Shown: piece after piece, positions 1-64,000 of the stretch
How the letters are laid out: each line of letters starts with the position of its first letter
Numbering within the stretch: position 1 is the stretch's first letter
Translations under genes and position numbers: made by a program
Origin: Candidatus Azophilus sp.
GTDB lineage: Bacteria; Pseudomonadota; Gammaproteobacteria; Pseudomonadales; Azotimanducaceae
Direction: 5' to 3'
DNA length: 64,000 bases
NCBI GenBank assembly: GCA_965221755.1
Contig: OZ244921.1
Coordinates: forward strand, 2,706,334 to 2,770,333
Notes under the pieces: model-generated
The model's database searches: none
The model's input: the letters and a program-made list of their open reading frames with translations, nothing else
What the model was told of the DNA's origin: nothing

Positions 1-271
1 CGCCGATCGTGGAGACGTGCTCGACCTCCGCAAGGGCGCTGAAGCCGCTGACCTCCGCGCTGCGGTAGATCAAGCCGGCCCGCAACGTGGACGCCCGGGC
101 TTTGCGGTTGAGCTTGTCGTCGGCGTGCTCGAACCGATAGCGCAGGTTCAGGTCCCAATCGCCCTGGGTCCAACTGGGGGCGTCCGCCGCTTGCACGGGG
201 CTGGTTAAGGCGCCAACCAAGCCGATCAGGCTGATTGCGCAATACGAAGGATATTTGCGTGAGCGTTGCAC
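1..271 (-). CDS. outer-membrane porin-like protein (alginate-export/OprD-like), N-terminal ~90 codons; gene continues beyond window start
   Basis: Not in ORF track (no stop inside window). Own translation from GTG 271-269 (GGGAG 5 nt upstream): VQRSRKYPSYCAISLIGLVGALTSPVQAADAPSWTQGDWDLNLRYRFEHADDKLNRKARASTLRAGLIYRSAEVSGFSALAEVEHVSTIG. This is a signal peptide followed by an amphipathic beta-strand pattern typical of porins. Confidence 0.4.
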   Translation of the reverse strand, partial: MQRSRKYPSYCAISLIGLVGALTSPVQAADAPSWTQGDWDLNLRYRFEHADDKLNRKARASTLRAGLIYRSAEVSGFSALAEVEHVSTIG

Positions 272-599
272 GTTGACTCCCTGCCTTGTGCCGTCGGCGT
301 TGCGGACAAAGCCTTCGGCGGTGGCTGCGGCGTTCGCCTTGGCCACGGGTTGCGTTGATTAAATGCAATCAATTGTACAACTTCCGCCATTGATGTGTTG
401 AGCGCGCCGCACCAGCGCCAAGTTTGCGGCAATTCGGCGCTCTCGGCGGAATGCGGCACAATGCCGCGCTCCAGACCGGCTCAGGATGGACGCACCCCGC
501 AACGACCCCGCCCATCATCTGCGGTTGGTTCATCGCATCCCTGCCGCTGCCGCTCAACAAGGCCCAATCTGCGCCTTGCTTGGGCTGGTGTCAAGGCGA

Positions 600-800
600 A
601 CCTTGGCCCTGGCCAAGGTTCGTTGGAGTTTCGCCGCGCGAAACTCCGCTGCCGTTGATTGGGCCGGGCTCCGAAAGTTCATGAGCCCGCACGGGCGCAT
701 CCGCTTGGCGGGTGCGTTGGAGTTTGGCCGGCGCACAACCCTGCGCCTGTTGCGCGGGACTGGTTCCGATGCGTTTCTTGAGCTTGCGCAGGCGCGCGAA
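600..800 (+). repeat. REP/MITE-like element family A, two tandem degenerate copies
   Basis: Hairpin GGAGTTTCGCcgcgcGCGAAACTCC at 625-647 followed by ...GTTCATGAGC. A second degenerate copy lies at ~715-800 (TTGGAGTTTGGCC...GCGTTTCTTGAGC). Same architecture as the copies at 26850, 30768, 47258, 50345 and 56385. Confidence 0.7.
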
Positions 801-807
801 CCCATTC

Positions 808-2850
808 CTAGGCGACGCGCCGAGGCTTCGCGTCAAACAGCGCTGCGAGCTGCTCGGTCATCGCGCCGCCGAGCTGCTCGGCGTCGGTGATGGTGACCGC
901 CCGGCGGTAGTGGTGGGTGACGTCGTGGCCGATGCCGATGGCGATGAGCTGCACCGGGGACTTGGACTCGATCATGTCGATGGCGTACTTCAGGTGCTGC
1001 TCAAGGTAGTTGCTGGGGTTCACCAGCAGGGTGGAGTTGTCCACCGGCAGGCCATCGGAGATGACCATCAGCACCTTGCGCTCCTCAGGGCGCACGACCA
1101 GGCGGTTGTGCGCCCAGATGAGCGCCTCGCCGTCGATGTTCTCCTTGAGCAGCTCCTCGCGCATCATCAGGCCGAGGTTGCGGCGCGAGCGGCGCCAGGT
1201 GTCGTCAGCGGCCTTGTAGATGATGTGGCGCAGGTCGTTGAGCCGTCCAGGGCTCGACGGCTTGTCGGCGGCAATCCACTTCTCCCGGGACTGGCCGCCG
1301 CGCCAGGCGCGGGTGGTGAAGCCGAGAATCTCCACCCGCACCGAGCAGCGCTCCAAGGTGCGGCCCAGAATGTCGGCGCACATCGCAGCGATGGTGATCG
1401 AGCGTCCGCGCATGGAGCCGGAGCTGTCGATCAGCAGCGTCACCACGGTGTCGCGGAAGTCCATCTCCTTCTCCTGCTTGTAGGCCAGGGGGTTCATCGG
1501 ATCCACCACCACCTGCGCCAGGCGGGAGGCGTCGAGGATGCCTTCCTCGAGATCGAACTCCCAAGTGCGGTTCTGGCGGGCGAGCAGGCGCCGCTGCAGG
1601 CGGTTGGCGAGCTTGGCGGTGGCGTGCTGCAGGCTCACCAACTGTTGGTCGAGCACGGCCCGCAAGCGGATCAGCTCCTCGTCGGGGCACAGTTCCTCGG
1701 CGGCGGCGACCTCGTCGAACTCGTCGGTGAAGGCTTGGTAATCGACATCGACGCGGATGCGCCCGGCTTCGTCGGGGGCCGGGGCTTCGTCGGGGTCGGC
1801 TTGGGCGCCGAGTTCATCCATGTCGAGGTCGGCGTCCATCTCCATCAGGGCGGCCTCGCCCTCGGCGGACTCGTCGGTCAGGCCTTCATCGTCGAGAACC
1901 ACGTCCTCGGGGCTTAGCTCCGAATCGCTTTCGGTCTCTTCGTCGATCGTCTCGGCATCTTCCTGATTGCGGTTTTCGTCCGGCGGATCGTCGAATTCGG
2001 CGACCAGCCCCAAGTCGGCGATGATGTCGCGGCAGGCCGAGGCGAAGTCCCGCTGGTTGAGCAGGCAGCCGCGCAGCGCCTCGATGTCGGCCCCGGCTTG
2101 CTCCCGGACGTGGTCACGCCAAAAGCGGACCACGTTTTCGGCGGCGGGCGGCAGGTCGCGGCCGGTGAGCGCCTGGCGCACCAGCAGCCCGACCGCTACC
2201 GGCAGTGGCGCTTCGGACACATCGACAATGGCGTCGAACGCCGCTTGTTGGCACTGCGCCTCCAGCGAGGCGTCCAGGTTGGCGGCCACCCCCGCCATGC
2301 GCAGGGCGCCGATGGAGGCGATGCGGGCGTCCTCGATCCACCGAAACATCTCTTGGGCGGGACCGCCCTTGGGCGCGTAGCGGGCGTGAACGGCGTCGTC
2401 ATGGTGCCTGAGCCGCAGCGCCAACTCATCGCCCATGCCGCGCACCGCATTGATTTCGCCTTCATCGCAGCCGAGCGTGGGCAAGGGCACCCGCAGCCGA
2501 TTGCCGCGGGCGGTGGGGGTGCCTTGGCCGAAGGAGACTTCGAGCTCATCGTCCTCGGCCAGCGCCCGCATGGTGGCGGTGGTGGCGCGCTTGAACGGCT
2601 CTAGCGGTTGGCTTTCCTCGGCAGGCTGAACCCTTGCGCTTCCCGGCCGGGGCTTTTCCCCTGTGGGGGGCAGGCCCCCCGCGCTCCCCGGCTGAGGCTT
2701 TTTTCCCGCGAGGGGCAGGCCCCCCGCGCTCCCCGGCTGAGGCTTTTTTCCCGCGAGGGGCAGGCCCCCCGCGCTCCCCGGCCGGGGCTTTTTTCCTGCG
2801 AGGGGCAGGCCCCTCGCGCTCCCCGGCTGAGGGCTCTCCCCGCTGCTCAT
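808..2850 (-). CDS. cobT: aerobic cobaltochelatase subunit CobT (VWA domain) with repeat-encoded N-terminal extension
   Basis: 680-aa ORF. From about residue 85 it reads like a CobT N-terminus ([27 protein letters not shown]). The C-terminal VWA/MIDAS block is [12 protein letters not shown]. The ATG overlaps the cobS stop (ATGA at 2847-2850). Confidence 0.8.
2625..2845. repeat. 45-bp tandem repeat, ~4.5 copies, in frame at the 5' end of cobT
   Basis: Unit GGGGCAGGCCCCCCGCGCTCCCCGGCTGAGGCTTTTTTCCCGCGA at 2667, 2712 and 2757, with partial or diverged copies on both sides. It encodes ([15 protein letters not shown])n. Confidence 0.9.
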
Positions 2851-3839
2851 GTGCCGTGCAGCCTGATCCCGGCGGTGGCGTCGCCGAGGTCCGTGCCGAG
2901 GCAGCGCTGGTAGTACTCGGCGACGATGGGCCGCTCCAGCTCATCGCACTTGTTCAGGAAGGTGACCCGGAAGGCGAAGCCCATGTCGCCGAAGATCTCC
3001 GCGTTCTGCGCCCATGTCAGCACCGTGCGCGGCGACATCACCACCGACACGTCGCCGTTGACGAAGCCGCGCCGGGTCAGGTCCGCCACCGCCACCATGT
3101 TGGAGACGGTGCGGCGTCCGGCGTCCGTGGCGGCGTAGGACTTGGCCTTGCCGAGGATGATTTGCGTTTCCGCCTCGTGCTCCAAGTAGTTCAGCGTGGT
3201 GACGATGCTCCAGCGGTCCATCTGCCCTTGGTTGATCTGTTGGGTGCCGTGGTAGAGGCCCGTGGCGTCGCCGAGGCCGACGGTGTTGGTGGTGGAGAAC
3301 AGCCGAAAGCAGGGGTGCGGGGCGAGCACCTTGTTCTGGTCGAGCAGGGTCAGCTTGCCCTCGACCTCCAGCACCCGCTGAATGACGAACATCACGTCCG
3401 GCCTTCCGGCATCGTACTCGTCGAAGCAAAGCGCCACCGGATGCTGCAGCGCCCAAGGCAGGATGCCCTCCTTGAACTGCGTGACCTGTTGGCCGTTCTC
3501 GACGACGATGGCGTCCTTGCCCACCAAGTCGATGCGGCTGATGTGGCTGTCCAGATTGACGCGGATGCAGGGCCAGTTCAGGCGCGCCGCCACTTGCTCC
3601 ACATGGGTGGACTTGCCGGTGCCGTGGTAGCCTTGGATCATCACCCGCCGGTTGTGGGTGAAGCCGGCCAGTATGGCCAGCGTGGTGTCGCCATCGAACA
3701 GGTAGTCGTCATCAACGGCGGGCACGTAGTCCGTGCGCCGGGAGAACGCCGGAACGTCCAAGTCCTGATCGATGCCGAACGCCTCGCGAGCGTTGACGGT
3801 GGTGTCCGGTGCGAGGTCCGGGGGCAGGCCTGACTCCAT
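2847..3839 (-). CDS. cobS: aerobic cobaltochelatase subunit CobS (AAA+ ATPase)
   Basis: [40 protein letters not shown] and the rest of the protein are CobS-like. It is ~330 aa from ATG 3839; the ORF stays open to 3887, so the start is uncertain. Confidence 0.85.
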
Positions 3840-3873
3840 ATCCTTGGTTTCCGCGCTTGAGCAAAACGCGCTA

Positions 3874-3901
3874 TTGTACGGGAGCATTTGTACGGGAGCA
3901 T
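3874..3901. promoter_or_regulatory. perfect 14-bp tandem direct repeat upstream of cobS (contains TACAAT on the cobS strand)
   Basis: TTGTACGGGAGCAT x2 (3874-3887, 3888-3901). On the minus strand it reads ATGCTCCCGTACAA ATGCTCCCGTACAAT, 35-62 nt upstream of ATG 3839. Confidence 0.25.
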
Positions 3902-3959
3902 TCGCTGCGCGGCAGCAAGCCCGGGATTGCCTTCCTGATTCCCTGATAAGCCTCCGCGG

Positions 3960-4120
3960 ACCACCATCTGGCCTCGGCTGTCGGCGATTCCGTCGTTGAG
4001 GGGCGGCTTGGCACTCCGGGAACCCGGATCGGTCGGGTTCCGGCCCGCCGCCACGGGCGGCCGATTGCCGGAGACCGGGATTTTCGGGCGAGCGGGCGAA
4101 CGCCTTCCCGCCGCGGGCGC
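3960..4120 (+). promoter_or_regulatory. candidate cobalamin riboswitch (orphan, no downstream plus-strand gene)
   Basis: The ordered motifs are GGCACUCCGGGAACCCGG (4010-4027), GGGUUCCGGCCCGCCGCCACGGG (4035-4057) and the B12-box-like UUGCCGGAGACCGGGA (4065-4080). They resemble the conserved GGGAA...CCCGCCACUG...GCCAGGAGACCUGCC core only in this orientation. Confidence 0.3.
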
Positions 4121-4189
4121 GGCGTTCGGAAAGCGCGGCGGAAAATGCCTTTCAGGCGGCTGGCGGGGCGCGCGCCTCCAGCGAGACCA

Positions 4190-4400
4190 TCGCCCCGTAG
4201 AGCTAGTCCAGGCAGAAGTTCGTCTTCGCGAAGCCCAAACCCAGCCGGCGAGCCGAACGCACCATCAGCGCCGCCGTGCGCATCACGTGGCGGATCACCG
4301 CCGAGATGCCGTGCCGCCTCGCGCCCTTCGGCAAGGCCGTGCATTGCACCGCCCGCAACAGCACCTGGGCGATCTAGCCCAGGGCGTGGAAGGCCTGCTT
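4190..4400 (-). pseudogene. DDE transposase C-terminal remnant
   Basis: Own translation: GIKQAFHALG*IAQVLLRAVQCTALPKGARRHGISAVIRHVMRTAALMVRSARRLGLGFAKTNFCLD*, with two in-frame stops. The ...aa.lV.SARRl.L.f ending resembles the C-termini of IS1380/PF13701-type transposases. Confidence 0.3.
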
Positions 4401-4496
4401 GATTCCTATTTCTGCTTAGCGGCTGTCTGGAGGTGTGAAAACGACTATTGATATTCTTGAAGGAGCTGCAAGTGGTGTGCAAAAGATATCCACAAT

Positions 4497-5435
4497 TCAA
4501 ATCGGCGTGGGTGTGACGAAGTTTCGGAACTTGCCTTGTGTGATTCGCTGGCTGCGAAATACTTCAACGACTCCCAAAGCAGATAACTTGATTCGGCCTG
4601 GCTGCTCTTTTTGAAGTTGCGAATGCGCAAGCAGTGAGCGGACTTCCGGTAAACGGATGGGTGGAGACCAAATCGGCCAAGTTAGCGACGTCATGCGATT
4701 TCGTTTGCAAAATCCAGTTGTTTTGAGTTCGTGCGAACTAGGCTGTGTTGGAAATAAGGGCAGTGCTTCAATAGCAAGAAGATTTCCACCCCAAATACTT
4801 CCCGAGCTGTTTTTGGTCGGATCTTTAGCTGGATTACCCAAGCGCAGCGCATACCGATTATCATCTATCGGATCCTACCGCATACTGTGGCTCTTCACGG
4901 CATCGTCATACACCCACGTTTCAAATATAGCTTTATCGAGATGATTAAACCGCGTATCCTTCATCAAGGTTCGAATTGTTGCCAGAAAGTGTTGATGTCC
5001 CGCACCGCTCATCGTGCGAAAATCCGTATCGGCGATCTTTCCGGTGGGTTTGCCGTTTGATCTCGATTCGATTGCTTCACTGCCGAAAGCTGCTAAAAAA
5101 TCAATGTTAGCGCGATCCTGCGGTGAGGCTGTATTCAAGCTGTTTATTAATAATTTGCGAAAGTCGCCGATTTTGATTGTAAGATCATCACCGAGTCCAA
5201 AAGCCGCCAGATCAGCGCTAGCTTTTAATTGTTTTTCAAGTATATCAATCAGCATGACGCGATCTATTTCCGTAGTGGAAAACAGCTGCGGTCGCCAGTG
5301 GTCATTCACGGTTTGCCAACTCATTTCCCATTGATTTTCCGGCGCAGCAAGCGTCGCGGTTCTCAGAACGCCGAGAGCGGCGAGATAGCCAAGAGGGTTG
5401 TCGGCGGACAGGCCACGAAGCAATAGACTATTCAT
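4497..5435 (-). pseudogene. type I-U/I-G Cas8u/Csx17-like large-subunit gene with an in-frame TAG
   Basis: N-terminus is MNSLLLRGLSADNPLGYLAALGVLRT. The C-terminal part has LLAIEALPLFP...LTWPIWSPP. ORFs 4875..5435 and 4497..4841 are in the same frame, separated only by TAG 4875-4877 (...SHSMR*DPIDDNRYALRLGNPAKD...). Confidence 0.55.
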
Positions 5436-6587
5436 TCGCCTGCGCTCCAGTCATCGTTCAACTCTTCCCATTCGCTGCGCCGATGGTCTGCCAGTCGAAG
5501 GATCGCTTCCAGCCAAGCCAGGCCCCACCATCCGTAAGCTTCGACCAGCAGCCAGAATCGACGCGCTGTTCCGGCCTTCAAGTGCTCCAGCCGAGTCGGG
5601 CCGGACCACTTCATTTCCTTTCCATTAATCCGATAGCTGACTTCGGGTGCACTGTCGTCAATGACAACAGGCGCGAAGGGGCGGCAGTGCCCATGATGGC
5701 TGGAAACCAGAAACAATGTCAGTTCGCGCAATAGAGGATCATCGGGTAGCAATTCTGGAGCGCTTTCCGCGAGTCGCACGGATAGCAATTCGTGTCGACC
5801 ACCGGCGGGATAGCCCGCTTGGATACATGCCGTCGATCTCGCAGCACCGGTCTTTGGGAGTGAGGCGGACTTTGCCAAAGGCTCCGTCGCCGCCGACAAG
5901 CGACGACCTTCATTGAGCCATGACTGGAAGCGCGAATCGGCTTTGCCCGTATCGTGCAGCAATCCCGCACGAGCCACAGCATCAATAAGATCATCTGGCA
6001 GACCACAACCGAGGGCAAAGCGGCGAGCCCAAGCCTCCACTCCCGGTAGGTGCGTCTGTAAAAGGACAGGTTGGCCCTCCCTGTTGACAGTACCAGAGGA
6101 ATTCAGGTCATCCTCATCGTTAAAGGTTTCCGCTTGTCTTGTGTAATCGCGCATTAGATGTTGTCCGACCAATACGACATCATCTTCCCCGATGCGATGC
6201 AAATTTCGCACGAACCCGCGCCGCTTCGCTTCATTCCGGAGTTGTTTCGCAGTGGCGCGGAGCCATTCAAATTGGCGCTGCTCCCCACAATCCCTCACCA
6301 AGGCTTCAAGCTCTCACCAAGGCTTCAAGCAGGCGGCGCACCAAGTCCAATTGTATATTGGGATCGGAATCTTCAAGCTCCATCTCGACCAGCAATTCCT
6401 TCCCAAGTTCACGGCACTTCCCCGATGGCCACAGGTCGATCAATTGATCATGCAACCGCAACATTGCCTTGGCGCGGCTTTCCAGATAAGCCTGCTGGCT
6501 TATATCCAAATGAGCGGGAAGCATCACAGGAGCATGACGGGCAGGACTATTGAGATACTGAAGTTCGGGTTTGATGGGCGGTTTCAA
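5432..6587 (-). pseudogene. cas3: cas3 C-terminal part (linker + HD nuclease domain), frameshifted by a 19-bp duplication
   Basis: HD motifs LLHDTGKADSRFQ and SSHHGHCRPF. ORFs 6306..6587 and 5432..6301 become one frame if the tandem duplicate at 6294-6331 is removed (...RRLLEALVRDCGEQRQ...). Confidence 0.65.
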
Positions 6588-6655
6588 GTGGGCAATCGCC
6601 CAGTCAATAGCGTAACGCTGCCTCTGTGGTTGAGTATAAGGTAATCGCGTACCGC

Positions 6656-7639
6656 TCAGGCGGTGGCAACTCGGTTGGCGAACACAACGATTGCCGGGTT
6701 CTTCCCGCTATTTCCGGCCTTTGATTCTTCGGCAAGATTTTCAGCCTTTTCGGCAAGCGCCTTGGCAAAATTGCGTATCGCATTTCTGCCTTTCGCTACA
6801 TCCACTTGCTCCACCGAAGCCGGTTTCCGCGCCAACTGACGGCGGCCCAGCAGATGTTCCGGATCCTTGGATTGTGCCGAATCATCCTTGAAAACGGAAT
6901 CCAAGCCCGCAGGCGGTGTCGCTGAGAGAACCACCGGATGAAAACTGCGGCGCAGTGGAATTCTGCTCCAATTGTGACAGCGTTGAATTGCTTGGAGCGT
7001 CTCAAGAAATGGCTGGGCGCAGTGGGCTTCATCGAGCAAAATCAAACTGTCATTGGCTGTCAGTCCGGCAAAAACAGGCCACATGCCCGGCCCGCGCCCA
7101 TAGGTGCGAAACAACAGGCGGGAGCCGATTTGATCAACCGTGGAGGCGATTACGGCGGGTTGAAGCGGACTGCGCGCCCAAGAATCGGAACGGTAGCTTG
7201 CGCCCCGTAAAGTATGGACGGTAAGCGGCTGCTCATCTTGCCAAGATCCGTCCGAATCACCATACGCAATCAAACGCAAAGCGTCGGCCACATCCTTGAG
7301 AATGCCGGTTTTGGCATTCGCCAATTTCCTAGCCAGCCGCTTGGCGCGAGCATAGGCTTCATCAACGATGATGCGCCGATCCACAACAAAGAAGATGCGG
7401 CGAGGTGCTGTTATGGCACACCCATCCGACAGTCTCATGGCTTGAGCCGCCAGCGCGAAAACAGCTACGTCGATACAGGCTGTTTTTCCAGCGGCGGTAG
7501 GCAGCGCTATCGCCTCCGGCCATGGCTGACCTATATTTTCCATAACCCGCTCGGCCAATGCTTGCTGCCATGCGAACGGTCGGAAACTCCAAAGGGCTTG
7601 GAAATAATCGCCGAACCGGACTGCCGCAAGCTCAGCCAT
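6656..7639 (-). pseudogene. cas3: cas3 N-terminal helicase part (RecA1 only)
   Basis: LPTAAGKTACIDV (motif I), LILLDEAHCAQPF (DEAH) and VVLSATPP (motif III). The ORF stops right after VVFANRVATA, where RecA2 should begin. No motif VI is found downstream. Probable start is ATG 7639 (MAELAAVRF). Confidence 0.65.
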
Positions 7640-8156
7640 TGGTTTGCTCGCCCTGGTCCATCGGCAAAAAAAGGCCGTAGCCACGGAATCGTCCGGCACC
7701 AATCATGACCGGGCCAGTCACAGGCTGGTCGAAAACCAGCACAGCGTGGCTATGGTTGCGGATGCCGCCATCGAACTTTCGGGTCATGCGCGGAAACTCA
7801 CGCGCATGCGGGACACCCTCCACAAGCGAAACAGGATGCAGCACAACCTCATTCGGCGCTGGCAGTCCAATGCGTTCGCACGCTTTTTTGATATCTTCGG
7901 CGGCGCGTTGCCAGCGGTCGTTGCCGTCGTAATGGCGATCAAGGACGACGGGTGTCACGCTTGCCCAGGTTTTTGACGGGCGCGTCCAGCGTCCCGGACG
8001 CAAGGCCAGGGATGGTCGCTCGCGTGTTTCCTGCTCAACTTCGCATTCCAACCATTCGCCATCGAACAATCGATGCGTCGCCGTGAGGCTGGCCTCGCCA
8101 TACAGGAACCGGGACAGGCAATCGGCGGCTGCCTGTTCACTCGTCTCGCGGGGCAA
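7632..8156 (-). pseudogene. type I-U Csb2 (Cas5/6u) C-terminal fragment
   Basis: WASVTPVVLDRH...HAVLVFDQPVTGPVMIGAGRFRGYGLFLPMD is the characteristic Csb2 C-terminus. Only ~174 codons remain, and tRNA-Arg lies 94 nt upstream, leaving no room for the N-terminal ~300 aa. Confidence 0.55.
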
Positions 8157-8249
8157 TGCCAGCGCGATACCAAGGATTCGCCCGTCGGCGTGCTGCGAAC
8201 CGATTCCGGCCCGCGTTAGCCCACATTAATCTCGATCCCGGCACGATCT

Positions 8250-8326
8250 TGGTACGCCCGGAAGGGCTCGAACCTTCAACCCTCTGCTTAGAAGGCAGAT
8301 GCTCTATCCCGTTGAGCTACGGGCGC
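8250..8326 (-). tRNA. tRNA-Arg (anticodon TCT)
   Basis: Reverse complement: GCGCCCGTAGCTCAACGGGATAGAGCATCTGCCTTCTAAGCAGAGGGTTGAAGGTTCGAGCCCTTCCGGGCGTACCA. It folds as a cloverleaf with anticodon loop CTTCTAA, T-loop TTCGAGC and an encoded CCA. Confidence 0.93.
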
Positions 8327-8436
8327 CGTGACGACCAATCAAAGCAATAACAGACAAAGGGCTGCAAACCAACCCTGGGCGCAGGCCTCCGGCCCACCGC
8401 CAACCGGCCCGGCTTGGGAGGCCGGCCCACCGCATC

Positions 8437-8513
<77 letters not shown>

Positions 8514-8587
8514 GCTCAAACACCACCCCGCCGATGGCGCGCGGATGATACTGAGGGCTATCTAGAGCGTCAAATCCAAGTCTTGTC

Positions 8588-8679
8588 GGGTAGTGGCTCA
8601 GTTTCAATTTTCGCTGCCGCAGAGACCGCGCCCGCGTTGGGCTGCGGTAATGAAGCGTTGCCAAATTGAGCCACTACCC
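8588..8679. other. long nested hairpin (13-bp perfect outer stem) between tRNA-Pro and the Calx-beta gene
   Basis: GGGTAGTGGCTCA (8588-8600) pairs with TGAGCCACTACCC (8667-8679). AATTT/AAATT extends the stem. There is an inner stem CCGCAG/CTGCGG. Confidence 0.5.
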
Positions 8680-8796
8680 ACTATTGCAAAATCTTATCGG
8701 ATACAGGATAGTCGGGTTATCGCACCCGAATCGTATGCGGGTTCTACCTTGGCGACCATGGTGCGAAGCAGACGCACCACGGAGGGAGCACGAGAC

Positions 8797-9420
8797 ATGA
8801 TTAGGTATTCAGCCAACGGAAGCGCCAGTTCAGCCTCCCGGTTCCTGCGGGGCGGGGCGCTGGCATGCCTCGCTACCCTGATGCTGGCGGCGCTGGCCCA
8901 GCCAGCGGCGGCGAATAGGATGGTGGAGGGTGTGACGGCGGAGCTTAGGGTGGCGGATGTTCAATGCAGGGAAGGCGAAGATGCCCCCTTTGTGCTCATC
9001 CTCTCACGCCCTCTCCCCTTCGACATCTTCTATAGGTACCGTACCGAAGACCTCTCCGCCAAGGCGGGAAAAGACTATGTGGCGGAAAACGGAGATATTG
9101 TGATTCCCGCAGGAACGCAGTATATGCCGCTTGGCATCAAGACTCTCAAAGATGATGTCATCGACCGAAACAGGTTCATGTTAGTGCTGAGTGACCCTCA
9201 TACAAAGGGCTACGGAATGGTCTGGGGCGAGTACGTGTGGACCGATTGGTGGCGCGTCGAGGGCCTCCCCCTGTCGCTGACGGCGACCGCCGACATCGCC
9301 AACGCTCTGGACGGGTCTATGCAGCGGAACAATCCTCAACACAACAAATACACGCGAGACAGTTCGAGGAGAGGCGGCGGGCGCGACCAGCGCGGCGGTC
9401 GCCAAAATCGCGGCGGATGA
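8797..9420 (+). CDS. secreted Calx-beta domain protein
   Basis: GGAGG is followed by ATG 8797. The signal peptide is MIRYSANGS...LATLMLAALAQPAAA. The Calx-beta-like core is EGEDAPFVLILSRPLPFDIFYRYRTEDLSAKAGKDYVAENGDIVIPAGTQYMPLGIKTLKDD. The track ORF starts further upstream at 8593. Confidence 0.65.
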   Translation: MIRYSANGSASSASRFLRGGALACLATLMLAALAQPAAANRMVEGVTAELRVADVQCREGEDAPFVLILSRPLPFDIFYRYRTEDLSAKAGKDYVAENGDIVIPAGTQYMPLGIKTLKDDVIDRNRFMLVLSDPHTKGYGMVWGEYVWTDWWRVEGLPLSLTATADIANALDGSMQRNNPQHNKYTRDSSRRGGGRDQRGGRQNRGG

Positions 9421-9983
9421 GAGCGGATTTGCAGCCGCGAATTCCTGCGGCGCAGGCTCCTAAGACCATTTTATTGTCGGGCTCGGGGGTCTGGTGTGGC
9501 GACGGGCATGGCGGAGGCTGAGGCAGCCCAAGCCACCCTTGCGCCGGTTTAGACTGCCACGCAGAATCGCTCGGAACTGACGGACCACGGCCGCCGGGTG
9601 GGGTGCGCGGGCTTGATGATGCCGTCGCGCCCTGTGATGGCACGTCTCGTAGTCGCCAAACCATCTACCCCCTCGACGGGCGAGACGATCATCGCGCGCC
9701 AAGCGATTGGCGCACGCTGCCTCCAATACTCCCGGAAAAGGGGGGCGGGAAATGGCTTCAGCTGCGAGCGAGAGCGGAGGCGGGCCTACGGGGTTTGCCT
9801 TATGAGCATAGGTCACTTTGCGGGCGGATATCGCAATTTAACTCACCTGATATGCTGGCTTACTTCCCTCAGAATAGTTCGCACCCTCATACTCGGCAGT
9901 AAATTTAGCACTTTCTGTGGTTCCGATGTGCATTAGACGGATAGAGGGCTTGCGCCAAGCCCGTTTCTCAGGAGGGTTATCTA

Positions 9984-9998
9984 CCCCCCCCCCCCCCC
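9984..9998. repeat. C15 (G15 on minus strand) homopolymer
   Basis: Counted directly: 7 C at 9984-9990 plus 8 C at 9991-9998. Confidence 0.95.
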
Positions 9999-10275
9999 GA
10001 TTTCGGGCTCGGTCGGATTTGCCAAGCCCTCCGGCGGGGAATTAAGCTTCACTTTGGCCATTAGGTTGCTCCTTTTTCTAGCAGCAGAACGGTTCGCTTG
10101 CCGCAGCAAACTATTATAAAACCACACTATTGTCCCAAAGAAAAGCCGAACTGACAACTGGCTCAGTTCCTGTATAACGATCTCTCTGGGAAAGCCGCCG
10201 CCGGACGCGCCTGCCAAGCGCAGGCTGAGGGTGGACGAGCTGAAAGGAGTGCCCTCTGATTTCTGGTCACACTTG

Positions 10276-10328
10276 CGGAATAAGAGCGAATAAGCTCGGA
10301 ATAAGAGCGAATAAGCTCGGAATAAGAC
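10276..10328. repeat. 21-bp tandem repeat x2.5 (five GAATAAG cores at ~10.5-bp spacing)
   Basis: CGGAATAAGAGCGAATAAGCT at 10276 and 10297, with a partial copy at 10318. It lies 14 nt downstream of the stop of the last operon gene. Confidence 0.9.
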
Positions 10329-10341
10329 GGGCGACCGTCGT

Positions 10342-11736
10342 TTACGTGGCCTTCCAGCGCGCTCCCCGGCCATGTCCGGTCGCTCGCGCCAGACCGGTGG
10401 CCCTCAGGGCAGCCAAACACCGGCGAAGCTGAGAATCGCTTAGCTGCCCATCCAGCAGCGATCGAATTTCGCGCAATGCCAACCCACCACCGGAGTGACG
10501 CAGCAACGCCAAAACCTCATCTTGCCGCTCTGAGAGTCCGGCACCAGCTTGCCGAACGAACGACGCATCCTTGCGTCGAAACCGGACCGTTACGCAGTCG
10601 CCACGCTCCTCGATTTCAGGGCGCGGCAAACCCATTGAGGTTGCCACGTTAGCCATCCTGATCGTGCCCCTGCCCCATTCCTCGATGATGCCCCGCCGGT
10701 AGAAGGTGCGGGCGATCAGAGGATTCCATGGCCTTGATTCGTGCGGCCCGAACAGGTCATCCGGAGTCAACCCGAAGTGCAGCGGGCCGGTGGAGGTCAC
10801 TTCCAGGCGGTCGTCGTAGATGGCGAGACCGATGGAGCCGCCGCCCAGGGCGTAGTCGCGGTGGCACAGCGCATTCGCGAGCGCCTCGCGTGTCGCCAGT
10901 GGCGGGTATAGCGGCTCGTCTATGCGCTGCATGCGGCCCGACTCGAAGCGGCTCGCAATCGGCAACGTATCGCGGAGAAAACGCTCGGCGCTCGCAAGGA
11001 GCACGAAAGCGTTGCCATTGAATTGCCGGTTGTCCAGGAATTCGGATCGGTCAAGCCCACGAAAGCGCGCCACGCGAAGCAGGCATTGAGGCATATCGGA
11101 TTCGAGACGCTCGCGCTTGCCGAACAATGCTGCCGCAGCCCTGAACAGGACTCCGCCGCGCATCAGCCCCAAGCCACGCAGCAAATCCTCCGGTTCCCGG
11201 GTTCCTGGCTCGTCGAGGCGGCCGATGCGAACGGCCTCCGCGATGGTGTTGCGAATCTCGGCAAGATCGAGATCGTCCACGGTCCATCCGACGGCCGGCT
11301 GGTTTTCCCAGCGCTGCTCGGCGTGCATGCGCTCGAAGAGCATGCGGTTGTGCTCAGCGGACGACATGCTCCGGGTCGTGTTGCCGACACGCCGATAGGC
11401 GACATTTCGGTACTGGTAAGGCGGCGAAGACCCGGGGGCTATGCGAACCGCGATCACCTCGCGATTCGCGGACACTTGAATGCGTTCGATCTCCGGAAAC
11501 GCGGGTGGGTCGATGCGTTGGAACTCGGCGCTGACATCCTCGATCGTGCGATCGCCGATACTTTGGCCGACAACGGCTCCTTGAGGAGTAACGCCGAACA
11601 GCACATGGCCGCCGCGCTGGTTGAGCATCGCGCACACGGTCGCCGCGGCTTCACGTCGAGTTCCGGTAGTGGCCTTGAACTCCAGCGTTTCGGACTCGCC
11701 CAATGCGACAAGCGCCTTGATTTGATCGAGCGTCAT
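10342..11736 (-). CDS. AlbA_2 (Schlafen-like) / HATPase_c_4-type ATP-binding protein with C-terminal wHTH
   Basis: N-terminus LVALGESETLEFKATTGTRREAAATVCAMLNQRGGHVLFGV is the classic AlbA_2 'divergent AAA' start. The C-terminus LSERQDEVLALLRHSGGGLALREIRSLL is wHTH-like. The ATG overlaps the upstream stop (ATGA, 11733-11736). Confidence 0.75.
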   Translation of the reverse strand: MTLDQIKALVALGESETLEFKATTGTRREAAATVCAMLNQRGGHVLFGVTPQGAVVGQSIGDRTIEDVSAEFQRIDPPAFPEIERIQVSANREVIAVRIAPGSSPPYQYRNVAYRRVGNTTRSMSSAEHNRMLFERMHAEQRWENQPAVGWTVDDLDLAEIRNTIAEAVRIGRLDEPGTREPEDLLRGLGLMRGGVLFRAAAALFGKRERLESDMPQCLLRVARFRGLDRSEFLDNRQFNGNAFVLLASAERFLRDTLPIASRFESGRMQRIDEPLYPPLATREALANALCHRDYALGGGSIGLAIYDDRLEVTSTGPLHFGLTPDDLFGPHESRPWNPLIARTFYRRGIIEEWGRGTIRMANVATSMGLPRPEIEERGDCVTVRFRRKDASFVRQAGAGLSERQDEVLALLRHSGGGLALREIRSLLDGQLSDSQLRRCLAALRATGLARATGHGRGARWKAT

Positions 11737-12407
11737 TCGTGCGACTCTGCCGTGAGATCCGGGGCGACTCCCTGCTCCAGCGTGTCGAACGCCCGAAGCA
11801 CGAGGCGCTTAGTGCGGTACTCGCCGAAATTTTTCAATTCGTATTGCTTCAGCGATGGGAACGACGAGCCTGGCGGAGTCGCGTCCAGAATCCATTCCAA
11901 GTCAGGGCGGCTGAGCCCGTACATGTGGGCAAAGATCGCGTCGAGTTCCGATTGCAGGCAATGGCGGCGTTGCTCGTTCCATGGGAAAGGCGGTCCCTCG
12001 TAACCGATGTCTCGGGCAAATCCGGTTAACTCCTCCGATGCGTAGGATAATTGTAACGTCCGGGGAACGATCAACTCGACGTAGGGCCTGCCGCAGGCGC
12101 TGTTTTTCAGATACTCGTCCGGCGGCAATACGGGCATCTGTTTGAGAATGAAGACACTCATGTGGACGCCGCCGACGGAGAACCGAGCCGCCCAATCGAG
12201 CGGGAGGCTGTTCATGTTTGTCGAAACGAGTGCAGATGCGATAGTGCGACCGTGCTCGTAGTCGATTATCGGAGCGGTATGCCCGATGCCGCTCCGGGGC
12301 AGGTTGCCCGTGACAAGAGTTCGTTCGTTCGTGGCATTGGTAATGTCGCGAAACGCTTGAATCCATGTCGGGGAATCGCTTCGCGCGAGTGGTCGGCTGG
12401 CGATCAT
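11733..12407 (-). CDS. stand-alone paralogue of the methyltransferase C-terminal module
   Basis: The 224-aa protein aligns by eye to residues ~1198-1390 of the 1403-aa MTase. Shared blocks: ERTL(V/I)T, PRSG, GG(V/T), I(L/I)KQ(M/L)P(V/I)L, IVPR(T/V)L(Q/E)L(S/T)Y, PFPW, GE(Y/F)RTKR. There are ATGA overlaps at both ends. Confidence 0.75.
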   Translation of the reverse strand: MIASRPLARSDSPTWIQAFRDITNATNERTLVTGNLPRSGIGHTAPIIDYEHGRTIASALVSTNMNSLPLDWAARFSVGGVHMSVFILKQMPVLPPDEYLKNSACGRPYVELIVPRTLQLSYASEELTGFARDIGYEGPPFPWNEQRRHCLQSELDAIFAHMYGLSRPDLEWILDATPPGSSFPSLKQYELKNFGEYRTKRLVLRAFDTLEQGVAPDLTAESHE

Positions 12408-15400
12408 AATGAGAGCCCCGGTGACCGGGTCAGGCGGAGTGGGTATGCATTGCCGGTCATGCCGGCAGCCATCATCTCGTCGTATATCTCCAGGATCTCG
12501 CGTTTGGTACGAAATTCGCCGTAGTCACGCTCGTCATCCCGTTTCACGATGGGAAAGGTCTCCAGGATGTAGTCCACATCGTCGCGGTCCATGCCATAGA
12601 GGCGGAACAACGCTGCGTCGATCTCGCACCTCAACCGAAACCGGCGGTCCTCGCTCCACGGAAACGGTTGCTCCTCGTACCCGAGATGCTCCGCGAAGTC
12701 CTGCAACTCCGACGAAGTGTAGGTAAGCTCAAGCACGCGCGGCACAATGAAATCCGCATACATGCAACCCCATCCCATGTCGTCCTGGAACCGTGCCGGG
12801 TGAAGAATGGGAAGCTGCTTGATGATGAAATAGCTGAGATCGGTGCCGCCAACGGCGGAGCGGGCCGCGAAATCGACCACGAACGAGTTGAGGAGCGCGA
12901 CGATGAGGGGTGCCGCTTCATCGGCCGCAACGCGGAGAAGTGGCGCGCGGTCGCTCATTCCAGACCTCGGGACGGGCGCGGTGATGAGTGTTCTTTCATC
13001 CGTAGCTCTTGCTGTTTTCCGGAACGGTACAATCGCCCGGCGAGCGACACGACCGCACCTTTGCTGCCGAGCCCTGTGGCTGGCATGAGGGAGGAAATCA
13101 GGGTTCTCCGGTCGGTTGATCTCGTAATCAGCCTCAACGCGATCTCCCATCCTCGAGCCCGCAGAGCGCGTTGCGGGCCAGTTTGGCGAGCCGATCGAGT
13201 ATAATTGCTCGGCTCGGCTCGGCTCGGCTCGGCTCGGCTCGGCTCGGCTCGGCTCGGCTCGGCTCGGCTCGGCTATCAATTGTATGGTCGTTCCGGACTT
13301 GTCAAGTCTTTCCGCCACTTTTTCTTCCGGAACCCAGTATCGCGGGATGGCGACCGACTCTGGATCCGCCTTCTCTTCCTTGGTCATCGGTCGGGCCTTG
13401 CCGTTTCGGATGTCGTGCTCGGATACGCCGTCGAACGTGGCGAAGCGGTGGTCGTACTGATGAAACAGCTTGGCTTCGTAGAGCGGCAGATAGCGTTCCT
13501 GTCCTCGCACAAATACGTTGCCGTCCAATTTCCACCCGCTGTCGGCAAGTTCCTGGCGGGTTTTGAATAGCCCCGAATCGTTGGACATATCGAACATTCT
13601 GGAGAACTTCACGCCCCATGGATTCTCTTCCGCCTGCGACCCGCTGCCATCCCTCCAGAACACGCCGGCACGCTCGTACATCTTGCGGGCGATATCCATG
13701 TCGCGCCGGGTGCGGAAGATCGGGCAAGTGCGCGTGTTGGGCTTGAACAGCGAGAAATCATCCACCGACAGCGTGAATCGCCGCTCCGCCTCCTTCAATT
13801 GCTCCGCCTGGTGCAGGAAGAAGGCGAACTCGGCCTGCGGCGCCGGACGGTCCTTGCCGCTCAGCGTGAGCAGGCAGAATTTGATACGACTATCGATGCC
13901 CGGAAAAACCTTCTCCCGGTTCTCGAAATCGAACAGGCTGACGAGCCGCTGGCCGCTGACGATATGGTCGAAGTACGCCTTGGTGGAATGGTCGGTCGCG
14001 ATTCCGGTCGGCACGATCAGTCCGGCGCGGCCTCTTGGATTGAGTAGCTGAAGAAAAGTCTCCGCGAAGACGGCGTAGGTGTTCAGATCGCCCACGCCGG
14101 TGAGCGGAAACCGCCCTCCGGTGCGCGCGAACTGGCTGGCCGCCTCGGCTTCGCGCTTTGCGGTCTGGAACTCCTGGAAGAGCGCCATTTCGGCGGGCGA
14201 TGCGCCATCGCGGTCAAGGTGCCGAATCAGACGGTCCCGCGCGGCCTTGTTGGGCGCGGCCGCAATCTCGGGAGACCGCGAGGCGAAAAACTCCTGTTCC
14301 TGTAGCTTGATGCGCTCCCACGGCGGATTGCCGAGCACGGCATCGAAACCACCGTCCTGCATGATTTCGGCGAAGGCGAGATGCCAGTGGTGGAATCGGT
14401 GGCGGTCCTGCAGGTCCCGCGCAAGCTCATGGACGCCGCGGCGCGGGGGCAGTTCGTCCGCCAGCCGATCCAGATCCTGGGTTTGGGACACGATCTCCAG
14501 CGTTTCCCGCCTCTTCGGCGCGAACCATGCGCCCACGAACAGATCGGCGCGTAGCGTCTCCCGGGCGTGCGTCGCATCGTGCAGGCCCGCCGTCCAGGCT
14601 GCGCGCTTGCGTTCCACGTCGTCGAGCGTGTCTTCGGGCATGGCATCCAGATCCAGACCCGCGACTGCAACTTCCAGCACGGCGTCCTGATCGAACAGGC
14701 CGTGCTGATCCGGTTGGCGGTTGCGTTTCTTGAGATCCAGGCACGCCGCCTTGTCGTCGCCGGTCAGAGGTTTGTAGGCGTCCGCGGGAATGCCGTTCAC
14801 CATGATCTCGGGATCGAGCACGCCGACCAGGCTGTCGCCCTGAAGAATGTGGGAATCGAGGAAAGTGAGCGGTTTGCCGGGCTCCACCGTTTCCATCCAG
14901 AGCGCGGTCTTGCAGAGCTCGACGGCAAGCGGATTGCGGTCCACCCCGTAGATGCAGTGCTGCGCCACCTCGCGCAGGGCATGCTGGCGCGCAGTCTCGT
15001 CGGCGGTGTCGGCGCCGGATTCGATGCGGGCGATTTCGGCGGCGAGACGGCGCGCCGCCGCCAACAGGAAATGTCCCGATCCGCAGGCCGGATCAACGAT
15101 CCTCAAGCCCAGAATGGCGCCGCGCGGATCCTTCGGGTTGGCGGCCAGCACTTGGTCGATAACCGGATCGAGCGTGGACCGGACGAGTTCACCGACCAAG
15201 GCGGGCGGCGTGTAGTAGGAGCCGGTCAGCTTGCGCTCCGATCCCCTGACCCTCTCCTCGTTATCGTCACCGACAAAGGCGAAAACCCAGGGCGAAGCAT
15301 CCACGTCGATGACAGGGTGAAGTTCCAGAAGGCTCTCGTAAACAGACCCCAGTTCCTCGGTGCCCATGTCCCGGTAGTTGACGCGGGCGAGCGCGTTCCC

Positions 15401-16615
15401 GGAGCGGAAGAATGTCAGAGTGCGGATCGCTTCGAGCAAGTGTTCGTTGGCGATGGCCGCCGCATCGAGGTCGGGGCATTGGTCGCTGCGGAACAGACCG
15501 TCGAGAGCGGGAAGGCCGAGGCCCGGAGCGCCGCCGGCGAGTGCGCCGAAGGTGATCTCAAGACCCTGCCAGAGATCGCCGTTGCGGTCGTAGTGACGCC
15601 GCCGAAGTGCCCGCTCACGCAGACGGGAAAGGGCGTAGCCTTGCGAGTAGATGGTGCGCTGCTCGATGGTCGCCTCAGCCGTGTGCAGCAGATCGCGTTC
15701 CTCGGCGGTGAACAGGAAGAGCAGGCGGTAAACGAGCCGAAGAAGCTGCTGGAAGTAACGCTCGGGTGGGAGTGAACCGTTTTCGAGGGCTTCCCGAAGT
15801 TGAACGTTGGCCGGATGCCGCAGGAACCCGTTGCCGAGCCGTCGCAAGGTGTGGGTGACGCCGTCGCGGAGATTTTCCCGGACACGCTCGCCGGTCTCGT
15901 GCGCCTTGGCCCGCCAGGATTCGATGATGCAGCTCGCCGGCCTGCCATCGGACGGTTTCAGGCGGCTCGCATGAGCGGTGAGCCAGAGCGCGGCGAAGTC
16001 CGGGTAGAGCTGCTCCGCGAACATCAGGCCGAGATCGGCTTCGATGTAGGAGGGCCGCGTGAGGCTGGCGTTGTCGCGCAGCAGCCGGAGTTTCGTGCCG
16101 TTGGAAACCATGCCCCAGAGTGCAGTGTCCTCGGCGTTGAGATACTCCTGCATCGTGCCGTGCGCGGCCTGCCGACGGCCGTCCTGGCCGAGTCGGAGGT
16201 CGGCCTTGTCGAGATCGAAATCGTGCGTCACCAGCAGCAAGGGCACGGCGCCGTTGCATGCGCTGTGGGTCAGTTTGAAAACTCGCTCGTCCAGCGTCGC
16301 GCTTCCGGCAGGGGCAAGATCGTCGTACCCGAGCAGCAAACGCAGGAACAGCACGAGCCATTCGTCGACGCCAACCGTGGACGCGAGAAGATCGGTTCGC
16401 GGGCGACGCTCGGCATAGCGGCCGTAAAGATCGTTGCCGATGCGCCAGTACCGCGCCAGCTCCTCCTTGATCGCGAGCGATTGGGACAACCCGTAGTCGG
16501 CGCCGGTCTGGCGCGGCGCCTTCAAGGCAACCACGGTCTGAAGAAACTCGGGCGGCAGGATGCCGCCTTCGATCTTCAGCGAGGTGAACCCACAGCTCTT
16601 TCGGGTGCCCGCCAT
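12404..16615 (-). CDS. large gamma-class N6-adenine DNA methyltransferase (Eco57I/DrmMI-like)
   Basis: 1403 aa. YYTPPALV, motif I VDPACGSGHFLL (508-519), motif IV GNPPWERIK (762-770). Sits between the SNF2 gene and the CTD paralogue. Confidence 0.85.
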   Translation of the reverse strand: MAGTRKSCGFTSLKIEGGILPPEFLQTVVALKAPRQTGADYGLSQSLAIKEELARYWRIGNDLYGRYAERRPRTDLLASTVGVDEWLVLFLRLLLGYDDLAPAGSATLDERVFKLTHSACNGAVPLLLVTHDFDLDKADLRLGQDGRRQAAHGTMQEYLNAEDTALWGMVSNGTKLRLLRDNASLTRPSYIEADLGLMFAEQLYPDFAALWLTAHASRLKPSDGRPASCIIESWRAKAHETGERVRENLRDGVTHTLRRLGNGFLRHPANVQLREALENGSLPPERYFQQLLRLVYRLLFLFTAEERDLLHTAEATIEQRTIYSQGYALSRLRERALRRRHYDRNGDLWQGLEITFGALAGGAPGLGLPALDGLFRSDQCPDLDAAAIANEHLLEAIRTLTFFRSGNALARVNYRDMGTEELGSVYESLLELHPVIDVDASPWVFAFVGDDNEERVRGSERKLTGSYYTPPALVGELVRSTLDPVIDQVLAANPKDPRGAILGLRIVDPACGSGHFLLAAARRLAAEIARIESGADTADETARQHALREVAQHCIYGVDRNPLAVELCKTALWMETVEPGKPLTFLDSHILQGDSLVGVLDPEIMVNGIPADAYKPLTGDDKAACLDLKKRNRQPDQHGLFDQDAVLEVAVAGLDLDAMPEDTLDDVERKRAAWTAGLHDATHARETLRADLFVGAWFAPKRRETLEIVSQTQDLDRLADELPPRRGVHELARDLQDRHRFHHWHLAFAEIMQDGGFDAVLGNPPWERIKLQEQEFFASRSPEIAAAPNKAARDRLIRHLDRDGASPAEMALFQEFQTAKREAEAASQFARTGGRFPLTGVGDLNTYAVFAETFLQLLNPRGRAGLIVPTGIATDHSTKAYFDHIVSGQRLVSLFDFENREKVFPGIDSRIKFCLLTLSGKDRPAPQAEFAFFLHQAEQLKEAERRFTLSVDDFSLFKPNTRTCPIFRTRRDMDIARKMYERAGVFWRDGSGSQAEENPWGVKFSRMFDMSNDSGLFKTRQELADSGWKLDGNVFVRGQERYLPLYEAKLFHQYDHRFATFDGVSEHDIRNGKARPMTKEEKADPESVAIPRYWVPEEKVAERLDKSGTTIQLIAEPSRAEPSRAEPSRAEPSRAEQLYSIGSPNWPATRSAGSRMGDRVEADYEINRPENPDFLPHASHRARQQRCGRVARRAIVPFRKTARATDERTLITAPVPRSGMSDRAPLLRVAADEAAPLIVALLNSFVVDFAARSAVGGTDLSYFIIKQLPILHPARFQDDMGWGCMYADFIVPRVLELTYTSSELQDFAEHLGYEEQPFPWSEDRRFRLRCEIDAALFRLYGMDRDDVDYILETFPIVKRDDERDYGEFRTKREILEIYDEMMAAGMTGNAYPLRLTRSPGLSL
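13207..13274. repeat. pentanucleotide SSR (GCTCG)13+GCT inside the methyltransferase ORF
   Basis: Counted directly: 13 full 5-nt units from 13207 plus 3 nt. It is translated as (AEPSR)4AE at residues 1115-1136. Confidence 0.95.
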
Positions 16616-16617
16616 GC

Positions 16618-19494
16618 TCAGAGATTCGCCATGGGCATGAACACGTAGACGCCGATCTTGTCGATCGGCAGCGCCGGGACGACGTTGTAGCGCAATCCCC
16701 GCGCATCGCTGGCCTCGCGGATGCGGCGATGGTCGGAGAGCAGGCGCGCGGCCCGCTCATGGACAACACGGTCGAAAGTATCTTCCAGGGCAGGCAACGA
16801 GTCGAGCGCCTGGCGAATGAGGTGGGATTTTTGACCATCCGGCATGTTGCGGCCCGGTTCCAGCGCCAGCAGAGACAGGGCGTCCTCATCGGCCAGGAGC
16901 TCGGTCGCATCGGCGCCCCGGACGGCGAGGGCAAGGCATTCCTCGGCGAGAAGCGACCGCAAGGGGGCGTAGCGGCCGTCGCTCGCGCGGCGTTCGATCT
17001 CGATCTGGCTGCGCAGCCGCAACAGGTAGAGCACCGTGCGGGTATCGACGCCCCGCGTGAAGATGGCGCTGCATCGGGCGCCGATTTCCGGCGAGCCGGC
17101 GTCGAGCGCCTGCTCGACCACATGATCCGCAAGCGTAGCGACCAGCGGATGGGCGCGGTGGATGTAAGCCGCTCCGGCTGGCGCCGGCTGCTTGAAGGCG
17201 ACGTTGGCTGCCGCTGTGAATCGGATCGCTTCGAGGCGGTCCTGAAGCGGCTTGGGCAGGTAGGCCGTCGGCAGCCGGAAGTAGCCGTCTCGCGTATCAA
17301 GCGGTGCGCCGAGACGCGCGGCGGACAGGCGCACGAAACGGGCGACATCGTCCGGTCCGCCCAGCACGGAGACGGCCTTGCGCCATTCGGGTAGCACGTC
17401 GTCCGGTGTCAGGCGCCGCTGCGCGAAGACCGTGCGCGTCATCCGGTTGGTCGCCGTTTGCCAGGCATCGTCCACCTCGGCCTCGGTGTCGCCGAAATCG
17501 AACACGGTCTGCGCGGCCTGGGAGTGGGAGCCGCCGTGAAGCAGGACGGCCTTCATGATGGCATCCACCACCTTGTTGTTGTCGGCCGGTAGCGGAACGG
17601 AAACGCCCAGTTCCTTGCGGATCTTCTCGGCCTTGCGGAGGATCACGCGCAGCACCGCGCCGTCCACCGGATTGTTCTCGCCGTAGAGCATCAGCGCCCG
17701 AACCGTGCGGGAGGCTTGCCCGAAACGGTCGGCCCGGCCCTCGCGCTGCTCGTGGCGGGTGGGGTTCCAGGTCAGGTCGTAATGGACCACCGCGTTGAAG
17801 TGGTTCTGCAGGTTGACGCCTTCCGAGAGGCAGTCGGTAGCAACGAGTACGGGTGCGATTTCTTTCTCGAGATCCGAAAACGCCCCGACCCGTTCCTCAC
17901 GCTGGTCGGGCGTGAGTTCTCCGGTCACCACGGCGACATGGGCCTGACCGGGACTCAAGGCCCCTTTGAGTTGCTCGCCGACGTAATGCGCGGTGGCGAT
18001 GTAGCGGCAGAACACGACCGGGCGGAACCCGTCGCGCACCAACTGCGCAACCTCGTCGATGAGCGTCTTGAGCTTGGGATCGTTGCGCGGGCCGCGTAGC
18101 GCGCCCGCGCGGTTGATGAGTGCGCGCAAGGCTTCGGCGTCTTCTGCCCCCTCGACAGTGCCAGCGGGCACGCTCTCCGCCAGCGAGAGCGAATCATCCT
18201 CCGTTTCATCCATGACCGTTTCGGCCGCCGTCCGGTCCAGGCTGTCGAGTTGCGCCTGTTCGGTCTCGCCCTCGGCGGCCTGCAAGCGCGTGCGCAGCGC
18301 CAGTGACGCGGCGGCGGGGCTGGAGGACGCACAGCGCAGCAACGCGAGCGCGGCCCACCAGGACATCCGCTGCTGAAGCCGGGTGCCGCCCTCTGCGCGT
18401 CGGACCATGGTCCGGGCGTAGGCAAGCACATCGTCGAACAGGCGGCCCCATGCGCCGGTCAGCCGGTAGGTCGCCTCGCGGCTTTCGCGAACCGGGAAAC
18501 CGGCATCGTCCTTCCACTCGGCGATGTCGCCGCGGCGGCGCTGCACGAAATGCAGCGCGAGCCGGTCGCGAAGGCGGCGGCGCAGTTCGCCCTCGGGCAT
18601 TTCCGCCAGCTCCACGAACTTCGGGTCCAGCAGGGCCAGCAGGTTGTGAAACGCCGTATCGTCGCCCGAATGCGGCGTGGCCGTGAGGAAGACCATCCCG
18701 CGAAGCGGCTCGCTTTCGGCCAAACCCTTGAGAAGCTGGTAGCGCTGGTGGCGGGTGCTCGTGTTCGCCTGCATGCAGGCGTGGGCCTCGTCCACGATGA
18801 CGAACTCCGGGCAGGCCCGCAGGAAGTCGCCGCGCCTGCGGTCGGACTTGATGTAGTCGAGTGACACGACCGTGAAGGGATGAACCTCGAACAGCGACTC
18901 GTCCGGGCGCAGACCCCGCTCCAGGCGGGTGGCCGTTCCAGTGCGCACGACCTCGGCGTCGATGCCGAACTTCTCCGAGAGTTCCTGCTGCCATTGCTCG
19001 CACAGGTGGGGCGGGCATATGATTGCGAGCCGCTCGATCTCTCCGCGATCGAGGAGTTCCCGGGCGATCAGCCCGGCCTCGATGGTCTTGCCGATGCCGA
19101 CATCGTCGGCGACGAGCAGCCGCACCGTGTCGAGCTTCAGCGCCATGAGCAGCGGCACGAGTTGATAGGCGCGCGGTTCGACATTGAGGTTGCCGAAGCT
19201 CCGGAACGGCCCGGCGCCGGCGCGTAGCTTGAGGCGCAGCGCGTCCCGCAGGAGAAGCGCGGCGTCGTGCGGACCCGGTTTTTCGGGATCCGGCAGATCG
19301 AACGTGGCGGGCGCGGGCGCTTCGGGTTCGAGTGGAAGATAGATGAGGGCGGCGTCATCCTCGGCGCCGCCGAGCGGCCGGAGCTTCAGGAGGTTTTCGC
19401 GCGTCTCCGGCAGCACGACCCATTCCCGGTCGCGCGCCCTGACCAAATCCCCGGGTTTGAACGCGACAGCAGTTTCCGTTGCCATGTCCGGCAT
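16618..19494 (-). CDS. SNF2-family ATPase/helicase (DrmD-like)
   Basis: 958 aa. YQLVPL...LLVADDVGIGKTIEAG (motif I), VIVDEAHAC (DEAH), VATDCLSEGVNLQ, HEQREGRADRFGQ (motif VI). Confidence 0.85.
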   Translation of the reverse strand: MPDMATETAVAFKPGDLVRARDREWVVLPETRENLLKLRPLGGAEDDAALIYLPLEPEAPAPATFDLPDPEKPGPHDAALLLRDALRLKLRAGAGPFRSFGNLNVEPRAYQLVPLLMALKLDTVRLLVADDVGIGKTIEAGLIARELLDRGEIERLAIICPPHLCEQWQQELSEKFGIDAEVVRTGTATRLERGLRPDESLFEVHPFTVVSLDYIKSDRRRGDFLRACPEFVIVDEAHACMQANTSTRHQRYQLLKGLAESEPLRGMVFLTATPHSGDDTAFHNLLALLDPKFVELAEMPEGELRRRLRDRLALHFVQRRRGDIAEWKDDAGFPVRESREATYRLTGAWGRLFDDVLAYARTMVRRAEGGTRLQQRMSWWAALALLRCASSSPAAASLALRTRLQAAEGETEQAQLDSLDRTAAETVMDETEDDSLSLAESVPAGTVEGAEDAEALRALINRAGALRGPRNDPKLKTLIDEVAQLVRDGFRPVVFCRYIATAHYVGEQLKGALSPGQAHVAVVTGELTPDQREERVGAFSDLEKEIAPVLVATDCLSEGVNLQNHFNAVVHYDLTWNPTRHEQREGRADRFGQASRTVRALMLYGENNPVDGAVLRVILRKAEKIRKELGVSVPLPADNNKVVDAIMKAVLLHGGSHSQAAQTVFDFGDTEAEVDDAWQTATNRMTRTVFAQRRLTPDDVLPEWRKAVSVLGGPDDVARFVRLSAARLGAPLDTRDGYFRLPTAYLPKPLQDRLEAIRFTAAANVAFKQPAPAGAAYIHRAHPLVATLADHVVEQALDAGSPEIGARCSAIFTRGVDTRTVLYLLRLRSQIEIERRASDGRYAPLRSLLAEECLALAVRGADATELLADEDALSLLALEPGRNMPDGQKSHLIRQALDSLPALEDTFDRVVHERAARLLSDHRRIREASDARGLRYNVVPALPIDKIGVYVFMPMANL

Positions 19495-22400
19495 CAGCCG
19501 TTTCCGTTCATCGATGGGGTACCCGATCCGAACACCCAGGCATACCGGTCGACGATGCCCGGCCAGGATGAGCGGTCGGCCGGGAAGCGCACCACGGTGT
19601 AGCCGGCGTCGACGAGGCGGCGGTCGATAGCTTCGTCGGCGCTGTCCCGGACCGCCCCTTGATGTTGTGGACCGTCAACGTAAACCAGGATCTGCGAGTC
19701 GGTGTAGGCGAAATCGGGGCGGGTCGCGTAGATTTCGAGCAACGGCTGAGCCTTGTCCGGCAAGCGATAGCCATTCGACTCGATGAAACGCAGCCACGCC
19801 TTCTCCAGGGAGGACGATGAAACGTTCAACAGTTCGTTGTAGCTGTCGCCGGCGGCAACTTCGTGCTCCAGACTCTTGCGCGAACTGCGCGTGAACCGGC
19901 AAAGCAGTTCGAGCATCTCGCCGTCTTGCCGGTCGATAAGGGGATGCTCCGGCTGGTTGTAGTAGCTCAACAGGCAGCGGTAGCAGCCGGCTTCGCAATC
20001 GGTGTCGAGATTCTCAAGATCGTCCGCTCCGGACCACTCGCCCGACTTCGAGGAGTAATGGCAAACTTCCAGAGCGCGGCGGGCAATGCGCGCCAAGGCC
20101 TCGGGGTCGGTGGCCAGACGCGTCAGGACGCCCGCGCCTCCCTCGGCGGCTTCGTAAAGCAGGACCGTCGCACGGTTGTCCCTGTCGGGCAGGGGCTCGG
20201 CGGCCAGTTCGGCCTCCTCCAGTTGAAACTCCTGCTCGATGCCCCGCTTGAGAGCGTACTGCAGAGAGACCATGGCGGTTTCGGACAAATTGACCGCTGG
20301 ACGCACGACGAGGACGTTCCGTGTGTCCTCGACGAAGGGTGTGATGCGCTCGACCGTCTTGCCCTCGCGCACGGCGTCGTCTTCGGCATCGGTCGGCGCC
20401 TGGGCGTCCTTGCTCCATTCGCCGGTGTTGGTGTCCACGCTGAAGCCGTAAACGGTTTTCTCCCTGCGCCGCCGCCATCCCAGGTTGATGCGCCACAGCA
20501 TGGCCGCCGGGCCATAGCGGAGTTCCATCAGCGTCTCGCCGCCCTCCTCGATGGCGATGCCCTCGGCCCGCGCCCGGCCATTTTCCTCGCTGAACCGGAG
20601 GGTTGTAATCATTTCGTAGCCTTGTCGCTGGCGTTCCTCCTCGTCCGAGGTGATGCGGTTCGCGCGCTGGGTCGAGACCTGCTCGATACGATACAGATTC
20701 GGAACGATGCGCCCGCCGTCGAGACGGGCGCCGCAACTGACGCAGCGCTCGTAGTCCTTCTGATCCCCGAAATGCCCGTAACCGCAAGCGGGACAGAGGC
20801 GGGCCGCCTGTACGGGGAGCTTGGCGGATGCCCTCACTCCGCCCTCGTCGCGCACCGAGAGAATGGCGCGCCGCACCCGATAGGTGCTGCCTTCGTGATA
20901 GATGATGGACTGGGGCCCGAACTCGGTGAGTCCGAGGAACCGCGGACGGCTCAGGAAGGCGTCGCGAGCCACCTTCTCGCGGCGGCCGGGAACGAAGGCC
21001 ATCAGCGGCAGGCGCGGGAAGTTGTATCCCGGCAGAAACCCCTCGGCGGCCAAATAGCGGTAGGTGTAGAAGTCCGAGTTCATGGTCGGCCTGCTGTCGA
21101 GGAGCAGGTTCTGCTGCGTGTACGCCTCGTCGTAACGCGCCTTGGCCTCCCTGCGTTCCCGTTCGGTGGCGGCGGCGTTGTTGACGACATCGTTTGCGAA
21201 CTTCATCTGGTTCGAGGTCGCGCGGTAGAGGGAACGCCATCGGTCGAACGATTTGTGGAAGCGGCGTTCGGCGGAGTTCATCGTGCCATCGAGCCACGTT
21301 TCCGTGTGCCAGGGCGCGGCCTGCCCGGAGAGGTCGGATGTGAGAGTGGACAGAATGCGCTTCCCTCGCCGCCCGGCCGCGGCCACGGCCCGGTCGGCGC
21401 CCACTTGCAGTGCGACCTCCTCATGCACGGGAAGGTTGTCGAGCCTGTCCATGTCGAGCACTTCGCGCACGGAATAACCGAGCTTTACGCCCGTCTCCGC
21501 GAGCCAGACGGCCTGTAGGTGGCTGCGGATCAGGTCCTCGTTGGCGAGATCGATGTTGGGCGGATTGACCGCGCCGGCCACCATGCGTGTCGGATCGGAG
21601 AAGAAGTACTGGTCGTGCGGCGACCTCGCCGCGCAATAGGTGACCACCAGCGCCGGCTGGCCGCTGCGGCCCGCCCGTCCGCTGCGTTGGGCGTAGTTCG
21701 CCGGAGTCGGCGGCACGTTGCGCATGTACACCGTGTTGAGCGTGGAGATGTCGACGCCGAGTTCCATGGTCGGCGAACAGAAAAGTATAGGCAGCCCGGC
21801 GGGCTCGACCTGGCCGTCGACGACGCGCTCGCCCTCCAGTCCCTTGCGGAAACGCGCTTCCCGCACCTCGCGCACGTCGGAGTCGACCTGGGCGGTGTGT
21901 TCGCGCGCCTCAAGCTGGTGCAGCAGGCGGTCGTCGCTGACCAGGAGACCCGCGACGTTGCGGTAGAGGCTGCGGAAAAACGCATTGGTCGGCGTGCTGT
22001 CTTCGGAAGCCTCGTCGGCCAGACGCCATTCGAGCACCGAGCCGTCGATGCGGTAGCCGGTGCGTTCGGCGTCGAGGCCCGCGGGTTCGACGTAGCCGTG
22101 GGTCGTCAGCACGGCAAGTACATCGTCGATGAGATCGTTGTACACGCCCTCGTCGAACCTGGACGGATAGCACGGATTTTCCGCTCCCCAGAACGCCTGG
22201 GACTTGATCTTGCGGCCGAATGCGGAGCGGTGGGAGACATGGAGGGTGCGGAACTCGTCCCGGCGGCCGCCGCGGCTCGGTCTGGGGACCATGAAGGCAT
22301 GCGTGAAAAGGCGTTCGTCCTCCGACAGGCCCCAGGGTTCCCTCAACTCGTTGAAGCTTCGATTGCGGATCCGCTCCTGAAAGTTCGGATCGAGATAGAT

Positions 22401-24761
22401 CGTCTTGATGCAGAGCGCCCGGCGCATGCGCTCCAAAAGATCGTTAACGAGAGCGAAGCGGCGTTCGGGCGAAATGGAGCCGAGCAAGGGGTGGCGTTTT
22501 CGCCATTCCTCCTCGTCCCGGCAGCAGTCCATGAGATCCCGGTATTCGATCTTCAGCAGCCGCAACTGCTCGAGATTCGGGTTGGTGATGCGCCAGCCGC
22601 GTTGCAGATCGAAATACAGCCGATACCCGAGCACGTCGCGCAGCGCCTTCAGCGTGTTCTGGGCCTTGACCCCCTTGGCCTGGGGGTTGGATGCGTAGTC
22701 CGCCGGATCCAGACGCAGGCAATCGAGGACGCGTTGCGTGAGCATGTCGTCGGTCAGGCGCGCTCCGTCGGCGGTCGGGATGGACGCGAGCAGGGCGCCA
22801 CGCAAGAGCAGAATCTGTATGAAGTCATTGAAATGCCCGGCCTGGAGGCTGGCGTCCTGCCGGTTGTCGGTGAACGCAAGGAGCTTTTTCGTCCGCTCGT
22901 CGAGGTCGGCTCCGATGAGATGCTTCAGCGAGGACAGCGCCAATACGGTGGTTGCCGAACTCCGGCCCTCGCTGGACAGGCCGGAGAGCTTGGTGAGCTC
23001 GCTGCGAACGCTGCCGTCGAAATAGGCGTCGCAGTCCGGATTCAGGCAAAAGCGGAACGGTCCAGGAATGAACCGCGCCGGCAAACCGTCCGCGGCCACG
23101 CCGCCCGTGGTGTCGACGTGGACGGAGAGCGGGCTGTACTTGCGGAAATGGGGCTTGATCCGGGCCTGGTCGTCGCGAAACTCCAGCCACTCCTCCGGAT
23201 ATCGGGAATCAGATTCGGTCGAATCGAACACGCCGGAAGGGTCGGGCATCAGGTAGCCGTACTGGATTTCGTCGTCGTCGTTGGAGCGTTCCGACAGGTC
23301 GCGCGGTTTAAATTCCTGCGGTTGCTTACCGGCCAGTTTCGCCCAAACGGGCAGGTATTCCTGGCCGCACCCCCTGCAAAAGCTAAGCGAGTACAGCGGG
23401 CGCTGGCGGTCGCCGGGCTTGAATTGCTGGCCGTGCAACGTGATGTACCGTTCGCCTGGCGCTTCGAGAGTCGAATACGCGTTCCAGGCGCCGCTGATGA
23501 ACTGATGCAGGCGGAACGCGAAGAAACTCGCGCCGCGCTCGTTACGGCTGCGGTGCGCGGCCAGCAGGAAGCTCGCGAGGTAGTTTCGGCACAGCCCGTC
23601 ATCAAGGCCGCTCTCGTTCGCCAAACGGCTCGAAGCGTCCAGCAGGGTCAGGGGCCGCGAAATCCGCACAATCCTGCCGTCGCGTTCCTCGAGGCCGAGA
23701 TTGCGCTCCACCCAAGCGGCTGCGGCGTGTTCCGCAAGATGCTCATGGGTGGGATCGTCCGGGACACCTTGTTCGATGGCGGTGCGCAGCTCGGACCCGG
23801 TCGGAGATGGACTGGAGCTGGTCACCGGGCTCAGCGTCTCGGTAACAACGTTCCCGGGATCGACGGAAACGCCGAACAAGCGGCTCGCCACGCACGCGAT
23901 GGTCGTGTTCCGCTCTTCAAGAGAGCCTTCGGTGGCCATGGTTGCGGAGGTGCCTATGCACAGCAGACGGTCGTTGAAACGCTCGCGCACCCGCCGCACC
24001 AGCATGGCGACATCGGCGCCCTGGCGCCCGCGATACGTATGCAGCTCGTCCAGAACCAGGAAGCGAAGCCCCGCCGCGTGTTCGCGAACCGCCTTGTCGG
24101 TTTCGTGGAAGCGCGTCATGAGCAATTCCAGCATGACGTAGTTGGTCAGCAGGATGTCGGGCGGGTTCTTGGCGATGCGCTCGCGCTCCTCGTTCGATTC
24201 CTGTCCGGTATAGCGCGCAAAAGTAACCGGCTCCCCGCCTTCGCCGTAGCCGAGGCGCAAATATCGCTCCAGCTCTTCGCGCTGGCTGTTGCACAGGGCG
24301 TTCATCGGATAGACGACGATGGCGGTGATGCCCTTGCGGGCGTCTCCCGCCCGCTTGGCGCGCAGCACGTCATCGACGATGGGAATGAAATAGGCGAGCG
24401 ACTTGCCGGAACCGGTGCCGGTGGTGAGCACGTAGCTTTCGCCGCGTTGGGCGATCTCTATCGCGTCGGTCTGGTGGCGATGCAAGCGAAGCCGTTTGCC
24501 AAACGTGTCGGCGGGATGCTTGAGCCGGAAGATTTTCGCGCACTCCTCATCGAGCACGCCGTCGGCGACGAGGTCGTCGATGTATCCGCCCGGCTTGAAA
24601 TTGGGATTCAACTGGATGAGTGGAGCCGGCCAGAAACGACCGGCGTCGTATTCCGAGTCCACTGTCCGGGAGATGTCCTCGGAGCGGATTCGGGTAAAGC
24701 TTCGGGAGAATCGTGCGTACTCGGCGATGAGTTCCTCGCGAAACGCGAATACGTCCATCAC
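19494..24761 (-). CDS. DExH helicase fused to a DUF1998 Zn-ribbon module and a C-terminal DUF559/Vsr-like nuclease domain (DrmA+DrmB-like / DruE-like)
   Basis: 1755 aa. GTGSGKS (115-121), DELH (238-241), SAT (272-274), [10 protein letters not shown] (1025-1034). DUF1998 signature: [21 protein letters not shown] (1323-1343), [12 protein letters not shown] (1589-1600). DUF559-like part: [29 protein letters not shown] (1681-1726). AAGGA SD before GTG/ATG 24761/24758. Confidence 0.85.
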
Positions 24762-24768
24762 TTTTCCT

Positions 24769-25557
24769 TCATCGGCACGGCCTCAAAGCATACGTCATAC
24801 TGGAAGCTCCCGAAATACGAGGAAATCCCATTGTCAACCTGAGCGTTCCGGGCAGCGCGATGCGCTTGCCGGACAACCTTGGAATGACTAGATTCGGATC
24901 AAAGTGATTCGGAGACGATTCCGCGACATTAAGGGTGTCGGCTGCACCGTAACCCTGCCATCGTCCAACTGTCGGTCGCTGGCTTCCCGGAGGGCCGTTG
25001 GGGAAACGATCCGCTAATTCGCCTTGCAGTTGCTTCAGGCGCCGTCTTTGCGCCTTAGTACCTCGATAGTGACCTTCGAAATCTCGTGGGCGCTTCGCCG
25101 CAATAACTCGTTCTCGTATTTGGTCAGCATTCGGGGAGCGGGCGAGATACCGAGCTTCCGATTGAGTAAGTCGATCGAAGGGGTGGCCGAAGTAATCCCT
25201 CCACCATTGTTCAAGGGCTTTTCCATGGTTCTCCCTCAACTCTTTGAGTTGTTCATCACGAAGTGCAAGTCTAGCGGAATAGGGCTTCCCTGTTAACACC
25301 ACCGCCGCTGCCACGAATCCTCCTTGATTGACAATGTGCCCGCGCAAATTAGCAAGAGTGCCACCCTGTCCAACGAAGTCATCAATTAGGACATAGGTTT
25401 TGCCCCGCTCCACCACCCCTGTGAACAATGCTTGACGGGCAAGTCGGCCATATCCGTCTGCTCCGGTATGCGAGACGATATTGCTTTGCCAAATGTCAAC
25501 CGCATAGTCGCTACCTGACTGCTCGCTAATGATCCGAGCCAAGGCCGAAGGGAGCAT
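24769..25557 (-). pseudogene. phosphoribosyltransferase-fold domain protein, probably 5'-frameshifted and truncated
   Basis: PRPP-loop-like YVLIDDFVGQGGTLANL. The N-terminal continuation lies in another frame (tail of ORF 25526..26236: ...LAAVHAHESNLN / MLPSALARIISEQ). The last ~80 codons run through an AT-richer stretch. The stop TGA (24769-24771) abuts the helicase SD. Confidence 0.5.
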
Positions 25558-25740
25558 TCAAATTCGATTCATGGGCATGCACGGCGGCGAGTGTGGGGCT
25601 CCCTGCACTGGCATGCGCTTGAAAGAACCGCAATACTCGCGTGATGTCAGCGGGAACCAACATGCTTTTCAGCATTGTTGCCGCAGCATCGGCATCACCA
25701 GCTTTTGATACGGAGTATAGCGGGTCATGCTTTCGATGGA

Positions 25741-26236
25741 GCGCATGTGCTCGAACATGCGCGTGCGGGAGCCGAGCCGTTCCCTGGCCCGCCGCCACCA
25801 GGGTGACGGCGAGCACTTGGCGGAAGTGCTCGGTTCCGCCGTCGTTGCGCTGGCGCGTGGAGCGGTTCGGGCAGTGGATCTTGCGGGAGCGGAAGCATTC
25901 GGTGCCGTCGAGGGCGCCGGCGGCGTCGAGTTCCGTCACGAGGCCGGTGAACAGCGCGTTGAAGTGCGTCGGCGGAGCCCCGTCGAGCGTCCGCCGGACA
26001 GGGTCGCCGCTGGGGATGCGGCGTAGGCCGAACAGGGTTTGGGCGTTCGAGTTGCCCTGCCGGACGGCGAGCGCGCGCTGATGGGACGGGAAGGACGGCG
26101 ACCGCATGGGGAACACCGACAGCGCCGCCAGACCGATGTGCGCCATGGCGTGCTGCCGGTTGCGGCCGCAGCGGGGTTCCGGCAGTTCGGCCAGATGGCC
26201 GCGCAGCCGGTCGGGATGGCGCTCTAGCCGGCGCAT
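25741..26236 (-). pseudogene. DDE transposase N-terminal fragment (ISKra4-like by recollection)
   Basis: LPEPRCGRNRQHAMAHIGLAALSVFPMRSPSFPSHQRAL...NAQTLFGLRRIPSGDPVRRTLDG..DGTECFRSRKIHCPNRSTRQRNDGGTEHF. There is no DDE catalytic core. It is fused in frame to unrelated sequence after about residue 165. Confidence 0.45.
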
Positions 26237-26736
26237 CCGTCCCCGGCGGCTGCGCGTCGACGGCCAGCAGCGCGGCGAGCACCGCCAGCCGCTCCGGGGC
26301 GGGCATGTCCCGGCAGCGGCGCGCCCAGCGCCGAGGGATAGCCCGGGACCATGACCGCGCAGAGCAGCCCGCGCAATGGCGCCAGCAGCGCCTCGTGGTC
26401 GGCGTCGGCGTAGTCGTGCCGGCGGCGGGCGGACTTGCGGGCGCTTTGCAGGTACGGGGGATCGCTGTGGATCAGCTCGGAACCGTCAAAGGGAAACCGG
26501 GACAGGAAGCGGTGCGCGCAACCGCGCATCCGCTCCACCGGATAATCGCAGGCGAAACGCGCCAGTGCCGCACCGTCCCGATAGATGCCGATGCTGCGCA
26601 GCGCGGCGGGCTTGCGCCGCATGATCGCGCCGCCGCCGAGATGCGTCTCGATGTGGACCGAATGCGGCGGCATCAGCGCAATCAGCGCCTGGCACAGCCC
26701 GGAGGCCACCTTGCAGCCGAAATGCCGATTGCCCAT
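26224..26736 (-). pseudogene. Dam-like (D12 class) N6-adenine DNA methyltransferase, 3'-truncated
   Basis: HIETHLGGGAIM (FxGxG-like), SELIHSDPPYL (DPPY), AVMVPGYPSAL. The normal C-terminus is missing and the reading frame degenerates into a Gly/Ala/Arg tail where the transposase fragment begins. Confidence 0.55.
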
Positions 26737-26849
26737 GCCCGCGGCCGTTTTGCCTCGACCGCCCCAACATGGACAAACCGCGCTATGATGTTAAGCCGTT
26801 CGGGACGGACGCCGCGGCGGAAACGCCGAAAAAGTCAAAATGAGAATTG

Positions 26850-26945
26850 TTGCCCGCGGAGCGGGTGCGCTGGGGTTTCGCTGGCACCAAACTCCGCTGC
26901 CGTTGCGCGGGCCAAGTTCCTAAATGTTTCTGAGCTCGCACACAA
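26850..26945 (+). repeat. REP/MITE-like element family A
   Basis: GGGGTTTCGCtggcaCCAAACTCC (26872-26895) ...GTTCCTAAATGTTTCTGAGC. Confidence 0.7.
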
Positions 26946-26968
26946 AACACGGGTCAACAGGAGGGCAA

Positions 26969-27517
26969 GTGGCGACAATTTACATGGTGCGGCATGGCCG
27001 TGCGCAAGCCAATGCCCCGGATCCACGTGACCCGGGGCTGGACGACCTGGGCCGCCGGCAAGCCCGCGAGACGGCCGCCGCCCTGGCCCCCAAGGGGCCG
27101 TTGCCCATCCATTCCAGCCCCTTCGTCCGCGCCCGGGAGACCGCCGCCGCCCTGGCGGACCTTTGGGAGGCGGAGGTGGCCATTGAACCCCGGGTCGCCG
27201 AAATCCCGTTTCCCACGACGGACTTGGCCGAGCGGCGCGCATGGCTGCGTCGGGCCATGGCCGGCGGCTGGTCCAGCTTGGATGACCACTTGCAGTCGTG
27301 GCGGCGCGACTTGGTGGATTGCGTGGTGCGCCTCGACCGCGACTGCGTGGTGTTCTGCCATTTCATCGCCATCAACGTGGTGGCCGGCGCTACCCAAGGC
27401 GATGACCGGCTGGTGGTCTTCCAACCCGACAACGCTTCGGTCACCGTCTTCAACAACGATGGCGGCAGGCTGCGCCTGCTTGAGTTCGGCCGGGAGGCGG
27501 CGACCAAGGTGAATTGA
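26969..27517 (+). CDS. histidine phosphatase family protein (phosphoglycerate-mutase-like)
   Basis: AGGAGG is followed by GTG 26969. RHG motif (IYMVRHGRAQAN); HFIAINV near the C-terminus. Confidence 0.7.
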   Translation: MATIYMVRHGRAQANAPDPRDPGLDDLGRRQARETAAALAPKGPLPIHSSPFVRARETAAALADLWEAEVAIEPRVAEIPFPTTDLAERRAWLRRAMAGGWSSLDDHLQSWRRDLVDCVVRLDRDCVVFCHFIAINVVAGATQGDDRLVVFQPDNASVTVFNNDGGRLRLLEFGREAATKVN

Positions 27518-27544
27518 GGAACCGGGCGGAGCTTGCAATCGAAT

Positions 27545-27640
27545 GCGCGCGGGCTTCAGAGACGCAGCGGAATCCGACCTACGCGACGAGCGCGCGGTTT
27601 CGCGGCAGCGAAACTCAAACGCACCCGCGCATCCTTGACT
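27545..27640 (-). repeat. REP/MITE-like element family A (inverted orientation)
   Basis: GCGGTTTCGCggcaGCGAAACTC at 27595-27616, preceded by ...CAGCGGAATCCGACCTACGCGACGAGCGCGC, the reverse complement of the family tail. Confidence 0.6.
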
Positions 27641-27936
27641 TTTTGAGGAATGCGTCGCGAAACTTGGGCTTTGCGCTGGTTTGAAGGCCAGTGCTCCGTC
27701 CTTTGAATAAGCGGGTTTTGCGTTTCGGTTCTCGGCAAGAGGGCGCTGCGGCCCCGTGTGGCAGGCTGCGCGCGATTTCGGCCAAAGGGCCGCAGAACAT
27801 GACAGGCTGCTGAGGCAATCCCGCTGCCAAGGGCGAGCGGTTGCGCGGGCCATGCGGGCTGCCTGGATGACGGTTGCTGATCGTCAAGTCCCGGAATGCC
27901 CAGGTCGGGCATTCCAATCCCGCGCTACCGGCGGGG

Positions 27937-29151
27937 TCAATGGCTCACCGATTCCTCCAGCACCACGAAGCGCCCGTCCTGAACCTGCGACAGAACGCTC
28001 GCCTCCACTCCGTGGTGCCTTTCAGGCGAGAAGGAGACGCTGTAGCCGAAAATGTCCGTGTAATCCCGAATGGCCTGAATCCCCTTGACCAGCGCTTCGA
28101 CCGTCAGGTCGCGTCCGGCGTTCTCCAAGGCCAGCATGGTCAGGTCGGCTGCGCGGTAGCCCTCCATCGCCGCCAGTCCGGGATCCTGGCGGTACTTGTC
28201 CCTGTAACTGTTCCACCACGCCTGCACTGCGGGCGGCTTCGGATCATCCGGGTAGATCTTGGCCATGTGCGAGAACACGTAGTACCCCTCGCCGCTTTCG
28301 TGGTCGGCAATGGCCTGGGCGTAGGTTGCGTTGGTGCCCACCCAGGCGACGTCCTCCCATCCCAGTCTGCGGGCGGCGTCGAGAATGAGGATCGTGTCCT
28401 GATGCACGGTGCCCATGGCCACCATGTCGCACCCGGCCTCCCGCAGCTGCAGGACGGCATCCGTGAAATCCTCCGCCGCCGGCTCGTGGGAGGAGCGGGC
28501 GGTCAGGCGCAGGCCCATGCCCGCCAATTGGCTTTCGGCGGCGTCAAGCGTCTCACGCCCGTACTCGGACTCGTGGTGGATGACGCAGACGGACTGCTTG
28601 CCCTTGTTCTCGACGAAGTGCCGCACCGCGGCGCGGACCTCGTTGTAGTAGATGCCGCGCTGGGTGAACTTCAGGGGATGGAACGGCTCCACCATCTGGC
28701 GCCCGCCGCTGCCGGCGAAGAGGTTCGGAACCCCGGCCATGAACAGCCTCGGCATGATGGCGTTGTTCATCGGCGTCCCCAACCCCATCAGCATGGCGAA
28801 GATGCCGTCCCGGTCGAGGAGCTTGTTGGTGGCCTGAATCGCCTTGGGCAGCTCGTAGGCCGTGTCCTCCACCACTAGGCGGATCAGCCGCCCATGCACG
28901 CCCCCCGCCGCGTTGGCCTCGTCGAAGCGCATGCGCGCGCCATTGGTGGCGCCGACGCCCCAGATGGCCGCCGGACCGGACAGGTCCGTATGGCTGCCGA
29001 TGATGATCTCGGTCTCGGTGACGCCACGCACTGAGGGGGTGCCGGAGCCGCCTTCCTCCGTCATTTCCGCGCCGTCCGCGCCGTCCGCGCCATCTCCGCC
29101 GCAGCCCGCCAAAGCCAGTGCGCCAGCCAACAGGAATTTCAACCCTCTCAT
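27937..29151 (-). CDS. ABC transporter substrate-binding lipoprotein, branched-chain amino acid (LivK) family
   Basis: From ATG 29151: MRGLKFLLAGALALAGCGG (lipobox), then ...EIIIGSHTDLSGPAAIWGVGATNGARMRFDEANAAGGVHGRLIRLVVEDTAY. No permease or ATPase genes are adjacent. The track ORF is extended to 29526. Confidence 0.8.
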   Translation of the reverse strand: MRGLKFLLAGALALAGCGGDGADGADGAEMTEEGGSGTPSVRGVTETEIIIGSHTDLSGPAAIWGVGATNGARMRFDEANAAGGVHGRLIRLVVEDTAYELPKAIQATNKLLDRDGIFAMLMGLGTPMNNAIMPRLFMAGVPNLFAGSGGRQMVEPFHPLKFTQRGIYYNEVRAAVRHFVENKGKQSVCVIHHESEYGRETLDAAESQLAGMGLRLTARSSHEPAAEDFTDAVLQLREAGCDMVAMGTVHQDTILILDAARRLGWEDVAWVGTNATYAQAIADHESGEGYYVFSHMAKIYPDDPKPPAVQAWWNSYRDKYRQDPGLAAMEGYRAADLTMLALENAGRDLTVEALVKGIQAIRDYTDIFGYSVSFSPERHHGVEASVLSQVQDGRFVVLEESVSH

Positions 29152-29547
29152 CAACGACGGCCTCCTCAACCCCAACGTGGGCGAGGGGGCATTGTACTCA
29201 AGCGCGGCGCTTGACGGAATGATGGCCGTTCGGAATTTGAGGGCATTAACTGCCACTGCCGGCGTCTTGGGGAGCAAGTTCAGCGAACAGGCGCTTTCCC
29301 GCCGCCTGTCGGTCTTCCGTGAGTTGCGATGAGGTTGCGCGGAACTGCCGAAGGCCCGGAACGCAACCCATCCCGCCCGGCCCACTGGCCGGGGGCGGCA
29401 TTTCCATTGGCCATGCGCTGAAATGCGCGATCCGTGCCGGAGCTTGGGCTGGAGTTCGCCCCAGCGAAAAACCGAAGGCGCCGGCCAAAACACGGTCAAC
29501 TTCCTGTATGATCGCGGGGCGGACAACCACTAAGGAGCCAGATATGA

Positions 29548-29561
29548 CCCCCCCCCCCCCC
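29548..29561. repeat. C14 homopolymer immediately after SD-ATG (29532-29546)
   Basis: Counted directly: 3+10+1 C. AAGGAG 29532-29537, ATG 29544-29546. Confidence 0.95.
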
Positions 29562-29598
29562 GACCCTCACTAGTAGATTAGCCACCGCCTCGCTTGCG

Positions 29599-30297
29599 TT
29601 GGTGATGGCGGCGCTGGCCATGCCAGCGGCGGCGCAGGTGCCAACACTCGGCATTGGCTGGGGAAGTGCATTAAGGGACGCAGGAACCCATGGTGAAAAC
29701 CTTAATGCCGGATGCTTCTCAAACCTGTTCCTCAGGGCAAGCAGCGGCGGCGGGAACGTAACAGTTCACTTGATGGCCATTCCCGTGTCTGGCCCGAATC
29801 GGCTGCACGACCTTGGCGTGCCAGCCTATGTGGCGACCGGCAGTGCCGAGATCAGGACACAGAGCCGGTTCACGCACAGCCTCTCCACAACTGCGACGCG
29901 GGTTCCCTCGGGTAACACGATCTGCATCGGAAACAACAAGATACAGCAGGACGTGAGCGTGATCCGAGTCCTGTTGATGCGGGGTTCCGGGTACACGGTC
30001 GACCCGGAAAATCGGTCGATAGACGTGAGAGTCTATGACCTTGATACATGCGCTAGTCCAGATGATCTTCCCGAAAACGGGGGCGTCGTTTACAAGTTCA
30101 ACGGAAGCGGCGGCGCGTGGGGCACCTGCAGATGCAGGGAAGAGAGCGCGCACCCGGAAGTCCGGCGGTTGGCAACCTACGATTCGAGACAGTCCCGAGC
30201 GGCTTGGCAGGCTGGATTAAAGCTACTCGGCCAGAAGTTCCACGACCCTGAATACCTCTACTGCGATGAATCGCCTTGGAAGGGCCTCCCGCAATGA
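29599..30297 (+). CDS. secreted Cys-containing protein of unknown function; native start probably ATG 29544 in a different homopolymer-length state
   Basis: The ORF frame is open back to 29548. With C13 or C16 the ATG at 29544 gives MTPPPPTLTSRLATASLALVMAALAMPAAAQVPTLG, a full signal peptide. I recognise no family. Confidence 0.6.
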   Translation: MVMAALAMPAAAQVPTLGIGWGSALRDAGTHGENLNAGCFSNLFLRASSGGGNVTVHLMAIPVSGPNRLHDLGVPAYVATGSAEIRTQSRFTHSLSTTATRVPSGNTICIGNNKIQQDVSVIRVLLMRGSGYTVDPENRSIDVRVYDLDTCASPDDLPENGGVVYKFNGSGGAWGTCRCREESAHPEVRRLATYDSRQSRAAWQAGLKLLGQKFHDPEYLYCDESPWKGLPQ

Positions 30298-30755
30298 ACT
30301 GATCCGCACGATCGGAACTCGCGCTTGAGGGCGGCTTCCAGGCCGCCCTTTTGCCATGAGGAACCCTGCTCGCTCCGGCGCGCCTAACGAGCCGCTTATG
30401 TTGACAGGGGGCTCGTCGATCACCAACCCGAAGCGAGGGGTGCTGAAGTGAAGGACACATGGCCCAAGCGATAAAGTCGGGGCGTTAATCCCGCAAAATT
30501 CCGAACGGCTATCAAATTCCGAACGGCTATGGGACGGAATGCCGTGAGCTTTCGGCCCGATCAGGCCGAAAGCTCGATTGGAGTCTGGCAGCCGCCAGAC
30601 TCCGCGAGCATCGCCTGTTGCCGATTGCGCCGATTGGTCCCCACCCGTTGCCGCTTCGTTCCCGCGATTGCCGTTTCGTCGCATGGCCGTTGTCAAACCG
30701 GCGCCGGCAACGTTAGTTTGGACGGCGGATCAGCAAGTTTCCCTTGGGAGCGCAG

Positions 30756-31262
30756 ATGAAAACCAGCAGGCGCGACCTGACGGTCGCGGATGGAGTTTCG
30801 CTTACCGCGAAACTCCGCGCTCGTCGCTTAGATCAGATTCCGGTATGTTTCATCAACTCGTGCCTGCTCGCCGCGGCGCTTGGCGTCCCTGCCCAAGCCG
30901 CGTCCGAGACCTTGACCATCGTGATCGAAGACATCCGCGACGCCAGCGGCACCGTGCAGGTGCAGGTGCTGGCCGGACAGGCGCAGTTTGAAGGAGGTGG
31001 CGCGGCGGCGCAGTTCATTGAGGTGGCCGTGGAAGGTTCGCTGACCCTCGCGGCAGATGGCCTTGCGCCCGGAGAGTACGCCATCCGGGTCATGCACGAC
31101 CTGAACGGCAATGATGAGCTTGACGCCAATTTCGTCGGCCTGCCCACCGAACCCTACGGTTTCTCCAACAACGCCAAGGGCCGGTTTGGCCCGGCCCAGT
31201 GGAAAGACGCGCGCTTTGAGCTTGACGGCGACGTCGCCCAAGTGATCCGTCTGGTCCACTAG
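30756..31262 (+). CDS. DUF2141 domain protein (secreted)
   Basis: YAIRVMHDLNGNDELDANFVGLPTEPYGFSNNAKGRFGPAQWKDARFEL is the DUF2141 signature. GGGAG is followed by ATG 30756. Codons ~6-33 are encoded by a family-A repeat copy, so the start is uncertain. Confidence 0.7.
   Translation: MKTSRRDLTVADGVSLTAKLRARRLDQIPVCFINSCLLAAALGVPAQAASETLTIVIEDIRDASGTVQVQVLAGQAQFEGGGAAAQFIEVAVEGSLTLAADGLAPGEYAIRVMHDLNGNDELDANFVGLPTEPYGFSNNAKGRFGPAQWKDARFELDGDVAQVIRLVH
30768..30855 (+). repeat. REP/MITE-like element family A (reference copy)
   Basis: CGCGACCtgacGGTCGCG + GGAGTTTCGCttacCGCGAAACTCC (30792-30816) + GCGCTCGTCGCTTAGATCAGATTCCGGTATGTTTC. Confidence 0.8.
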
Positions 31263-31302
31263 CTAGATGGGAGCGGAGCGCCAATCGCGCAAAGGCGGGA
31301 AC

Positions 31303-32838
31303 ATGAAAAGGCGGGAATTTACGAAGCTGCTGGCGTTGCTGGCCTGCCCTTGGCCGGCCCGCGCCCTTGCCCCAAGCGAGGATGCGGACTTCTCGGAGCG
31401 CTTTGCGAAGGCCCTGCGCAAGCGGCCTTGGCTGGCGGCTTGGGGCAATGTCGAACGTGAACGCCGCCAAGGCGATGCGGCCGTTTCCGGCCGCTGGCCG
31501 GAGGAGCTGCGCGGCACCCTGTACCGCACCGGCCCGGCCCAGCACGAGGTCCACGGCTACCGCAACCACCACTGGTTCGACGGCGACGGCATGGTGCAGG
31601 CTTGGCGGATCGACGGCAATGGCGTGCATCATCAGGCGCGGCTGGTGGAAACCGCCAAGGTGCGAGCGGAACGCGCCGCGGGCCGGGCCTTGTACCCCGG
31701 CCTGATGGCAGCGCCGCCCTGCGCTTCCGGGCTGACCCGCCCCGATGACGTGAACTTGGCGAACACCAGCGTTCTGCACCATCACGGTCGCCTGCTGGCG
31801 CTCTGGGAGGCCGGCAGTCCCTATGCGATCGACCCGGACGACTTGACCACGGTTGGCCCCTACTCGTTTGCCGAGGCCAGCGGCGGCTCGAACCTGCGCG
31901 GCGCGCCGTTTTCCGCCCATCCGCGAGTGGACGTGGACGGCAGCGTCTGGAACTTCGGCTACGCCTCGGCGGCGGGCCTGCTGGTGCTCTGGCACATCGG
32001 CGCCGACGGCGGGCTGCTCAGTGCCGGGCGCGTGGCGCTGAACCCGATGACCATGCCGCACGACTTCGTCGTGACCGAGCGGCACCTGGTGCTGCTGCTG
32101 CCGCCCTTTCATTACCGGCCCGAGGCGGAGGCTGAAGGGTTCCTGAACCGGCACGAATGGCGCCCGGAGGATCCGTGCCGCGCGCTGGTGGTGGACAAGA
32201 ACGACTTCTCCAGCCACTACTTCCTGGAATTGCCCGCGCAATGGGTCTTTCATTTCGGCAACGCCTGGGAGGACGGTGCCGGGGTCATCCGCTTCGATGC
32301 CGCCCGGGCGCCGGATCCGGGCGTCATGACGAGCACGTTCACGGCAATCATGCGCGGCGAGCCGATTTTCCGGGACAGCAGCCTTGCACGGCACCACAGC
32401 TATCGAATCGACACTCGGTCCCGGACGATTGCCGAGGCGGCCATGCTTGAGCCGGGGCTGCATTCCGAGTTTCCCGGCGTTGATCCGCGGGTGGGCTGCC
32501 GCCGTTACCGCAAGCTCGTGTTCCTGTCCCAGCGGGAGGGGACGCCGGCGGCGCACGGCACGTTGAACGAGGTCAGCCTGCTCGACATGGAAACCGGCCG
32601 CCGCGACTTTTTCCGCTATCCGGATGGGCGGATTCCCGAGGAGCACCTGTACGTGCCTCGGCCGGGCAGCGCCCCTGAAACCGGCGGCTGGATTCTCGGC
32701 GCCGCTTTCGACTGGCGGCGTCGGGCGCACGTGCTCAATCTGTTCGACGCCGAAGGGGTTGCCGATGGCCCGGTGGCCGCGGCGGAGCTGCCCTACGCCA
32801 TTCCGCTGGGGCTGCATGGCCAGTTCGTGGCGGGGTGA
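31303..32838 (+). CDS. carotenoid/apocarotenoid cleavage oxygenase family protein (RPE65 family), Tat-type signal
   Basis: MKRREFTKLLALLA..ARALA, then typical family blocks: GTLYRTGPA, NHHWFDGDGMV, ANTSVLHHHGRLLALWEAG, FSAHPRVD, HDFVVTERHLV, VFHFGNAWE. Confidence 0.8.
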   Translation: MKRREFTKLLALLACPWPARALAPSEDADFSERFAKALRKRPWLAAWGNVERERRQGDAAVSGRWPEELRGTLYRTGPAQHEVHGYRNHHWFDGDGMVQAWRIDGNGVHHQARLVETAKVRAERAAGRALYPGLMAAPPCASGLTRPDDVNLANTSVLHHHGRLLALWEAGSPYAIDPDDLTTVGPYSFAEASGGSNLRGAPFSAHPRVDVDGSVWNFGYASAAGLLVLWHIGADGGLLSAGRVALNPMTMPHDFVVTERHLVLLLPPFHYRPEAEAEGFLNRHEWRPEDPCRALVVDKNDFSSHYFLELPAQWVFHFGNAWEDGAGVIRFDAARAPDPGVMTSTFTAIMRGEPIFRDSSLARHHSYRIDTRSRTIAEAAMLEPGLHSEFPGVDPRVGCRRYRKLVFLSQREGTPAAHGTLNEVSLLDMETGRRDFFRYPDGRIPEEHLYVPRPGSAPETGGWILGAAFDWRRRAHVLNLFDAEGVADGPVAAAELPYAIPLGLHGQFVAG

Positions 32839-33848
32839 TCCGCTTGCGCCTGACGTCATTCGCCCTCGTCGGCCTGTTCTCGCTGGCCATCGCTGTCCTG
32901 GTCTGGTGGCTGACCGAGGACTTCGGCAGCTTTCCGCAGATTTTGCTCGTGTCGCTGTGCATCGGCTGGTCGGTGAATCTTGCCTTTGCGCTGGCGCACG
33001 AACCGCTGAGCCGGTGGCTCGGCCCTTGGCTGGCGCCGGCACCCGTGGTGGCCATCGGCCTTGCCTTCGGCCTGCTGCTGGCCGGCGCGCTCGTCGTGGG
33101 CCGGCCGCTGCACTTCTTCTCGCAGGATTTCGGCACCCCGGCGCTGGGGTTGTTCTTCGGGATCACCGGTTTCCTGATCTTCGGCGCCCGCGAGCGCCTG
33201 CGCGAAACGCGCAACTTGCTGGCCGCCGCCGAATTGAAGCAGTCGCAGCAGGAAAAGCTGCTGGCCGAAACCGAACTCCGGTTGATGCAGGCGCAGATTG
33301 AACCGCACTTCCTGTTCAACACCCTGTCCAACGTCACGCAACTGATTCGCTCGAATCCGGATCTGGCCGAGAGCACATTGGCGAACCTCACCACCTTGCT
33401 GCGCGGCTCGTTGGCCCGCACCCGGTCCAGCGACAGCACGCTCGGTCAGGAAGCCGATTTCGCCGAAGCCTACCTGGCGATCCAGGCCACCCGCATGCAG
33501 GGCCGATTGCGTTACGAGCTCGACGTGCCGGAGGCGCTGCGCGAGATTCCGCTGCCGCCGCTGCTGATTCAGCCACTGCTTGAGAACGCCGTGATCCATG
33601 GCGTTGAAGCGCAGCCGGAAGGCGGCGAAATCCTGTTCACCGCCCGGCAAATGGACGGTGAGCTGATGCTCGACGTCAGCGACACCGGCGCCGGCGTCAG
33701 CGAGGGCGAGAACTTGAGCGGCACGGGATTGCGCAATGTGCGCGACCGGCTGCGCCTGCGCTACGGACCGGCTGCGTCGCTGTCGTTGGCCTCGGCCTTT
33801 CCGGATGGGTTCCATGCCTCGATCGGCATTCCGCTCGCCGAGCCGTGA
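32835..33848 (+). CDS. LytS/YehU-type sensor histidine kinase
   Basis: Multi-TM N-terminus, then LMQAQIEPHFLFNTLSNV (His_kinase PF06580 signature) and an HATPase block LLIQPLLENAVIHG...DTGAG. GTGA overlap with the upstream stop. Confidence 0.8.
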   Translation: MIRLRLTSFALVGLFSLAIAVLVWWLTEDFGSFPQILLVSLCIGWSVNLAFALAHEPLSRWLGPWLAPAPVVAIGLAFGLLLAGALVVGRPLHFFSQDFGTPALGLFFGITGFLIFGARERLRETRNLLAAAELKQSQQEKLLAETELRLMQAQIEPHFLFNTLSNVTQLIRSNPDLAESTLANLTTLLRGSLARTRSSDSTLGQEADFAEAYLAIQATRMQGRLRYELDVPEALREIPLPPLLIQPLLENAVIHGVEAQPEGGEILFTARQMDGELMLDVSDTGAGVSEGENLSGTGLRNVRDRLRLRYGPAASLSLASAFPDGFHASIGIPLAEP

Positions 33849-34585
33849 CCCGCGCCCTGATCCTCGAGGACGAACCGCTGCTGGCCACCCAGTTGCGCGG
33901 CAAGCTGGCGCTGCTGTGGCCCGAATTGGAGATCGTCGGCATGCCCGTTGAAGGCCGGGAGGCGCTTCGTTTGGCCCGGGACGCGCAGCCGGACGTCGCT
34001 TTTCTCGACATTCGGCTGCCGGGCATGTCCGGGCTGGAGGTGGCCGCCGCCCTGCCCGGCCACACCAAGGTGGTGTTCGTCACCGCCCACGATGAGTTCG
34101 CCGTGGAGGCCTTCCGTGCCGCCGCGGTGGACTACCTGCTCAAGCCGGTCAGCAACAAGCGCTTGGCGGCCACCATCAAGCGATTGCGCCGCGACGAGAC
34201 CCAGAACCGAGCGGAACTGCTGGCGCTGCTGCAGCGGATTGGCGCGGGCGCCGCGCCCACCCACCTGCATTGGATTCGCGCCGGCATCGGCGAGGCCACG
34301 GCGCTTGTGTCCGTGGACGAAGTGATCTACTTCCGCGCCGACGCCAAGTACACCAGCGTCATGACCCGCGAGCGCGAATACCTTGTGCGGCGCGCCATCA
34401 GCCAGTTGGAACCGCAACTCGACCCGGATCAATTCTGGCGCATCCATCGCAGCCTCATCGTGCGCGTCGATCAGATCGCCTCCGCCAGGCGCGACCTGCG
34501 CGGCCGCTACGTGCTCACCCTGCGGGACCGCCCCGAAAAACTGCGCTCCAGCCGCGCCTACGGCCACCTGTTCAAGCCAAGCTAA
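33845..34585 (+). CDS. LytTR-family response regulator
   Basis: Receiver domain (ALILEDEP...DVAFLDIRLPGMSGLEV) plus a LytTR C-terminus (YFRADAKYTSVMT...WRIHRSLIV). 4-nt overlap with the kinase gene. Confidence 0.85.
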   Translation: MTRALILEDEPLLATQLRGKLALLWPELEIVGMPVEGREALRLARDAQPDVAFLDIRLPGMSGLEVAAALPGHTKVVFVTAHDEFAVEAFRAAAVDYLLKPVSNKRLAATIKRLRRDETQNRAELLALLQRIGAGAAPTHLHWIRAGIGEATALVSVDEVIYFRADAKYTSVMTREREYLVRRAISQLEPQLDPDQFWRIHRSLIVRVDQIASARRDLRGRYVLTLRDRPEKLRSSRAYGHLFKPS

Positions 34586-35595
34586 AGATCGCTGCGCCGC
34601 AGCAGCCCCCACTCATTCTCCAAGGGCGTGACGGGCATCTTCGTCCTCGTTCGGCAGTGGCGCAGCAGCAGGCGCTCCAGGGACAGCCAAGGGTCGCCGA
34701 GCACAGTGCCCTTGACCTGCTGGTCGATGACGGCGAGTTCCGCCAGCACGGATTCGACGCCGCCGGCCCGGCGCTTGAAGTCAGCCGCCGCGCCGCGCCG
34801 GTGGGCGGGCATCCAAGCGCCGGATTCAAGGCGGCGCAGTTGGCTGGCGAAGGCGCCGAGCAGGGCCATGATGGCGACGCCCTCCTCGCGCAAGGTGCGC
34901 TGCATCCGCCGCACCCGCTTGGCGTCGCCGGCCAAGGCGGCGTCGATCAATTCGTAGGCGTCGTAGTGGGCGGTGTCCTCCACGGCGGCGGCGATGCTGC
35001 GGGCGTCAATGGGCTGGCGCAGGTCGAGCAGCTTGAGCTTCTCAATTTCCTGCACCGCCGCCAGCAGGTTGCCCTCCACCCGCTCGGCAAGATGGGCGAA
35101 GGCCTCGCGGCTGAGTTCAAGCCCCGCGTCGCGGAGGCGCGCCGCCAGCCAACCGGGCAGTTCGCGGATGCCGACGGGCCAGACCAGGACGATGACGCCG
35201 GCCTTGTCCAGGGCCTTGAACCAGGCGCTCGACCGCTGCCGTCCTTCGAGGCGCCCGGTGCGGATCAGCAGCAGCACGTCCTCGTGTTGGGCGCCAGCGT
35301 ACTCACGCAGGATGTCGGATGCCTTGCGGTCGATCTTGTTGGCGGGCGGGCGCAGGTCGATCACCTTGCGCTCCGCGAACAGCGATTGGCTGGCGGCTTC
35401 GGCGACGAGCTCGCTCCAGTTGAAGCCGCTCTCGAAGTGCATGATCCGGCGTTCGGAATAGCCTTGGCGGCGGGCAGCGGCGAGGATGGCGTCGCAAGCC
35501 TCCTCGACCAGCAGGGTTTCATCGCCCGACACGAGGTATAGCGGCGAAAGCCCTTTCTCCAGTCGCGCCCTTAAGGCTTCAGGCTTGATTTGCAT
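34582..35595 (-). CDS. holA: DNA polymerase III subunit delta
   Basis: MQIKPEALRARLEKGLSPLYLVSGDETLLVEEACDAI...; conserved position downstream of lptE. Confidence 0.85.
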   Translation of the reverse strand: MQIKPEALRARLEKGLSPLYLVSGDETLLVEEACDAILAAARRQGYSERRIMHFESGFNWSELVAEAASQSLFAERKVIDLRPPANKIDRKASDILREYAGAQHEDVLLLIRTGRLEGRQRSSAWFKALDKAGVIVLVWPVGIRELPGWLAARLRDAGLELSREAFAHLAERVEGNLLAAVQEIEKLKLLDLRQPIDARSIAAAVEDTAHYDAYELIDAALAGDAKRVRRMQRTLREEGVAIMALLGAFASQLRRLESGAWMPAHRRGAAADFKRRAGGVESVLAELAVIDQQVKGTVLGDPWLSLERLLLRHCRTRTKMPVTPLENEWGLLRRSDL

Positions 35596-35598
35596 CAG

Positions 35599-35996
35599 CG
35601 TCCCGCCTTCGACTGGACCGCTGGCATGCGCGCCCCGAACTCACGGCGGCGATCGATCCCCGGCGTTTTCGGGCGCCGGGTTGCGCAGCAACTCGAACGC
35701 TTCGCCGCCGGCGCTGCGCCATTCGTCAGCTCGCGCTCCGAAGCGTCCCGCCTTCGACTGGACCGCTGGCATGCGCGCCCCGAACTCACGGCGGCGATCG
35801 ATCCCCGGCGTTTTCGGGCGCCGAGTTGCGCAGCAACTCGAACGCTTCGCCGCCGGCGCTGCGCCATTCGTCAGCTCGCGCTCCGAAGCGTCCCGCCTTC
35901 GACTGGACCGCTGGCATGCGCGCCCCGAACTCACGGCGGCGATCGATCCCCGGCGTTTTCGGGCGCCGAGTTGCGCAGCAACTCGAACGCTTCGCC
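35599..35996. repeat. 145-bp tandem repeat, 2.7 near-identical copies
   Basis: Unit starts at 35599, 35744 and 35889. Copies 1 and 2 differ at one position that I could see. The unit contains the lptE 3' end and stop plus the lptE-holA spacer. Confidence 0.9.
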
Positions 35997-36482
35997 GTAG
36001 GCGAAGCGCAGGCTGCGCAGCATCTGCTGCACTAGGGCGGTCGTCAGCTCCTGTTCAATCAGGGCCTCCTCCTCGCTGCTGCCGGCGAGGCTGCCGCGGT
36101 CGATGTTGAAGACTCTTGAGGCCCTGATCCAGGCCGGATCGATCAAGCTCTCCGCGTCGGCCCGGATGCCGAACTGCACCCCCAGGGTGAGTTCAAACTC
36201 CGCCGCCCGCGACCCGGCGGTCAATGAGGCCACGCGGCGGCTGCGGCTTTCGTTGACGATCTGGACCACCAGGTCGGCATCGTCGGCGCTGGCGCTCGAC
36301 GCGGCGCCGGCTTGGCGCAAGGCGTCGCGCAGCGGCGCGGCCATGCGGCTTAAGGCGTCGGCCTGGACGTGGACGCTGAGCGCCGCATCCGAGAAGTCCC
36401 AGGAGCGCAGCTGGAAGCCGCAACCCGCGGCCGCAAGCGTCGTCCCGATGAGCCCCAAGGTCGCCAACAGTCGCTTGCCCAC
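35931..36482 (-). CDS. lptE: LPS-assembly lipoprotein LptE
   Basis: VGKRLLATLGLIGTTLAAAGCGFQLR (lipobox + GFQLR) from GTG 36482. The track ORF extends to GTG 36626 through repeat-derived sequence. The C-terminus ends inside the 145-bp repeat. Confidence 0.7.
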   Translation of the reverse strand: MGKRLLATLGLIGTTLAAAGCGFQLRSWDFSDAALSVHVQADALSRMAAPLRDALRQAGAASSASADDADLVVQIVNESRSRRVASLTAGSRAAEFELTLGVQFGIRADAESLIDPAWIRASRVFNIDRGSLAGSSEEEALIEQELTTALVQQMLRSLRFAYGEAFELLRNSAPENAGDRSPP

Positions 36483-36512
36483 CCTTTGAGGGCGGGACGC
36501 CCTCGCTGCTGG

Positions 36513-36560
36513 GGAGCCTCTGATCAAGCCCCGTTCGTTCAGCGCTTGACTGCTTGGGGA
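36513..36560 (+). repeat. solo left end of MITE family B
   Basis: GGAGCCTCTGATCAAGCCCCGTTCGTTCAGCGCTTGACTGCTTGGGGA is nearly identical to 40348-40396. Confidence 0.75.
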
Positions 36561-36622
36561 TCGAAACGATCGCGTAGAGCGGAGCGCCGGACCCGCAGGC
36601 GCGGCATGGGCGGCTGCGACGG

Positions 36623-39106
36623 TCACGCGGCGACCAGGTTGATGAGCTTGTTGGGCACGTAGATCACTTTGCGCACCTGCTTGCCGGCCAAGTGGCGGGC
36701 CACGTTGCCGTCCAGTTCGGCCGCCTCGCGGACCCTGTCCTCGCTCGCTTCGGGCGAGACCGTCACCTCACCGCGCAGCTTGCCGTTGACCTGCACGGCG
36801 ATGTTCAGGGTCGCATCGACCAGCTTGGCCGGGTCGTGGGCGGGCCAACGGGCGCTGGCGAACAGGCCGCCCTCGAACCCCAGCCGCTCGTAAAGCTCCT
36901 CGCAGACATGGGGGGCGAAGGGCGCCGCCATCACCACCAGGGGCGCAAGCTCCGCAACGCGCGGGGTGCGGCCGCCGGCGCGCACCACGTTCATGTACTC
37001 CATCATGGCGGCGATGGCGGTGTTGAACTGCAGCTCGGGCAGTTGCTCGGTGACCTGGCGGATGGTGCGGTGCAGCGCCCGCTCGACCTGGGGCTGCGGC
37101 GGCAGGTCCGCATCGCCGTCGGCTTCGGCGACGCTCTGCCAGAGCCGGTTCAGGAAGCTGAACGGGCCTTGGATGCCGCTGCCCCGGTAGTCGCCGCCCT
37201 GTTCGTAGGCGCCCAGGAACATGAGGTAGAGGCGCAGGGTGTCGGCGCCGTACTGGTTGATGATGGCGTCCGGCGAGATCACGTTGCCCTTGCTCTTGGA
37301 CATCTTGCGCCCCTCGCGAATCAGCAGGCCGTGGGCGCGAAACCGCTTGAACGGCTCGCTGAAGCCGATGATGCCAAGCTCATGCAGGGCCATGGTGAGG
37401 AAGCGGGCGTACATCAGGTGCAGCACGGCGTGCTCGTTGCCGCCGATGTAGGAGTCCACCGGCAGCCATTTGGCCGTCAACTGCGGCTCGATGGCGAGGT
37501 CGTCGCGGCCGGTGGAGGGATAGCGGAGGAAGTACCAGCCGCTGCACAGGAAGTTGTCGGTGACGTCGGTGTCGCGATGGGCGTCCCGGCCGCAGGCCGG
37601 GCAGGGCGCGTTGAACCAGTTCGTGGCCCGCGCCAAGGGGCTTTGGCCGCTGTCGTCGGGTCGAAAGTCCTCAAGCTGGGGCAGTTCCACCGGCAACTCG
37701 TCCTCCGGCACCGGCACCGCGCCGCAGGCCGTGCAGTGGATGATGGGAATGGGCGGTCCCCAGTAGCGTTGCCGGGACACGCACCAGTCGCGCAGCCGGT
37801 AGTTGGTCCGGGCCCGGGCGCTGCCCTCGGCCTCGAGCCGCTCGACGATGGCCCGCTTGGCGCGCGCCGCAGTCAAGCCGTCGAAGTCGCCGGAGTTCAC
37901 GAGGGTGCCCTCGCCTGAATAGGCCTCGGCCAAGGGCGTTTCGGCATCCTCTCCGGGTGCGGCGACCACCCGCACGATGGGCAGGCCGAAGGCTTGGGCG
38001 AACTCGAAGTCGCGGGCGTCGTGGCCGGGCACCGCCATGATCGCCCCGGTGCCGTAGCCCATGAGCACGTAGTCCGCGATCCAGACGGGAATCCGCGCGC
38101 CGTTCACCGGATTGATGGCGTGGCCGCCGGTGAACACGCCGCTCTTGCCCTTGTCGGCCTTCTGCCGTTCCACGAGATCCCGGCGCGCGACCTCGGCCCG
38201 GTAGGCGTCCACCGCCGGCTGCGCGTCGGCGGCGGTGACGGCATCCACCAAGGGATGCTCCGGGGCCAGCACCATGTAGGTGGCTCCGAACAGGGTGTCG
38301 GGCCGGGTGGTGAACACGCGGATGCGGGCGCTGCCGCCCTCGTCGGCATCGACGGGGCTTGCCGCGCCGCCGCTTTCAGCGATCGCGAAGCTGACCTCGG
38401 CGCCTTGGCTGCGGCCGATCCAAGCGGCTTGCGCCTTCTTGGTGACGTCCGACCAGTCCATGTCGGCCAAGTTGTCGAGCAGTTGGCCGGCGTAGTCGGT
38501 GATGCGGAGGAACCACTGCGGCAGCCGGCGCTGCTCCACCATTGATTCGCAGCGTTCGCACAAGCCGCCCAAGACCTGTTCGTTGGCCAGCACCGTCATG
38601 CAGGACGGGCACCAGTTGACCGGCGCCTCCCGCCGCTCCACGAGGCCGGCTTCATGGAGCTTGAGAAACACCCACTGGGTCCAGCGGTAGTAGCTGACGT
38701 CGGTGGTGTTCACGGTGTGGTTCCAGTCGAACATGCCGCCGAAGCGCTGCAGGGTGCGGGTGAAGCTCTCGATGTTCCTGGGGATCAGGTCCTGCGGGTT
38801 GGCGCCCACCTTCAGGGCATGGTTTTCGGAGTGGATGCCGAAGGCGTCAAAGCCGATGGGCTGGAAGACGTCCTTGCCGTTGAGCCGCTGGAAGCGGCCG
38901 TTCACGTCGGCGCCGGTGTAGGCGTAGAGGTTGCCGATGTGCAGCCCCTCCGCAGACGGGTAGGGGAACATCATCAGGTTGTAGTAGGGGTTCTCGGCGC
39001 TCGCCAATTGCGCATCGGTCAGGCGGTTGACGCCGTCGCGCTCCCACCGCTTACGCCACTTGCGCTCCACGGCTTCCGGCGAGTAGCGGTCGTGTTCGTT
39101 GGTCAT
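36623..39106 (-). CDS. leuS: leucine--tRNA ligase
   Basis: 827 aa. PYPSAEGLHIGN (HIGH), KMSKSKGN (KMSKS), editing-domain blocks. Confidence 0.95.
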   Translation of the reverse strand: MTNEHDRYSPEAVERKWRKRWERDGVNRLTDAQLASAENPYYNLMMFPYPSAEGLHIGNLYAYTGADVNGRFQRLNGKDVFQPIGFDAFGIHSENHALKVGANPQDLIPRNIESFTRTLQRFGGMFDWNHTVNTTDVSYYRWTQWVFLKLHEAGLVERREAPVNWCPSCMTVLANEQVLGGLCERCESMVEQRRLPQWFLRITDYAGQLLDNLADMDWSDVTKKAQAAWIGRSQGAEVSFAIAESGGAASPVDADEGGSARIRVFTTRPDTLFGATYMVLAPEHPLVDAVTAADAQPAVDAYRAEVARRDLVERQKADKGKSGVFTGGHAINPVNGARIPVWIADYVLMGYGTGAIMAVPGHDARDFEFAQAFGLPIVRVVAAPGEDAETPLAEAYSGEGTLVNSGDFDGLTAARAKRAIVERLEAEGSARARTNYRLRDWCVSRQRYWGPPIPIIHCTACGAVPVPEDELPVELPQLEDFRPDDSGQSPLARATNWFNAPCPACGRDAHRDTDVTDNFLCSGWYFLRYPSTGRDDLAIEPQLTAKWLPVDSYIGGNEHAVLHLMYARFLTMALHELGIIGFSEPFKRFRAHGLLIREGRKMSKSKGNVISPDAIINQYGADTLRLYLMFLGAYEQGGDYRGSGIQGPFSFLNRLWQSVAEADGDADLPPQPQVERALHRTIRQVTEQLPELQFNTAIAAMMEYMNVVRAGGRTPRVAELAPLVVMAAPFAPHVCEELYERLGFEGGLFASARWPAHDPAKLVDATLNIAVQVNGKLRGEVTVSPEASEDRVREAAELDGNVARHLAGKQVRKVIYVPNKLINLVAA

Positions 39107-39221
39107 GTTTTGGTTTTTCGCTCAATGCGCCCCGTTTGGTCCAAATCCCGCAGAACCCACTTCCGTGCGTTTGCGGCCACGCTTGCACGGTCAGTCGTCG
39201 GGCACGGGTTGTCGAGGGACG

Positions 39222-40235
39222 TTACCACCCGTAACGATCCCGGATGTAATCGCTCCATTGGGAGGCCGCATCCCCGCAACGCCGTCTTACGGCGGCCGCC
39301 ATGACGCTGGGGGAGACGACGGCGAATGCCTCATCCGGTGGTTGCGCAATTGCAGCTCGCACTGCTTCCTCAACGGTTCGCGCGGACTTGAATGCCGCCT
39401 TTAGGTCCGGAGACGTGATTCGCTCCCGGTATGCACGGTTTCCTTCGGGGACGACGATTGCCACCTTGGCCATGCTAACGCCAAGTTCGCTGTTCCTGAC
39501 CATTCGTTCAGCAAGCAGCCTCTGCCGCATGATCTGATAGAAGGGCTCGTAAAGCCAGGCCGTGACGGGAACTCGCCCCGTGAAAAAGCTCGATTTGGCA
39601 TACATCCCACCGTACCGCTCTCGCCGCGTCTCACCCCTAGGGCCATCGCCCAGGTACTCACCTGCGTACTTCTCGGCATACTTCCACTCAAGCAGGTATG
39701 CGCGCCGTCCGACGCTCGTCTCAGCAATGACGAAAGCATCGATGCTCGTGTTGTTCGCGCCCCTCGTCCTTTGCCCCGGGCCCTCCAAGGCGTGTTCCAG
39801 TCCGATCCACTCGATCTCGACCGGCGAGCTCGTTCCAAGTAGGGGATCCTCAATAGGCGCGATCCCCTCTATGTCTTCGTCGATCCCTGACAGCGCGGCT
39901 GCCAGTGCGGTTGGTGAATCCGCCAGCGGCAGCATGAAGTTGACGCAGGCCAACTGGGAACTCAAGAGATTCCGGGTCGGCCCCGAACCTCCTGATGGGT
40001 CTCCGCTTTGCGGGGATCTCCACCATTTGATCCGCCGGTCTTGAAAGAACCGCCGCGCTCCCTGTTTGCCGCGAAGTGGCGGATACAGATTCTCCTCTTC
40101 GCAGCCCAGCGCCAGCAGGTGACCGTGCTTGCGTCCCGCATCGTCGGTTGGGGATCGCCCTTCGGCACTGACTGTCGGCGACTCACGGCGAAATGTTGCC
40201 TGCCGATGCCTCTCTCGTGTTGCGAAGTCCGCCAT
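39222..40235 (-). CDS. hypothetical protein with PD-(D/E)xK nuclease-like motif (orphan)
   Basis: 337 aa. SSQLACVNFMLPL near the N-terminus. IDAFVIAE...AYLLEWKYAEKY fits D...ExK. It is wedged between leuS and lnt next to a MITE. I recognise no family. Confidence 0.5.
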   Translation of the reverse strand: MADFATRERHRQATFRRESPTVSAEGRSPTDDAGRKHGHLLALGCEEENLYPPLRGKQGARRFFQDRRIKWWRSPQSGDPSGGSGPTRNLLSSQLACVNFMLPLADSPTALAAALSGIDEDIEGIAPIEDPLLGTSSPVEIEWIGLEHALEGPGQRTRGANNTSIDAFVIAETSVGRRAYLLEWKYAEKYAGEYLGDGPRGETRRERYGGMYAKSSFFTGRVPVTAWLYEPFYQIMRQRLLAERMVRNSELGVSMAKVAIVVPEGNRAYRERITSPDLKAAFKSARTVEEAVRAAIAQPPDEAFAVVSPSVMAAAVRRRCGDAASQWSDYIRDRYGW

Positions 40236-40340
40236 CGAATTACGTCCTGAACCGATGGCTGCAAATTCTACTTGACCTTTTCCTGTCTTGTCGCCAAACG
40301 AGCCAAAGCGACGTTCTGAAGCGCTCGTTTGATACGTTGA

Positions 40341-40610
40341 CGTTTAAGGAGCCTCTGATCAAGTCCCCGTTCGTTCAGCGCTTCACTGCTTGGGGATGGA
40401 AATGAGCCCGCAATGAGGCGCGCAACATCCGCAGGCGGAGCGGAACTCGGGCCCAAGCACCGTGAAGCGCCCTTCGGGAGCGCCTGTGGGGCGCGCTGGC
40501 GGCGTTGCGGCTCATTGTGTGGGGGCCTGCCACACGGCTTCGCCGCGCCTTGCCGGCGCGCCCCACAGGCCGCTCTGAACTTCCAGGACTTAATCAGAGG
40601 CTCCTTAACG
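40341..40610. mobile_element. MITE family B, 270 bp with ~22-bp terminal inverted repeats
   Basis: Left end CGTTTAAGGAGCCTCTGATCAAG (40341-40363). Right end CTTAATCAGAGGCTCCTTAACG (40589-40610), its reverse complement with 1 indel and 1 mismatch. No ORF inside. The lnt stop TAA (40605-40607) lies in the right TIR. Confidence 0.7.
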
Positions 40611-42338
40611 TTTCATATGGACATTCCAAGCGAAGGCCAGCAGGCTGCCCAAGCAGATCGCCACCAGCCAGCCGTCGCCGAAGCGGCCGTAGGGCGTGCG
40701 CCCGGCCATGATCCGGAAGTCGCCGAGCAGCACCCCGCGCTCGAATTGCGGCAGCCGCGCCCGCACCTGTCCGCGATGGTCGATCACGGCCGTGATGCCG
40801 TTGTTGGCGGCCCGCAGCAGCCAGCGGCCGTTCTCCAGCGCCCGCGCTTGGGCGATTTGCAGGTGCTGCAGGGGGCCGATGCTGCGACCGAACCAGGTGT
40901 CATTGGTGATGGCCAGGATCAGGTCGGCTTGGTTGGCGGCGTTCCGCGTCAGGTTGGCGTAGGCGATTTCGTAGCAGATGGCCATCGCCGCGCGATCCTC
41001 GCCCAAGGCGAGGGGTGGCTGGCGCCAAGGCCCGGGCGCGGCTCGGGACATGGGCAGGTCAAAGAACTCGATCAGGCCGCGCAGCGCGTTCTCCAGGGGT
41101 ACGTAGTCGCCGAACGGCACCAAGCGCCGCTTGACGTAGCGGCCATCGCCCCGGCCGATGGCCATGGCGGCGTTTTGGAACCGGTGGTCCCCATCCGCTG
41201 TCCTTTCCGTGCTGGGAATGCCCAGCACCAAGCTGGTGCCGGACGCTTGGCCGCGCTCGTCCCAACGTTGCAGCCAAGGCGCCGCCTCATGTTCGAGCAA
41301 TGTAATGGCGGCCTCCGGCCAGAGGATCAAATCCCGGCCCCAGTGCGGTTCGGTCAGTTCCCGGTAGCGGTTGATGACGGGCATTCGGTTGTCGCGATCC
41401 CACTTCACCGCCTGATCGACGTTGCCCTGCACCAGCGCCGCGGATCGCGTCGCCCGCGGTTCCACCCACTGCGTTCCGGACAGGGCCAGGCCGATCAGCC
41501 AAGGCGTGGCGGCGACGGCCCCGGACATGGCGCGAATGGCGGCGGATTGCCTGTCGAACAGGGCCGAGACGAGGCAGCTTGCCGTCACGACGATGCCAAG
41601 GCTCGCGAGGCTGACGCCGCCGACCGGCAGCAGGTTCGCCAAGGGCGTGCGCAAGTGGCCATAGCCGGGGTAGAGCCAAGGAAAGCCGGTGAGAAACCAA
41701 GTCAGCACCCACTCGAACGCCACCCAGACGGCGGCGAACAGCCAAGCGTTGGACAACGCCGCAGCCCCGTTCGGGAAACGGCTCCCATTCGCGACGGGAG
41801 CGCTACCGCCCGAACCCGTGGTTCGCATTGGCATTTCACTGGCGCGAAACGCCTTGCCGGTCGAACGGGCTTCCCGGCTCAAGGGCGTCCCGCCCTCGGA
41901 TGGCGGGCAGCGCCGCTGCGCCTCGCGCTGGGCGTCCCACGGGTGAACGGCCCGTTCCCCAAGCGCCGACGGCCCGCTGCCTGCGTCCGAATGGCGTTCA
42001 ATCCGAAGCCAGGCGTACAGTCGGGCCTGCGCCAAGCTGAACAAGGACAGCCCGGCCACGAACATCAGCACCAGCAGGGCGGCTAGGGGCGGCGATGCGT
42101 TGCCGTAGTCGTGAATGCTCACATAGACCCAGCTCACGCCGACGCCGAACTTGCCGAAGCCGTAGGCGAATCCCAAGGCCCAAGCCGACGCTGCCCGGCG
42201 GTTGAGCAGCCAGAACCAGCCGCCGATCGAAACCAAGCCCAGCGGCCACCAGTTGAAGGGCGCCAAGGCCAAGGGCAGCAGCGCTCCGCAGGCCAAGGCG
42301 GCAAGCAGCCCGGAAAATCCGCCAAGGGGCTTGGGCAA
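40605..42338 (-). CDS. lnt: apolipoprotein N-acyltransferase with an ~70-aa loop insertion
   Basis: 577 aa. TM-rich N-terminus with LTGFPWL; nitrilase-like domain with ALVQGNVDQAVKWD, LILWPEAA, LVPFGDYVP. Confidence 0.85.
   Translation of the reverse strand: MPKPLGGFSGLLAALACGALLPLALAPFNWWPLGLVSIGGWFWLLNRRAASAWALGFAYGFGKFGVGVSWVYVSIHDYGNASPPLAALLVLMFVAGLSLFSLAQARLYAWLRIERHSDAGSGPSALGERAVHPWDAQREAQRRCPPSEGGTPLSREARSTGKAFRASEMPMRTTGSGGSAPVANGSRFPNGAAALSNAWLFAAVWVAFEWVLTWFLTGFPWLYPGYGHLRTPLANLLPVGGVSLASLGIVVTASCLVSALFDRQSAAIRAMSGAVAATPWLIGLALSGTQWVEPRATRSAALVQGNVDQAVKWDRDNRMPVINRYRELTEPHWGRDLILWPEAAITLLEHEAAPWLQRWDERGQASGTSLVLGIPSTERTADGDHRFQNAAMAIGRGDGRYVKRRLVPFGDYVPLENALRGLIEFFDLPMSRAAPGPWRQPPLALGEDRAAMAICYEIAYANLTRNAANQADLILAITNDTWFGRSIGPLQHLQIAQARALENGRWLLRAANNGITAVIDHRGQVRARLPQFERGVLLGDFRIMAGRTPYGRFGDGWLVAICLGSLLAFAWNVHMKR
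41751..42005 (+). repeat. diverged family-A REP-like sequence translated in frame within lnt (residues ~112-196)
   Basis: 41810-41853 CCGAACCcgtGGTTCGCATTGGCATTTCACtggcGCGAAACGCC has the same two-hairpin layout as 30771-30816. It is translated as ...GKAFRASEMPM..., compared with SAEFRASETP in shadow ORFs over other copies. Confidence 0.5.
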
Positions 42339-42353
42339 GCGCAGCGCTCTCGC

Positions 42354-42938
42354 TCAGCGCCGCCAGGGCGGCACGCCGTCCCAATCGAAGGGCTCTATGC
42401 CATGGTCGCAGAGCTGCCAGACACTGGCGGAGGCGGAGCCGTCCTTAAGCTCCAGAAAGCCGATGGTGCCGAATTGGGTGTCGTAGTTGTGCGGATAGGT
42501 GGCCGAGCCGGGATTGACGCAGAGCACCCCGTCGATGGTGGCGATGCGCTCCACGTGGGTGTCGCCGGAAACGATGACGTCGGGTCTGCGTTCCGGGAAG
42601 AAGCGCTCGATCCAGCGTGCCAATGTGAAGTTCGGGGGGCGCTCCGGCACCGGCACGTAGTGGGTCAGGCCCACCCACAAGCCTTCCAATTGCAGCAGCC
42701 AGGCCGGCTTCACCCGTGCGTCCTCGGGCTGCACCGGGCGACCGCCGCTGCCGTCCTCGCCATTCCCGCGCGCGGCATGGACCGGGGCGATGCGCTCCAG
42801 CTCGTCGAGCACCCAGAACTCGTGGATGTCGCCGCCGTGGAAGATGGCGTCAACGCCGGCGAAGGCGTCGAGCACCTGCGGCCAGAGGAAGTTGGCGGCT
42901 TCCGGCAAGTGGGTGTCGGATATCAGGCCGATCTTGAT
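42354..42938 (-). CDS. YfcE-like metallophosphoesterase; probable non-canonical ATC start
   Basis: GDTHVERI and GSATYPHN blocks. The essential N-terminal GLISDTH motif lies upstream of the track's TTG start (42908). Reading TAA-AGGAGCAAGCCC-ATC AAG ATC GGC CTG ATA TCC GAC ACC CAC, there is no ATG/GTG/TTG in between. Confidence 0.65.
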   Translation of the reverse strand: MKIGLISDTHLPEAANFLWPQVLDAFAGVDAIFHGGDIHEFWVLDELERIAPVHAARGNGEDGSGGRPVQPEDARVKPAWLLQLEGLWVGLTHYVPVPERPPNFTLARWIERFFPERRPDVIVSGDTHVERIATIDGVLCVNPGSATYPHNYDTQFGTIGFLELKDGSASASVWQLCDHGIEPFDWDGVPPWRR

Positions 42939-43005
42939 GGGCTTGCTCCTTTAAGGAAAGCGCGTGTCGGAAATCAGGCCAGCCTTGATGGGCTTGCTCC
43001 TTAAG
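42913..43005. repeat. 51-bp-period tandem duplication of the phosphoesterase RBS and first codons
   Basis: GTGTCGGATATCAGGCCGATCTTGATGGGCTTGCTCCTTTAAG (42913-42955) versus GTGTCGGAAATCAGGCCAGCCTTGATGGGCTTGCTCCTTAAG (42964-43005). Confidence 0.85.
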
Positions 43006-43035
43006 CCAAGCGCATGTTCCAGGTCAGCCCGGCTC

Positions 43036-43761
43036 TCAATGCGCATGCGCCCTGAGGAATGCGGTCACCTGCCGCCGGGCGCTTTCCACGGCGTCGCCCT
43101 CCTTCCAGTCCTCGATGAGCGTCGCGTTGGTGGCCAGCGCGGCGACCTCGCGGGATATGGCTTCGGGATGGTAGAGGTCGTTGCCCTTCAGGACCAGCAG
43201 CGGAGTGGTCACTGAGGCGGTGAATTCCCGGGAGACGTTGAACAGAAAGTCGCCGCCGTACATGCTCTCGCCGAGTGCGGCCCAAGCGGCCTCGTCCACG
43301 TCGGGGCGCTGCGGCGCAAGCTCGGCCGCCCAGCCGTCGTACATCCGGCGGAACGCATCGCGATTGTCCTCAAGGCCGATGGGCTGAAACAGCACTGCGG
43401 CGGCGATGCGCTCCGGCGCCGCCTCGATCAGGCCCATGGCGTAGGCGCCGCCGATGCACATGCCGGCCACCAGGAAGCGCTGCGCGCCCAAATGCGCCAT
43501 CAGCCCGAGTTGGTCCGCCGCGTAGCTCGCCCAGGAGTCCTGGGCGGTCACCGGGGCGGTGGACTGACCGGCATTGCGCTGGTCCATGGCGATGACCCGG
43601 AATTCCCCGGAGAGATGCTCAATCGGGTTCCAGGGCGCGTTGGCCCAGAAGGCAATGGCGGACTTCATGCCGCCCGGGGCGATGAGCAGAATGGGGAAGC
43701 CGTCGGCGGGACCGGACTCCTCGTAGTGGATGTTGACGGCTCCGCAGCGAAAGTTGGGCAT
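43036..43761 (-). CDS. alpha/beta hydrolase
   Basis: 241 aa. FPILLIAPGGM, VIAMDQRNAGQS, nucleophile elbow-like VAGMCIGGAY. Confidence 0.7.
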   Translation of the reverse strand: MPNFRCGAVNIHYEESGPADGFPILLIAPGGMKSAIAFWANAPWNPIEHLSGEFRVIAMDQRNAGQSTAPVTAQDSWASYAADQLGLMAHLGAQRFLVAGMCIGGAYAMGLIEAAPERIAAAVLFQPIGLEDNRDAFRRMYDGWAAELAPQRPDVDEAAWAALGESMYGGDFLFNVSREFTASVTTPLLVLKGNDLYHPEAISREVAALATNATLIEDWKEGDAVESARRQVTAFLRAHAH

Positions 43762-43865
43762 GCGCAGGCTCCCTGTTGGCTGGCGTTGCTTGCGGCGAGT
43801 TCATTTCAGCCGCTTTTTCGGGTAAGTTGGCATCAGTTTAACGCCGCAGAGGAAGCGATTCGACC

Positions 43866-44240
43866 ATGCTGGATTGGGAAAGGCTCAAGGACAGCGCCAA
43901 TGCCGATGGCGAGTTCCGGCTGCACGCGCGCTTTTGGACGTGTGCGCTGAAGATCGCGAACGGGCCGCACAGCACCCGCATCGACGTGCGGGACGGCGCG
44001 ATCAGCGCCATCGAGCCTTGGTTCGCCAACTTGGCGGGCGATCTGTCCATCAGCGCATCGGCCGCGGAATGGGAAGCCCTGCTGGCCCCGATCCCGCAGC
44101 CCTTTTACCAGGACCTCTACGCGGCGACGGTCCATCACGGCTTCACCGCCACGGGCAATCGAACGCACTTCTGCGCCTACTATCCGGCGTTGCGGCGCTT
44201 GGTGGAGTTGATGCGGGACGTGAAAGGCAAGGGAGCTTAA
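43866..44240 (+). CDS. hypothetical small protein (possibly SCP2-like)
   Basis: 124-aa ORF with good coding look, 3 nt upstream of the next hydrolase gene. No family recognised with confidence. Confidence 0.45.
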   Translation: MLDWERLKDSANADGEFRLHARFWTCALKIANGPHSTRIDVRDGAISAIEPWFANLAGDLSISASAAEWEALLAPIPQPFYQDLYAATVHHGFTATGNRTHFCAYYPALRRLVELMRDVKGKGA

Positions 44241-44243
44241 GCC

Positions 44244-45095
44244 ATGCGGGCAAGACTTGAATCGATCGTCGGCCGCTACCTGAACGCGCCGATCAACGGG
44301 CATGAATACCGCATCTACTTCGAGGAGGCGGGCAGCGGCATTCCTCTGCTGCTGCAGCACACGGCCGGGGCCGACGGTCGGCAATGGCGCTTCGTGCTGG
44401 AGGATGAGGAGCTTCAGGCCCGCTTCCGCATGATCGCCTACGACCTGCCCTTTCATGGCAAGTCCGTGCCTCCCGTCGGCAAGGCTTGGTGGCGCGAGGA
44501 GTACCGCCTGACCAAGGACTTCCTGATGGGCGTTCCGGTCACGCTGGCCGATGCCCTGGGCTGTGACAGCCCGGCCTACATGGGCAGCTCCATCGGCGGC
44601 CACTTGGCGGTGGACCTGGCCCTGCACCACGGCGAGCGCTTCCGCGCCGTGGTCGGCCTTGAAGCCTCGGCCTACACGCCGGGCGGCTTCATTGATGAAT
44701 TTTACCATCCGGAGATTTCAAACGACTTCAAGGCCAGCCTGATGTACGGCCTGATGGCGCCGACCAGCCCGGAGGCGCTGCGCCACGAGACCCGCTGGGT
44801 TTACAGCCAAGGCGCCCCGGCGGTCTTCAAGGGCGATCTCTACTACTACTCCATCGACCATGACCTGCGCGAGGATGCGGCCCGCATCGACACCAACCAA
44901 TGCTCGGTGGACATCCTGAACGGCGAGTACGACTGGAGCGGCACCCCGGAGCTCGGCGCCGAACTGGCCGCCCTGATCCCCGGCGCCCGCTACCGCACCA
45001 TGCAGGGTCTCGGCCATTTCCCGATGAGCGAGAACCCCGAGGCCTTCCTGCGCGAGATCAAGCCGGTGCTGGAGCGCATCGCGGGCGGACTTTAG
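44244..45095 (+). CDS. alpha/beta hydrolase
   Basis: 283 aa. IPLLLQHTAGADG, AYDLPFHGKS, nucleophile elbow YMGSSIGGH, C-terminal GLGHFPMSENPEAF. Confidence 0.75.
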   Translation: MRARLESIVGRYLNAPINGHEYRIYFEEAGSGIPLLLQHTAGADGRQWRFVLEDEELQARFRMIAYDLPFHGKSVPPVGKAWWREEYRLTKDFLMGVPVTLADALGCDSPAYMGSSIGGHLAVDLALHHGERFRAVVGLEASAYTPGGFIDEFYHPEISNDFKASLMYGLMAPTSPEALRHETRWVYSQGAPAVFKGDLYYYSIDHDLREDAARIDTNQCSVDILNGEYDWSGTPELGAELAALIPGARYRTMQGLGHFPMSENPEAFLREIKPVLERIAGGL

Positions 45096-45181
45096 CGCCC
45101 TTGCCAGTGCCATAAGGTCATCGAGCCGGCATCCACTCGACGGGAGGCTGTGTCAGAACCCATAGCTCGGATCGATCCGTC

Positions 45182-46420
45182 TCAAGTCAGGCTGCGCACC
45201 GCCCTTGACGCACACAGCAGCGCCGCCACCGCCAGCGCGAAGACCCCGCCGGCCACTTGCAGGGCCACCGCCACATTGGCCTGCTCGGCGATGAGGCTGA
45301 TGGGGATGACGCCCAATGGCATGAGTCCGTGGGACATCATGTCGATGCTTAAGATGCGCCCGCGCATGGCGGGGGTGATGCTGGTTTGCAGAAGGCCGCG
45401 GTTGAGGGACAGGTTCCAGGAGCCGAGCCAGCCGACCAGGGCGACCGCCGCCACCGCCCAGAGCTGGCTGTCAGCGGTTCCCACCAAGGCGGTGGCGCCG
45501 GCCCAGGCGATGCTGGTGCCGATCAGCCATCGGCCCTTGCCGCGCAGTTCGCCCATGGCCGCCATCATCAGCGAGCCGACGATGGCGCCGATGCCCATTG
45601 CTGACATCAACAGGCCAAGGTCGTCCGCGCCGCCGCTCAGGATGTCTTCGTTGTAGGCGGGCAGCAGCGTGTTGATCGGCATGCCGAACAGGAAAGGCAC
45701 GATGGATAGCAGGATGAGGCCGAGCACCGGCGGATTGGCCCACAGGTAGCGCAGGCCGTCGGCGATGTCGCGCAACGGGTGCTGGTCATCCGCCCGTGCG
45801 CCCAGGCGCTGCGGCGCCACCCGCCACATGGCCAGGGACGAGGCGAGGTACAGGGCTGCAATCATGAAGTAAACGATGCTGACGCCGAAGTGGGAGGCGG
45901 TGTCGCCGCCCGCCAACCAAGCGATGAGAAACCCGGCCATCGCCGGGCCGAGTATGCGGGACAGGTTCCAACTCGTGGTCGTCAGGCCCATCGCCGTGAA
46001 GATCAGCCGCTCCGGCACCAGCTCCGGCACCATGGCTTGGCGGGCGGGCATCGATAGCGCCAGCACGGTACCGTTGAAGAAGCCGAACCAGATGAAGTCC
46101 CAGAAGTCCACTTCGCCAACTAGGATGATGACGCCAAGCAGGACCGTCGCTGCGCCGTTCAAGCCTTGCGCCGCCATGATGATGCCGCGCTTGGGCACCC
46201 GGTCCGCCATCACCCCGCCCACGAGGGCGAAAGCGACCATTGGAATCATGAACGACAGCGTCACCCAAGCCAGGTCCAAGGCGGAGGACGTCAGCGCATA
46301 GACCAGCCACCCGCGGGCGACGATCTGCATGTTCATGGCGAACGACGAGGCGAGGCTGCCTATCCAGAGCCAGCGAAAGTCCGCCAGCGCCAGCGCCGCG
46401 CCCAGGTCACGGGTGGCCAA
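45182..46420 (-). CDS. MFS transporter
   Basis: 412 aa, 12-TM-like pattern, MADRVPKRG (motif A-like). Confidence 0.75.
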   Translation of the reverse strand: MATRDLGAALALADFRWLWIGSLASSFAMNMQIVARGWLVYALTSSALDLAWVTLSFMIPMVAFALVGGVMADRVPKRGIIMAAQGLNGAATVLLGVIILVGEVDFWDFIWFGFFNGTVLALSMPARQAMVPELVPERLIFTAMGLTTTSWNLSRILGPAMAGFLIAWLAGGDTASHFGVSIVYFMIAALYLASSLAMWRVAPQRLGARADDQHPLRDIADGLRYLWANPPVLGLILLSIVPFLFGMPINTLLPAYNEDILSGGADDLGLLMSAMGIGAIVGSLMMAAMGELRGKGRWLIGTSIAWAGATALVGTADSQLWAVAAVALVGWLGSWNLSLNRGLLQTSITPAMRGRILSIDMMSHGLMPLGVIPISLIAEQANVAVALQVAGGVFALAVAALLCASRAVRSLT

Positions 46421-46429
46421 AACAAAAAG

Positions 46430-47206
46430 CTAGGCGTTGCGGATGGTCAGTCCCCCATCCACGGGCAAAGCCACGCCGGTGATGAAGCTTGCCGCCGGCA
46501 GCACGAGGCTGAGCGTGCCGTGGGCCACCTCTTCGGGCTCGGCATAGCGCTTCAAGGCCACCCGACGGCGGGCGAACTCGCGCTTGTCGGCTTCGGCAAT
46601 GGCTTGGGTCATGCCAGTGCGAATGGGACCGGGGCAGATGCAGTTGACGGTGATGCCCTCGGCGCCGAGTTCCACCGCCAAGGATCGCGTCAAGCCGATG
46701 ACCCCGGTCTTGGCCGCCGTGTAGGGACTGCCGTACTTGGTGGCGCCCAAGCCTTCGGTGGAGGCGATGTTGACGATGCGCGGGTGCTCGGCTTGCCGCA
46801 AGTGCGGCAGGGCGGCGCGGATGGTGCGGGTGTGGGCGGTCAGCAGCACCGTGAGGGTCTTGCTCCAAGCGGCCTCGTAGTCCTCGCCGTCGATGGGCGA
46901 GAAGATGGAGATGCCGGCGTTGTTCACCAGAATGTCGATGCCGCCGAAGTGGCCGGCGATCTCAGCGAAGACCGCCTCAATGGCATCCGCATCCGCCAGA
47001 TCAAGCACCCAACCGCGCGCCGACTTGCCGTCGGCCTTGATCTCGCCCACCACCCTGGCCAGCGGCTCGCCGTTCAGGTCTATGGCCGCCACGCGGGCGC
47101 CCTCGTCGGCGAAGAGCTTCGCCGTCGCCTCGCCCATGCCGCTGGCGGCGCCGGTGACGACCGCGACCTTGCCGCTGATCGATCGGCTGAGCTTGATCAG
47201 TGCCAT
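46430..47206 (-). CDS. SDR family oxidoreductase
   Basis: VAVVTGAASGMG (TGxxxGxG), NNAG, YTAAKTGV (YxxxK). Confidence 0.85.
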   Translation of the reverse strand: MALIKLSRSISGKVAVVTGAASGMGEATAKLFADEGARVAAIDLNGEPLARVVGEIKADGKSARGWVLDLADADAIEAVFAEIAGHFGGIDILVNNAGISIFSPIDGEDYEAAWSKTLTVLLTAHTRTIRAALPHLRQAEHPRIVNIASTEGLGATKYGSPYTAAKTGVIGLTRSLAVELGAEGITVNCICPGPIRTGMTQAIAEADKREFARRRVALKRYAEPEEVAHGTLSLVLPAASFITGVALPVDGGLTIRNA

Positions 47207-47257
47207 GCTGGTCTCTTGAGCAAAACGACTAACTTAGGCAGCCTTGGGCAGGATTGC

Positions 47258-47350
47258 AATTGCGCGACCTGACGGTCGCGGATGGAGTTTCGCTTACCGC
47301 GAAACTCCGCGCTCTCCGCGCAGGCAGGATTCCGACATGTTTCCGAACCC
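47258..47350 (+). repeat. REP/MITE-like element family A
   Basis: CGCGACCtgacGGTCGCG + GGAGTTTCGCttacCGCGAAACTCC (47284-47308) + ...GGATTCCGACATGTTTCCGAA. The first ~55 nt are almost identical to the 30768 copy. Confidence 0.8.
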
Positions 47351-47590
47351 CCACATTGCCTCCAGATGGGCAGCCTCGATGCCCAATGTGTGGTAGCCGT
47401 CAGCGACTGTTTGATGGAAGCCCGCCGGTATGTCCAGCTTGCCTATGGCGGACTTGATCGCGCATTCCCACAGCGTGGCCACGCTCACGTGCCAGTCGTG
47501 GTCGGCCGATTTCAGAATGGCCAGCATGTGATCCGACAATCTGTCGGGAGCCGACCGGGCCCAGAGCAGTGTATGGGTGTCGAGAAGGCA
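47294..47590 (-). pseudogene. VapC-like PIN toxin remnant (no in-frame start; 3' end replaced by the repeat element)
   Basis: Own translation: CLLDTHTLLWARSAPDRLSDHMLAILKSADHDWHVSVATLWECAIKSAIGKLDIP..GIEAAHLEAMWGFGNMSESCLRGERGVSR*. I find no ATG/GTG/TTG in frame upstream of CLLDTH. The last ~19 codons are family-A repeat sequence. Confidence 0.55.
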
Positions 47591-47838
47591 TCTCGCTTGA
47601 GCGCCGCAATGCCCATCGCCGCCGCGATGTCGGGGGGCCAGGAGTCGAAATCGTCAGCGATGCGTATCCGGCCCTTCAGGTCGCCGAGCGGAGGAACGCG
47701 GCCGCGCGGCTCGTAACGGGTGATCCTGACAGCGGGCGCACCCATGCGCGTGATCACGAACTCCTCGCCATCGACCGTCTTTTTGACGATCTCGGAAAGA
47801 CGCGCCTTGGCATCGCTGAGCGTAACGACGGACTCCAC
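47512..47838 (-). CDS. Phd/YefM-type antitoxin (3' end possibly extended by read-through into the toxin gene)
   Basis: From GTG 47838 (AGGGG upstream): VESVVTLSDAKARLSEIVKKTVDGEEFVITRMGAPAVRITRYEP... Confidence 0.6.
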   Translation of the reverse strand: MESVVTLSDAKARLSEIVKKTVDGEEFVITRMGAPAVRITRYEPRGRVPPLGDLKGRIRIADDFDSWPPDIAAAMGIAALKRDAFSTPIHCSGPGRLPTDCRITCWPF

Positions 47839-47908
47839 AGTACGGCCCCTATGGTCTGACCGAGTCCGACTACAGCATGAGCGGCGATTTTCCTCCACGC
47901 CTTGGCGT

Positions 47909-49564
47909 TCAGGGATTCCCGTTGGATTGCCCATCGGCTGTGCCGGCTCCCCTGCGCCCATCGTCAAGCATCACCATCGGCGGCGCCGCAAAGACGGCCG
48001 TGGAGGAGCCGGGGCCCAAATCGACCACGGCGCCGCTGGGGGCCATCATCAAGGGCATTGGCATGAAGCTCCCGGGGCGGCTCGCTGGCGAGCTGGCGCG
48101 CGCTTCCAGCACCGCCTTGCGGTCCAGGCCGTGCTCGCGACCGAGGCGGAGCGCTTCGTTCTCGTCTTCCAAGTGACCCAACAGCGCCTGCAGAGGCGCA
48201 TTGCGGATTTCGGGATCCTCGATCTGGCCGATGGCTTCAATGGCCCGTTGCGAATCCAAGTGCGCCAGCCCCAAGGCAATCGATCCGAGCGCTTGATCCC
48301 GAGTTGGCCCGGGCGCGAGGTCGAGCGTCTGATTGATCGCCCGGTCCGGATCGATCTGCGCCCATATGGGCGCGACCATGGCGATGAGTTGCTCGCGTTG
48401 GGATGGATCCCGGATGGTCTCAATGGCGGCCATTGCGGCGTCGGGATCCCGCATGGCCATCATCGGCAGGAGGTTTGCGTAGCCGTTCATCCGTGCCGCC
48501 GGCGGCATCGACTCGATCAAGGACAAAGCGGCGCCGAGATCATCCTGGACGATGCCTTGGGCAACGATCAGCGCCAGGCCTGAGTGGTCTGGCCTGCCCT
48601 CGAAGTCCGCGACCCACGCCAACCTATCCGGGTTCGGCAAGTGCTGGACCGCGCTGGCGAGCCCTTCCAAAAATCCCCGCCGCTGAGTGCCTGACAAGGT
48701 GGCGGCAAAAGCGTTGGCGCTGTGGAAATCGGCCATCCCCCAGAGTTGGGCCAAATGGGCGAACCGATGCCGGGCGGCCAGAGCGCCTTGGTTGCCGAGC
48801 CAATGCGCCGTGGCAAGCGGGTCGGATTGCGCCCATTGGGCGATCAGCGCGTCGATTGCGGGCTCCCGTTCAGATGTCGGCAGGCCGTCCACCAGCGCTG
48901 CGGCGCCGACGGGATCGCTTGCCGCCATTCGGGACACCAGCCTGAGCAAGCGCGGCATGCGCCGCATCGGGCTTGGTTCGGCGAGGATGGACTCGACTTC
49001 CGCGTAGGCGTCCGCTGCGGTGATTGGCTGGTCGAACCTGCTGATTGGATGCGCCCCAAGCACCCCTGCGCCTGATTGCAGGTCAAGCAAGGCGGCCTGC
49101 GTCAAATTCCGGCTTAGGGCGGCGATGGCGTCGGCGTCCGTCCGGGCTGGCCCATAAGCTTCCGCAACGCCTGCCAGCAGCGAAGGGTCTTGGCTGAAGA
49201 TGTCGGGATCGACCACGAGCGCGACCCGCGTCATCGCGTCAACCACCTCGGCCAGCTTGGGATCGTCCCGCGCTTCGCGCAGGGCCGCCGCCCCCTCCTC
49301 GGCCAGCCAGGCGTGCATCGCCCGTTGCGTGGCCCGATGCCGCTCCCCGTCGGGCAATTGCAGCGCCCGCAGCAGGTCTGTGCGCGGATCTCGGCGCCTG
49401 GCGGCGCCTGACCGTTCCGGCCGGGGCACCGAAGCGCTCGGCAGGCTCGGCTGCGCAGGCGTTGGGCCGGTGAGTTGGTGGCTTGGGGCACTGACCCGGC
49501 CAGCAAGGAAAGCCATTGCCGCAACAGCCATCGTCAAGCCGCAAACCGCCAAGTTGCGCATCAT
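47909..49564 (-). CDS. membrane-anchored alpha-helical repeat protein, unknown function
   Basis: From ATG 49564: MMRNLAVCGLTMAVAAMAFLAGRV anchor, then recurring ...DP..A..W/L.. helical repeat units (SDPVGAAALV, SDPLATAHWL, RDPDAAMAAIETIRDP, IDPDRAINQTL, LDSQRAIEAIGQIEDP). The track ORF is extended to 49786. Confidence 0.55.
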   Translation of the reverse strand: MMRNLAVCGLTMAVAAMAFLAGRVSAPSHQLTGPTPAQPSLPSASVPRPERSGAARRRDPRTDLLRALQLPDGERHRATQRAMHAWLAEEGAAALREARDDPKLAEVVDAMTRVALVVDPDIFSQDPSLLAGVAEAYGPARTDADAIAALSRNLTQAALLDLQSGAGVLGAHPISRFDQPITAADAYAEVESILAEPSPMRRMPRLLRLVSRMAASDPVGAAALVDGLPTSEREPAIDALIAQWAQSDPLATAHWLGNQGALAARHRFAHLAQLWGMADFHSANAFAATLSGTQRRGFLEGLASAVQHLPNPDRLAWVADFEGRPDHSGLALIVAQGIVQDDLGAALSLIESMPPAARMNGYANLLPMMAMRDPDAAMAAIETIRDPSQREQLIAMVAPIWAQIDPDRAINQTLDLAPGPTRDQALGSIALGLAHLDSQRAIEAIGQIEDPEIRNAPLQALLGHLEDENEALRLGREHGLDRKAVLEARASSPASRPGSFMPMPLMMAPSGAVVDLGPGSSTAVFAAPPMVMLDDGRRGAGTADGQSNGNP

Positions 49565-50344
49565 GGCCAAGGCTCCGATTATTGGTGGGCAGGGGCGCTC
49601 CTTCCTGGCCGATGATAGCGCATCGGCCAGAAGGAAGGGCGTAGGCATTGCGGCCATCAACGGTGGCCTGCTGCGCCGATGCCCGATTCGGCGCATGGCC
49701 GCCATGAGATCCCGCCAGGAATGCATCTCCTCAACCGCGTTCAGTGGTTGCGGACTTGGGTGCGGTCTCTCCCGCCGTCCCACCACTGAGCAGGTGGCGC
49801 AGACGCTAGGCCAAGGCGAGCGTCAAAGCCTCATTTCGTCTTGGGGGCTGCTGGACTTCCCGAACGTGGAGGCCGCGTCGAGTGTTTCCGGCACTGGGAA
49901 AACCGATCCGCGTTCGAGCAGGGCTGAGCCGCATCCTTCACCTCCAAGTCACCAGCGCTGCGGCCATGAGCTGCTGAAAGTTCCGCATCCTCCGTTCGCT
50001 CAACGGCTCCATGACGATCGGCCCGGCCGGCAACGCTTGTTCTCCCTGAGACTCCTTGCAGCGCCATTAGTTCCGTCATTGTCAGTTGCTGCATGGGGGG
50101 CCTCCCAGTCCGTGGTTGGCATGGGTGCGTTGGGAGGCCGAAACCCTACCCCCTGTCAAGGCGCCTGTCGTCGCTTGTCGTTGGAGCGTCGGCAAAGCCA
50201 TGCTCGGTTCCGTGCCGCCAACACCCCAAAAGCCATCGGGGCATGGCGCGTGCCGCCGGTTCTGGAAGTGGTGCAGGTAGGGGGACGCAAGCGGGAGAGT
50301 TGGCCAGAAAGCCAGCAACGGCAAGGATTTTCAGGGAAACGGAA

Positions 50345-50460
50345 AGCTGCGGATTTCTGAGCCTGCGCCCCCGCTTTGCGGGTGCGGTTGGAGTTTCCCT
50401 GGCGCGAAACTCCGCGCTCGTTGGTTGGGCCAAGTTCCGATGTTTTCTGAGCCTGCGGGA
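50345..50460 (+). repeat. REP/MITE-like element family A (with duplicated TTCTGAGCCTGCG end)
   Basis: GGAGTTTCCCtggcGCGAAACTCC (50390-50412). TTCTGAGCCTGCG occurs at both 50355 and 50446. Confidence 0.7.
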
Positions 50461-50465
50461 TGGTC

Positions 50466-53400
50466 TCAGCGCAATCCGGCCTCGGTTTCCGCTGCAACTA
50501 GGCGCCGCTCCATCTTTGCCACCGAAATCACGCCTTTTTTTGCCAGCGCCTCGGCGAACAGCGCCACCCGCAGCTCCTCCAGGCCGAAGTGCAGTTCGCG
50601 CCACTTCCCCTCGGGGTGGCGTTTTGATTCGCCAAGCCGGGAAAGGCGCGCCGCGAAGGCCTTGACTTGGGCCATGCGCGCCGCGTCGCGTTGCGCATGG
50701 CCCTGGAGTTTGGCCAGGCGATGGTCGGCGGCCCGAAGGAACCGGGCCAGATCGGGCAGCCGCTGGGTGGGGGTGCGCTGCAGCAGGTCGGGGGGCGTCA
50801 GCGCCTGCACTTGGCCGATCACATCGTCGCGGGCGGCGCTGAAGGCGGCGGAGGTCAAGCCTTGCGCGCGGGCGACGACTTGGGCCCGGGCTTGCAGAAT
50901 GTCCCCAAGGTGGCTGACGGTCTCGGTGAAGGCATCGGCGAGCCTTGGCCGCTCGGCCTTGAGCAGCGCGTCGTAGGTAGCCTTCGTGGCGGGCAGGGGT
51001 CGGTTCTCAAAATAGCAGCGCCAAGCCGCCGCCAGCATGACGGAGTTGACCAGCTGTCGGGTTCCGCCGATCGCCGAGGCATGCATCACGAGGGCCGGCG
51101 CCTTGAGGATCTCGCGCTCGAAGAAACGCCGCGGCTTGCCCAGGACGAGCCAAGCCAGACGAGGATAGCCGGCTCGGTTGGCCTCGGCTTGCTCCGCGCG
51201 GGTGGCTTCGATTCGCAAGTCCACCGCGTCGCCCCGGTCAACGAGCGCTGGATAGCCCGCCAAGGCGTCGGCGCCGGCGCCCAGCGCCGCCTCAGCCGGC
51301 ACGCCCTGATCGGGGAAGGCGGTGAGGCCGTCGCGTTCGAGCGGGCGGGCGAACCCTCCGGCAACTTGCGCCTGGGCCTGCTTGACGAACCGCCGCTGCA
51401 GGGTTGCCAGTTCCCGGCCTTGGGCGAGCAGCCCGCCGCGCCCGTCGATGACGCGGACGTTCATCAGCAAATGCGTCGGAACCTGCGCCCGGCTCCAAGC
51501 CGAAGGCGCGATGCGCACGCCAAGCTGGCGCGCCACGATGTCGGCCAACGCCGCTCGAAAGGGGCTTTGTCGGTAGCGGTCCGGAGCGGCCAGAGCGGGC
51601 GTGATTCGCTGCGCGGCTTGGGCGATGGGGGCGAGCTGCCGGCGCATCGCCTTGGGCAGGCTGCGCAGCCAAGCTTCCACCAGCCTCGGCAGGCAACCGG
51701 GCACCGTCCATTCCAGGGCCTCCCCGTCGATGGCTTGCAGGATGCCCAAGGGCACGTCCACGTTGACGCCGTCGTCGGCCTCGCCCGGTGCGAAGCGGTA
51801 GTGCAGGCGCAGTTCGGTTCCGGCCAGCTGGAGCCGTGCCGGATAGTCGTCGGGCGCGGCGCTGGCATTGCCGCTCAGCAGATCGTCGCGGGCCATTCTT
51901 AAGCTGCCGTCGGCGCGCTCGCCGCCTTGATCGAGCCAGTTTCGCAGCGCCCGCAGGCCGGTCACGCGCGCCGGCAGCCGTTGGTCGTAGAAGGCGCATT
52001 GATCGGCCTCGGATGCCAGCAGGTCCCGCCGCCTTTCCCGCTCCTCCCAATCGAGAATTTCGGCGGCCAAGAGCCGGTTGTGCTTCAGGAACGGGAGGGA
52101 GGCGTCCTCGTCCAAGCCGCCGCCGACCAAGCCGTCGCGAATGAGCATTTGCCGGGCCGCCGCCCCGTCAATGGGGGCGTAGCGCACCGGGCGTCGCTCA
52201 ACGATCCTCAGGCCGTAGAGCAGCACCGTCTCAAATGCCATCGCCTCGCCGCGCTTGACGCTCCACTGCGGGTCGCTGTAGGTGCGGCGCAGCAGGTGGC
52301 TGGCGGCCGTCTCCAGCCAGCGCGCTTCGATGGCGGCGGCGTGGCGCGCATAGACCCTTTGGGTTTCGCTCACTGCCGCCGCCATGATCCACGGCGGCGT
52401 GCGGCCGGCCAAGCAGGAACCCGGAAAAATCCGCAGCTTCAGATGGCGCGCGCCGAGGTAGGCGCCCCGCTCCTCATGCCGGGCCACGAGGCTCAAGGCC
52501 CCCTGCAGCAGGGCCCGGTGGATGTCGGCGTAGTCGGCGGCCCTTGGGTTGAGCCGCAGCCCAAGCTCCTGCTGCACCGTCAGCAGTTGGCGATGCACCT
52601 CGCGCCACTCCCTAACCCGCGCCGGGCTGAGGAAGGCCGATTTCAGCGCTGCCGTGAAGGCGCGGCGGGTGGCGCCTTGGCGGGTCTTCTCCAGCCAAGC
52701 CCACAAGTTGAGGATGGCCATGAAATCGGAGCGCTGGTCGGCGAAGGCGGCGTGGGCTTGATCCGCTTGGGCGCTGGCGTTCAATGGCCGTTCCCGCGGG
52801 TCGGGGACGGCCAGTGCCGCGACGATGATGCCGACCTCGCGCAGCGCTCCGAACTTGGCGGCGGCGATGAGCATGCGGCCGAGGCGGGGGTCCAACGGCA
52901 AGCGGGCCATGGCCCGGCCCTGCGCGGTGAGCTTGCCGTCGATCAGGGCGCCGAGTTCGTGCAGCAGCGTCAGGGCATCCTTGACCGCCTTGGGTTCGGG
53001 AGGATCGAGAAACGGGAAGCGCTCGATGTCGCCGAGGCCGAACGCCCGCATTTGCAGCACTGCCGAGGCGAGGTTCACCCGCTTGATTTCCGGGTCGGCG
53101 TAGGCCGGGCGCCCTGCGTGGTCCGCCTCGGTGTAGAGGCGAATGCAGAGCCCCGGGCCGATGCGTCCGCAACGGCCCCGGCGCTGGTCGGCGCTGGCTT
53201 GGGAGATGGGTTCGATGGGCAGCTGCTGCAGCTTGGAGCGGTAGCTGTAGCGGTTGACGCGGGCCTTGCCGGGGTCCACGACGAAGCCGATGTTGGGCAC
53301 GGTGATCGAGGTCTCCGCGACGTTGGTGGCGAGCACGATGCGCCGCGCGGCACCTGGTTGAAACGCCCGCTGCTGGTCGTTCGCGGAAAGGCGGGCGTAG

Positions 53401-54197
53401 AGCGGCAGAATGTCAAAGCGGCCGGCCAGCGCCTTGCGCAGAAACTTTGCCGACTCGAATATCTCCCGCTCGCCGGTCTGGAAGACGAGCAGGTCCTGGG
53501 CGGCGCGCCGGGGCGCCGCCTCAATCACCTTGATGGCCCGGAGCAGGTCGGCCTGCTCGTCCTCGCCTGGTTCCAAGTGGCGGGTCTCGACCGGATGGCC
53601 GCGGCCGCTCACCTGAATGACCGGGGCATCGCCAAAGTGCTGCGCGAAGCGGTCCACATCAATGGTTGCGCTGGTGATGATGAGCTTCAGGTCCCGGCGC
53701 CTGGGGAGCAGTTGCTTCAGGTAGCCGAGCAGGAAGTCGATGTTCAGGCTGCGCTCGTGGGCCTCGTCCACGATGATGGCTTCGTACCGGGAAAGCCTGC
53801 GGTCACGACGGATCTCGCTGAGCAGCAAGCCGTCGGTCATTACCTTGATGGCGGTCGATTCCGCCACCCGGTCGGTGAAGCGCACCGCAAAGCCGACCTC
53901 TTGGCCGAGCTCGACCTTGAGCTCCTCGGCGATGCGCTGCGCAGTGGTCCGGGCGGCAATGCGCCGCGGTTGGGTGTGGCCGATCAGGGCCTTGCGGCCC
54001 AAACCTGCCCGCAGGCAGACTTTTGGCAGTTGGGTGGTCTTGCCGGAGCCGGTTTCGCCGGCCACGACCACCACTTGGCGAAGCGTCAGGGCGTCCGCGA
54101 TTTCCGCCGCGTGCCGGCTGATCGGCAGCTCTTCGGGAAAGTCAACGGCCGGCGTCCAAGCCCGCCTCGTGGGTGGCGCTGCGGGTGCGTTGGGCAT
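50466..54197 (-). CDS. hrpA: ATP-dependent RNA helicase HrpA
   Basis: From ATG 54197: MPNAP...VVVVAGETGSGKTTQLPK, IIVDEAHERS, ITSATID, QRRGRCGR, and a long HrpA-specific C-terminal region. The track ORF is extended to 54647. Confidence 0.92.
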   Translation of the reverse strand: MPNAPAAPPTRRAWTPAVDFPEELPISRHAAEIADALTLRQVVVVAGETGSGKTTQLPKVCLRAGLGRKALIGHTQPRRIAARTTAQRIAEELKVELGQEVGFAVRFTDRVAESTAIKVMTDGLLLSEIRRDRRLSRYEAIIVDEAHERSLNIDFLLGYLKQLLPRRRDLKLIITSATIDVDRFAQHFGDAPVIQVSGRGHPVETRHLEPGEDEQADLLRAIKVIEAAPRRAAQDLLVFQTGEREIFESAKFLRKALAGRFDILPLYARLSANDQQRAFQPGAARRIVLATNVAETSITVPNIGFVVDPGKARVNRYSYRSKLQQLPIEPISQASADQRRGRCGRIGPGLCIRLYTEADHAGRPAYADPEIKRVNLASAVLQMRAFGLGDIERFPFLDPPEPKAVKDALTLLHELGALIDGKLTAQGRAMARLPLDPRLGRMLIAAAKFGALREVGIIVAALAVPDPRERPLNASAQADQAHAAFADQRSDFMAILNLWAWLEKTRQGATRRAFTAALKSAFLSPARVREWREVHRQLLTVQQELGLRLNPRAADYADIHRALLQGALSLVARHEERGAYLGARHLKLRIFPGSCLAGRTPPWIMAAAVSETQRVYARHAAAIEARWLETAASHLLRRTYSDPQWSVKRGEAMAFETVLLYGLRIVERRPVRYAPIDGAAARQMLIRDGLVGGGLDEDASLPFLKHNRLLAAEILDWEERERRRDLLASEADQCAFYDQRLPARVTGLRALRNWLDQGGERADGSLRMARDDLLSGNASAAPDDYPARLQLAGTELRLHYRFAPGEADDGVNVDVPLGILQAIDGEALEWTVPGCLPRLVEAWLRSLPKAMRRQLAPIAQAAQRITPALAAPDRYRQSPFRAALADIVARQLGVRIAPSAWSRAQVPTHLLMNVRVIDGRGGLLAQGRELATLQRRFVKQAQAQVAGGFARPLERDGLTAFPDQGVPAEAALGAGADALAGYPALVDRGDAVDLRIEATRAEQAEANRAGYPRLAWLVLGKPRRFFEREILKAPALVMHASAIGGTRQLVNSVMLAAAWRCYFENRPLPATKATYDALLKAERPRLADAFTETVSHLGDILQARAQVVARAQGLTSAAFSAARDDVIGQVQALTPPDLLQRTPTQRLPDLARFLRAADHRLAKLQGHAQRDAARMAQVKAFAARLSRLGESKRHPEGKWRELHFGLEELRVALFAEALAKKGVISVAKMERRLVAAETEAGLR

Positions 54198-54217
54198 CGG
54201 TCCGACCGCTTCGGCCG

Positions 54218-55381
54218 CTACTTGGACAGGGTGTTCATGCCCTCTTCGAGCCCGCGGATGGTCAACGGATACATGGCGCCGTTGACCAGCTTCTGGGTCA
54301 TGCCCACCGAGGTGGAGTACTCCCAAGTCTCCTGGGGGGTGGGATTGATCCACACCAGCTTGTCGTACAGCGCCGTGAAGCGGGCCATCCAGTGGGCGCC
54401 AGGCTCCTCGTTCCAGTGCTCGACGCTGCCGCCGGCGTGGGTGATCTCGTAGGGCGCCATGGTGGCGTCGCCGACGAAGACCACCTTGTAGTCCTGGGCG
54501 TACTTGTTCAGCACCTCCCAAGTGGGAATGCGCTCGGTCATGCGGCGGCGGTTGTCCCTCCACACCGATTCGTAAATGAAGTTGTGGAAGTAGAAGCTCT
54601 CCATGTGCTTGAACTCGGTGCGGGTGGCGGAGAACAGCTCCTCGCAAATCTTGACGTGGGCGTCCATGGAGCCGCCGATGTCCAGGAACAGCAGCACCTT
54701 GACCGTGTTTCTGCGCTCCGGCTGCATCTTGATGTCCAGCATGCCGCCGTTGTGCGCGGTGGAGCGAATGGTGTTGTCCATGTCCAGCTCCTCCGCCTTG
54801 CCGGTGCGGGCGAACTTGCGCAGCCGCCGCAGGGCCATCTTGATGTTGCGGGTGCCGAGTTCCACGGAATCGTCAAGGTTCCTGTACTGGCGCTCGTCCC
54901 AGACCTTCCTGGCCTTCCTCTTCTTGCCCTTGCCCATGCCGCCGGGGCCTTTGCGCCCGGTTTGGTTGGGATCGTCGCCCTCCTGGCCCTCCTTGGCTTG
55001 CTTCGCCTGCTCCGCTTCGGCCTGCTCCTTGGCTTCGCGGAAGGCCTCGATCAGCTTCTCCAGGCCACCGAGGGATTCGATCCTCTTGAGATCCTCAGCG
55101 GTCAGCGACTTCTCGAACTCCCGGCGCAGCCATTCGTCGGGGATCAGCGACTCCAGCATGCCGTGCAGGTCCTCAAGGCCCCGGAAGTAGGCGCTGAAGG
55201 CGCGGTCGAACTTGTCATAGTTCTTCTCGTCCTTCACCAGGCAGGTGCGGGTGAGCAGGTGGAAGTCGTCGAGATCGGCATAGACCAGGCGGCGCTTGAG
55301 GGCGGCGAGCAGGTCCATGAGCTCGCGGATGGTGACCGGCACCTGGTACTTGCGCAGGGTGAGGAAGAGGTTGATCAGCAT
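54218..55381 (-). CDS. VWA domain-containing CoxE-like protein
   Basis: MLINLFLTLRKYQVPVTIRELMDLLAAL... and LLFLDIGGSMD (MIDAS). Paired with the upstream MoxR ATPase. Confidence 0.8.
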   Translation of the reverse strand: MLINLFLTLRKYQVPVTIRELMDLLAALKRRLVYADLDDFHLLTRTCLVKDEKNYDKFDRAFSAYFRGLEDLHGMLESLIPDEWLRREFEKSLTAEDLKRIESLGGLEKLIEAFREAKEQAEAEQAKQAKEGQEGDDPNQTGRKGPGGMGKGKKRKARKVWDERQYRNLDDSVELGTRNIKMALRRLRKFARTGKAEELDMDNTIRSTAHNGGMLDIKMQPERRNTVKVLLFLDIGGSMDAHVKICEELFSATRTEFKHMESFYFHNFIYESVWRDNRRRMTERIPTWEVLNKYAQDYKVVFVGDATMAPYEITHAGGSVEHWNEEPGAHWMARFTALYDKLVWINPTPQETWEYSTSVGMTQKLVNGAMYPLTIRGLEEGMNTLSK

Positions 55382-55405
55382 GGGGGTTGCCGGCGTGGGC
55401 GCCGC

Positions 55406-56254
55406 TCAGCCGCGGGCGTCGCGGCGGTTCATGAAGGCGAGCCGCTCGAGCAGGTGGACGTCCTGCTCGTTCTTGACCAGCGCGCCGTACAGGGGCGGGA
55501 TGGCCTTGCTGGCGTCCCGGTTGGCGAGGATCTCGTCGGGGATGTCATCCGCCATCAACAGCTTGAGCCAGTCGATCAGTTCCGAGGTGGAGGGCTTCTT
55601 CTTCAGGCCGGGCACCTTGCGCACGTCGAAGAAGATCTCCATCGCCTCCTTGACCAGCTCGTTCCTGATGGACGGGAAGTGGACCTCGATGATGTCGCGC
55701 ATCGTCTCCCGGTCGGGGAAGTTGATGTAGTGGAAGAAGCAGCGTCGCAGGAAGGCGTCAGGCAGCTCCTTCTCGTTGTTGGAGGTGATCACCACGATCG
55801 GCCGATGCCTGGCCGTTACGGTCTCGGACAGTTCGTAAACGAAGAACTCCATGCGGTCGAGTTCCTGCAGCAGGTCGTTGGGAAACTCGATGTCGGCCTT
55901 GTCGATCTCGTCGATCAGCAGCACCACCCGCTCTTCGGACTCGAAGGCCTCCCACAGCTTGCCCTTCTTGATGTAGTTGCGGATGTCCCCGACCCGCTCG
56001 TCGCCGAGTTGGGAATCGCGCAGCCTGGAGACGGCGTCGTATTCGTAGAGGCCGTTGATGGCCTTGGTGCTCGACTTGACGTGCCACTGGATGAGCCGCA
56101 GCCCAAGGGTCTTGGCGACCTCCTCCGCCAGCATGGTCTTGCCGGTGCCGGGCTCGCCCTTGACCAGCAGGGGGCGTTCGAGCTTGACCGCGGCGTCCAC
56201 GGCCATGCTCAACTCGTCGGTGGAAATGTAGGTGTCGGTGCTGTCAAAGATCAT
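55406..56254 (-). CDS. MoxR/CoxD-like AAA+ ATPase
   Basis: From ATG 56254: MIFDSTD...LLVKGEPGTGKTMLAEEVA, VVLLIDEIDKA. The track ORF is extended to 56326. Confidence 0.85.
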   Translation of the reverse strand: MIFDSTDTYISTDELSMAVDAAVKLERPLLVKGEPGTGKTMLAEEVAKTLGLRLIQWHVKSSTKAINGLYEYDAVSRLRDSQLGDERVGDIRNYIKKGKLWEAFESEERVVLLIDEIDKADIEFPNDLLQELDRMEFFVYELSETVTARHRPIVVITSNNEKELPDAFLRRCFFHYINFPDRETMRDIIEVHFPSIRNELVKEAMEIFFDVRKVPGLKKKPSTSELIDWLKLLMADDIPDEILANRDASKAIPPLYGALVKNEQDVHLLERLAFMNRRDARG

Positions 56255-56384
56255 GGGGCTTGCCTTGGGCTTGCTCGCGGTGGAGGCGGCGCGAAACGCC
56301 CGACGGCGCCGCGGCGCCGTCGGCACCAGCGTTGCAAAGCCGCCACTTTAATGGAGCCTGCCGGGGTCAATCAAGGTTTTGTGC

Positions 56385-56525
56385 GGGCTCACAAACAATT
56401 CGGAAGCTGGCCCCCGCAACGGTGTGCGGGCTCAGAAACATACCGGAATCTGATCCAAGCGACGAGCGCGGAGTTTCGCGCCAGCGAAACTCCATCCGCG
56501 ACCGTCAGGTCGCGCAAGTCCTTGC
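56385..56525 (-). repeat. REP/MITE-like element family A, ~1.5 copies, inverted orientation
   Basis: GCTCAGAAACATACCGGAATCTGATCCAAGCGACGAGCGC + GGAGTTTCGCgccaGCGAAACTCC (56470-56493) + ATCCGCGACCgtcaGGTCGCG. An extra GCGGGCTCACAAACAATTCGGAA half-copy lies at 56385. Confidence 0.8.
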
Positions 56526-56650
56526 CATGTGCTAGGCTGTGCCCTCGAAGCAATGTCATGCACGGCGGCGCCAGTACGAGTGCCCGTGCGGTGATGCCAC
56601 CCGAAAAGATGATCGCTGTTGTTGCCAGTGCAATAGGAAGTTGTTGAGCT

Positions 56651-58222
56651 ATGCGGGCGAGAAGTTCGGAGCGGCGGGCGCAGGCGGCATCGACGCATGG
56701 CCAGGTGCATCCGCTGGGATTGGCGCTGGCGGTGACGGCCTTCCTCGGCGTCCTAGTCCCAACCACGCTTTGCGCGCTCACCGCCGACGACGGGCAGGAG
56801 GCCGTTATCGACCTGACCGTGCGCGATGTCATCGTTCTGGCGCTGCGCAACAGCCGGGTCCTCGAGAACCAGCGTCTCAACCGCTCGATAGATCGGTTGG
56901 CCCTGGGCTTGGCCGAGGCCGAGTTCCGCCCTAGAGTCACGGTCGATGCCTATTCGCAGCGCAACCAAACCAACGTTGTCAACGAGACCGCCGGCGTCGG
57001 CTCCGCGATCCGGCTGCGCATTCCGACTGGCGGCGAGTTCTCCGTCTCCTCCCGCTTTGCGGATCTCGGCGGCGGGTCGGGATTCGCATCGCACAGCGGC
57101 GTCCTGGAATTGACCTTTGTTCAGCCGCTGTTGCGCGGGGCGGGGTTCGGCGTCGCGCGGGCGGCGCTGCGGACGGCGCGGATCGGCGAGGAGATCAACG
57201 TCCTATCGTTCGAAGCGTCGGTGGTCTCCCTGATGTCGAGCGCGCTGAGGGCGTTTCGTGCCTACGTGCAGGCGGGGCGCCGCGATGAAATCGCCGCCCG
57301 CTCGCTGCAGCGGGCGCAGGAGCTGCTGCAAGTGAACCAGTTGCTGGTGCAGGCCGGACGCATGGCGGAGCGCGACGTGATCCAGACCGAGGCCGACATC
57401 GCTCGCCGGGAGCTTGACGTCATTTCCGCCGCCGGCGGCCTCGACAATGCCCGTCTGAGCCTTATTGACGTGCTGGACATCGATGCCGGGACGCGGTTTC
57501 GGGTGGCCGACGGGCTCGGCGCCGATCAGCCTGAGCCGCTGTCTCTCGAGGTTGAGGCGGCGATGGAGATGGCGCTCGCCAATCGGCCCGACCACCAGAT
57601 CAGTTTGCTCGGCATCCGCAACGCCGAAACAGGGCTAATCGTGGCGCGCAATGCGCGTCTGTGGAATCTCTCCCTCTCCCTTGGCAGGACGTTCAGGGCA
57701 TCCGGCAACGACTTTGCGGGTGCTTTCAGCGGCTTTGATCGCACCGGCAACCGCGCCGGCCTGAACCTCAACGTGCCGATCGGCCGGGCGGCGGCAGGGC
57801 CGGCGCGGCTTGCGCAGCGTCGCGCCGAGGCCAGCCTGCAAATCGCCCGCAATGGCCTTGACGATCTGCGTCAGCGCATCGCGGTCGAAGTGCGCAACGC
57901 CGTTCGCGAGGTGGAACTGGCCGCACAGCGCTTGGAACTGGCGCGCAGGGCGAGGTCGCTGGCGGAGCAGAAAATGGAGATCGAGCGCGAGAAGCTGAAT
58001 CTGGGGGTGACCACGAACTTTCAGCTGGTCGCCTTCGAGAACGATCTCGTGTTTGCGGAGAACGCCGAACTGGATGCGCTCGTCAGCCACCTGAATGCCG
58101 CGACCGAGTTGGACCGCAGCTTGGGAATAACGCTGGAGCGCTGGGGCATCGACCTCGACCGCGTCGAGCACGGCGCTGAAGAAGCCGAGCGCTTCGGAAT
58201 CGATGCCGCGGGTGCGCGGTAG
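56651..58222 (+). CDS. TolC-family outer-membrane efflux protein
   Basis: 523 aa. Signal peptide, then two OEP repeats (LRNSRVLENQRL..., ALANRPDHQISLL...). Confidence 0.8.
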   Translation: MRARSSERRAQAASTHGQVHPLGLALAVTAFLGVLVPTTLCALTADDGQEAVIDLTVRDVIVLALRNSRVLENQRLNRSIDRLALGLAEAEFRPRVTVDAYSQRNQTNVVNETAGVGSAIRLRIPTGGEFSVSSRFADLGGGSGFASHSGVLELTFVQPLLRGAGFGVARAALRTARIGEEINVLSFEASVVSLMSSALRAFRAYVQAGRRDEIAARSLQRAQELLQVNQLLVQAGRMAERDVIQTEADIARRELDVISAAGGLDNARLSLIDVLDIDAGTRFRVADGLGADQPEPLSLEVEAAMEMALANRPDHQISLLGIRNAETGLIVARNARLWNLSLSLGRTFRASGNDFAGAFSGFDRTGNRAGLNLNVPIGRAAAGPARLAQRRAEASLQIARNGLDDLRQRIAVEVRNAVREVELAAQRLELARRARSLAEQKMEIEREKLNLGVTTNFQLVAFENDLVFAENAELDALVSHLNAATELDRSLGITLERWGIDLDRVEHGAEEAERFGIDAAGAR

Positions 58223-60021
58223 TGTCCACTCTGAACCCATCTGCCGCAACGGCGCCCGAGCAGACTGCGGACAGGCTGCACGAGGCGGTTCTCCGCACCT
58301 TGGCGAACGCCGTGATCTCGGTGCGGCCGGATGGCGTGATCACCACGTTCAACGCCGCCGCCGCCGCCATTACCGGGATTGCCGCCCAGGAGATCGTCGG
58401 CCGGACGTTTGCCGAGGTCTTTCTCGTCATCAAGGATGCCGAGGACTTCACGCAGGCCGTGCTCGACTCGGTGTACGGAGAACCCCTCGTCAGCCAGCGC
58501 GTCATCGAGGCCGATTTCGGCAACGGGCCGCGCGCGCTGTCGATGAGCGTTTCCCGCATTGCCGGCGGAGATGACGCCGGCGTTGCGGTGGTGTTCGATG
58601 ACATTTCCGAACTTCGGGAGTTGCAGGCGAGGGAAATAGCCCTAGCGCAGGAAGTCGATGCCCAGCATAAGGAACTGCGCCAAGCCTACCTGAACCTTGA
58701 GGAGCAGAACCGCACCTTGGCGGAAGCGAGCCGGCGGACCCGGCTTGCCCGCCTTGGCGGGCTCGGGGCGGCGGTTGTGCTGTTGACCTTGGCCGGCCTG
58801 TACGCGCTCAGCCTGCGTCCGGACGAGCCGAGCCGCGAAGCCCGGGCGACGGCGACGGCCTCAGCCGAGGATGCCGTGCTGACCGTCGAGCCGCAGCAGC
58901 TCACGGAAACGGTCACAATGACCGGCCAGCTCGCGCCCCTTCGTGAAGTTGACATCATCAGCCCGGTCACTGGCAAGGTCTCGGTCGTCCATGTGCCGTT
59001 CGGCGCGCGCGTGGAAAAGGATGGGATGCTCCTTGAGCTTGACGTCACGGAGGCGCGCGTTGAGCACCGCGATGCCCAGGCGCGTCACATCAAGGCGCAG
59101 GAGCGTTTCGCCGAGGTTGAGAACTGGGACGAGAGCGTCGAGGTCTCGCGCGCGCGGCGCTCGCTGGCCACGGCCAAGCTTGCCCTTGAGGACAGCCGCA
59201 GGCGGCTTGAGAACACAGCCTTCCTGTTCGAGCGCGGCGTCATTCCCGAGTCCGAGCACACGGCCGCACAACGCGACTTCACCAGCCGCAAGCTCGACCT
59301 CGATGCTTCCGAGCAGGATTTTGCCAGCGTCCTGCAGCGGGGTGAATCCGAAGTGCGCATTGCCAAGCTCGAACTCGAAAATGCCCGCGTGCAGCTCCAT
59401 GAGCTCAGCGAATCGCTGCGCTTGTCCGTATTCAGGGCGCCGGTGGCCGGGGTGGTCATGCGTCCGAGGGCCGGCGGTGGCGGCGGGGCGATGGGGCGGT
59501 CCGGGGGAGGCGGGCGCATCGCGGCAGGGCAAGCCGTTTCCCAAGGCGACCGCTTGATGACGATTGGCGACCTTGACGGAATTTCCATAGTCGGACGCGT
59601 CGATGAGACCGACGTGGTCCGGATCAGCGCCGGCAAGGTGGCGTTGATCACTGGCGACGCCTTTGCCGGCACGGTGCTTGAGGGGGTGGTGGAGCAGGTC
59701 TCCACTGAGGCAACGGTGTCGCAGCGCATGTTGCCGTACTTCGATGTGAAGGCGATTGTCCCCAACCTGACGCCGGAAGAGACGGCGGCCATTCGCCTCG
59801 GCATGTCCGCGGTGCTCGATGTGGTCGTGCGCACGGAGCCGGAAGCCATCCTCATACCCCTTGCCGCGGTCTCGATGGTTAACCGAAAGCCCTTTGTTCG
59901 CGTCCTTCGCGGCGAAGAGCCGGTCTCCGTGCCGGTCGTTGCCGGCGAAGCCACGATCAGCGGCGTGGAAATTCTTGAAGGCATCGATCCCGGTGACCGA
60001 ATTCTGCTGCCGGGAGGCTAG
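58222..60021 (+). CDS. PAS domain fused to an HlyD/MacA-type periplasmic adaptor (membrane fusion protein)
   Basis: Residues ~15-135 form a PAS domain (LANAVISVRPDGVITTFNAAAAAITGIAAQEIVGRTF...VVFDDISELRELQ). A coiled coil follows, then the TM helix LGAAVVLLTLAGLYALSL. Next come the lipoyl/beta-barrel MFP blocks (GQLAPLREVDIISPVTGKV...MLLELD; VFRAPVAGVV). Confidence 0.8.
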   Translation: MSTLNPSAATAPEQTADRLHEAVLRTLANAVISVRPDGVITTFNAAAAAITGIAAQEIVGRTFAEVFLVIKDAEDFTQAVLDSVYGEPLVSQRVIEADFGNGPRALSMSVSRIAGGDDAGVAVVFDDISELRELQAREIALAQEVDAQHKELRQAYLNLEEQNRTLAEASRRTRLARLGGLGAAVVLLTLAGLYALSLRPDEPSREARATATASAEDAVLTVEPQQLTETVTMTGQLAPLREVDIISPVTGKVSVVHVPFGARVEKDGMLLELDVTEARVEHRDAQARHIKAQERFAEVENWDESVEVSRARRSLATAKLALEDSRRRLENTAFLFERGVIPESEHTAAQRDFTSRKLDLDASEQDFASVLQRGESEVRIAKLELENARVQLHELSESLRLSVFRAPVAGVVMRPRAGGGGGAMGRSGGGGRIAAGQAVSQGDRLMTIGDLDGISIVGRVDETDVVRISAGKVALITGDAFAGTVLEGVVEQVSTEATVSQRMLPYFDVKAIVPNLTPEETAAIRLGMSAVLDVVVRTEPEAILIPLAAVSMVNRKPFVRVLRGEEPVSVPVVAGEATISGVEILEGIDPGDRILLPGG

Positions 60022-60022
60022 C

Positions 60023-60892
60023 ATGGCTGCGCTCGATGCGGTTCGACGAGGGTGGATGCGGATTGCGGGCTCTTTGCAAAAAGACCCCGGATCATCCCCA
60101 TCTTCCGCAAGGCTTGACGATGCCCGCGCATCGGCGGAAGCCGGCACGCCCCTGCTGAGCCTCTCCGGCGTGCGCAAGCGCTACATCGTCGGGCCGGTCG
60201 AGACGGAGGTGCTCAAGGGCGTGGATCTGGAGGTGCATGCCGGCGACCTGCTTTCGATCATGGGCACATCAGGCTCCGGCAAATCGACGCTGCTCAACGT
60301 CATGGGGCTGCTTGATCGCCCAACGAGCGGTTCCATCAAGGTTGCCGACCGCGACCTGTCGGCCTTGGACGACGATGAAATTTCCGAGGCCCGCAACCTC
60401 AGCATCGGCTTCGTTTTCCAGTCCTTCCGGCTGCTGCCGCTCATGACGGCTTGGCAGAACGTTGCCCTGCCGCTCGCCTACCGCGGCCTTGACGGCGCAT
60501 CGGCGCGTGAGCGCGCCGAAGAGATGCTCAAGAGAGTGTCGATGGATGACAAGGCCGAACATCGTCCCGACCAGCTGTCCGGCGGGCAGCAGCAGCGGGT
60601 TGCCATCGCGCGGGCGCTGGTGACCTCGCCCGCCATGCTGCTCGCGGACGAACCCACCGGGGCGCTTGATCCGGACACCGGCGACGAGATCATGCGCCTG
60701 TTCACTGAACTCAATGCCGCGCGCGGCATTGCGGTGACGATCATCACCCATGACCTCGCCGTCGCGCGCCGGTGCGCCCTCAACATGCGTCTCGTGGACG
60801 GGCGGCTCATGCCGGCGGGCAATTCTGCCGCCGGCGCGCTCCCGTCACCCTCGCCGCAAGTCGTTGCGCCGGACGCGGAGACCGCGCCATGA
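60023..60892 (+). CDS. ABC transporter ATP-binding protein (MacB/LolD type)
   Basis: GGGAGG is followed by ATG 60023. GTSGSGKST (Walker A), LSGGQQQR, LLADEPTGALD. Confidence 0.88.
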   Translation: MAALDAVRRGWMRIAGSLQKDPGSSPSSARLDDARASAEAGTPLLSLSGVRKRYIVGPVETEVLKGVDLEVHAGDLLSIMGTSGSGKSTLLNVMGLLDRPTSGSIKVADRDLSALDDDEISEARNLSIGFVFQSFRLLPLMTAWQNVALPLAYRGLDGASARERAEEMLKRVSMDDKAEHRPDQLSGGQQQRVAIARALVTSPAMLLADEPTGALDPDTGDEIMRLFTELNAARGIAVTIITHDLAVARRCALNMRLVDGRLMPAGNSAAGALPSPSPQVVAPDAETAP

Positions 60893-62082
60893 CCATGTCC
60901 ACGTCCACGCAGTTGCATGAGGCCGCACGCAACCTGCGCGCCGCCAAGCAGCGAACGCTGCTCGCCCTGATCGGCATCGTCATCGGCATCGGCGCGGTCA
61001 TCGCACTGCTGACGACGGGTTCGATTGCGAGATCCGAGGCCCTGAGACAGTTTCGTTCGTTGGGCACGGACATGGTTTCCGTCGTTGACATGAGCCCGCA
61101 CGGGTTGGATGAACGACGGCGGGTGCTGCAAGCATCCGATGCAATCGGACTTGTCGGCTTGCCGACGGTGGTCTCCGCGGCGCCCCACACACTGGATTTC
61201 GCGACTGTTCCGCTGCCCAACGAAGGCTCCATGTACCTGTCCAAGGTCGGCGTCACCGCTGATTTTGCCGACATGCACGACGTGGTGCTGGCCGAGGGGC
61301 GCTTCATCTCGCCATTCGATGGCCTTAACTCATTCGCCGTGCTCGGCTCGGGCATTGCGCGGCAGATGCGCGACGGCGGCCTTATGCCCGAGGTCGGCAA
61401 GCACATCCGCATCGAAAGGAACATCTACCTCGTGGTGGGGTTGCTCGCCCCCTCCAACGCCGACGGCCCGCCGGGCGTGCGCATTGACGACAGCATGATG
61501 CTGCCGGTCGAACTTGCCGCCCGCGAGCGGGCGAACGACGAAGTGCAGAGCATTACCCTGCGCATGGGTCCCGATGTCCACTACTTGGACGCGACCGATG
61601 AGATTGTGGGGCACTTCGCGCTGGTCGCGCCCGAAATGCAGATCCGCGTTGACAGCCCGGTGCCGCTCATCGAGCAGATGGAGGCGCAAATGGGCCTGTT
61701 CGCCCTGCTGCTCGGCGCGGTCGGCGGCATCTCGCTTGTGCTTGGCGGCGTCGGGGTGATGAACGCCATGCTGTCGTCGGTCAGGGAGCGGCGGCTTGAG
61801 ATCGGCATCCGCCGCGCCCTTGGCGCAACGCGCGGCGATGTGCAGCGGCAGTTCCTTGCCGAGGCCGTGCTCCTGTGCCTAGTCGGCGGCGCGCTCGGCG
61901 CATTGCTCGGCATTGGCGCCTCTGTCGGCATTAGTCTGTATTCGGGGTGGACTTGGCAATGGTCGGCATCGGCCGTGGCCTTGGGCTTGGGAACCGCCTG
62001 CGCGGCCGGCATTTTTTTTGGCTACCACCCCGCAAGGCAGGCGGCGCGTCTCGATCCGGTTGTGGCCATGCGCGACAATTAA
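60889..62082 (+). CDS. ABC transporter permease (FtsX/MacB-type)
   Basis: ATGA overlap at 60889-60892. MTMSTSTQLHEAARNLRAAKQRTLLALIGIVIGIGAV. C-terminal FtsX block EIGIRRALGATRGDV. Confidence 0.85.
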   Translation: MTMSTSTQLHEAARNLRAAKQRTLLALIGIVIGIGAVIALLTTGSIARSEALRQFRSLGTDMVSVVDMSPHGLDERRRVLQASDAIGLVGLPTVVSAAPHTLDFATVPLPNEGSMYLSKVGVTADFADMHDVVLAEGRFISPFDGLNSFAVLGSGIARQMRDGGLMPEVGKHIRIERNIYLVVGLLAPSNADGPPGVRIDDSMMLPVELAARERANDEVQSITLRMGPDVHYLDATDEIVGHFALVAPEMQIRVDSPVPLIEQMEAQMGLFALLLGAVGGISLVLGGVGVMNAMLSSVRERRLEIGIRRALGATRGDVQRQFLAEAVLLCLVGGALGALLGIGASVGISLYSGWTWQWSASAVALGLGTACAAGIFFGYHPARQAARLDPVVAMRDN

Positions 62083-62103
62083 GGGAACATCCTCTCAACC
62101 GCT

Positions 62104-62448
62104 TCATGTCTTCGCTTGATGTCGGCCCGGCCCAAGCCATGACCATAGGGCCGCCGCGACGGTAGCCAGCAGGCAAGTGGCAAGCAGCAGCTTCAGGGCT
62201 TGGGTCGGCTCGCCCCGGGCTTGGAAGACGGCTTCAAAAAGCGCAACGATGGCGGCGGGGGCGTAGTGGCCCGCAAAGTTCGGCACCGGCGCCGGAGTGA
62301 GCATCAGGGCGAGGCTCAAGGCACGCAGCCAAGTGCGCAGGAAGCGGCTGCGCAAGTGGCGCGTCAATGCGCGGATGCCGACGAAGGCGAGCAGGGCGGC
62401 GGCCAGCGCGACGGTCCATGCGATTTGCTCGCTCATTGGCGGCTGCAT
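62104..62448 (-). CDS. small membrane protein, unknown function
   Basis: ~114 aa from ATG 62448 (8 nt after the rnd stop). Three hydrophobic segments. No family recognised. Confidence 0.4.
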   Translation of the reverse strand: MQPPMSEQIAWTVALAAALLAFVGIRALTRHLRSRFLRTWLRALSLALMLTPAPVPNFAGHYAPAAIVALFEAVFQARGEPTQALKLLLATCLLATVAAALWSWLGPGRHQAKT

Positions 62449-62455
62449 TCGGGGC

Positions 62456-63550
62456 TCAGGGCGCTTGAGCGTCGAGTATGGCGGCGAATTCGCTGCCAAC
62501 CAAGGCGCCACGCCAGCCCCGGTGGGTGGCAGGCAGCTCGCCGGTCGATGCGTGGTGGCGCAGGCAGGCTTCCAAGTCCCGCCGCCTCGACAGCAGTTCG
62601 GGCGCCAGCCCCAGGCTCGCCGCCCGCTTGACGCCGACGGCGCGCAGTTGCTTGACCAGTGCGTTCTGGCCGCCGCTTAGCGGCCGGGGGACGGTGGCCT
62701 CGGTCGGCGCGGCCCGGCCTTCGCGGTGGGCGGCGATCAACGCATCGCCGTAGCGCTGGGTCAGCCGGCGCGGCAGGTGCGCCTCAACCAGTGCCGCAGC
62801 CAAGTCCGCATGGCGGGCGAACTGCAGCAGGTGCTCGTCCCAGACCACCCGATTGCGGGGCTTGTCCTCCGCCATGGCCTGGCGCTCGCGCCAAGCGCAA
62901 AGGGCCTTGAGCGCTCCGAGTTGGGCGCCGTTCAGGCGCCAAGCGCCCTTGACGCCCAAGTAGTAGCGCTCCGGCTCGATGCCTTTGGCGGCTTCGCGCA
63001 GCGCCATGTCCTCCCGAAACCAATGCCAGCGGCCCTTGGCTTCAAGTTCGTCGCTGAGCAGCCGATGCAGCGTGGGCAGGGAGGCCACGTCCTCACAGGC
63101 GTAGCTGACTTGCGCATCCGAAAGCGGCCTGCGCAGCCAGTTGGAGCGCACTTGCTGCTTCGGCAGCTGCAAGCCGAGCAGGGCTTTGACCAGATTGGCG
63201 TAGCTGATGCTGAAATGCTCGGAGACGAAGGCGTAGGCCATTTGGGTGTCGAACAGGTTGGCGGGCCGTGCGCCTAGGTGATGGGCGATCAACTCAAGGT
63301 CCTCGGAACATGAATGCATGATCTTGACCGTTGCCGGGTCTTCCAGCGCCTGCGTCAGCGGACGCCAGTCGTCGATGGCCAAGGGATCGATCAGCCAGAT
63401 TTCCGTGCCCGCCGCCAGTTGGTACAGCCCGGCAATGGGGTGGAAGGTGTCGGTGCGCTGAAACTCCGTGTCCAGGCCGATGACGCCGTGCCACCGCCCG
63501 GCGGCATCTGCCAGCCGCGCATTGGAGTCGATCCATTGGTGCCTGGGCAT
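62456..63550 (-). CDS. rnd: ribonuclease D
   Basis: From ATG 63550: MPRHQWIDSNARLADAA...IGLDTEFQRTDTFHPIAGLYQLA (DEDDy exonuclease), YACEDV, HRDC-like C-terminus. The track ORF is extended to 63916. Confidence 0.85.
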   Translation of the reverse strand: MPRHQWIDSNARLADAAGRWHGVIGLDTEFQRTDTFHPIAGLYQLAAGTEIWLIDPLAIDDWRPLTQALEDPATVKIMHSCSEDLELIAHHLGARPANLFDTQMAYAFVSEHFSISYANLVKALLGLQLPKQQVRSNWLRRPLSDAQVSYACEDVASLPTLHRLLSDELEAKGRWHWFREDMALREAAKGIEPERYYLGVKGAWRLNGAQLGALKALCAWRERQAMAEDKPRNRVVWDEHLLQFARHADLAAALVEAHLPRRLTQRYGDALIAAHREGRAAPTEATVPRPLSGGQNALVKQLRAVGVKRAASLGLAPELLSRRRDLEACLRHHASTGELPATHRGWRGALVGSEFAAILDAQAP

Positions 63551-63561
63551 TTCGGCCTGGA

Positions 63562-64000
63562 CTAAGTGAGGCTGCGGCGGCCTTGCAGGGCGTGCATGAT
63601 CGTGCCGCCATCGACGTACTCCAACTCGCCGCCGATGGGCACGCCGTGGGCGATGCGGGTGATGCGCCCCACGTCGTCCTTGATGAGGTCGGAGATGTAG
63701 AACGCGGTGGCTTCCCCTTCGACCGTGGGGTTGGTGGCCAGAATCACCTCCTCCGGCCGCCTTGCGCGCACCTTGGCGGCGAGCTGGCCCAAGCCGAGCT
63801 CCTCGGGCCCCACCCCGTCGATGGGCGACAGGCGCCCGTGCAGCACGAAGTAGCGTCCGCTGTAGCCGCCGGCCTGCTCGATGGCGACGATGTCGGCTGG
63901 GGACTCGACCACGCACAGCAGCGCGTCATCCCGCTTGGCGTTGGCGCAGATGCGGCAGCGGCCGGTCTCGGTGAGGGTGCGGCAATCCACGCACCAGCCA
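63562..64000 (-). CDS. recR: recombination protein RecR, C-terminal ~145 codons; gene continues beyond window end
   Basis: [56 protein letters not shown]...[18 protein letters not shown] (Toprim). Confidence 0.88.

Follow-up and report, generated by a model that had tools for sequence, protein, structure and literature searches.

A probable ARMADA Type I locus with a candidate phase-variable methyltransferase gene in a marine-sponge-associated gammaproteobacterium

Which defense system is encoded by five tightly packed minus-strand genes in the 64-kb window (the whole stretch of DNA analyzed) from a marine-sponge-associated gammaproteobacterium, and do all five belong to it? A sequence-only reading had taken them for a non-canonical, undescribed form of DISARM class 1. 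We favor another explanation, with a probability of about 0.8: the locus encodes an ARMADA Type I system whose methyltransferase gene carries a phase-variable switch.

ORF listing and Pfam searches agreed with the sequence-only reading on coordinates, junctions and domains. The first gene, armC (g1, 19494–24761), encodes a 1755-aa YprA/DruE-like DExH helicase with a fused DUF1998/MZB module and a Vsr/DUF559 nuclease. It is followed by armA (g2, 16618–19494), for a 958-aa BrxHII/RapA/DrmD-like SNF2 ATPase, and armB (g3, 12404–16615), for a 1403-aa PglX-like gamma-class N6-adenine methyltransferase. The last two genes encode a 224-aa stand-alone version of the ArmB C-terminal module (CTD2; g4, 11733–12407) and a 464-aa protein with SLFN_AlbA_2 and HATPase_c_4 domains (g5, 10342–11736). 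The armA start codon lies over the armC stop in a 1-nt overlap (TGATG), armA and armB are separated by 2 nt, and ATGA overlaps link armB to CTD2 and CTD2 to g5, each ATG lying over the preceding stop. The operon sits in an accessory region adjoining tRNA genes, with tRNA-Arg and tRNA-Pro 1.8 kb from its end and, beyond them, Cas3 HD and helicase fragments in the scan of flanking ORFs, in line with the tRNA-linked region and cas remnants described earlier.

Identity of the three-gene core

ArmC matched the Pfam families DEAD and Helicase_C (motifs GSGKS117 and DELH238), MZB/DUF1998 at aa 1500–1597 (window about 19971–20264) and DUF559 at aa 1683–1729 (21.1 bits, cutoff 20.6). The latter belongs to a C-terminal Vsr/DUF559-type PD-(D/E)xK nuclease (aa about 1640–1740, window about 19542–19844), whose motif RPD1683F...D1696GPxH1700...D1709 is, together with Cys1589/1593/1596, at least 97% conserved across 76 sequences. 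The best PADLOC models for ArmC were DruE3 and DruE1, at 318 and 289 bits, versus 46 for DrmA, and its PDB sequence matches were the DruE-like entries 9tu7 and 9wae. ArmA (SNF2-rel_dom and Helicase_C; motifs GIGKT133 and DEAH235) scored 345 bits against its best NCBIfam match, DISARM DrmD, and 130 against RapA; in PADLOC it scored 158 bits against BrxHII and 677, over its full length, against the 'DpdE' model PDLC02853. ArmB matched Eco57I, N6_Mtase and MmeI_Mtase (motifs VDPACGSG507 and NPPW763), its best PADLOC model was DrmMI (250 bits), and its top Foldseek matches, weak and from a low-confidence model, were PglX/BrxX. The predicted catalytic motifs of all three proteins are intact.

ARMADA Type I has the order ArmC-ArmA-ArmB and was described as a 'missing link' between DISARM and Druantia (Bell et al. 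2025, bioRxiv 10.1101/2025.09.15.676423). Its definition comprises a YprA-like helicase with a C-terminal Vsr domain, a BrxHII-like SNF2 protein and a PglX-like methyltransferase; the published ArmC has a fused OB-CON-DUF1998 part and BrxA-like, zinc-module and MarR-like inserts, and Table S1 lists Rhodococcus sp. PD04 U9J23_27605 as 'ARMADA Type I helicase' (Bell et al. 2025). Full-length homologues of the three window proteins are encoded in the same order on Rhodococcus sp. PD04 plasmid CP142145.1, with identities of 41% for ArmC (spanning aa 2–1747), 42% for ArmA and 35%/39% for ArmB. Type I, like the window, lacks ArmD. Because composition, order and full-length homology all match ARMADA Type I, the core is not an undescribed subtype, and the earlier claim of novelty is superseded. 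On these data, the locus very probably encodes an anti-phage system of ARMADA Type I.

Under the DISARM class 1 reading, DrmD and DrmMI would accompany a DrmA-DrmB fusion, with a fused DUF559 domain in place of DrmC and two added genes. This reading draws on the DrmD and DrmMI matches, and on the description of SNF2 plus methyltransferase as common to ARMADA and DISARM class I (Bell et al. 2025). Yet the DrmD score lies under its curated cutoff of 610, the helicase lies far nearer DruE than DrmA, DrmB is missing as a separate protein, and the domain scan found no PLD in the five operon proteins or 11 flanking ORFs, as had been noted from the sequence. Moreover, the published YprA phylogeny groups ARMADA with Druantia, outside the DISARM/Dpd branch (10.1101/2025.09.15.676423), and the composition and order already bear the ARMADA Type I name. 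The DISARM reading is thus very improbable, and membership, tested on the defining features (DrmB, PLD, DrmA versus DruE score), is refuted. What held up was the proposed hybrid architecture, an SNF2 protein and adenine methyltransferase joined to a DruE-like helicase-DUF1998 protein with a non-PLD nuclease. DISARM class 1 (Ofir et al. 2018) follows a like logic, combining SNF2, N6-adenine methyltransferase and a YprA-family helicase with DUF1998, presumably for the same methylation-based self/non-self discrimination. But in DISARM DrmA is separate from DrmB (DUF1998) and the nuclease is the PLD protein DrmC, whereas the window has a fused protein of the Druantia/ARMADA branch with a Vsr-type nuclease.

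The top PADLOC matches could also suggest a Dpd-like (7-deazaguanine) or Druantia-type system, since PDLC02853 matches ArmA end to end and the DruE1–4 models match ArmC at 230–318 bits. However, the NCBIfam models gave only 195 bits for DpdE (cutoff 500) and 81 for DpdJ (cutoff 800), and neither DpdA/B/C-type nor any other extra conserved genes were found beside the trio in 79 related loci. Sequences of the ArmA type are most likely among those that the PADLOC DpdE model covers. ArmC finds its best HMM and PDB sequence matches in DruE of Druantia (types I–III), also a large helicase of the YprA family fused to DUF1998, but the DruE models align to parts of the protein only, the partners DruA–D, DruM/F/G and DruH are not present, and Druantia III DruE has PLD domains, not Vsr. 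We consider this reading even less credible than the DISARM one.

Conserved and accessory genes

A survey of the 79 related loci, from >10 phyla, revealed armC-armA-armB in the same order in essentially all cases where the contig allows. In about 8 of the 79, armC or armA is disrupted, from which some ARMADA copies appear to be decaying. Only the trio and the methyltransferase CTD are co-conserved; the five-gene set with AlbA_2, also put forward earlier, is not.

The recognition of g4 as a copy of the methyltransferase C-terminal module was borne out: CTD2 is 41% identical to ArmB aa 1195–1381 (E = 6e-49). In related loci, this module normally either ends the methyltransferase itself or stands as an ORF of 224 aa. 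The window carries two, CTD1 fused to ArmB and then the usual stand-alone gene. CTD2 shares 60–75% identity with the CTD that most related loci have as a single copy, and its top 120 database homologues are almost all ORFs of 213–248 aa; by this comparison CTD2 and the CTD of most relatives are orthologues. A PADLOC type IIG model also matches CTD2, at the model's C-terminal end. AF2 models (pLDDT 58 for the CTD, 57 for ArmB aa 440–1403) were too poor to assign the CTD a role or to judge whether ArmB stays active when it is lost.

The AlbA_2 gene behaves differently. It has no counterpart in 75 of the 79 loci and occurs, apart from the window, in only three: L001 (the closest relative), L033 (a partial copy) and L022, which has it between armA and armB. 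Of 36 loci with relatives of this gene, the three whose neighborhoods were scanned all have it inside Type I R-M operons, with no ARMADA genes nearby. Other ARMADA I loci embed unrelated genes (GmrSD, VapBC, a UvrD-like helicase) at similar junctions. By its distribution, the AlbA_2 gene is an accessory, not a conserved ARMADA component; it is probably a separately acquired module that also travels in Type I R-M operons.

A single obligate five-gene system, in which the CTD paralogue and AlbA_2 ATPase are integral subunits, would fit the ATGA coupling of g3, g4 and g5, the wide spread of the 224-aa ORF, and L001, which in a different context has the whole five-gene block and nothing more. But the rarity of AlbA_2, its different position in L022, its R-M relatives and the unrelated genes at like junctions elsewhere make this improbable. 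For the CTD the idea holds in a weaker sense, as a conserved ArmB module, fused or split off. The block common to the window and L001 spans 10278–24783 by blastn. L001 is 98.9% identical over 24783→13207, ending exactly at a repeat within armB, and 89.2% identical over 12369→10278; the intervening linker and CTD1 (13207–12369) are absent from it. The flanks are unrelated on both sides, and therefore the five genes moved, or were retained, as one unit. A 21-bp tandem repeat (×2.5, TRF, 10276–10327, no strand) closely follows the last gene, where the shared block ends on its 3' side.

The repeat tract within armB

ArmB consists of an N-part (aa 1–1113), a repeat-encoded AEPSR peptide (1114–1137), a linker (1138–1194) and the extra C-terminal module CTD1 (1195–1403, window 12404–13033). 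The peptide is encoded by a putative slipped-strand phase-variation tract at 13207–13274 on the minus strand, a perfect AGCCG ×13 on the coding strand (GCTCG ×13.6 on the plus strand). TRF gave 100% matches and a score of 136, and the tract is the only short-unit microsatellite in the window. Past it, stop codons close the two alternative frames after 23 and 83 codons. The sequence-only reading did not mention this repeat, to us the most unusual feature of the locus.

We propose that in this lineage a hypermutable non-triplet repeat entered armB at the point where the enzyme body gives way to the C-terminal module, and that slipped-strand changes in copy number would shift downstream reading among three frames. 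Frame A would give ArmB fused to the CTD, the state of the window with its 13 units. In frame C, the stop would overlap the start of the stand-alone CTD gene (224 aa), and the product would be a split pair coupled in translation; in frame B an early stop would truncate ArmB. Such a tract would let the methyltransferase, and with it the whole system, be switched reversibly.

At this junction, repeats are present in about 39 of 74 related loci; among clusters of ArmB homologues, 72 of 120 have a peptide repeat at aa about 1105–1125, with a period of 5, 7, 4, 8 or 1. Repeat units are 1, 4, 5, 7, 8, 10 or 11 bases long, never a multiple of 3. The junction zones of related loci contained 47 tracts in 66.7 kb, with units of 1, 4, 5, 7, 8 or 11 bases and none of 3, 6, 9 or 12, versus 19 tracts in the remaining 1.66 Mb. 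Many different unit sequences are found at this site in different lineages, and tracts reach 510 nt and about 100 units; at least seven short-read contigs end there. The insert is missing and the CTD fused in all 22 more distant members with a mapped CTD, and also in the Rhodococcus reference. Tails after the repeat fall into classes of about 295, 70–100 and 25–35 aa (counts of 25, 17 and about 28), assignments in which a one-unit error in assembled repeat length may misplace the frame. Clusters at ≥90% identity hold both full-length and truncated ArmB and vary in copy number (e.g. 30, 12, 6, 12 and 21 units); L001 has 32 units against 13 in the window.

The same repeat could be a mutational hotspot in a decaying symbiont system, its frame changes reflecting pseudogenization or assembly error in a low-complexity linker. 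Some two thirds of relatives are not in the fused frame, and neutral hotspot decay would also spread them roughly evenly over three frames, as observed. The few loci with disrupted armC or armA point the same way, the longest tracts might be runaway expansions, and the data are consensus assemblies only, with phase variation inferred from comparison between genomes. Yet triplet units, the kind tolerated in a coding linker, are absent from all 47 tracts, different unit sequences recur at one site, both states coexist within close clusters, and tracts are seen in short-read and long-read assemblies alike. The N-part and CTD ORFs stay intact in out-of-frame loci, and one alternative frame has a conserved (A/G)TGA stop/start overlap. 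Downstream of the tract, variability is 0.07–0.11 at codon position 2, 0.25–0.34 at position 1 and 0.36–0.42 at position 3, a signature that shows purifying selection in frame C at the codon level. Decay or misassembly is thus a rather unlikely account. We hold it highly likely that the repeat is a real frame-switching hotspot and lean toward the switching being adaptive phase variation; that more than one frame is functional is possible but doubtful. The armB repeat is thus a probable switch of reading frame, and relatives in many marine-sponge bacteria have this feature too.

Predicted operation and related systems

Judging from protein families, ArmB would mark host DNA by N6-adenine methylation, and the SNF2 translocase ArmA would act with ArmC on unmodified invading DNA, directly and non-abortively, the fused Vsr-type nuclease being predicted to be active. 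ArmB may be needed for defense besides modification, on the model of ARMADA Type II (E. coli armABCD), which has homologous SNF2, adenine methyltransferase and YprA-Vsr helicase proteins. Type II protects against many phages, non-abortively, and requires all its genes and the ArmB NPPW motif (10.1101/2025.09.15.676423; PMC13463889). The ARMADA experiments concern Type II, with ArmD. Type II differs in its order, armA-armB-armC-armD, in its obligatory GajB-like UvrD helicase ArmD, absent from the window, and in an ArmC that often has extra inactive nuclease domains. Across E. coli strains, no gene of Type II varies more than armB (mBio 2026, PMC13463889).

Within ARMADA Type I, the sponge-associated clade stands apart in the non-triplet repeat and linker before the ArmB CTD and in a CTD that is often a separate ORF, and the window in its two CTDs and AlbA_2 gene. 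Phase switching of ARMADA was not found described in the literature searched; the main text of Bell et al. 2025 (10.1101/2025.09.15.676423) contains none of the terms 'phase variation', 'frameshift' and 'Schlafen', and the listed occurrences of 'repeat' are unrelated.

Close parallels to the proposed switch are phase-variable pglX of Streptomyces coelicolor Pgl/BREX and the phasevarion mod genes known from Haemophilus and Neisseria, in which length changes of a repeat tract in a defense methyltransferase gene shift the frame and switch the system. PglX is also, by the weak Foldseek match, the apparent closest structural relative of ArmB. Unlike these tracts, that of armB comes about 80% of the way along the ORF, between enzyme body and C-terminal module, is far longer, and uses many different units across lineages. 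The bacteria that carry it are uncultured symbionts of sponges and belong to many phyla; they are not pathogens. Rather than simple on/off states, the armB frames are predicted to yield three defined products, including the split, coupled pair.

A five-gene operon with an ARMADA Type I core

Five minus-strand ORFs are packed into one operon, with coordinates, overlaps and gap exactly as described in the sequence-only reading. These are armC (19494–24761), encoding a 1755-aa helicase; armA (16618–19494), a 958-aa SNF2 protein; armB (12404–16615), a 1403-aa methyltransferase; g4 (11733–12407), a 224-aa ORF corresponding to the C-terminal module (CTD) of ArmB; and g5 (10342–11736), a 464-aa AlbA_2 protein. 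By coordinates and sequence, the first junction overlaps by 1 nt, the second leaves a gap of 2 nt, and the last two are ATGA overlaps. Pfam upheld the domain calls of that reading (helicase/DUF1998/DUF559, SNF2, N6-MTase, AlbA_2). In ArmC, a single ORF carries DEAD (aa 95–276), Helicase_C (990–1034) and MZB/DUF1998 (1500–1597) matches, along with a DUF559 match (aa 1683–1729) that is marginal but above threshold (21.1 bits versus a cutoff of 20.6). Catalytic motifs are intact in ArmC (GSGKS117, DELH238), in ArmA (SNF2-rel_dom; GIGKT133 and DEAH235) and in ArmB (Eco57I/N6_Mtase/MmeI_Mtase; VDPACGSG507 and NPPW763). The g5 product matches AlbA_2 and HATPase_c_4, and no UvrD domain was detected by Pfam in any of the five proteins. 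Across 76 ArmC homologues, with identity down to 40%, the Vsr/DUF559 motif (RPD1683F...D1696-G-P-x-H1700...D1709) and the DUF1998 cysteines (Cys1589/1593/1596) are both at least 97% conserved. A scan of the operon for promoters and terminators gave nothing beyond shuffled expectation.

Bell et al. (bioRxiv 10.1101/2025.09.15.676423) described ARMADA as having a BrxHII/RapA-like SNF2 helicase and a PglX-like methyltransferase in common with DISARM class I, and a YprA-like helicase nearest to that of Druantia. The C-terminus of this helicase is 'a predicted active Vsr-type nuclease' of the PD-(D/E)xK superfamily. In Type I, the order is YprA-like, BrxHII-like, PglX-like, without the GajB-like ArmD, and the helicase contains a BrxA-like domain after RecA1 and a zinc-binding beta-barrel plus a MarR-like domain in RecA2. 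In E. coli, ARMADA Type II confers resistance to many phages without abortive infection, and all genes as well as the NPPW motif of ArmB are needed (Bell et al. 2025; mBio 2026, PMC13463889). ARMADA experiments so far concern Type II in E. coli; the window locus is a natural, intact example of Type I.

The operon has the hallmarks of this type. A DExH helicase and a DUF1998 module reside in one polypeptide, which by HMM scores and pairwise identity falls in the ARMADA/Druantia branch, not that of DISARM/Dpd, and which ends in a predicted Vsr-type PD-(D/E)xK nuclease. The adjoining gene encodes a BrxHII/RapA-like SNF2 protein (ArmA), and the third a PglX-like adenine methyltransferase (ArmB). 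The window operon has no ArmD, and the order armC–armA–armB is kept in 79 related loci.

The profile libraries used (PADLOC and NCBIfam) predate 2025 and give mixed system labels for the trio. For ArmC, PADLOC scored DruE models at 230–318 bits, compared with 46 for DrmA and 84 for DpdJ. ArmA matched the PADLOC 'DpdE' model PDLC02853 end to end (677 bits), followed by DrmD, with BrxHII at 158 bits; ArmB matched DrmMI. PDLC02853 was probably built in part from ArmA-like proteins and may cause ARMADA loci to be labeled wrongly as Dpd. With NCBIfam, ArmA scored 345.5 bits against DISARM_DrmD (NF038317; cutoff 610) and 130 bits against RapA.

These scores bear on three established systems. Membership in DISARM class 1, which the sequence-only reading had proposed in a non-canonical form, did not survive the profile searches: one 1755-aa ORF carries the parts that would be separate DrmA and DrmB genes, the DrmD equivalog is not reached, and a Vsr/DUF559 domain stands in place of the PLD nuclease DrmC. 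That reading had also found PLD absent from the whole island; this stands for the five operon proteins and the 11 flanking ORFs scanned, none of which matched a PLD family. Druantia types I–III were rejected, as the partners DruA–D, DruM/F/G and DruH are absent from the operon and neighboring ORFs, and the partners kept in the 79 loci are instead the SNF2 protein and the methyltransferase. Dpd was set aside as well: DpdE (195 bits versus 500) and DpdJ (81 versus 800) fall under their NCBIfam cutoffs, and no further conserved genes flank the trio in the 79 loci.

A direct test of identity came from a plasmid search with ArmC, which returned a protein (H25; locus tag U9J23_27605) on Rhodococcus sp. 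PD04 plasmid CP142145.1. This protein is entered as 'ARMADA Type I helicase' in Table S1 of Bell et al. (10.1101/2025.09.15.676423). The PD04 locus has the identical trio in the same order, with overlapping stops, and is homologous to the window locus over the full length of each protein (ArmC, 41%, aa 2–1747; ArmA, 42%; ArmB, 35%/39%). CxxC motifs at ArmC positions 462, 1323 and 1340 are paralleled in the Rhodococcus protein at 450, 1289 and 1307. Because every Type I feature examined is present, and because homology to the listed PD04 system is full length, we identify the trio, by sequence, as ARMADA Type I. The core is of a known kind, described bioinformatically in 2025, and the earlier proposal of an undescribed composition and gene order is not borne out. 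The architectural reasoning behind that proposal was nonetheless sound, in that it saw the SNF2 protein and adenine methyltransferase of DISARM class 1 alongside a DruE-like fusion of helicase and DUF1998.

Structure-based searches were less informative. A PDB sequence search with ArmB gave no match, and an AF2 model of ArmB aa 440–1403 was of low confidence (pLDDT 57, pTM 0.39). Foldseek on this model placed PglX/BrxX structures (8c45, 8q56, 9ewz) first, with weak scores (E = 3e-4, TM 0.16). For the 224-aa CTD, modeled with 32 sequences, pLDDT was 58, with the N-terminal half below 50, too poor for a fold search.

Homologues of ArmC also occur in cultured hosts. Full-length relatives were found on the Deinococcus radiodurans R1 megaplasmid (NC_000958.1 157173–162290, 41% identity) and on Roseomonas mucosa plasmid p5-AD3 (NZ_CP034907.1 15257–27302, 58% identity). 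The R. mucosa locus (L081) has a complete trio and no repeat tract. Either plasmid locus could offer a tractable setting in which to test Type I.

Conserved trio and AlbA_2 passenger

Scanning one genome per species for ArmC relatives yielded the 79 loci. Their hosts are Gamma- and Alphaproteobacteria, Bryobacterales, Caldilineaceae, Rhodothermales, Thermodesulfobacteriota, Thermoanaerobaculia, Latescibacterota, Longimicrobiales, Acidimicrobiia, Binatia, Nitrospira, cyanobacteria and Anaeromyxobacter. Many of these loci share 65–85% protein identity with the window, which argues for recent horizontal spread of this ARMADA I lineage. The prefixes MKWU, LXNI and LXNJ, seen among the related contigs, denote marine-sponge metagenomes (Horn et al. 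2016; Slaby et al. 2017). One Longimicrobiales MAG contig (CBDBEC010000002.1) has two complete ARMADA Type I copies (L017 and L019), 1.3 Mb apart.

The sequence-only reading had proposed testing whether all five genes are co-conserved; this held for the trio and failed for AlbA_2. In tblastn comparisons of the window proteins with the 79 loci, the trio was found in constant order wherever the contig was long enough. The ORF upstream of armC (262 aa) and a small downstream ORF were conserved in none of the 79. AlbA_2 was present only in the closest relative of the window (L001, 94% identity), in L033 (partial) and in L022 (72%), the last with armA and armB on either side of it. Metagenomes yielded 36 loci with AlbA_2 relatives, most of them without a nearby ARMADA gene. 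In all three scanned further (L103 2278–11533, L113 2854–11734 and L097 3633–11531), the relative, 64–67% identical to the window protein, belongs to a Type I R-M operon and precedes hsdR; in L103 and L113, hsdM and hsdS come before it. These AlbA_2-bearing R-M operons have extra passengers of their own, AAA_21 and DUF4435 in L103 and DUF2806 in L113.

Other ARMADA I operons hold different passengers (L018 15240–17063, L054 15586–17550, L055 15529–17631 and L051 9692–10521). GmrSD-type restriction enzymes and a UvrD-like helicase are embedded between armC and armA in related operons, and in cyanobacterial loci armA and armB are separated by a PIN/FitA-like VapBC pair encoded on the other strand. 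Since AlbA_2 is rare among the 79 loci, is set in Type I R-M operons elsewhere, and is replaced by other passengers in other ARMADA I loci, these surveys show it to be an accessory gene hosted by methylation-based restriction operons, outside the conserved system. In the window, the gene does travel with its particular cassette: by blastn, homology to L001 spans exactly 10278–24783, and both flanks are unrelated. As for carriage, one relative, seen in contigs L082, L084 and L085 (encoding P0079), has type IV secretion genes (VirB3, TrbC), AlpA and HicB upstream, suggesting a mobile element of conjugative or integrative type.

A non-triplet repeat in armB

armB contains a perfect pentanucleotide repeat at 13207–13274, found with Tandem Repeats Finder (GCTCG x13.6 on the plus strand; AGCCG x13 on the coding strand). 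It encodes 'AEPSR' repeats at aa 1114–1137 and is the sole short-unit microsatellite of the 64-kb window; in the remaining two frames, stops follow 23 and 83 codons downstream. The sequence-only reading did not mention it.

Related loci have such tracts at the same place. At least one perfect repeat lies in the junction zone in 39 of 74 loci, and tracts are dense there (47 in 66.7 kb, versus 19 in the other 1.66 Mb). The units of these 47 tracts are 1, 4, 5, 7, 8 or 11 bases long, never 3, 6, 9 or 12. Their sequences vary by lineage (GCCGA, GAGCA, GACAG, CGGAT, TCGGG, CGAC, ACCG, ACCGAGA, CCAAGAT, ATCGACAG, poly-C and others), and copy numbers reach 50–54. The two copies within the Longimicrobiales genome have ACCG x54 plus CCGA x45 in one and ACCG x50 in the other. 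In a second, independent and larger sample of 120 ArmB homologue clusters, 72 have a peptide repeat at aa ∼1105–1125, with period 5 (55 clusters), 7 (9), 4 (4), 8 (3) or 1 (1). At its longest, the repeat spans 170 aa, or 510 nt, and units number up to ∼100. The repeat-bearing lineage, at 60–98% protein identity, includes Proteobacteria, Acidobacteriota, Chloroflexota, Gemmatimonadota, Bacteroidota, Actinomycetota, Latescibacterota and others, with many members from marine sponges.

Tract length differs between close relatives in the consensus assemblies, shifting the reading frame. The window and L001 are 98.9% identical up to the tract, which has 13 units in the former (fused ArmB) versus 32 in the latter (ArmB truncated at 1198 aa). 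Across the 120 clusters, ArmB is full length (≥1380 aa) in 38 and truncated in 82. In 10 of 10 clusters examined at ≥90% identity, full-length and truncated forms are both present and copy number differs; in the window's own cluster, the counts are 30, 12, 6, 12 and 21 units. At least seven short-read contigs break at the tract; L082, L084 and L085, independent short-read assemblies of one system, all break there, in ArmB at aa ∼1138–1146. Loci with an ArmB body ≤55% identical to that of the window and a mapped CTD have no tract, no insert and a fused CTD (22 of 22), as does the Rhodococcus reference. In insert-less relatives, the ArmB body continues straight into the CTD motif WRDTTNASNERT. 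Like phase-variable genes, then, armB has a perfect tract within the coding frame, with a unit not divisible by three. These comparisons of sequences show that the repeat is position-specific, biased against triplets and rapidly changing in length.

Beyond the repeat, tails in the 120 clusters fall into three discrete classes, of ∼295, 70–100 and 25–35 aa, which correspond to the three reading frames. Frame A is open via a linker into the CTD, giving a fusion. Frame B meets a stop at a conserved position after ∼25–35 codons. Translation in frame C gives 'GSQLALRKITNATNERTG...', which duplicates the motif at the start of the CTD itself; the frame stays open for ∼70–100 codons and ends in (A/G)TGA overlapping the start codon of the 224-aa CTD ORF. 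Counted from the listing, repeat-bearing clusters are in frame A (25), C (17) or B (∼28), roughly one third each. Over 80 nt past the tract in 16 loci, variability by frame C codon position is 0.07–0.11 at position 2, 0.25–0.34 at position 1 and 0.36–0.42 at position 3, the pattern that marks frame C as being under purifying selection.

The g4 product had been called a copy of the methyltransferase C-terminal module, and it is 41% identical to ArmB residues 1195–1381 (E = 6e-49). Its database homologues, at 61–93% identity, are nearly all stand-alone ORFs of 213–248 aa. Far from being debris, g4 is thus the CTD gene that this lineage conserves. The idea that g4 is the dead leftover of a cassette swap is thereby ruled out: orthology and wide conservation belong to the g4 type, and the CTD fused to ArmB is the extra copy. 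This second complete CTD (g3C type) occurs in the window, L003 and L033 (74–80% identity among the three), where it separates the linker from the ATGA. The window carries it in the ArmB reading frame, so that a fused protein of 1403 aa results, and the coupled g4 comes next. We also considered CTD copies as specificity cassettes and dropped the idea because no hypervariable target-recognition region was found in ArmB, where conservation is even outside the junction and CTD.

By analogy with ARMADA II and DISARM, methylation by the trio would mark self, and the SNF2 protein and helicase-nuclease would attack unmodified DNA. Slippage in the tract would then probably switch ArmB reversibly, and hence the whole system. 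Frame A would give ArmB fused to its C-terminal module; frame C, ArmB with a short CTD-like end plus a translationally coupled, free 224-aa CTD; and frame B, truncated ArmB with the CTD uncoupled. Such states could correspond, for example, to defense on, modification only and everything off, and extra CTD copies, as in the window, may add further ones. The lineage has moved horizontally through bacteria of more than 10 phyla, at least some in sponge microbiomes, and such a switch would let dense symbiont communities open or close themselves to phage and foreign DNA. We put the chance that the armB tract evolved as a three-state switch of this kind, and not as a plain on/off tract, with states differing in methylation and restriction, at roughly one in four.

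The main rival is that a hotspot undergoes neutral decay or is misassembled, with no switch involved. Against this, triplet units are absent at the junction, diverse unit sequences occupy a single fixed site, and both states occur inside near-identical clusters. Moreover, ORFs are intact in out-of-frame loci, a purifying-selection pattern is present downstream of the tract, and the stop/start overlap is conserved in one alternative frame.

In the literature searched, we found no account of repeats driving phase variation in ARMADA, in DISARM or among sponge symbionts, and the main text of Bell et al. (10.1101/2025.09.15.676423) contains neither 'phase variation' nor 'frameshift'. Nor did we find, for ARMADA or DISARM, a description of a repeat-bearing, split or duplicated ArmB C-terminus, of the spread of repeat-bearing ArmB over sponge-associated phyla, or of a shared AlbA_2 passenger. 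What stands out is a defense methyltransferase with very long non-triplet repeats at one fixed junction, shared by most of a lineage. Should armB prove to be truly phase-variable, this would take contingency loci beyond pathogens and into communities of uncultured symbionts, provide a built-in genetic handle on ARMADA functions that need the ArmB C-terminal module, and be testable directly in existing long-read sponge metagenomes. It would also mean that many pairs annotated as 'truncated methylase + 224-aa hypothetical protein' in such MAGs are one switchable gene.

Surroundings of the operon

Upstream of armC, a 262-aa minus-strand ORF with no assigned family (24769–25557) ends 7 nt before the helicase start. 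Its matches are all sub-threshold (PRTase, 16 bits; XopC-family effector, 23 bits), and it may supply the operon's promoter or be an unrelated neighbor. Past it come weak traces of transposase-associated sequence, followed by a periplasmic binding protein of housekeeping type.

On the other side, tRNA-Arg and tRNA-Pro are found at 8250–8513. Beyond them, two minus-strand ORFs at 5432–7702, with a Cas3 HD domain (289 aa) and the N-part of a ResIII/DEAD helicase (348 aa), resemble a cas3 gene that has been split or has decayed. Right after the AlbA_2 stop, and exactly at the end of the L001 homology, is a 21-bp tandem repeat (10276–10327, x2.5), with a C x15 homopolymer ∼280 bp farther on (9984–9998). 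A 130-aa ORF spanning both (9981–10373) has no family match and is probably spurious. Longer tandem repeats are present at 35597–35997 (145 bp x2.8, 99% matches) and 2636–2835 (45 bp x4.4, 90% matches).

What the first reader, a model, noticed from the sequence alone, without database searches (positions are those of the whole stretch)
13207..13274. Pentanucleotide (GCTCG)13 microsatellite inside the methyltransferase ORF: candidate phase-variation switch
SEEN: 13 perfect 5-nt units plus 3 nt (68 nt) lie inside the 1403-aa MTase gene. In the present state they are translated in frame as (AEPSR)4AE (residues 1115-1136). The tract lies in a stretch (residues 1112-1198) between the catalytic body and the C-terminal module that has no counterpart in the downstream paralogue. 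Because the unit length is not a multiple of 3, gain or loss of one unit shifts the frame and removes the C-terminal ~270 aa. ESTABLISHED: tetra- and pentanucleotide tracts of this length in mod/hsd genes are the classical slipped-strand mechanism of phase-variable R-M systems (phasevarions) in Haemophilus, Neisseria and Helicobacter. INFERENCE: this is an ON/OFF, or full-length/truncated, switch for the methylase of a DISARM-like system. I am not aware that this has been described. It is surprising because losing methylation while restriction stays active should be self-toxic, unless the MTase is itself required for restriction.
Basis: partly seen in the sequence, partly recalled or inferred. 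Interest (0 to 1): 0.8.

Follow-up and report, generated by a model that had tools for sequence, protein, structure and literature searches.

The report
Repeat-driven frame switch in defence methylase
A perfect 5-base repeat inside the DNA methylase gene of an anti-phage defence island changes length between near-identical strains, and each change shifts the reading frame and gives the enzyme a different tail, so it very probably acts as a reversible genetic switch for the defence system.

Summary
(GCTCG)13.6 is perfect at 13207-13274, inside the 1403-aa N6-adenine methyltransferase gene (12404-16615, minus strand).

The switch interpretation is strongly supported by comparison with relatives.
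- Genes with about 98.6% identical DNA and identical flanks carry 6.8, 13.6, 23.8 or 32.8 units, and they sit in different frames.
- Every member of this methylase clade has a simple repeat at exactly this site (30 distinct loci, about 146 proteins).
- The repeat units differ in sequence and in length: 1, 2, 4, 5, 7, 8, 10, 13 or 14 nt, never a multiple of 3.
- More distant relatives have no repeat and are always in frame.

The three frames after the repeat give three tails: a full C-terminal module, a short tail, and a conserved truncated "cap". The cap shows coding-type selection in its own frame. The C-terminal module stays intact in loci that are out of frame.

The system is best described as ARMADA Type I, a relative of DISARM. 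Published work on ARMADA II and class 1 DISARM shows that losing the methylase switches defence off without self-killing.

No heterogeneity within a single population was tested. I rate this a new variant of a known kind, with interest about 0.7.

The parts
13207..13274 (-). The simple sequence repeat. It is (CGAGC)13.6 on the coding strand and GCTCG on the plus strand. It is 68 nt long and encodes (AEPSR)4AE in the present frame. This is the proposed slipped-strand switch.
   Evidence: Relatives carry 6.8, 23.8 or 32.8 units between identical flanks.
12404..16615 (-). The methyltransferase gene (ArmB/DrmMI/PglX-like N6-adenine MTase) in its present full-length frame, 1403 aa. SAM motif DPACGSGHF lies near residues 508-516 and NPPW at 763-766.
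   Evidence: Pfam Eco57I, N6_Mtase and MmeI_Mtase. PADLOC DrmMI 8.7e-75 and type IIG models. Translation.
13275..16615 (-). The constant body of the MTase (residues 1-1114), upstream of the repeat. It ends with the clade-wide anchor YLPLYEAKLFHQYDHRFATF...PRYWVPE..RLDK.
   Evidence: Alignments A1, A2 and A5. 98.6% nt identity to L001 and L083, and 96.2% to L082, over the 3 kb upstream of the repeat. The whole shared stretch 24783-13207 is 98.9% identical to L001.
12955..13206 (-). The alternative reading frame reached with +1 or -2 units. It is 83 codons plus a stop and contains a truncated 'cap' copy of the module start, WEIALRLITRSTDRRTLISSLMPATGLGSKGAVV (core about 13042-13143). The product would be 1221 aa with 14 units.
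   Evidence: Homologous caps in 22 loci show coding-type substitution in their own frame.
13134..13205 (-). The third frame, reached with -1 or +2 units. It gives a 23-codon tail, IILDRLAKLARNALCGLEDGRSR, then a stop. The product would be 1158 aa with 12 units.
   Evidence: Many database homologues end in the equivalent tail, LAELARNSLSG..SSP.
12404..13042 (-). C-terminal module B (residues about 1192-1403). It is fused in frame only when the repeat length puts it in frame. It starts with FRKTARATDERT and is followed by a helical domain.
   Evidence: BLASTP against the downstream paralogue. tblastn mapping. No counterpart in the 98.9%-identical L001.
11733..12407 (-). Module C, a 224-aa ORF whose ATG overlaps the MTase stop codon (ATGA). 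It is a paralogue of module B. In relatives L001, L082 and L083 it is the module that the repeat fuses to the MTase.
   Evidence: At least 120 clusters of intact homologues about 220 aa long. It hits the C-terminus of a type IIG model.
16618..19494 (-). SNF2/RapA-type helicase (ArmA/DrmD/BrxHII-like), 958 aa.
   Evidence: Pfam SNF2-rel_dom and Helicase_C. PADLOC DpdE, DrmD and BrxH. NCBIfam DrmD at 345 bits, below the cutoff of 610.
19494..24761 (-). YprA-like DEAD helicase with DUF1998/MZB and a C-terminal Vsr-type (DUF559) nuclease domain (ArmC-like), 1755 aa.
   Evidence: Pfam DEAD, Helicase_C, MZB and DUF559. PADLOC DruE, DpdJ and DrmA. ARMADA Type I description.
10342..11736 (-). Schlafen AlbA_2 plus HATPase_c_4 protein, 464 aa. 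It is the last gene of the shared island and is also present in L001 and L083. Its role is unknown.
10287..24783 (.). The extent of the island shared with relative L001. The flanks outside it are unrelated, so the island sits in a different genomic context in each genome.
   Evidence: blastn.

Best explanation
The pentanucleotide tract is a contingency locus, that is, a hypermutable simple repeat. It sits in a loop-like linker of the methyltransferase of an ARMADA Type I (DISARM-related) defence island.

Proposed mechanism:
- Slipped-strand mispairing during replication adds or removes 5-nt units.
- Five is not divisible by three, so each step moves translation into another of three frames downstream.
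- With 13 units (or 13 plus or minus 3) the enzyme is full length and carries the roughly 210-aa C-terminal module B.
- With one unit more, it ends in an 83-aa tail that contains a conserved truncated 'cap' copy of the module start.
- With one unit fewer, it ends after 23 residues.

Shown here:
- The tract is perfect and far longer than chance allows.
- Its length differs among near-identical genes and changes the frame.
- The same site carries a frame-shifting repeat in the whole clade.
- The downstream module stays intact when it is out of frame.
- The cap evolves like coding sequence in its own frame.

Inferred:
- The changes occur at high frequency and reversibly within a population.
- The full-length form is the active one.
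- The other forms switch defence, and genome methylation, off or alter them. By analogy with ARMADA II and class 1 DISARM this would happen without autoimmunity. The population would then hedge between protection and its costs or side effects.
For: 1. The tract is real and not due to chance.
2. The in-silico frame outcomes are 1158, 1403 and 1221 aa.
3. WIN, L083/L084, L082 and L001 share an identical 40-nt left flank but carry 68, 34, 119 and 164 nt of CGAGC. L001 and L083 are 98.6% and 98.4% identical on the two sides of the tract, yet one is out of frame (1198 aa) and the other in frame (1420 aa).
4. Other clusters at 90% identity or more show the same pattern, with 10-nt, 5-nt and 4-nt units.
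5. All 30 distinct clade loci carry a repeat at this site. Unit lengths are 5 (13 loci), 4 (6), 1 (4), 10 (3), 8 (2), 2 (2) and 7 (1), with at least 17 different unit sequences and none divisible by 3. Among 146 proteins the peptide periods are 4, 5, 7, 8, 10 and 14 only.
6. Relatives outside the clade have the module 7-16 nt after the anchor, always in frame and without a repeat.
7. All three states are sampled. Proteins: 44 full, 31 cap, 38 short. Loci: 5 full, 9 cap, 11 none.
8. Modules remain intact in loci that are out of frame, and at least 120 clusters of intact roughly 220-aa module ORFs exist.
9. In 25 truncated caps the nt differences by codon position are 0.49, 0.26 and 0.64. pN/pS is 0.51 in the caps' own frame against 0.89 and 1.57 in the other two.
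10. Four short-read contigs end inside the repeat.
11. ArmB is required for ARMADA II defence and its deletion is viable. Class 1 DISARM shows no autoimmunity without its methylases.
Against: - No read-level or single-cell data were available, so switching inside one population has not been shown.
- WIN equals L165 and L083 equals L084, tract included, across different samples. The tract is therefore stable enough to give one consensus per strain, although these may be the same clone.
- Only about 20-30% of sampled genes are in the full-length frame. This would also fit relaxed selection.
- The function of the C-terminal module is unknown. The structure models were poor or partial and had no PDB match.
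- ARMADA Type I itself has not been tested experimentally. The need for the methylase is extrapolated from Type II.
Confidence: 0.8

Rival explanations
1. The switch is a three-way selector of C-terminal isoforms, not a plain ON/OFF switch. The full-length, capped short and uncapped short forms would each have a distinct activity. For example, one might be competent for defence, one might only methylate or act as a scaffold, and one might be null. The conserved alternative-frame cap would then be a functional product. This refines the best explanation rather than excluding it.
For: The frame pattern (full, cap, none) occurs in 14 of 25 loci, and (cap, cap, full) in 2. Caps show the codon-position pattern 0.49/0.26/0.64 and pN/pS of 0.51 in their own frame (smaller set). 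The cap is homologous to the module start that non-repeat homologues read straight through (P0012 and P0069). The N-terminal 50 residues of the isolated module are modelled with low confidence, as expected if they pack against the enzyme body.
Against: Cap sequences were selected by a motif, which makes the test partly circular. Cap length is constrained by the overlapping frame in any case. There is no biochemical or structural evidence on what a capped short form does. Five loci lack a recognisable full frame, partly because contigs are truncated or the regular expression missed them.
Confidence: 0.35
2. The tract is a neutral or mildly harmful microsatellite that has repeatedly broken the gene. 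The out-of-frame copies would then be decaying pseudogenes, and there would be no selected switch.
For: Most sampled genes are not in the full-length frame. Defence genes are often lost. The tract count is stable between samples of the same strain.
Against: A repeat is present at the same site in every clade member, with at least 17 unrelated unit sequences and no unit length divisible by 3. Downstream modules are intact and conserved in out-of-frame loci. Near-identical genes include both in-frame and out-of-frame states. Relatives without a repeat are never out of frame.
Confidence: 0.07
3. The repeat encodes a flexible, low-complexity peptide linker, (AEPSR)n, that is selected at the protein level. 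On this view length variation only tunes linker length.
For: The region is predicted to be disordered, and steps of three units preserve the frame.
Against: The peptide is not conserved: AEPSR, AEQSR, DPTRP, EPNRT, SSIEHRA, GRQA, poly-P, poly-G and others occur. The DNA repeats are perfect. Unit lengths are never multiples of 3. Frames after the repeat differ between strains.
Confidence: 0.02
4. The main role of the repeat and the duplicated module starts is to provide homology for exchanging C-terminal cassettes. This would be a recombinational change of specificity, analogous to the inversion shufflons of DrmMI-like genes, rather than frame switching.
For: Identity between the window and L001 breaks exactly at the repeat: 98.9% upstream, unrelated for about 840 nt, then 89%. 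Two cassette types (A'+B'+C versus cap+B) occur on near-identical backbones. Module starts are repeated two or three times per locus. Programmed inversions are known in DrmMI-like genes.
Against: The locus has no inverted repeats and no recombinase. Exchange looks like a rare evolutionary event, whereas unit number varies among otherwise identical cassettes. This view does not explain why unit lengths divisible by 3 are avoided.
Confidence: 0.1
5. The differences in unit number are assembly or sequencing artefacts of repeat tracts in metagenome assemblies.
For: Repeats are hard to assemble, and several short-read contigs end in the tract.
Against: Identical tract lengths were recovered in independent samples (WIN=L165, L083=L084). 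Called proteins from many projects and platforms show the same three tails. Differences of 10-26 units are far larger than typical errors.
Confidence: 0.02

Closest known systems
Phase-variable R-M methyltransferases driven by simple sequence repeats: Type III mod and Type I hsdM/hsdS 'phasevarions' of Haemophilus, Neisseria, Helicobacter, Streptococcus suis and Actinobacillus
   Same: A perfect intragenic repeat with a unit that is not a multiple of 3 (tetra- and pentanucleotides are classical). Unit number differs among strains and toggles the frame of an N6-adenine MTase. Loss of the MTase also disables restriction, so it is not suicidal (surveys in PMC5909438 and PMC7383803).
   Different: Here the repeat sits about 80% of the way into a 1400-aa single-chain PglX/DrmMI-like MTase of a helicase-based defence island, not near the 5' end of mod or hsd. 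The hosts are uncultured environmental, largely sponge-associated bacteria of several phyla, not host-adapted pathogens. The repeat type turns over across the clade. Frames after the repeat encode alternative conserved tails, not just early stops.
Pgl/BREX type 2 of Streptomyces coelicolor: phase variation through a G tract in pglX
   Same: A defence system that is not a classical R-M system is switched by the length of a repeat inside its PglX-type MTase. The proposed benefit is to ease selection on phage and reduce cost (PMC4365076, citing Sumby & Smith 2003). Some members of the present clade also use G/C homopolymers.
   Different: It is a different system (PglW/X/Y/Z) and uses a homopolymer only. 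No three-frame tail architecture has been reported for it. PglX is toxic without PglZ.
Cj0031, a Type IIG R-M enzyme of Campylobacter jejuni with a poly-G tract
   Same: A large single-chain MTase-containing enzyme whose expression is phase-varied by a simple repeat (cited in PMC9881135).
   Different: It uses a homopolymer and is a stand-alone Type IIG enzyme with its own nuclease. No helicase partners and no alternative tails are known.
Programmed inversions in Class 1 DISARM DrmMI and DISARM-like loci (Milman et al. 2023, PMC9881135)
   Same: The same gene family and the same kind of locus, including loci with a single CDS encoding the YprA helicase and DUF1998. The 3' part of the MTase is the variable part, with extra partial copies downstream.
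   Different: That mechanism is site-specific inversion between inverted partial copies with a recombinase. Here the copies are direct, lie in different reading frames and are selected by a repeat. No inverted repeats or invertase are present.
ARMADA Type I / Type II (YprA-family paper, bioRxiv 10.1101/2025.09.15.676423; EHEC OI-172 paper, PMC13463889)
   Same: Gene content and order match Type I: a YprA-like helicase with DUF1998 and a C-terminal Vsr nuclease, then an SNF2/BrxHII-like helicase, then a PglX-like MTase. In Type II the MTase is essential for defence, and armB is the most variable gene of the island.
   Different: Neither paper mentions repeats, frameshifts or phase variation (0 hits). 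Type I has not been tested experimentally. The extra module ORF and the Schlafen/ATPase gene are not part of the published definition.
Repeat-mediated 'C-terminal sequence switching' (Helicobacter canadensis, PMC2823697)
   Same: Repeats near the 3' end change the C-terminal sequence rather than abolishing the protein (title and abstract).
   Different: That case involves homopolymers in unrelated genes of one pathogen. Alternative tails conserved across phyla have not been described for it.

Membership tests
SSR-mediated phase-variable (contingency) locus | A perfect simple sequence repeat within the reading frame whose unit length is not a multiple of 3 | tested here: met
   (CGAGC)13.6, 100% perfect. 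Shuffles give at most 17 nt.
SSR-mediated phase-variable (contingency) locus | Unit number differs among closely related strains and changes the frame | tested here: met
   6.8, 13.6, 23.8 and 32.8 units with identical flanks, giving frames for 1420, 1403, 1183 and 1198 aa. Other clusters at 90% identity behave the same way.
SSR-mediated phase-variable (contingency) locus | Frequent, reversible length changes within a clonal population | not testable with these tools
   No reads were available. Consensus tracts are identical in replicate samples. Indirect support: modules stay intact in out-of-frame loci.
SSR-mediated phase-variable (contingency) locus | The repeat is conserved as a feature across homologues while its sequence is free to change, which is evidence that mutability itself is selected | tested here: met
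   30 of 30 distinct clade loci have a repeat at this site, with at least 17 unit sequences and unit lengths 1, 2, 4, 5, 7, 8 and 10. Proteins also indicate 13 and 14. None is divisible by 3.
Phasevarion (epigenetic regulon controlled by a phase-variable MTase) | Switching changes genome methylation and the expression of a set of genes | not testable with these tools
   No methylome or transcriptome data.
ARMADA Type I | YprA-like DEAD/DEAH helicase with DUF1998 and a C-terminal Vsr-type nuclease | tested here: met
   Pfam DEAD, Helicase_C, MZB (DUF1998) and DUF559 at residues 1683-1729. Definition.
ARMADA Type I | BrxHII-like SNF2/RapA helicase and PglX-like MTase following the YprA gene, in that order | tested here: met
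   Gene order on the minus strand is 19494-24761, 16618-19494, 12404-16615. PADLOC BrxHI|BrxHII 8e-58. NCBIfam gives weak PglX hits.
ARMADA Type I | The YprA protein falls in the ARMADA Type I clade of the YprA tree | not tested
ARMADA Type I | Anti-phage activity | not testable with these tools
   Only Type II has been tested experimentally.
DISARM Class 1 | Separate DrmA (helicase) and DrmB (DUF1998) proteins plus DrmC (PLD) | tested here: not met
   The helicase and DUF1998 are fused in one 1755-aa protein that carries a Vsr-type nuclease, not PLD. No PLD gene is present in the island.
DISARM Class 1 | DrmD and DrmMI reach the curated family thresholds | tested here: not met
   NCBIfam DrmD scores 345 bits against a cutoff of 610. 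There is no MTase family at cutoff. PADLOC DrmMI is the best hit, but the match is partial.
Type IIG restriction-modification enzyme | A nuclease domain in the same polypeptide as the MTase and the target recognition domain | tested here: inconclusive
   PADLOC type IIG models match the MTase and C-terminal parts. No nuclease domain was detected in residues 1-440 by Pfam.
Programmed-inversion shufflon of DrmMI-like genes | Inverted partial gene copies and a nearby recombinase | tested here: not met
   Only two weak inverted pairs of 17-19 nt were found, and the module copies are direct. No recombinase lies in the island.

The most novel reading that the evidence does not exclude
A clade of ARMADA-type defence methylases has evolved a three-frame 'gearbox', and it has spread across at least five bacterial phyla, largely in marine sponge microbiomes. 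A hypermutable repeat of any unit length not divisible by 3 selects among three overlapping, individually selected C-terminal reading frames. These give a full domain, a truncated cap and a null tail, and so produce functionally distinct enzyme isoforms. The repeat may also serve as the junction at which whole C-terminal cassettes are exchanged between lineages. This would be a new way of encoding alternative protein tails in bacteria, and the first phase-variable ARMADA/DISARM-type system.
Probability: 0.35. Interest if true: 0.85.

Novelty: new variant of a known kind. Interest (0 to 1): 0.72.

Why it matters
- **Reach of the mechanism.** Repeat-driven phase variation of methylases is textbook biology for a few host-adapted pathogens. 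Finding it as a clade-wide, evolutionarily maintained feature of a helicase-based defence system would extend it far beyond pathogens. The hosts here are uncultured bacteria of several phyla, many from sponge microbiomes.
- **A handle on ARMADA Type I.** Natural 12-, 13- and 14-unit alleles are ready-made isogenic ON/OFF/altered variants of a system that has not been characterised. They could show whether the methylase supplies target recognition, what the C-terminal domain does, and whether the system has a fitness cost.
- **An unusual coding arrangement.** The conserved alternative-frame 'cap' suggests that overlapping frames are kept for use after a frameshift.
- **A practical warning.** About two thirds of these genes appear in databases as 'truncated' methylases plus orphan 220-aa ORFs. 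Defence-system finders and annotation pipelines will misread them.

Tried and rejected
- **The 1393-aa ORF as the paralogue.** I compared the MTase with the ORF at 50466-54647. There is no real similarity, and it is an HrpA-type helicase. The paralogue is the 224-aa ORF.
- **Sequence search of the PDB.** A single sequence and a profile gave only weak hits to the MTase core (CamA, MmeI) and nothing for the C-terminal module.
- **AlphaFold2 of residues 771-1403.** The model was poor (mean pLDDT 55). The repeat and linker region is disordered, and the model was not usable for fold search.
- **AlphaFold2 of the 224-aa module.** The helical part is well modelled (pLDDT about 90 for residues 100-220) but the N-terminal 50 residues are not. 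Foldseek against the PDB gave no hit with E below 0.4. The function of the module remains unassigned.
- **Pfam on the modules at E up to 10.** Nothing found. My guess that the module is the second half of a TaqI_C/HsdS-like recognition domain is therefore untested.
- **Inversion shufflon.** Rejected, because there are no meaningful inverted repeats.
- **In-frame inserts in distant relatives.** I looked for tandem cap duplications in distant relatives that have 300-450-nt in-frame inserts. The regular expression failed on most of them. The one that could be read (L019) has an unrelated helical insert. Not pursued.
- **Literature searches.** I searched for DISARM, DrmMI or ARMADA together with phase variation or repeats, and for sponge symbionts together with phase variation. 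No prior description was found.
- **Organism.** It could be resolved only to an uncultured Gammaproteobacteria MAG.
Full report
**1. The observation.**
The sequence at 13207-13274 is GCTCG repeated 13.6 times without a single mismatch. In 100 shuffles of the window the longest period-5 tract was 17 nt at most, against 68 nt observed.

The tract lies in the 1403-codon ORF 12404-16615 on the minus strand. There it is read as CGAGC units and encodes I-(AEPSR)4-AE at residues 1115-1136.

The protein is an N6-adenine methyltransferase. It matches Pfam Eco57I, N6_Mtase and MmeI_Mtase. Its best PADLOC hit is DrmMI, followed by type IIG models.

Editing the unit number in silico gives the following:
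- 12 units: 1158 aa.
- 13 units: 1403 aa.
- 14 units: 1221 aa.
- Steps of three units restore the frame.

The ORF immediately downstream (11733-12407, 224 aa) has an ATG that overlaps the MTase stop codon. It is a paralogue of MTase residues 1195-1381, at 41% identity and E=6e-49.

**2. The neighbourhood, and what the system is.**
Upstream on the same strand lie two genes:
- a 958-aa SNF2/RapA-type helicase (16618-19494);
- a 1755-aa protein with DEAD, Helicase_C, MZB/DUF1998 and a C-terminal DUF559 (Vsr-type endonuclease) domain (19494-24761).

Downstream lie the 224-aa module ORF and a Schlafen AlbA_2/HATPase_c_4 protein.

None of the proteins reaches a curated NCBIfam threshold. DrmD scores 345 bits against a cutoff of 610. 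The DISARM hallmarks of separate DrmA and DrmB proteins plus a PLD protein are absent.

The island (window 10287-24783) recurs in a 4.1-Mb contig, L001. Identity is 98.9% up to the repeat and 89% after a replaced segment. The flanks are unrelated.

The host is an uncultured gammaproteobacterium. Its LeuRS clusters with Gammaproteobacteria MAGs. The rest of the window is ordinary chromosome, with LeuRS, HrpA, CobT and RNase D.

**3. The repeat varies among near-identical genes.**
The 90%-identity cluster around the closest homologue contains proteins of 1158, 1183, 1198, 1403 and 1420 aa. I fetched the DNA for four of them. All have the identical 40-nt left flank.

| Locus | CGAGC tract (nt) | Units | Protein (aa) | Frame state |
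|---|---|---|---|---|
| L083 (= L084) | 34 | 6.8 | 1420 | full length |
| window (= L165) | 68 | 13.6 | 1403 | full length |
| L082 | 119 | 23.8 | 1183 | short tail |
| L001 | 164 | 32.8 | 1198 | short tail |

L001 and L083 are 98.6% and 98.4% identical on the two sides of the tract, yet one is out of frame and the other in frame.

The same behaviour is seen in other clusters:
- an Albidovulum cluster with a 10-nt unit (1219, 1239 and 1425 aa);
- a cluster with DKTRQ x3 versus x7;
- AEPSR x2, x4 and x7;
- a 4-nt unit x2 versus x3 (1398 versus 1151 aa).

Replicate samples give identical tracts (L083=L084; window=L165, 100% over 6212 nt). This argues against assembly noise.

**4. The site is a repeat hotspot across the clade, and only there.**
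I mapped a conserved anchor (YLPLYEAKLFHQYDHRFATF...PRYWVPE) and the C-terminal module in 164 loci from genomes and metagenomes. Two architectures separate cleanly.

In relatives below about 55-60% anchor identity, the module follows the anchor after 7-16 nt, or occasionally after a non-repetitive in-frame insert. It is always in frame 0, and there is no repeat.

In the clade of the window there are 30 distinct loci. A perfect repeat sits about 20 codons after the anchor in every one. Its unit length and sequence differ from lineage to lineage:

| Unit length (nt) | Distinct loci |
|---|---|
| 5 | 13 |
| 4 | 6 |
| 1 (G9-G10, C10-C11) | 4 |
| 10 | 3 |
| 8 | 2 |
| 2 | 2 |
| 7 | 1 |

There are at least 17 unrelated unit sequences.

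Among 146 homologous proteins the peptide period is 5 (69 proteins), 7 (10), 4 (3), 8 (2), 10 (2) or 14 (2). It is never 2, 3, 6, 9 or 12. One protein (P0084) shows a 13-residue period by eye, which the perfect-repeat criterion did not count. A period of p residues is what a p-nt unit gives when p is not divisible by 3.

No unit length divisible by 3 was found among roughly 30 independent unit types. This is the opposite of what a protein-level linker or a neutral microsatellite inside a gene would show.

Four short-read contigs end inside the tract.

The clade spans several phyla:
- Gammaproteobacteria (Arenicellales);
- Rhodobacterales (Albidovulum, Aestuariivita);
- Bryobacterales;
- Rhodothermales;
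- Verrucomicrobiae;
- Binataceae;
- Gemmatimonadota;
- Caldilineaceae.

Many of the best metagenome hits come from Mediterranean sponge metagenomes. The accessions LXNI, LXNJ, MKWU and MPMP were identified through PMC5099237 and PMC5649159.

**5. What the three frames encode.**
The same nucleotides after the repeat are recognisable in all three frames across the clade.
- **Full frame.** It runs on for 250-304 codons into a complete C-terminal module.
- **Cap frame.** It gives 38-104 codons that begin with a truncated copy of the module start. The consensus is LAFRxITxATxERTxIxxMIPxxxLGHSGxxI. In the window it reads WEIALRLITRSTDRRTLISSLMPATGLGSKGAVV.
- **Short frame.** It stops after 16-43 codons, with a tail of the type LAELARNSLSG..SSP.

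The triple (full, cap, none) is found in 14 of 25 loci, and (cap, cap, full) in two.

In the full-length frame, the cap DNA is translated out of frame as a spacer without stops.

The cap is not a decaying remnant. In 25 caps from 22 loci the pairwise nucleotide differences are 0.49, 0.26 and 0.64 at codon positions 1, 2 and 3 of the cap's own frame. pN/pS is 0.51 there, against 0.89 and 1.57 in the other two frames. An earlier set of 8 loci showed the constrained frame switching from the cap frame to the full frame exactly where the next module start begins. One caveat applies: the caps were located with a protein motif, which favours their own frame.

All three states are well represented. 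Among proteins there are 44 full, 31 cap and 38 short. Among loci there are 5 full, 9 cap and 11 none.

Modules in out-of-frame loci are intact single HSPs. At least 120 sequence clusters of intact module ORFs about 220 aa long exist. This is what one expects if the out-of-frame condition is temporary.

**6. Cassette exchange.**
In L001, L082 and L083 the repeat is followed by a cap (A'), a second truncated start (B') and module C fused in one frame.

In the window, about 840 nt (13207-12369) replace A' and B' with a different cap plus a complete module B. This segment resembles the Albidovulum locus L012. Module C is left as a separate ORF.

Identity drops from 98.9% to 89% across this junction. 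Recombination at or near the repeat and at the conserved module start therefore also shapes the locus. This looks like a rare event, whereas unit number varies on otherwise identical cassettes. There are no inverted repeats and no recombinase. The inversion mechanism described for DrmMI-like genes (PMC9881135) does not apply here.

**7. How it most likely works.**
Shown here:
- a hypermutable-type tract;
- length differences between strains that move the frame;
- clade-wide maintenance of a frame-shifting repeat;
- preservation of the downstream frames.

Inferred:
- slipped-strand mispairing changes the unit number at high frequency and reversibly within populations;
- each gain or loss of one unit moves the methylase from the full-length form to the cap form (+1) or the short form (-1);
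- the full-length form is the active one.

Published data on related systems argue against this.
- In ARMADA Type II, deleting any gene, armB included, abolishes defence.
- The ArmB NPPW mutant is also defence-negative, and the mutants grow.
- In class 1 DISARM from Serratia, loss of both methylases causes no autoimmunity.

By analogy, methylase OFF means defence OFF. The likely benefit is bet-hedging between protection and its cost or side effects. These could include blocked DNA uptake, the cost of expression, or pressure on phage to evolve counter-defence, as argued for Pgl. Whether the switch also acts as an epigenetic regulator (a phasevarion) cannot be judged here.

I could not assign a function to the C-terminal module. 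It has no Pfam hit. The full C-terminal model is poor. The isolated module has a confident helical part but no PDB neighbour.

**8. Comparison with what is known, and novelty.**
The mechanism class is well known. Examples are the repeats in Type III mod and Type I hsd genes, poly-G in Cj0031, and the G tract in pglX of Pgl. Programmed inversions are known to vary the 3' part of DrmMI-like genes.

I found no description of repeat-driven phase variation in DISARM, DrmMI or ARMADA. The ARMADA papers contain no mention of phase variation or frameshifts.

Three things are new:
- the system concerned and the hosts;
- the turnover of repeat types at a fixed site across phyla;
- the three-frame tail architecture with a selected alternative-frame cap.

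I classify it as a new variant of a known kind.

**9. Verdict.**
- My confidence that this is a selected, repeat-driven frame switch is about 0.8.
- My confidence that the cap form is a distinct functional isoform is about 0.35.
- The main gap is direct evidence of length heterogeneity within one population and of its phenotypic effect.

Noticed in passing
window 9984-9998 (minus strand; small ORF from the ATG at 10061): There is a G15 homopolymer (C15 on the plus strand) at the 3' end of a small ORF that has a good Shine-Dalgarno sequence. With G15 or G14 the product is a 26-27-aa peptide. With G13 or G16 it is a 73-74-aa protein (MAKVKLNSPPEGLANPTEPEIGGGGGVDNPPEKRAWRKPSIRLMHIGTTESAKFT...). 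This is a second candidate repeat switch, just outside the shared island.
   Followed up: partly
window 10276-10327: A 21-nt direct repeat (x2.5, perfect) lies immediately after the stop codon of the Schlafen/ATPase gene. Homology with L001 ends at this point (10287). It may mark an island end or an attachment site.
   Followed up: no
window 13207-12369 compared with L001 13505-13757: Identity to the closest relative breaks exactly at the repeat: 98.9% upstream, an unrelated cassette of about 840 nt, then 89%. This indicates replacement of the cassette after the repeat by a type otherwise seen in an Albidovulum (alphaproteobacterial) locus.
   Followed up: partly
L081, L088, L094, L101 (contig ends): Short-read metagenome contigs stop inside the repeat at the homologous site. 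Assemblies and gene callers therefore systematically fragment this gene family. Databases hold many 'truncated' methylases and orphan ORFs of about 220 aa.
   Followed up: partly
L103 2793-2816; L108 2801-2837: Dinucleotide repeats (AG x12, GA x18.5) occupy the same site in two metagenome loci. Dinucleotide repeats are a less common unit length than the tetra- and pentanucleotides at this site.
   Followed up: no
L005 12452-13128 (Bryobacterales): About 676 nt lie between the repeat and the full module, against about 265 nt elsewhere. The frame that should reach the module stops after 89 codons. This suggests an insertion or a degraded copy in this lineage.
   Followed up: no
L001, L082, L083 and window flanks: The same island sits next to different genes in different genomes: a class I aminoacyl-tRNA synthetase gene (Pfam tRNA-synt_1c) in L001, a pyridine-nucleotide oxidoreductase in L082, and peptidase M28 in L083. 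In the window it is next to a 262-aa ORF with no Pfam hit and a weak DDE_Tnp_1_assoc match at 25526-26236. The Schlafen gene is missing in L082. The island appears to be mobile.
   Followed up: no
window 35597-35997; 2636-2835; 42913-43017: Larger tandem repeats occur elsewhere in the window: 145 nt x2.8 (99%), just downstream of the leuS gene end; 45 nt x4.4; and 51 nt x2.1.
   Followed up: no
P0170 (1458 aa) and L012, L096, L098: The module-start unit of about 35 aa can occur three times. In P0170 the copies are in series in one frame. In L012, L096 and L098 there is one copy in each of the three frames. This points to repeated partial duplication of this segment during the evolution of the switch.
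   Followed up: partly

Follow-up and report, generated by a model that had tools for sequence, protein, structure and literature searches.

The ARMADA ('disARM-related') systems are characterized by a YprA helicase with a C-terminal Vsr nuclease (Bell et al., 2025; PMC12458937). In type I, the YprA homologue is encoded first, followed by a BrxHII-like helicase and a PglX-like methyltransferase, and RecA2 and the OB fold of the YprA helicase are separated by an HTH-like domain that bears a helical, finger-like extension (Bell et al., 2025; PMC12458937). In the ARMADA YprA helicases, RecA1 is set apart from RecA2 by BrxA-like, beta-barrel zinc-module and MarR-like insertions, and their OB-CON-DUF1998 region contains one inserted zinc module in type I and two in type II, as in Druantia (Bell et al., 2025; PMC12458937). 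Experimental evidence of defence within ARMADA comes from type II only, where direct, non-abortive defence depends on all four genes and on the Walker and NPPW motifs. DruE of Druantia is a helicase-coupled nuclease that is activated at duplex-ssDNA junctions. DruE and ArmC have been likened to 'fused DrmABC components' (PMC13463889). The DrmA protein of DISARM carries an N-terminal EVE-like domain and a trigger loop.

The window, i.e., the whole analyzed stretch of 64,000 nucleotides, harbors on its minus strand an ORF (19494..24761) that very probably codes for the ArmC-like helicase-nuclease (YprA family) of an anti-phage system, ARMADA type I, and is co-transcribed with the genes for a PglX-like adenine methyltransferase and an ATPase of the SNF2/BrxHII-like kind. 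The order helicase (24761>19494), SNF2 ATPase (19494>16618) and methyltransferase (16615>12404) is that of type I; of the 79 related loci, essentially all those with sufficient downstream DNA show it, as does the locus of Magnetococcus marinus MC-1. The helicase shares 60% identity over its full length with the M. marinus protein ABK44516.1 (Mmc1_2015), which Bell et al. (2025; PMC12458937) list among the ARMADA type I helicases in their Table S1. The MC-1 system shows the same gene order and a helicase of ∼1750 aa with DUF1998, one OB zinc module, a helical finger and a C-terminal Vsr domain. The helicase is tied to ARMADA via M. marinus, as none of the contig accessions of the related loci was found in the portion of Table S1 covered by the search. 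The assignment to type I thus rests on gene order, on sequence features and on the 60% identity to one listed member. ARMADA type II (E. coli ArmABCD) has homologues of the SNF2 ATPase, the PglX-like methyltransferase and the Vsr-bearing YprA helicase, but type II has the order ArmA-ArmB-ArmC-ArmD, includes the RelE-GajB helicase ArmD, which is absent in the window, and its ArmC contains two OB zinc modules and additional EEP and Vsr domains. Type II itself was rejected, with no UvrD-like or RelE-like ORF in the operon or its flanks and with the helicase placed first, not third.

Translation of the helicase ORF confirmed the 1755 codons and the minus-strand orientation given in a preliminary description of this DNA. 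The GTG at 24761 is immediately followed by an ATG (24758), which is probably the true start, as the closest homologues comprise 1754 aa, the length obtained from this ATG. The deduced product is an SF2 helicase extended by a DUF1998/MZB module and, at its C-terminus, by a DUF559/Vsr-type domain, with Pfam matches to DEAD, Helicase_C, MZB and DUF559. The standard annotation labels it as 'DEAD/DEAH box helicase' only, while PADLOC 2.0.0 labels it partly as DruE, and an exact-sequence look-up found neither the helicase nor the SNF2 protein on record. Members of the helicase family from at least eight phyla of uncultured bacteria reach 65-80% protein identity, which indicates recent horizontal spread of the family.

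The RecA1 lobe (aa 95-276; 23934..24479, minus strand, as all features of the helicase) is recognized by Pfam DEAD (3.8e-25) and contains the motifs GTGSGKS (115-121), DELH (238-241) and SAT (272-274); a script matched these and all other motif positions claimed previously. It is followed by a long insertion of 660 residues (aa ∼277-940; 21942..23933) that carries cysteine pairs at 462/465 and 572/577 and includes the first RecA2 strand, a ten-residue stretch at 629-638. The RecA2 core (aa ∼941-1090; 21492..21941) is matched by Pfam Helicase_C at aa 990-1034 (8.5e-9) and, in the PDB profile search, over the stretch 953-1074 by 9tu7_Y; the script placed its ten-residue motif at 1025-1034. The insertion is collinear with the CxxC-bearing insertion of the DruE-like PDB helicase 9wae_A, in a weak piece of the profile match. 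Used alone as the query, it gave no PDB match at E<=1 and no credible Pfam match. By analogy, it may correspond to the BrxA-like, beta-barrel zinc-module and MarR-like insertions of Bell et al., whose identities in this protein are putative.

Between RecA2 and the OB fold, the AlphaFold2 model (ma2f49cfe927c) predicted two 21-residue helices (574-594 and 601-621 in model numbering), forming a helical hairpin or 'finger' (aa 1173-1193 and 1200-1220; 21102..21245). The predicted hairpin agrees with the finger part of the extension described for ARMADA type I. The OB-CON-DUF1998 canopy module (aa ∼1235-1600; 19962..21059) is matched by Pfam MZB/DUF1998 at aa 1500-1597 (7.8e-12), and the script located an 11-residue motif at 1240-1250, CPACG at 1323-1327, CVSCG at 1340-1344 and the DUF1998 cysteine cluster C1589/1593/1596 within a 12-residue motif at 1589-1600. 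C1323/1326/1340/1343 is the sole cysteine cluster at residues 1240-1560 and is invariant across the family, consistent with the single zinc module in the OB region that distinguishes type I. Foldseek with the model of residues 600-1755 gave the best match to MrfA (6znp_A; 1.1e-5, prob 1.00) and also matched DrmB (7s9v_B; 6.4e-3, prob 0.98). The DNA-repair helicase MrfA/YprA (PDB 6ZNP) likewise has a core SF2 motor with an OB-CON-DUF1998 canopy, but it measures 751 aa and has neither the 660 residues inserted between the RecA lobes nor the finger, the extra zinc module or the nuclease tail. The previous proposal of a fused helicase-sensor-nuclease effector is supported by these MrfA and DrmB folds and matches the published description of ARMADA. 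The novelty attached to the fused architecture was, however, overestimated, since the architecture was published in 2025-2026, and the value of the helicase finding lies mainly in its correct filing as an ARMADA type I effector.

The C-terminal domain (aa ∼1640-1740; 19542..19844) is assigned to the Vsr/DUF559-type PD-(D/E)xK nucleases by the DUF559 profile, by 3HRL, by hhalign and by conservation. DUF559 was matched at residues 1683-1729 of the full-length protein (2.9e-4; 21.1 bits vs. a Pfam cut-off of 20.6), and the tail alone matched PF04480 above the gathering score (E=1.3e-5, 25.4 bits). With all 48 of the 48 family tails tested also matching (best 7e-8), the DUF559/Vsr-like ending reported earlier is confirmed. 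The tail peptide quoted in that report does lie inside the looser range given there, but its exact span is residues 1681-1726 (DNA 19584-19721). The Glu-to-Val substitution, which had been taken to leave nuclease activity in doubt, was found to be a register error: when the tail is aligned by profile with 3HRL, a DUF559 structure and its best profile match, VEADG is paired with VYIDG, and the DUF559 Glu position holds Tyr1694, not Val. Residue 1694 is aromatic throughout the family and its equivalent in E. coli Vsr is F62; at the sequence level, Tyr1694 is therefore no evidence of nuclease inactivation. Alignment with E. coli Vsr by hhalign paired E1653 with E25, D1683 with D51, V1695 with T63 (backbone) and D1696 with H64 at a probability of 2.3%, and H1700 was equated with Vsr H69 by its position in the DGxxH motif, as the hhalign alignment ends before H69. 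In the family, E1653, D1683, V1695, D1696, G1697 and H1700 are invariant. Thus, a catalytic constellation equivalent to Vsr E25, D51, T63 (backbone), H64 and H69 appears to be present. The domain shares the pattern E ... PDF ... (aromatic)xDG..H ... RF with Vsr endonuclease and DUF559 proteins (PF04480; 3HRL; I-Bth0305I 3R3P) and differs from them in being fused to a helicase; it has Asp at the position of Vsr H64, as in DUF559, and Tyr in place of the DUF559 Glu, as in Vsr. Foldseek on the tail alone gave 3r3p_B as the best match (E=0.14, prob 0.77) and no match at E<=0.001. Hence, the fold assignment leans mainly on sequence profiles, and the structural support from the model is weak. A homologue search with the tail alone returned only six short fragments, so that the domain could not be traced outside the helicase family in this way.

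The Vsr domain of ARMADA type I was marked 'active?' in Table S2 of Bell et al. (2025; PMC12458937), and the tail could also be catalytically dead, serving only in DNA binding or as a scaffold while any cleavage is carried out by another protein. In keeping with this, DruE of Druantia I and II carries inactivated Vsr domains (Bell et al., 2025; PMC12458937), the Glu typical of DUF559 is lacking, and the tail motifs are missing in some relatives, namely those of Anaeromyxobacter (loci L064 and L071), whose degenerate tails mean that the nuclease is not retained universally. A dead tail is nevertheless considered unlikely. E1653, D1683, D1696 and H1700 remain unchanged in relatives down to 37-45% identity, they coincide with Vsr residues as described above, the position of the 'missing' Glu is aromatic (F62) in E. 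coli Vsr, which is an active enzyme, and no nuclease family match was obtained among the other operon ORFs with Pfam or PADLOC. As these equivalents of the Vsr catalytic residues are invariant, the Vsr-type nuclease of the helicase is probably active; the conservation analysis thereby favors an active enzyme where Bell et al. left a question mark, and it points to E1653, D1683, D1696 and H1700 as the four residues to mutate.

The preliminary description had viewed the protein as a variant of class 1 DISARM in which DrmA and DrmB are fused and a Vsr domain replaces DrmC. Class 1 DISARM (DrmD, DrmMI, DrmA, DrmB and DrmC) does combine a SNF2 ATPase and an adenine methyltransferase with a helicase and an OB-CON-DUF1998 module, the neighbors of the helicase resemble DrmD and DrmMI (PADLOC 4.8e-91 and 8.7e-75, respectively), and the DrmB-like fold proposed for the C-terminal half of the helicase holds. 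The kinship to DrmA does not: PADLOC matched the helicase to DruE at 5e-95 vs. DrmA at 5e-13, the NCBIfam DrmA models reached 18 bits (cut-off 950) and 15 bits (cut-off 999), and DrmA is absent among the PDB profile matches, the best of which are two DruE-sized helicases (2.8e-64 and 8.8e-41) followed by MrfA in third place. The PDB entries 9tu7 and 9wae are called DruE-like from their length and similarity only. DISARM splits the helicase and DUF1998 between two proteins and has a PLD-family nuclease, whereas here helicase and DUF1998 form one ORF and the eight operon and flanking ORFs showed no PLD match with Pfam or PADLOC. The SNF2 protein scored 345 bits with the NCBIfam DrmD model, below its cut-off of 610, and Bell et al. 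(2025; PMC12458937) group the ARMADA helicases with those of Druantia and separate them from the DISARM/Dpd branch. Judged from these comparisons, the nearest relatives of the helicase are the ARMADA and Druantia helicases, not DrmA; the protein is not a novel DISARM variant, a reading regarded as very improbable. A Druantia DruE (type III-B-like or 'type IV') that lies beside a SNF2 ATPase and a methyltransferase by chance would account for the top PADLOC matches (DruE3, DruE1, DruE2 and DruE4) and for the DruE-sized best solved relatives. DruE of types I-III belongs to a sister YprA lineage sharing the RecA1-RecA2 insertions and zinc modules with the window helicase, and a Vsr domain occurs in some Druantia III-like helicases (Bell et al., 2025; PMC12458937). 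This, too, is highly unlikely, as the DruE models cover two to four separate stretches and never the protein end to end, no homologue of DruH or DruA-D/F/G was found among the ORFs scanned, and the SNF2 and methyltransferase partners are kept across the 79 loci. DruE III differs in its PLD nuclease domains and DruH partner, while the helicase C-terminus here is DUF559/Vsr-like; DruE I and II, apart from their inactive Vsr domains, have other partners and no such SNF2-methyltransferase pair; and it is as ARMADA type I that the 60%-identical ABK44516.1 is listed. A single-gene Hhe-like defence, in which a helicase with a Vsr domain acts independently of its neighbors, was raised solely because Hhe may combine a helicase with a Vsr-like domain. 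It was dropped because the tail matched no PADLOC model at E<=1; Hhe was also absent among the best 25 of the 32 PADLOC families for the whole protein, the same two genes always follow the helicase, and in the window stop and start codons overlap, leaving this option a negligible probability.

The analysis shows the domain architecture, the conserved catalytic residues, the conserved operon of three genes and the place of the protein in the published family. For the ARMADA type I reading, a mode of action may be proposed, in which nuclease activity, substrate and partner dependence are inferred by analogy. An MrfA-type SF2 motor, composed of RecA1 and RecA2 with the OB-CON-DUF1998 canopy above, would load on single-stranded or junction DNA of the invader and translocate along it, with the zinc modules and the helical finger possibly assisting substrate selection. 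The C-terminal Vsr-type PD-(D/E)xK domain would then cleave the DNA supplied by the motor. The methyltransferase and the SNF2 ATPase could mark self against non-self, and the effector probably depends on both as obligatory partners.

The methyltransferase gene contains a perfect pentanucleotide repeat, (GCTCG)x13.6, at 13207..13274 (TRF: 100% matches, no indels), which spans codons ∼1114-1137 and is read as AEPSR repeats. A change of one or two units would truncate the protein to 1158-1221 aa. Non-triplet repeats are present at the same methyltransferase site in related loci, about two-thirds of them out of frame; unlike in the window's clade, the methyltransferase of M. marinus MC-1 has no frameshifting repeat. 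The repeat is thus a probable phase-variation switch. No variation in the repeat was seen within the population, for which one extra low-coverage contig of the same strain was available. Neither the repeat nor phase variation of the methyltransferase gene is mentioned by Bell et al. (2025; PMC12458937). In about two-thirds of the loci, an intact helicase-Vsr protein accompanies an out-of-frame methyltransferase, which would imply that the absence of methylation alone cannot license the nuclease. We lean slightly toward a phase-variable ARMADA type I in this clade, in which the repeat switches the methyltransferase C-terminal domain in and out of frame and the nuclease needs the full methyltransferase as a partner. 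If so, the full methyltransferase would be a required partner of the nuclease, comparable to BREX and type III restriction, and the switching would constrain how the helicase-nuclease spares the host genome, making it a more interesting lead than the helicase architecture.

The SNF2/BrxHII-RapA-like ATPase (ArmA-like, 958 aa; 16618..19494, minus strand) contains Pfam SNF2-rel_dom and Helicase_C, and a single base is shared between its start codon and the stop codon of the helicase. In PADLOC, it matched a DpdE-named model at 1e-203, along with DrmD as above and BrxHII (7e-47). A Dpd reading raised by this match was rejected, as NCBIfam DpdE gave 195 bits vs. a cut-off of 500; beyond the helicase-type DpdE/DpdJ/DpdF models no Dpd protein was matched, nor was any 7-deazaguanine gene. 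The PglX/DrmMI-like N6-adenine methyltransferase (ArmB-like, 1403 aa; 12404..16615, minus strand) is matched by Pfam Eco57I, N6_Mtase and MmeI_Mtase as well as by PADLOC DrmMI and contains the SAM motif IVDPACGSG at 506 and NPPW at 763. Both partners are conserved downstream of the helicase in the related loci.

The accessory genes of the window differ from those of MC-1, where a BrxR-like regulator is located upstream and genes for a 326-aa protein and a DUF3800 protein downstream. In the window, a 224-aa ORF (11733..12407, minus strand), whose start overlaps the methyltransferase stop (ATGA), duplicates the C-terminal domain of the methyltransferase, with 41% identity to methyltransferase aa 1195-1381 and a PADLOC match to a type IIG C-terminus (2.4e-11). 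Its homologue is the methyltransferase's own C-terminus in most related loci, and an exact-sequence look-up of the ORF found only the low-coverage contig of this strain, in which the repeat count is identical. It is followed by a translationally coupled gene (10342..11736, minus strand) for an accessory 464-aa protein with Schlafen AlbA_2 and HATPase_c_4 domains (Pfam 1.6e-20 and 4.4e-19), which occurs in only 3 of the 79 related loci (L001, L022 and L033).

The reverse-strand ORF at 19494-24761, which encodes the 1755-aa helicase-nuclease, was found to be translated without interruption. Its GTG start is immediately followed by an ATG and the closest homologues are 1754 aa long, and hence translation more likely begins at the ATG (24758). 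A script check of the protein located the Walker A motif GTGSGKS at residues 115-121, DELH at 238-241, SAT at 272-274, two further 10-residue motifs at 629-638 and 1025-1034, Cys pairs at 462/465 and 572/577, an 11-residue motif at 1240-1250, CPACG/CVSCG at 1323-1344, a 12-residue motif at 1589-1600 and, at 1681-1726, the tail peptide quoted in the preliminary description, all of whose motif positions were reproduced. Pfam assigned DEAD to residues 95-276, Helicase_C to 990-1034, the MrfA zinc-binding domain (DUF1998) to 1500-1597 and, slightly over the gathering score, DUF559 to 1683-1729. The architecture read earlier from the raw sequence was correct, and the proposal that DrmA/DrmB-like parts are fused to a nuclease agrees with an mBio paper on EDL933 (PMC13463889), in which DruE and ArmC are likened to a fused DrmABC.

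Seven DruE models of PADLOC matched the window helicase with E-values from 5e-95 to 1e-58, each in two to four separate stretches. An identity with DrmA itself was rejected, as the PADLOC score for DrmA was only 5e-13 against 5e-95 for DruE and the protein fell far below the cut-offs of the curated NCBIfam DrmA models; it was likewise far below those of the DpdJ model. The family profile searched against PDB sequences retrieved the DruE-sized helicases 9tu7_Y (2.8e-64) and 9wae_A (8.8e-41), followed by MrfA (2e-28), and DrmA was absent from these matches. The match to 9wae_A comprised seven collinear pieces, including a CxxC within the inter-lobe insertion. Foldseek with the AlphaFold2 model of residues 600-1755 (mean pLDDT 76) placed MrfA (1.1e-5, probability 1.00) and DrmB (6.4e-3, probability 0.98) as the top two structures.

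The two genes downstream of the helicase are tightly coupled to it, with an overlap or a gap of only 2 nt. One encodes a 958-aa SNF2 ATPase, which matched the DpdE-named model of PADLOC at 1e-203, DrmD at 5e-91 and BrxHII at 7e-47 but remained under both the DrmD and DpdE cut-offs of NCBIfam; the other (12404-16615, minus strand) encodes a 1403-aa PglX/DrmMI-like adenine methyltransferase with IVDPACGSG at residue 506 and NPPW at 763. The ARMADA type I operon opens with the gene of a YprA-family helicase, after which come those of a BrxHII-like helicase and a PglX-like methyltransferase (Bell et al., 2025; PMC12458937). In the type I helicase, RecA1 is followed by BrxA-like, zinc beta-barrel and MarR-like insertions and RecA2 by a helical finger; its OB-CON-DUF1998 canopy contains one zinc module, and the protein terminates in a Vsr-type nuclease (Bell et al., 2025). 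In the window helicase, the OB region harbors only one 4-Cys cluster, and residues 1173-1220 of the AlphaFold2 model fold into two 21-residue helices that form a hairpin. Among the homologues, match P0171 is ABK44516.1 (Mmc1_2015) of Magnetococcus marinus MC-1, listed as 'ARMADA Type I helicase' in Table S1 of Bell et al. (2025); along its entire length it is 60% identical to the window helicase, and the three genes are arranged in that order at the MC-1 locus as well. ARMADA type II was ruled out, as the window operon is differently ordered and contains no RelE-GajB gene. Judged by gene order, architecture and the 60% identity to one listed member, the window locus very probably belongs to ARMADA type I, as a further member, from an uncultured gammaproteobacterium, of a kind already published in 2025-2026.

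The C-terminal tail of the helicase, when searched alone, matched DUF559 (PF04480) with an E-value of 1.3e-5 (25.4 bits), and all 48 family tails tested likewise matched DUF559, in line with the DUF559/Vsr-like nuclease fold suggested in the preliminary description. The first outcome named there as refuting it, a tail with no significant match to PF04480, therefore did not occur. That description had also raised doubt about activity owing to a Val in place of the conserved Glu, which proved to be an error of register: alignment of the family profile with the DUF559 structure 3HRL places VEADG opposite VYIDG, so that the Glu position is held by Tyr1694. This position is occupied by Tyr or Phe in all relatives, down to 37% identity. 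Alignment of the tail with E. coli Vsr (MG1655) by hhalign was statistically weak, but its register is sensible: SLEK is opposite AIEK (E1653 with E25), RPDF opposite RPDF (D1683 with D51) and VYVDG opposite IFTHG (Y1694/F62, V1695/T63 and D1696/H64). In Vsr, which is catalytically active, the counterpart of Tyr1694 is Phe. In two independent family alignments, E1653, D1683, D1696, G1697, H1700 and D1709 were invariant. Owing to the Vsr-like register, the Phe of active Vsr and the invariance of the residues equivalent to catalytic ones, the tail domain is predicted to be active with good probability; Bell et al. (2025) marked the Vsr domain as 'active?'. Foldseek with the tail model (pLDDT 77.6) retrieved the Vsr-like homing-endonuclease domain 3R3P at the top with an E-value of only 0.14, followed by FAN1, PspGI and TnsA. 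Two loci at 43% identity, from Anaeromyxobacter soli and A. terrae (L064 and L071), keep the three-gene order, and their helicase tails are without PDF and DGxxH; the nuclease domain there looks degenerate or lost.

The helicase belongs to a large family: the word-indexed homologue search scored at least 8000 candidates, every one with E ≤ 1e-10, and the best 120 of the 8000 scored were full-length with at least 70% identity to the window helicase. Sampling of one genome per species gave 79 related loci, the gene order of which was read by tblastn with the window proteins; the SNF2 and methyltransferase genes lie directly 3' of the helicase in essentially all sufficiently long loci. Helicases sharing 65-80% identity occur in uncultured organisms of at least eight bacterial phyla, the spread including Pseudomonadota, Acidobacteriota, Chloroflexota, Bacteroidota, Gemmatimonadota, Latescibacterota, Actinomycetota, Desulfobacterota and Binatia. 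Such identity across phyla suggests recent horizontal transfer of the family. The related loci include MAGs named COS1_bin, RHO2_bin, Plut_ and Candidatus Porisulfidus, names that hint at sponge or coral holobionts as hosts and at transfer within one habitat.

One of the related loci, L001, is 98% identical to that of the window. DNA shared with it is confined to a five-gene module (10287-24783), with 98.9% identity over 11.6 kb and 89% over 2.1 kb, and extends from 22 bp upstream of the helicase start to 55 bp beyond the stop of a Schlafen gene. As the homology stops at its edges, the module is set in different surroundings at the two loci. Its distal boundary coincides with a tandem repeat of a 21-nt unit, CGGAATAAGAGCGAATAAGCT, in 2.5 copies (10276-10327). 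The Schlafen gene (10342-11736, minus strand), coding for an AlbA_2 and HATPase_c_4 protein, is translationally coupled to the operon. It was found in three of the 79 loci (L001, L022 and L033), in L022 between the SNF2 and methyltransferase genes, and is a sporadic accessory.

The methyltransferase gene harbors a perfect pentanucleotide repeat, (GCTCG)x13.6, at 13207-13274. About 40 of the 79 loci carry a perfect repeat of at least 20 nt, nearly all at one site, 39-53 nt past the equivalent of residue 1100. The units vary in sequence and measure 1, 4, 5, 7, 8 or 11 nt, none a multiple of three, and copy number reaches 54; the window has 13 copies, whereas its close relatives L001 and L030 have 32 and at least 21, respectively. 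The C-terminal domain was in frame in 10 and out of frame in 24 of the 34 loci bearing a repeat of at least 15 nt, as against 25 and 4, respectively, of the 29 loci without one (Fisher's exact test, P = 8.8e-6). For the repeat-bearing loci the in-frame fraction agrees with one third, and a change of one unit in either direction restored 20 of the 24 out-of-frame methyltransferases to full length. The window gene encodes 1403 aa at its current copy number and 1158-1221 aa when one or two units are changed. It is likely, from these comparisons of sequence, that the repeat is a contingency locus for phase variation, for which type I, type III and type IIG methyltransferases provide precedents; the repeat is not mentioned by Bell et al. 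(2025).

The 98.9% identity with L001 breaks exactly at the (GCTCG) repeat. The C-terminal domain of the window methyltransferase exists in two copies, one fused (residues 1195-1381, within the region 12404-13206, minus strand) and the other, 41% identical, encoded by a separate 224-aa ORF (11733-12407, minus strand) with an ATGA stop/start overlap with the methyltransferase. L001 possesses only the second type, behind a different 347-bp linker, and L003 and L033 contain two tandem copies. This arrangement suggests cassette replacement beside the repeat.

Direct, non-abortive defence by ARMADA type II depends on all four of its genes, on the Walker motifs in both ArmA and ArmC and on the ArmB NPPW motif. 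DruE is an autoinhibited 3'-5' SF2 helicase-coupled nuclease activated by duplex-ssDNA junctions, and MrfA is the source of the translocation model. By analogy, the helicase motor would load onto phage intermediates containing ssDNA, the canopy and zinc modules would select the substrate and the Vsr domain would cut the DNA. Most repeat-bearing genomes combine intact effector genes with an out-of-frame methyltransferase, and therefore the helicase-nuclease, as predicted from these genomes, cannot be unleashed merely by absent methylation.

Upstream of the helicase, a 262-aa ORF (24769-25557, minus strand) ends 8 bp short of its start, with only weak matches (XopC-like, 2.5e-5; PRTase, 0.008) and no counterpart in the 79 related loci. 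The ORF at 25526-26236 (minus strand) weakly matched a DDE-transposase-associated domain, and GC falls to 59% around 24769-26236, which probably marks an island edge. A type I-G (I-U) CRISPR-Cas system (3871-8156, minus strand) survives only as remnants: a C-terminal Cas5/6g fragment (7632-8156), Cas3g that has lost its middle part and is left in two pieces (6656-7702 and 5432-6301) and Cas8g in two pieces (4875-5435 and 4497-4841), all on the minus strand; they lie in a low-GC stretch (55-56%) and adjoin tRNA-Arg and tRNA-Pro at 8250-8513. Two tandem arrays, unrelated to the helicase finding, are present at 35597-35997 (145 nt x2.8, 99% matches) and 2636-2835 (45 nt x4.4, 90% matches).
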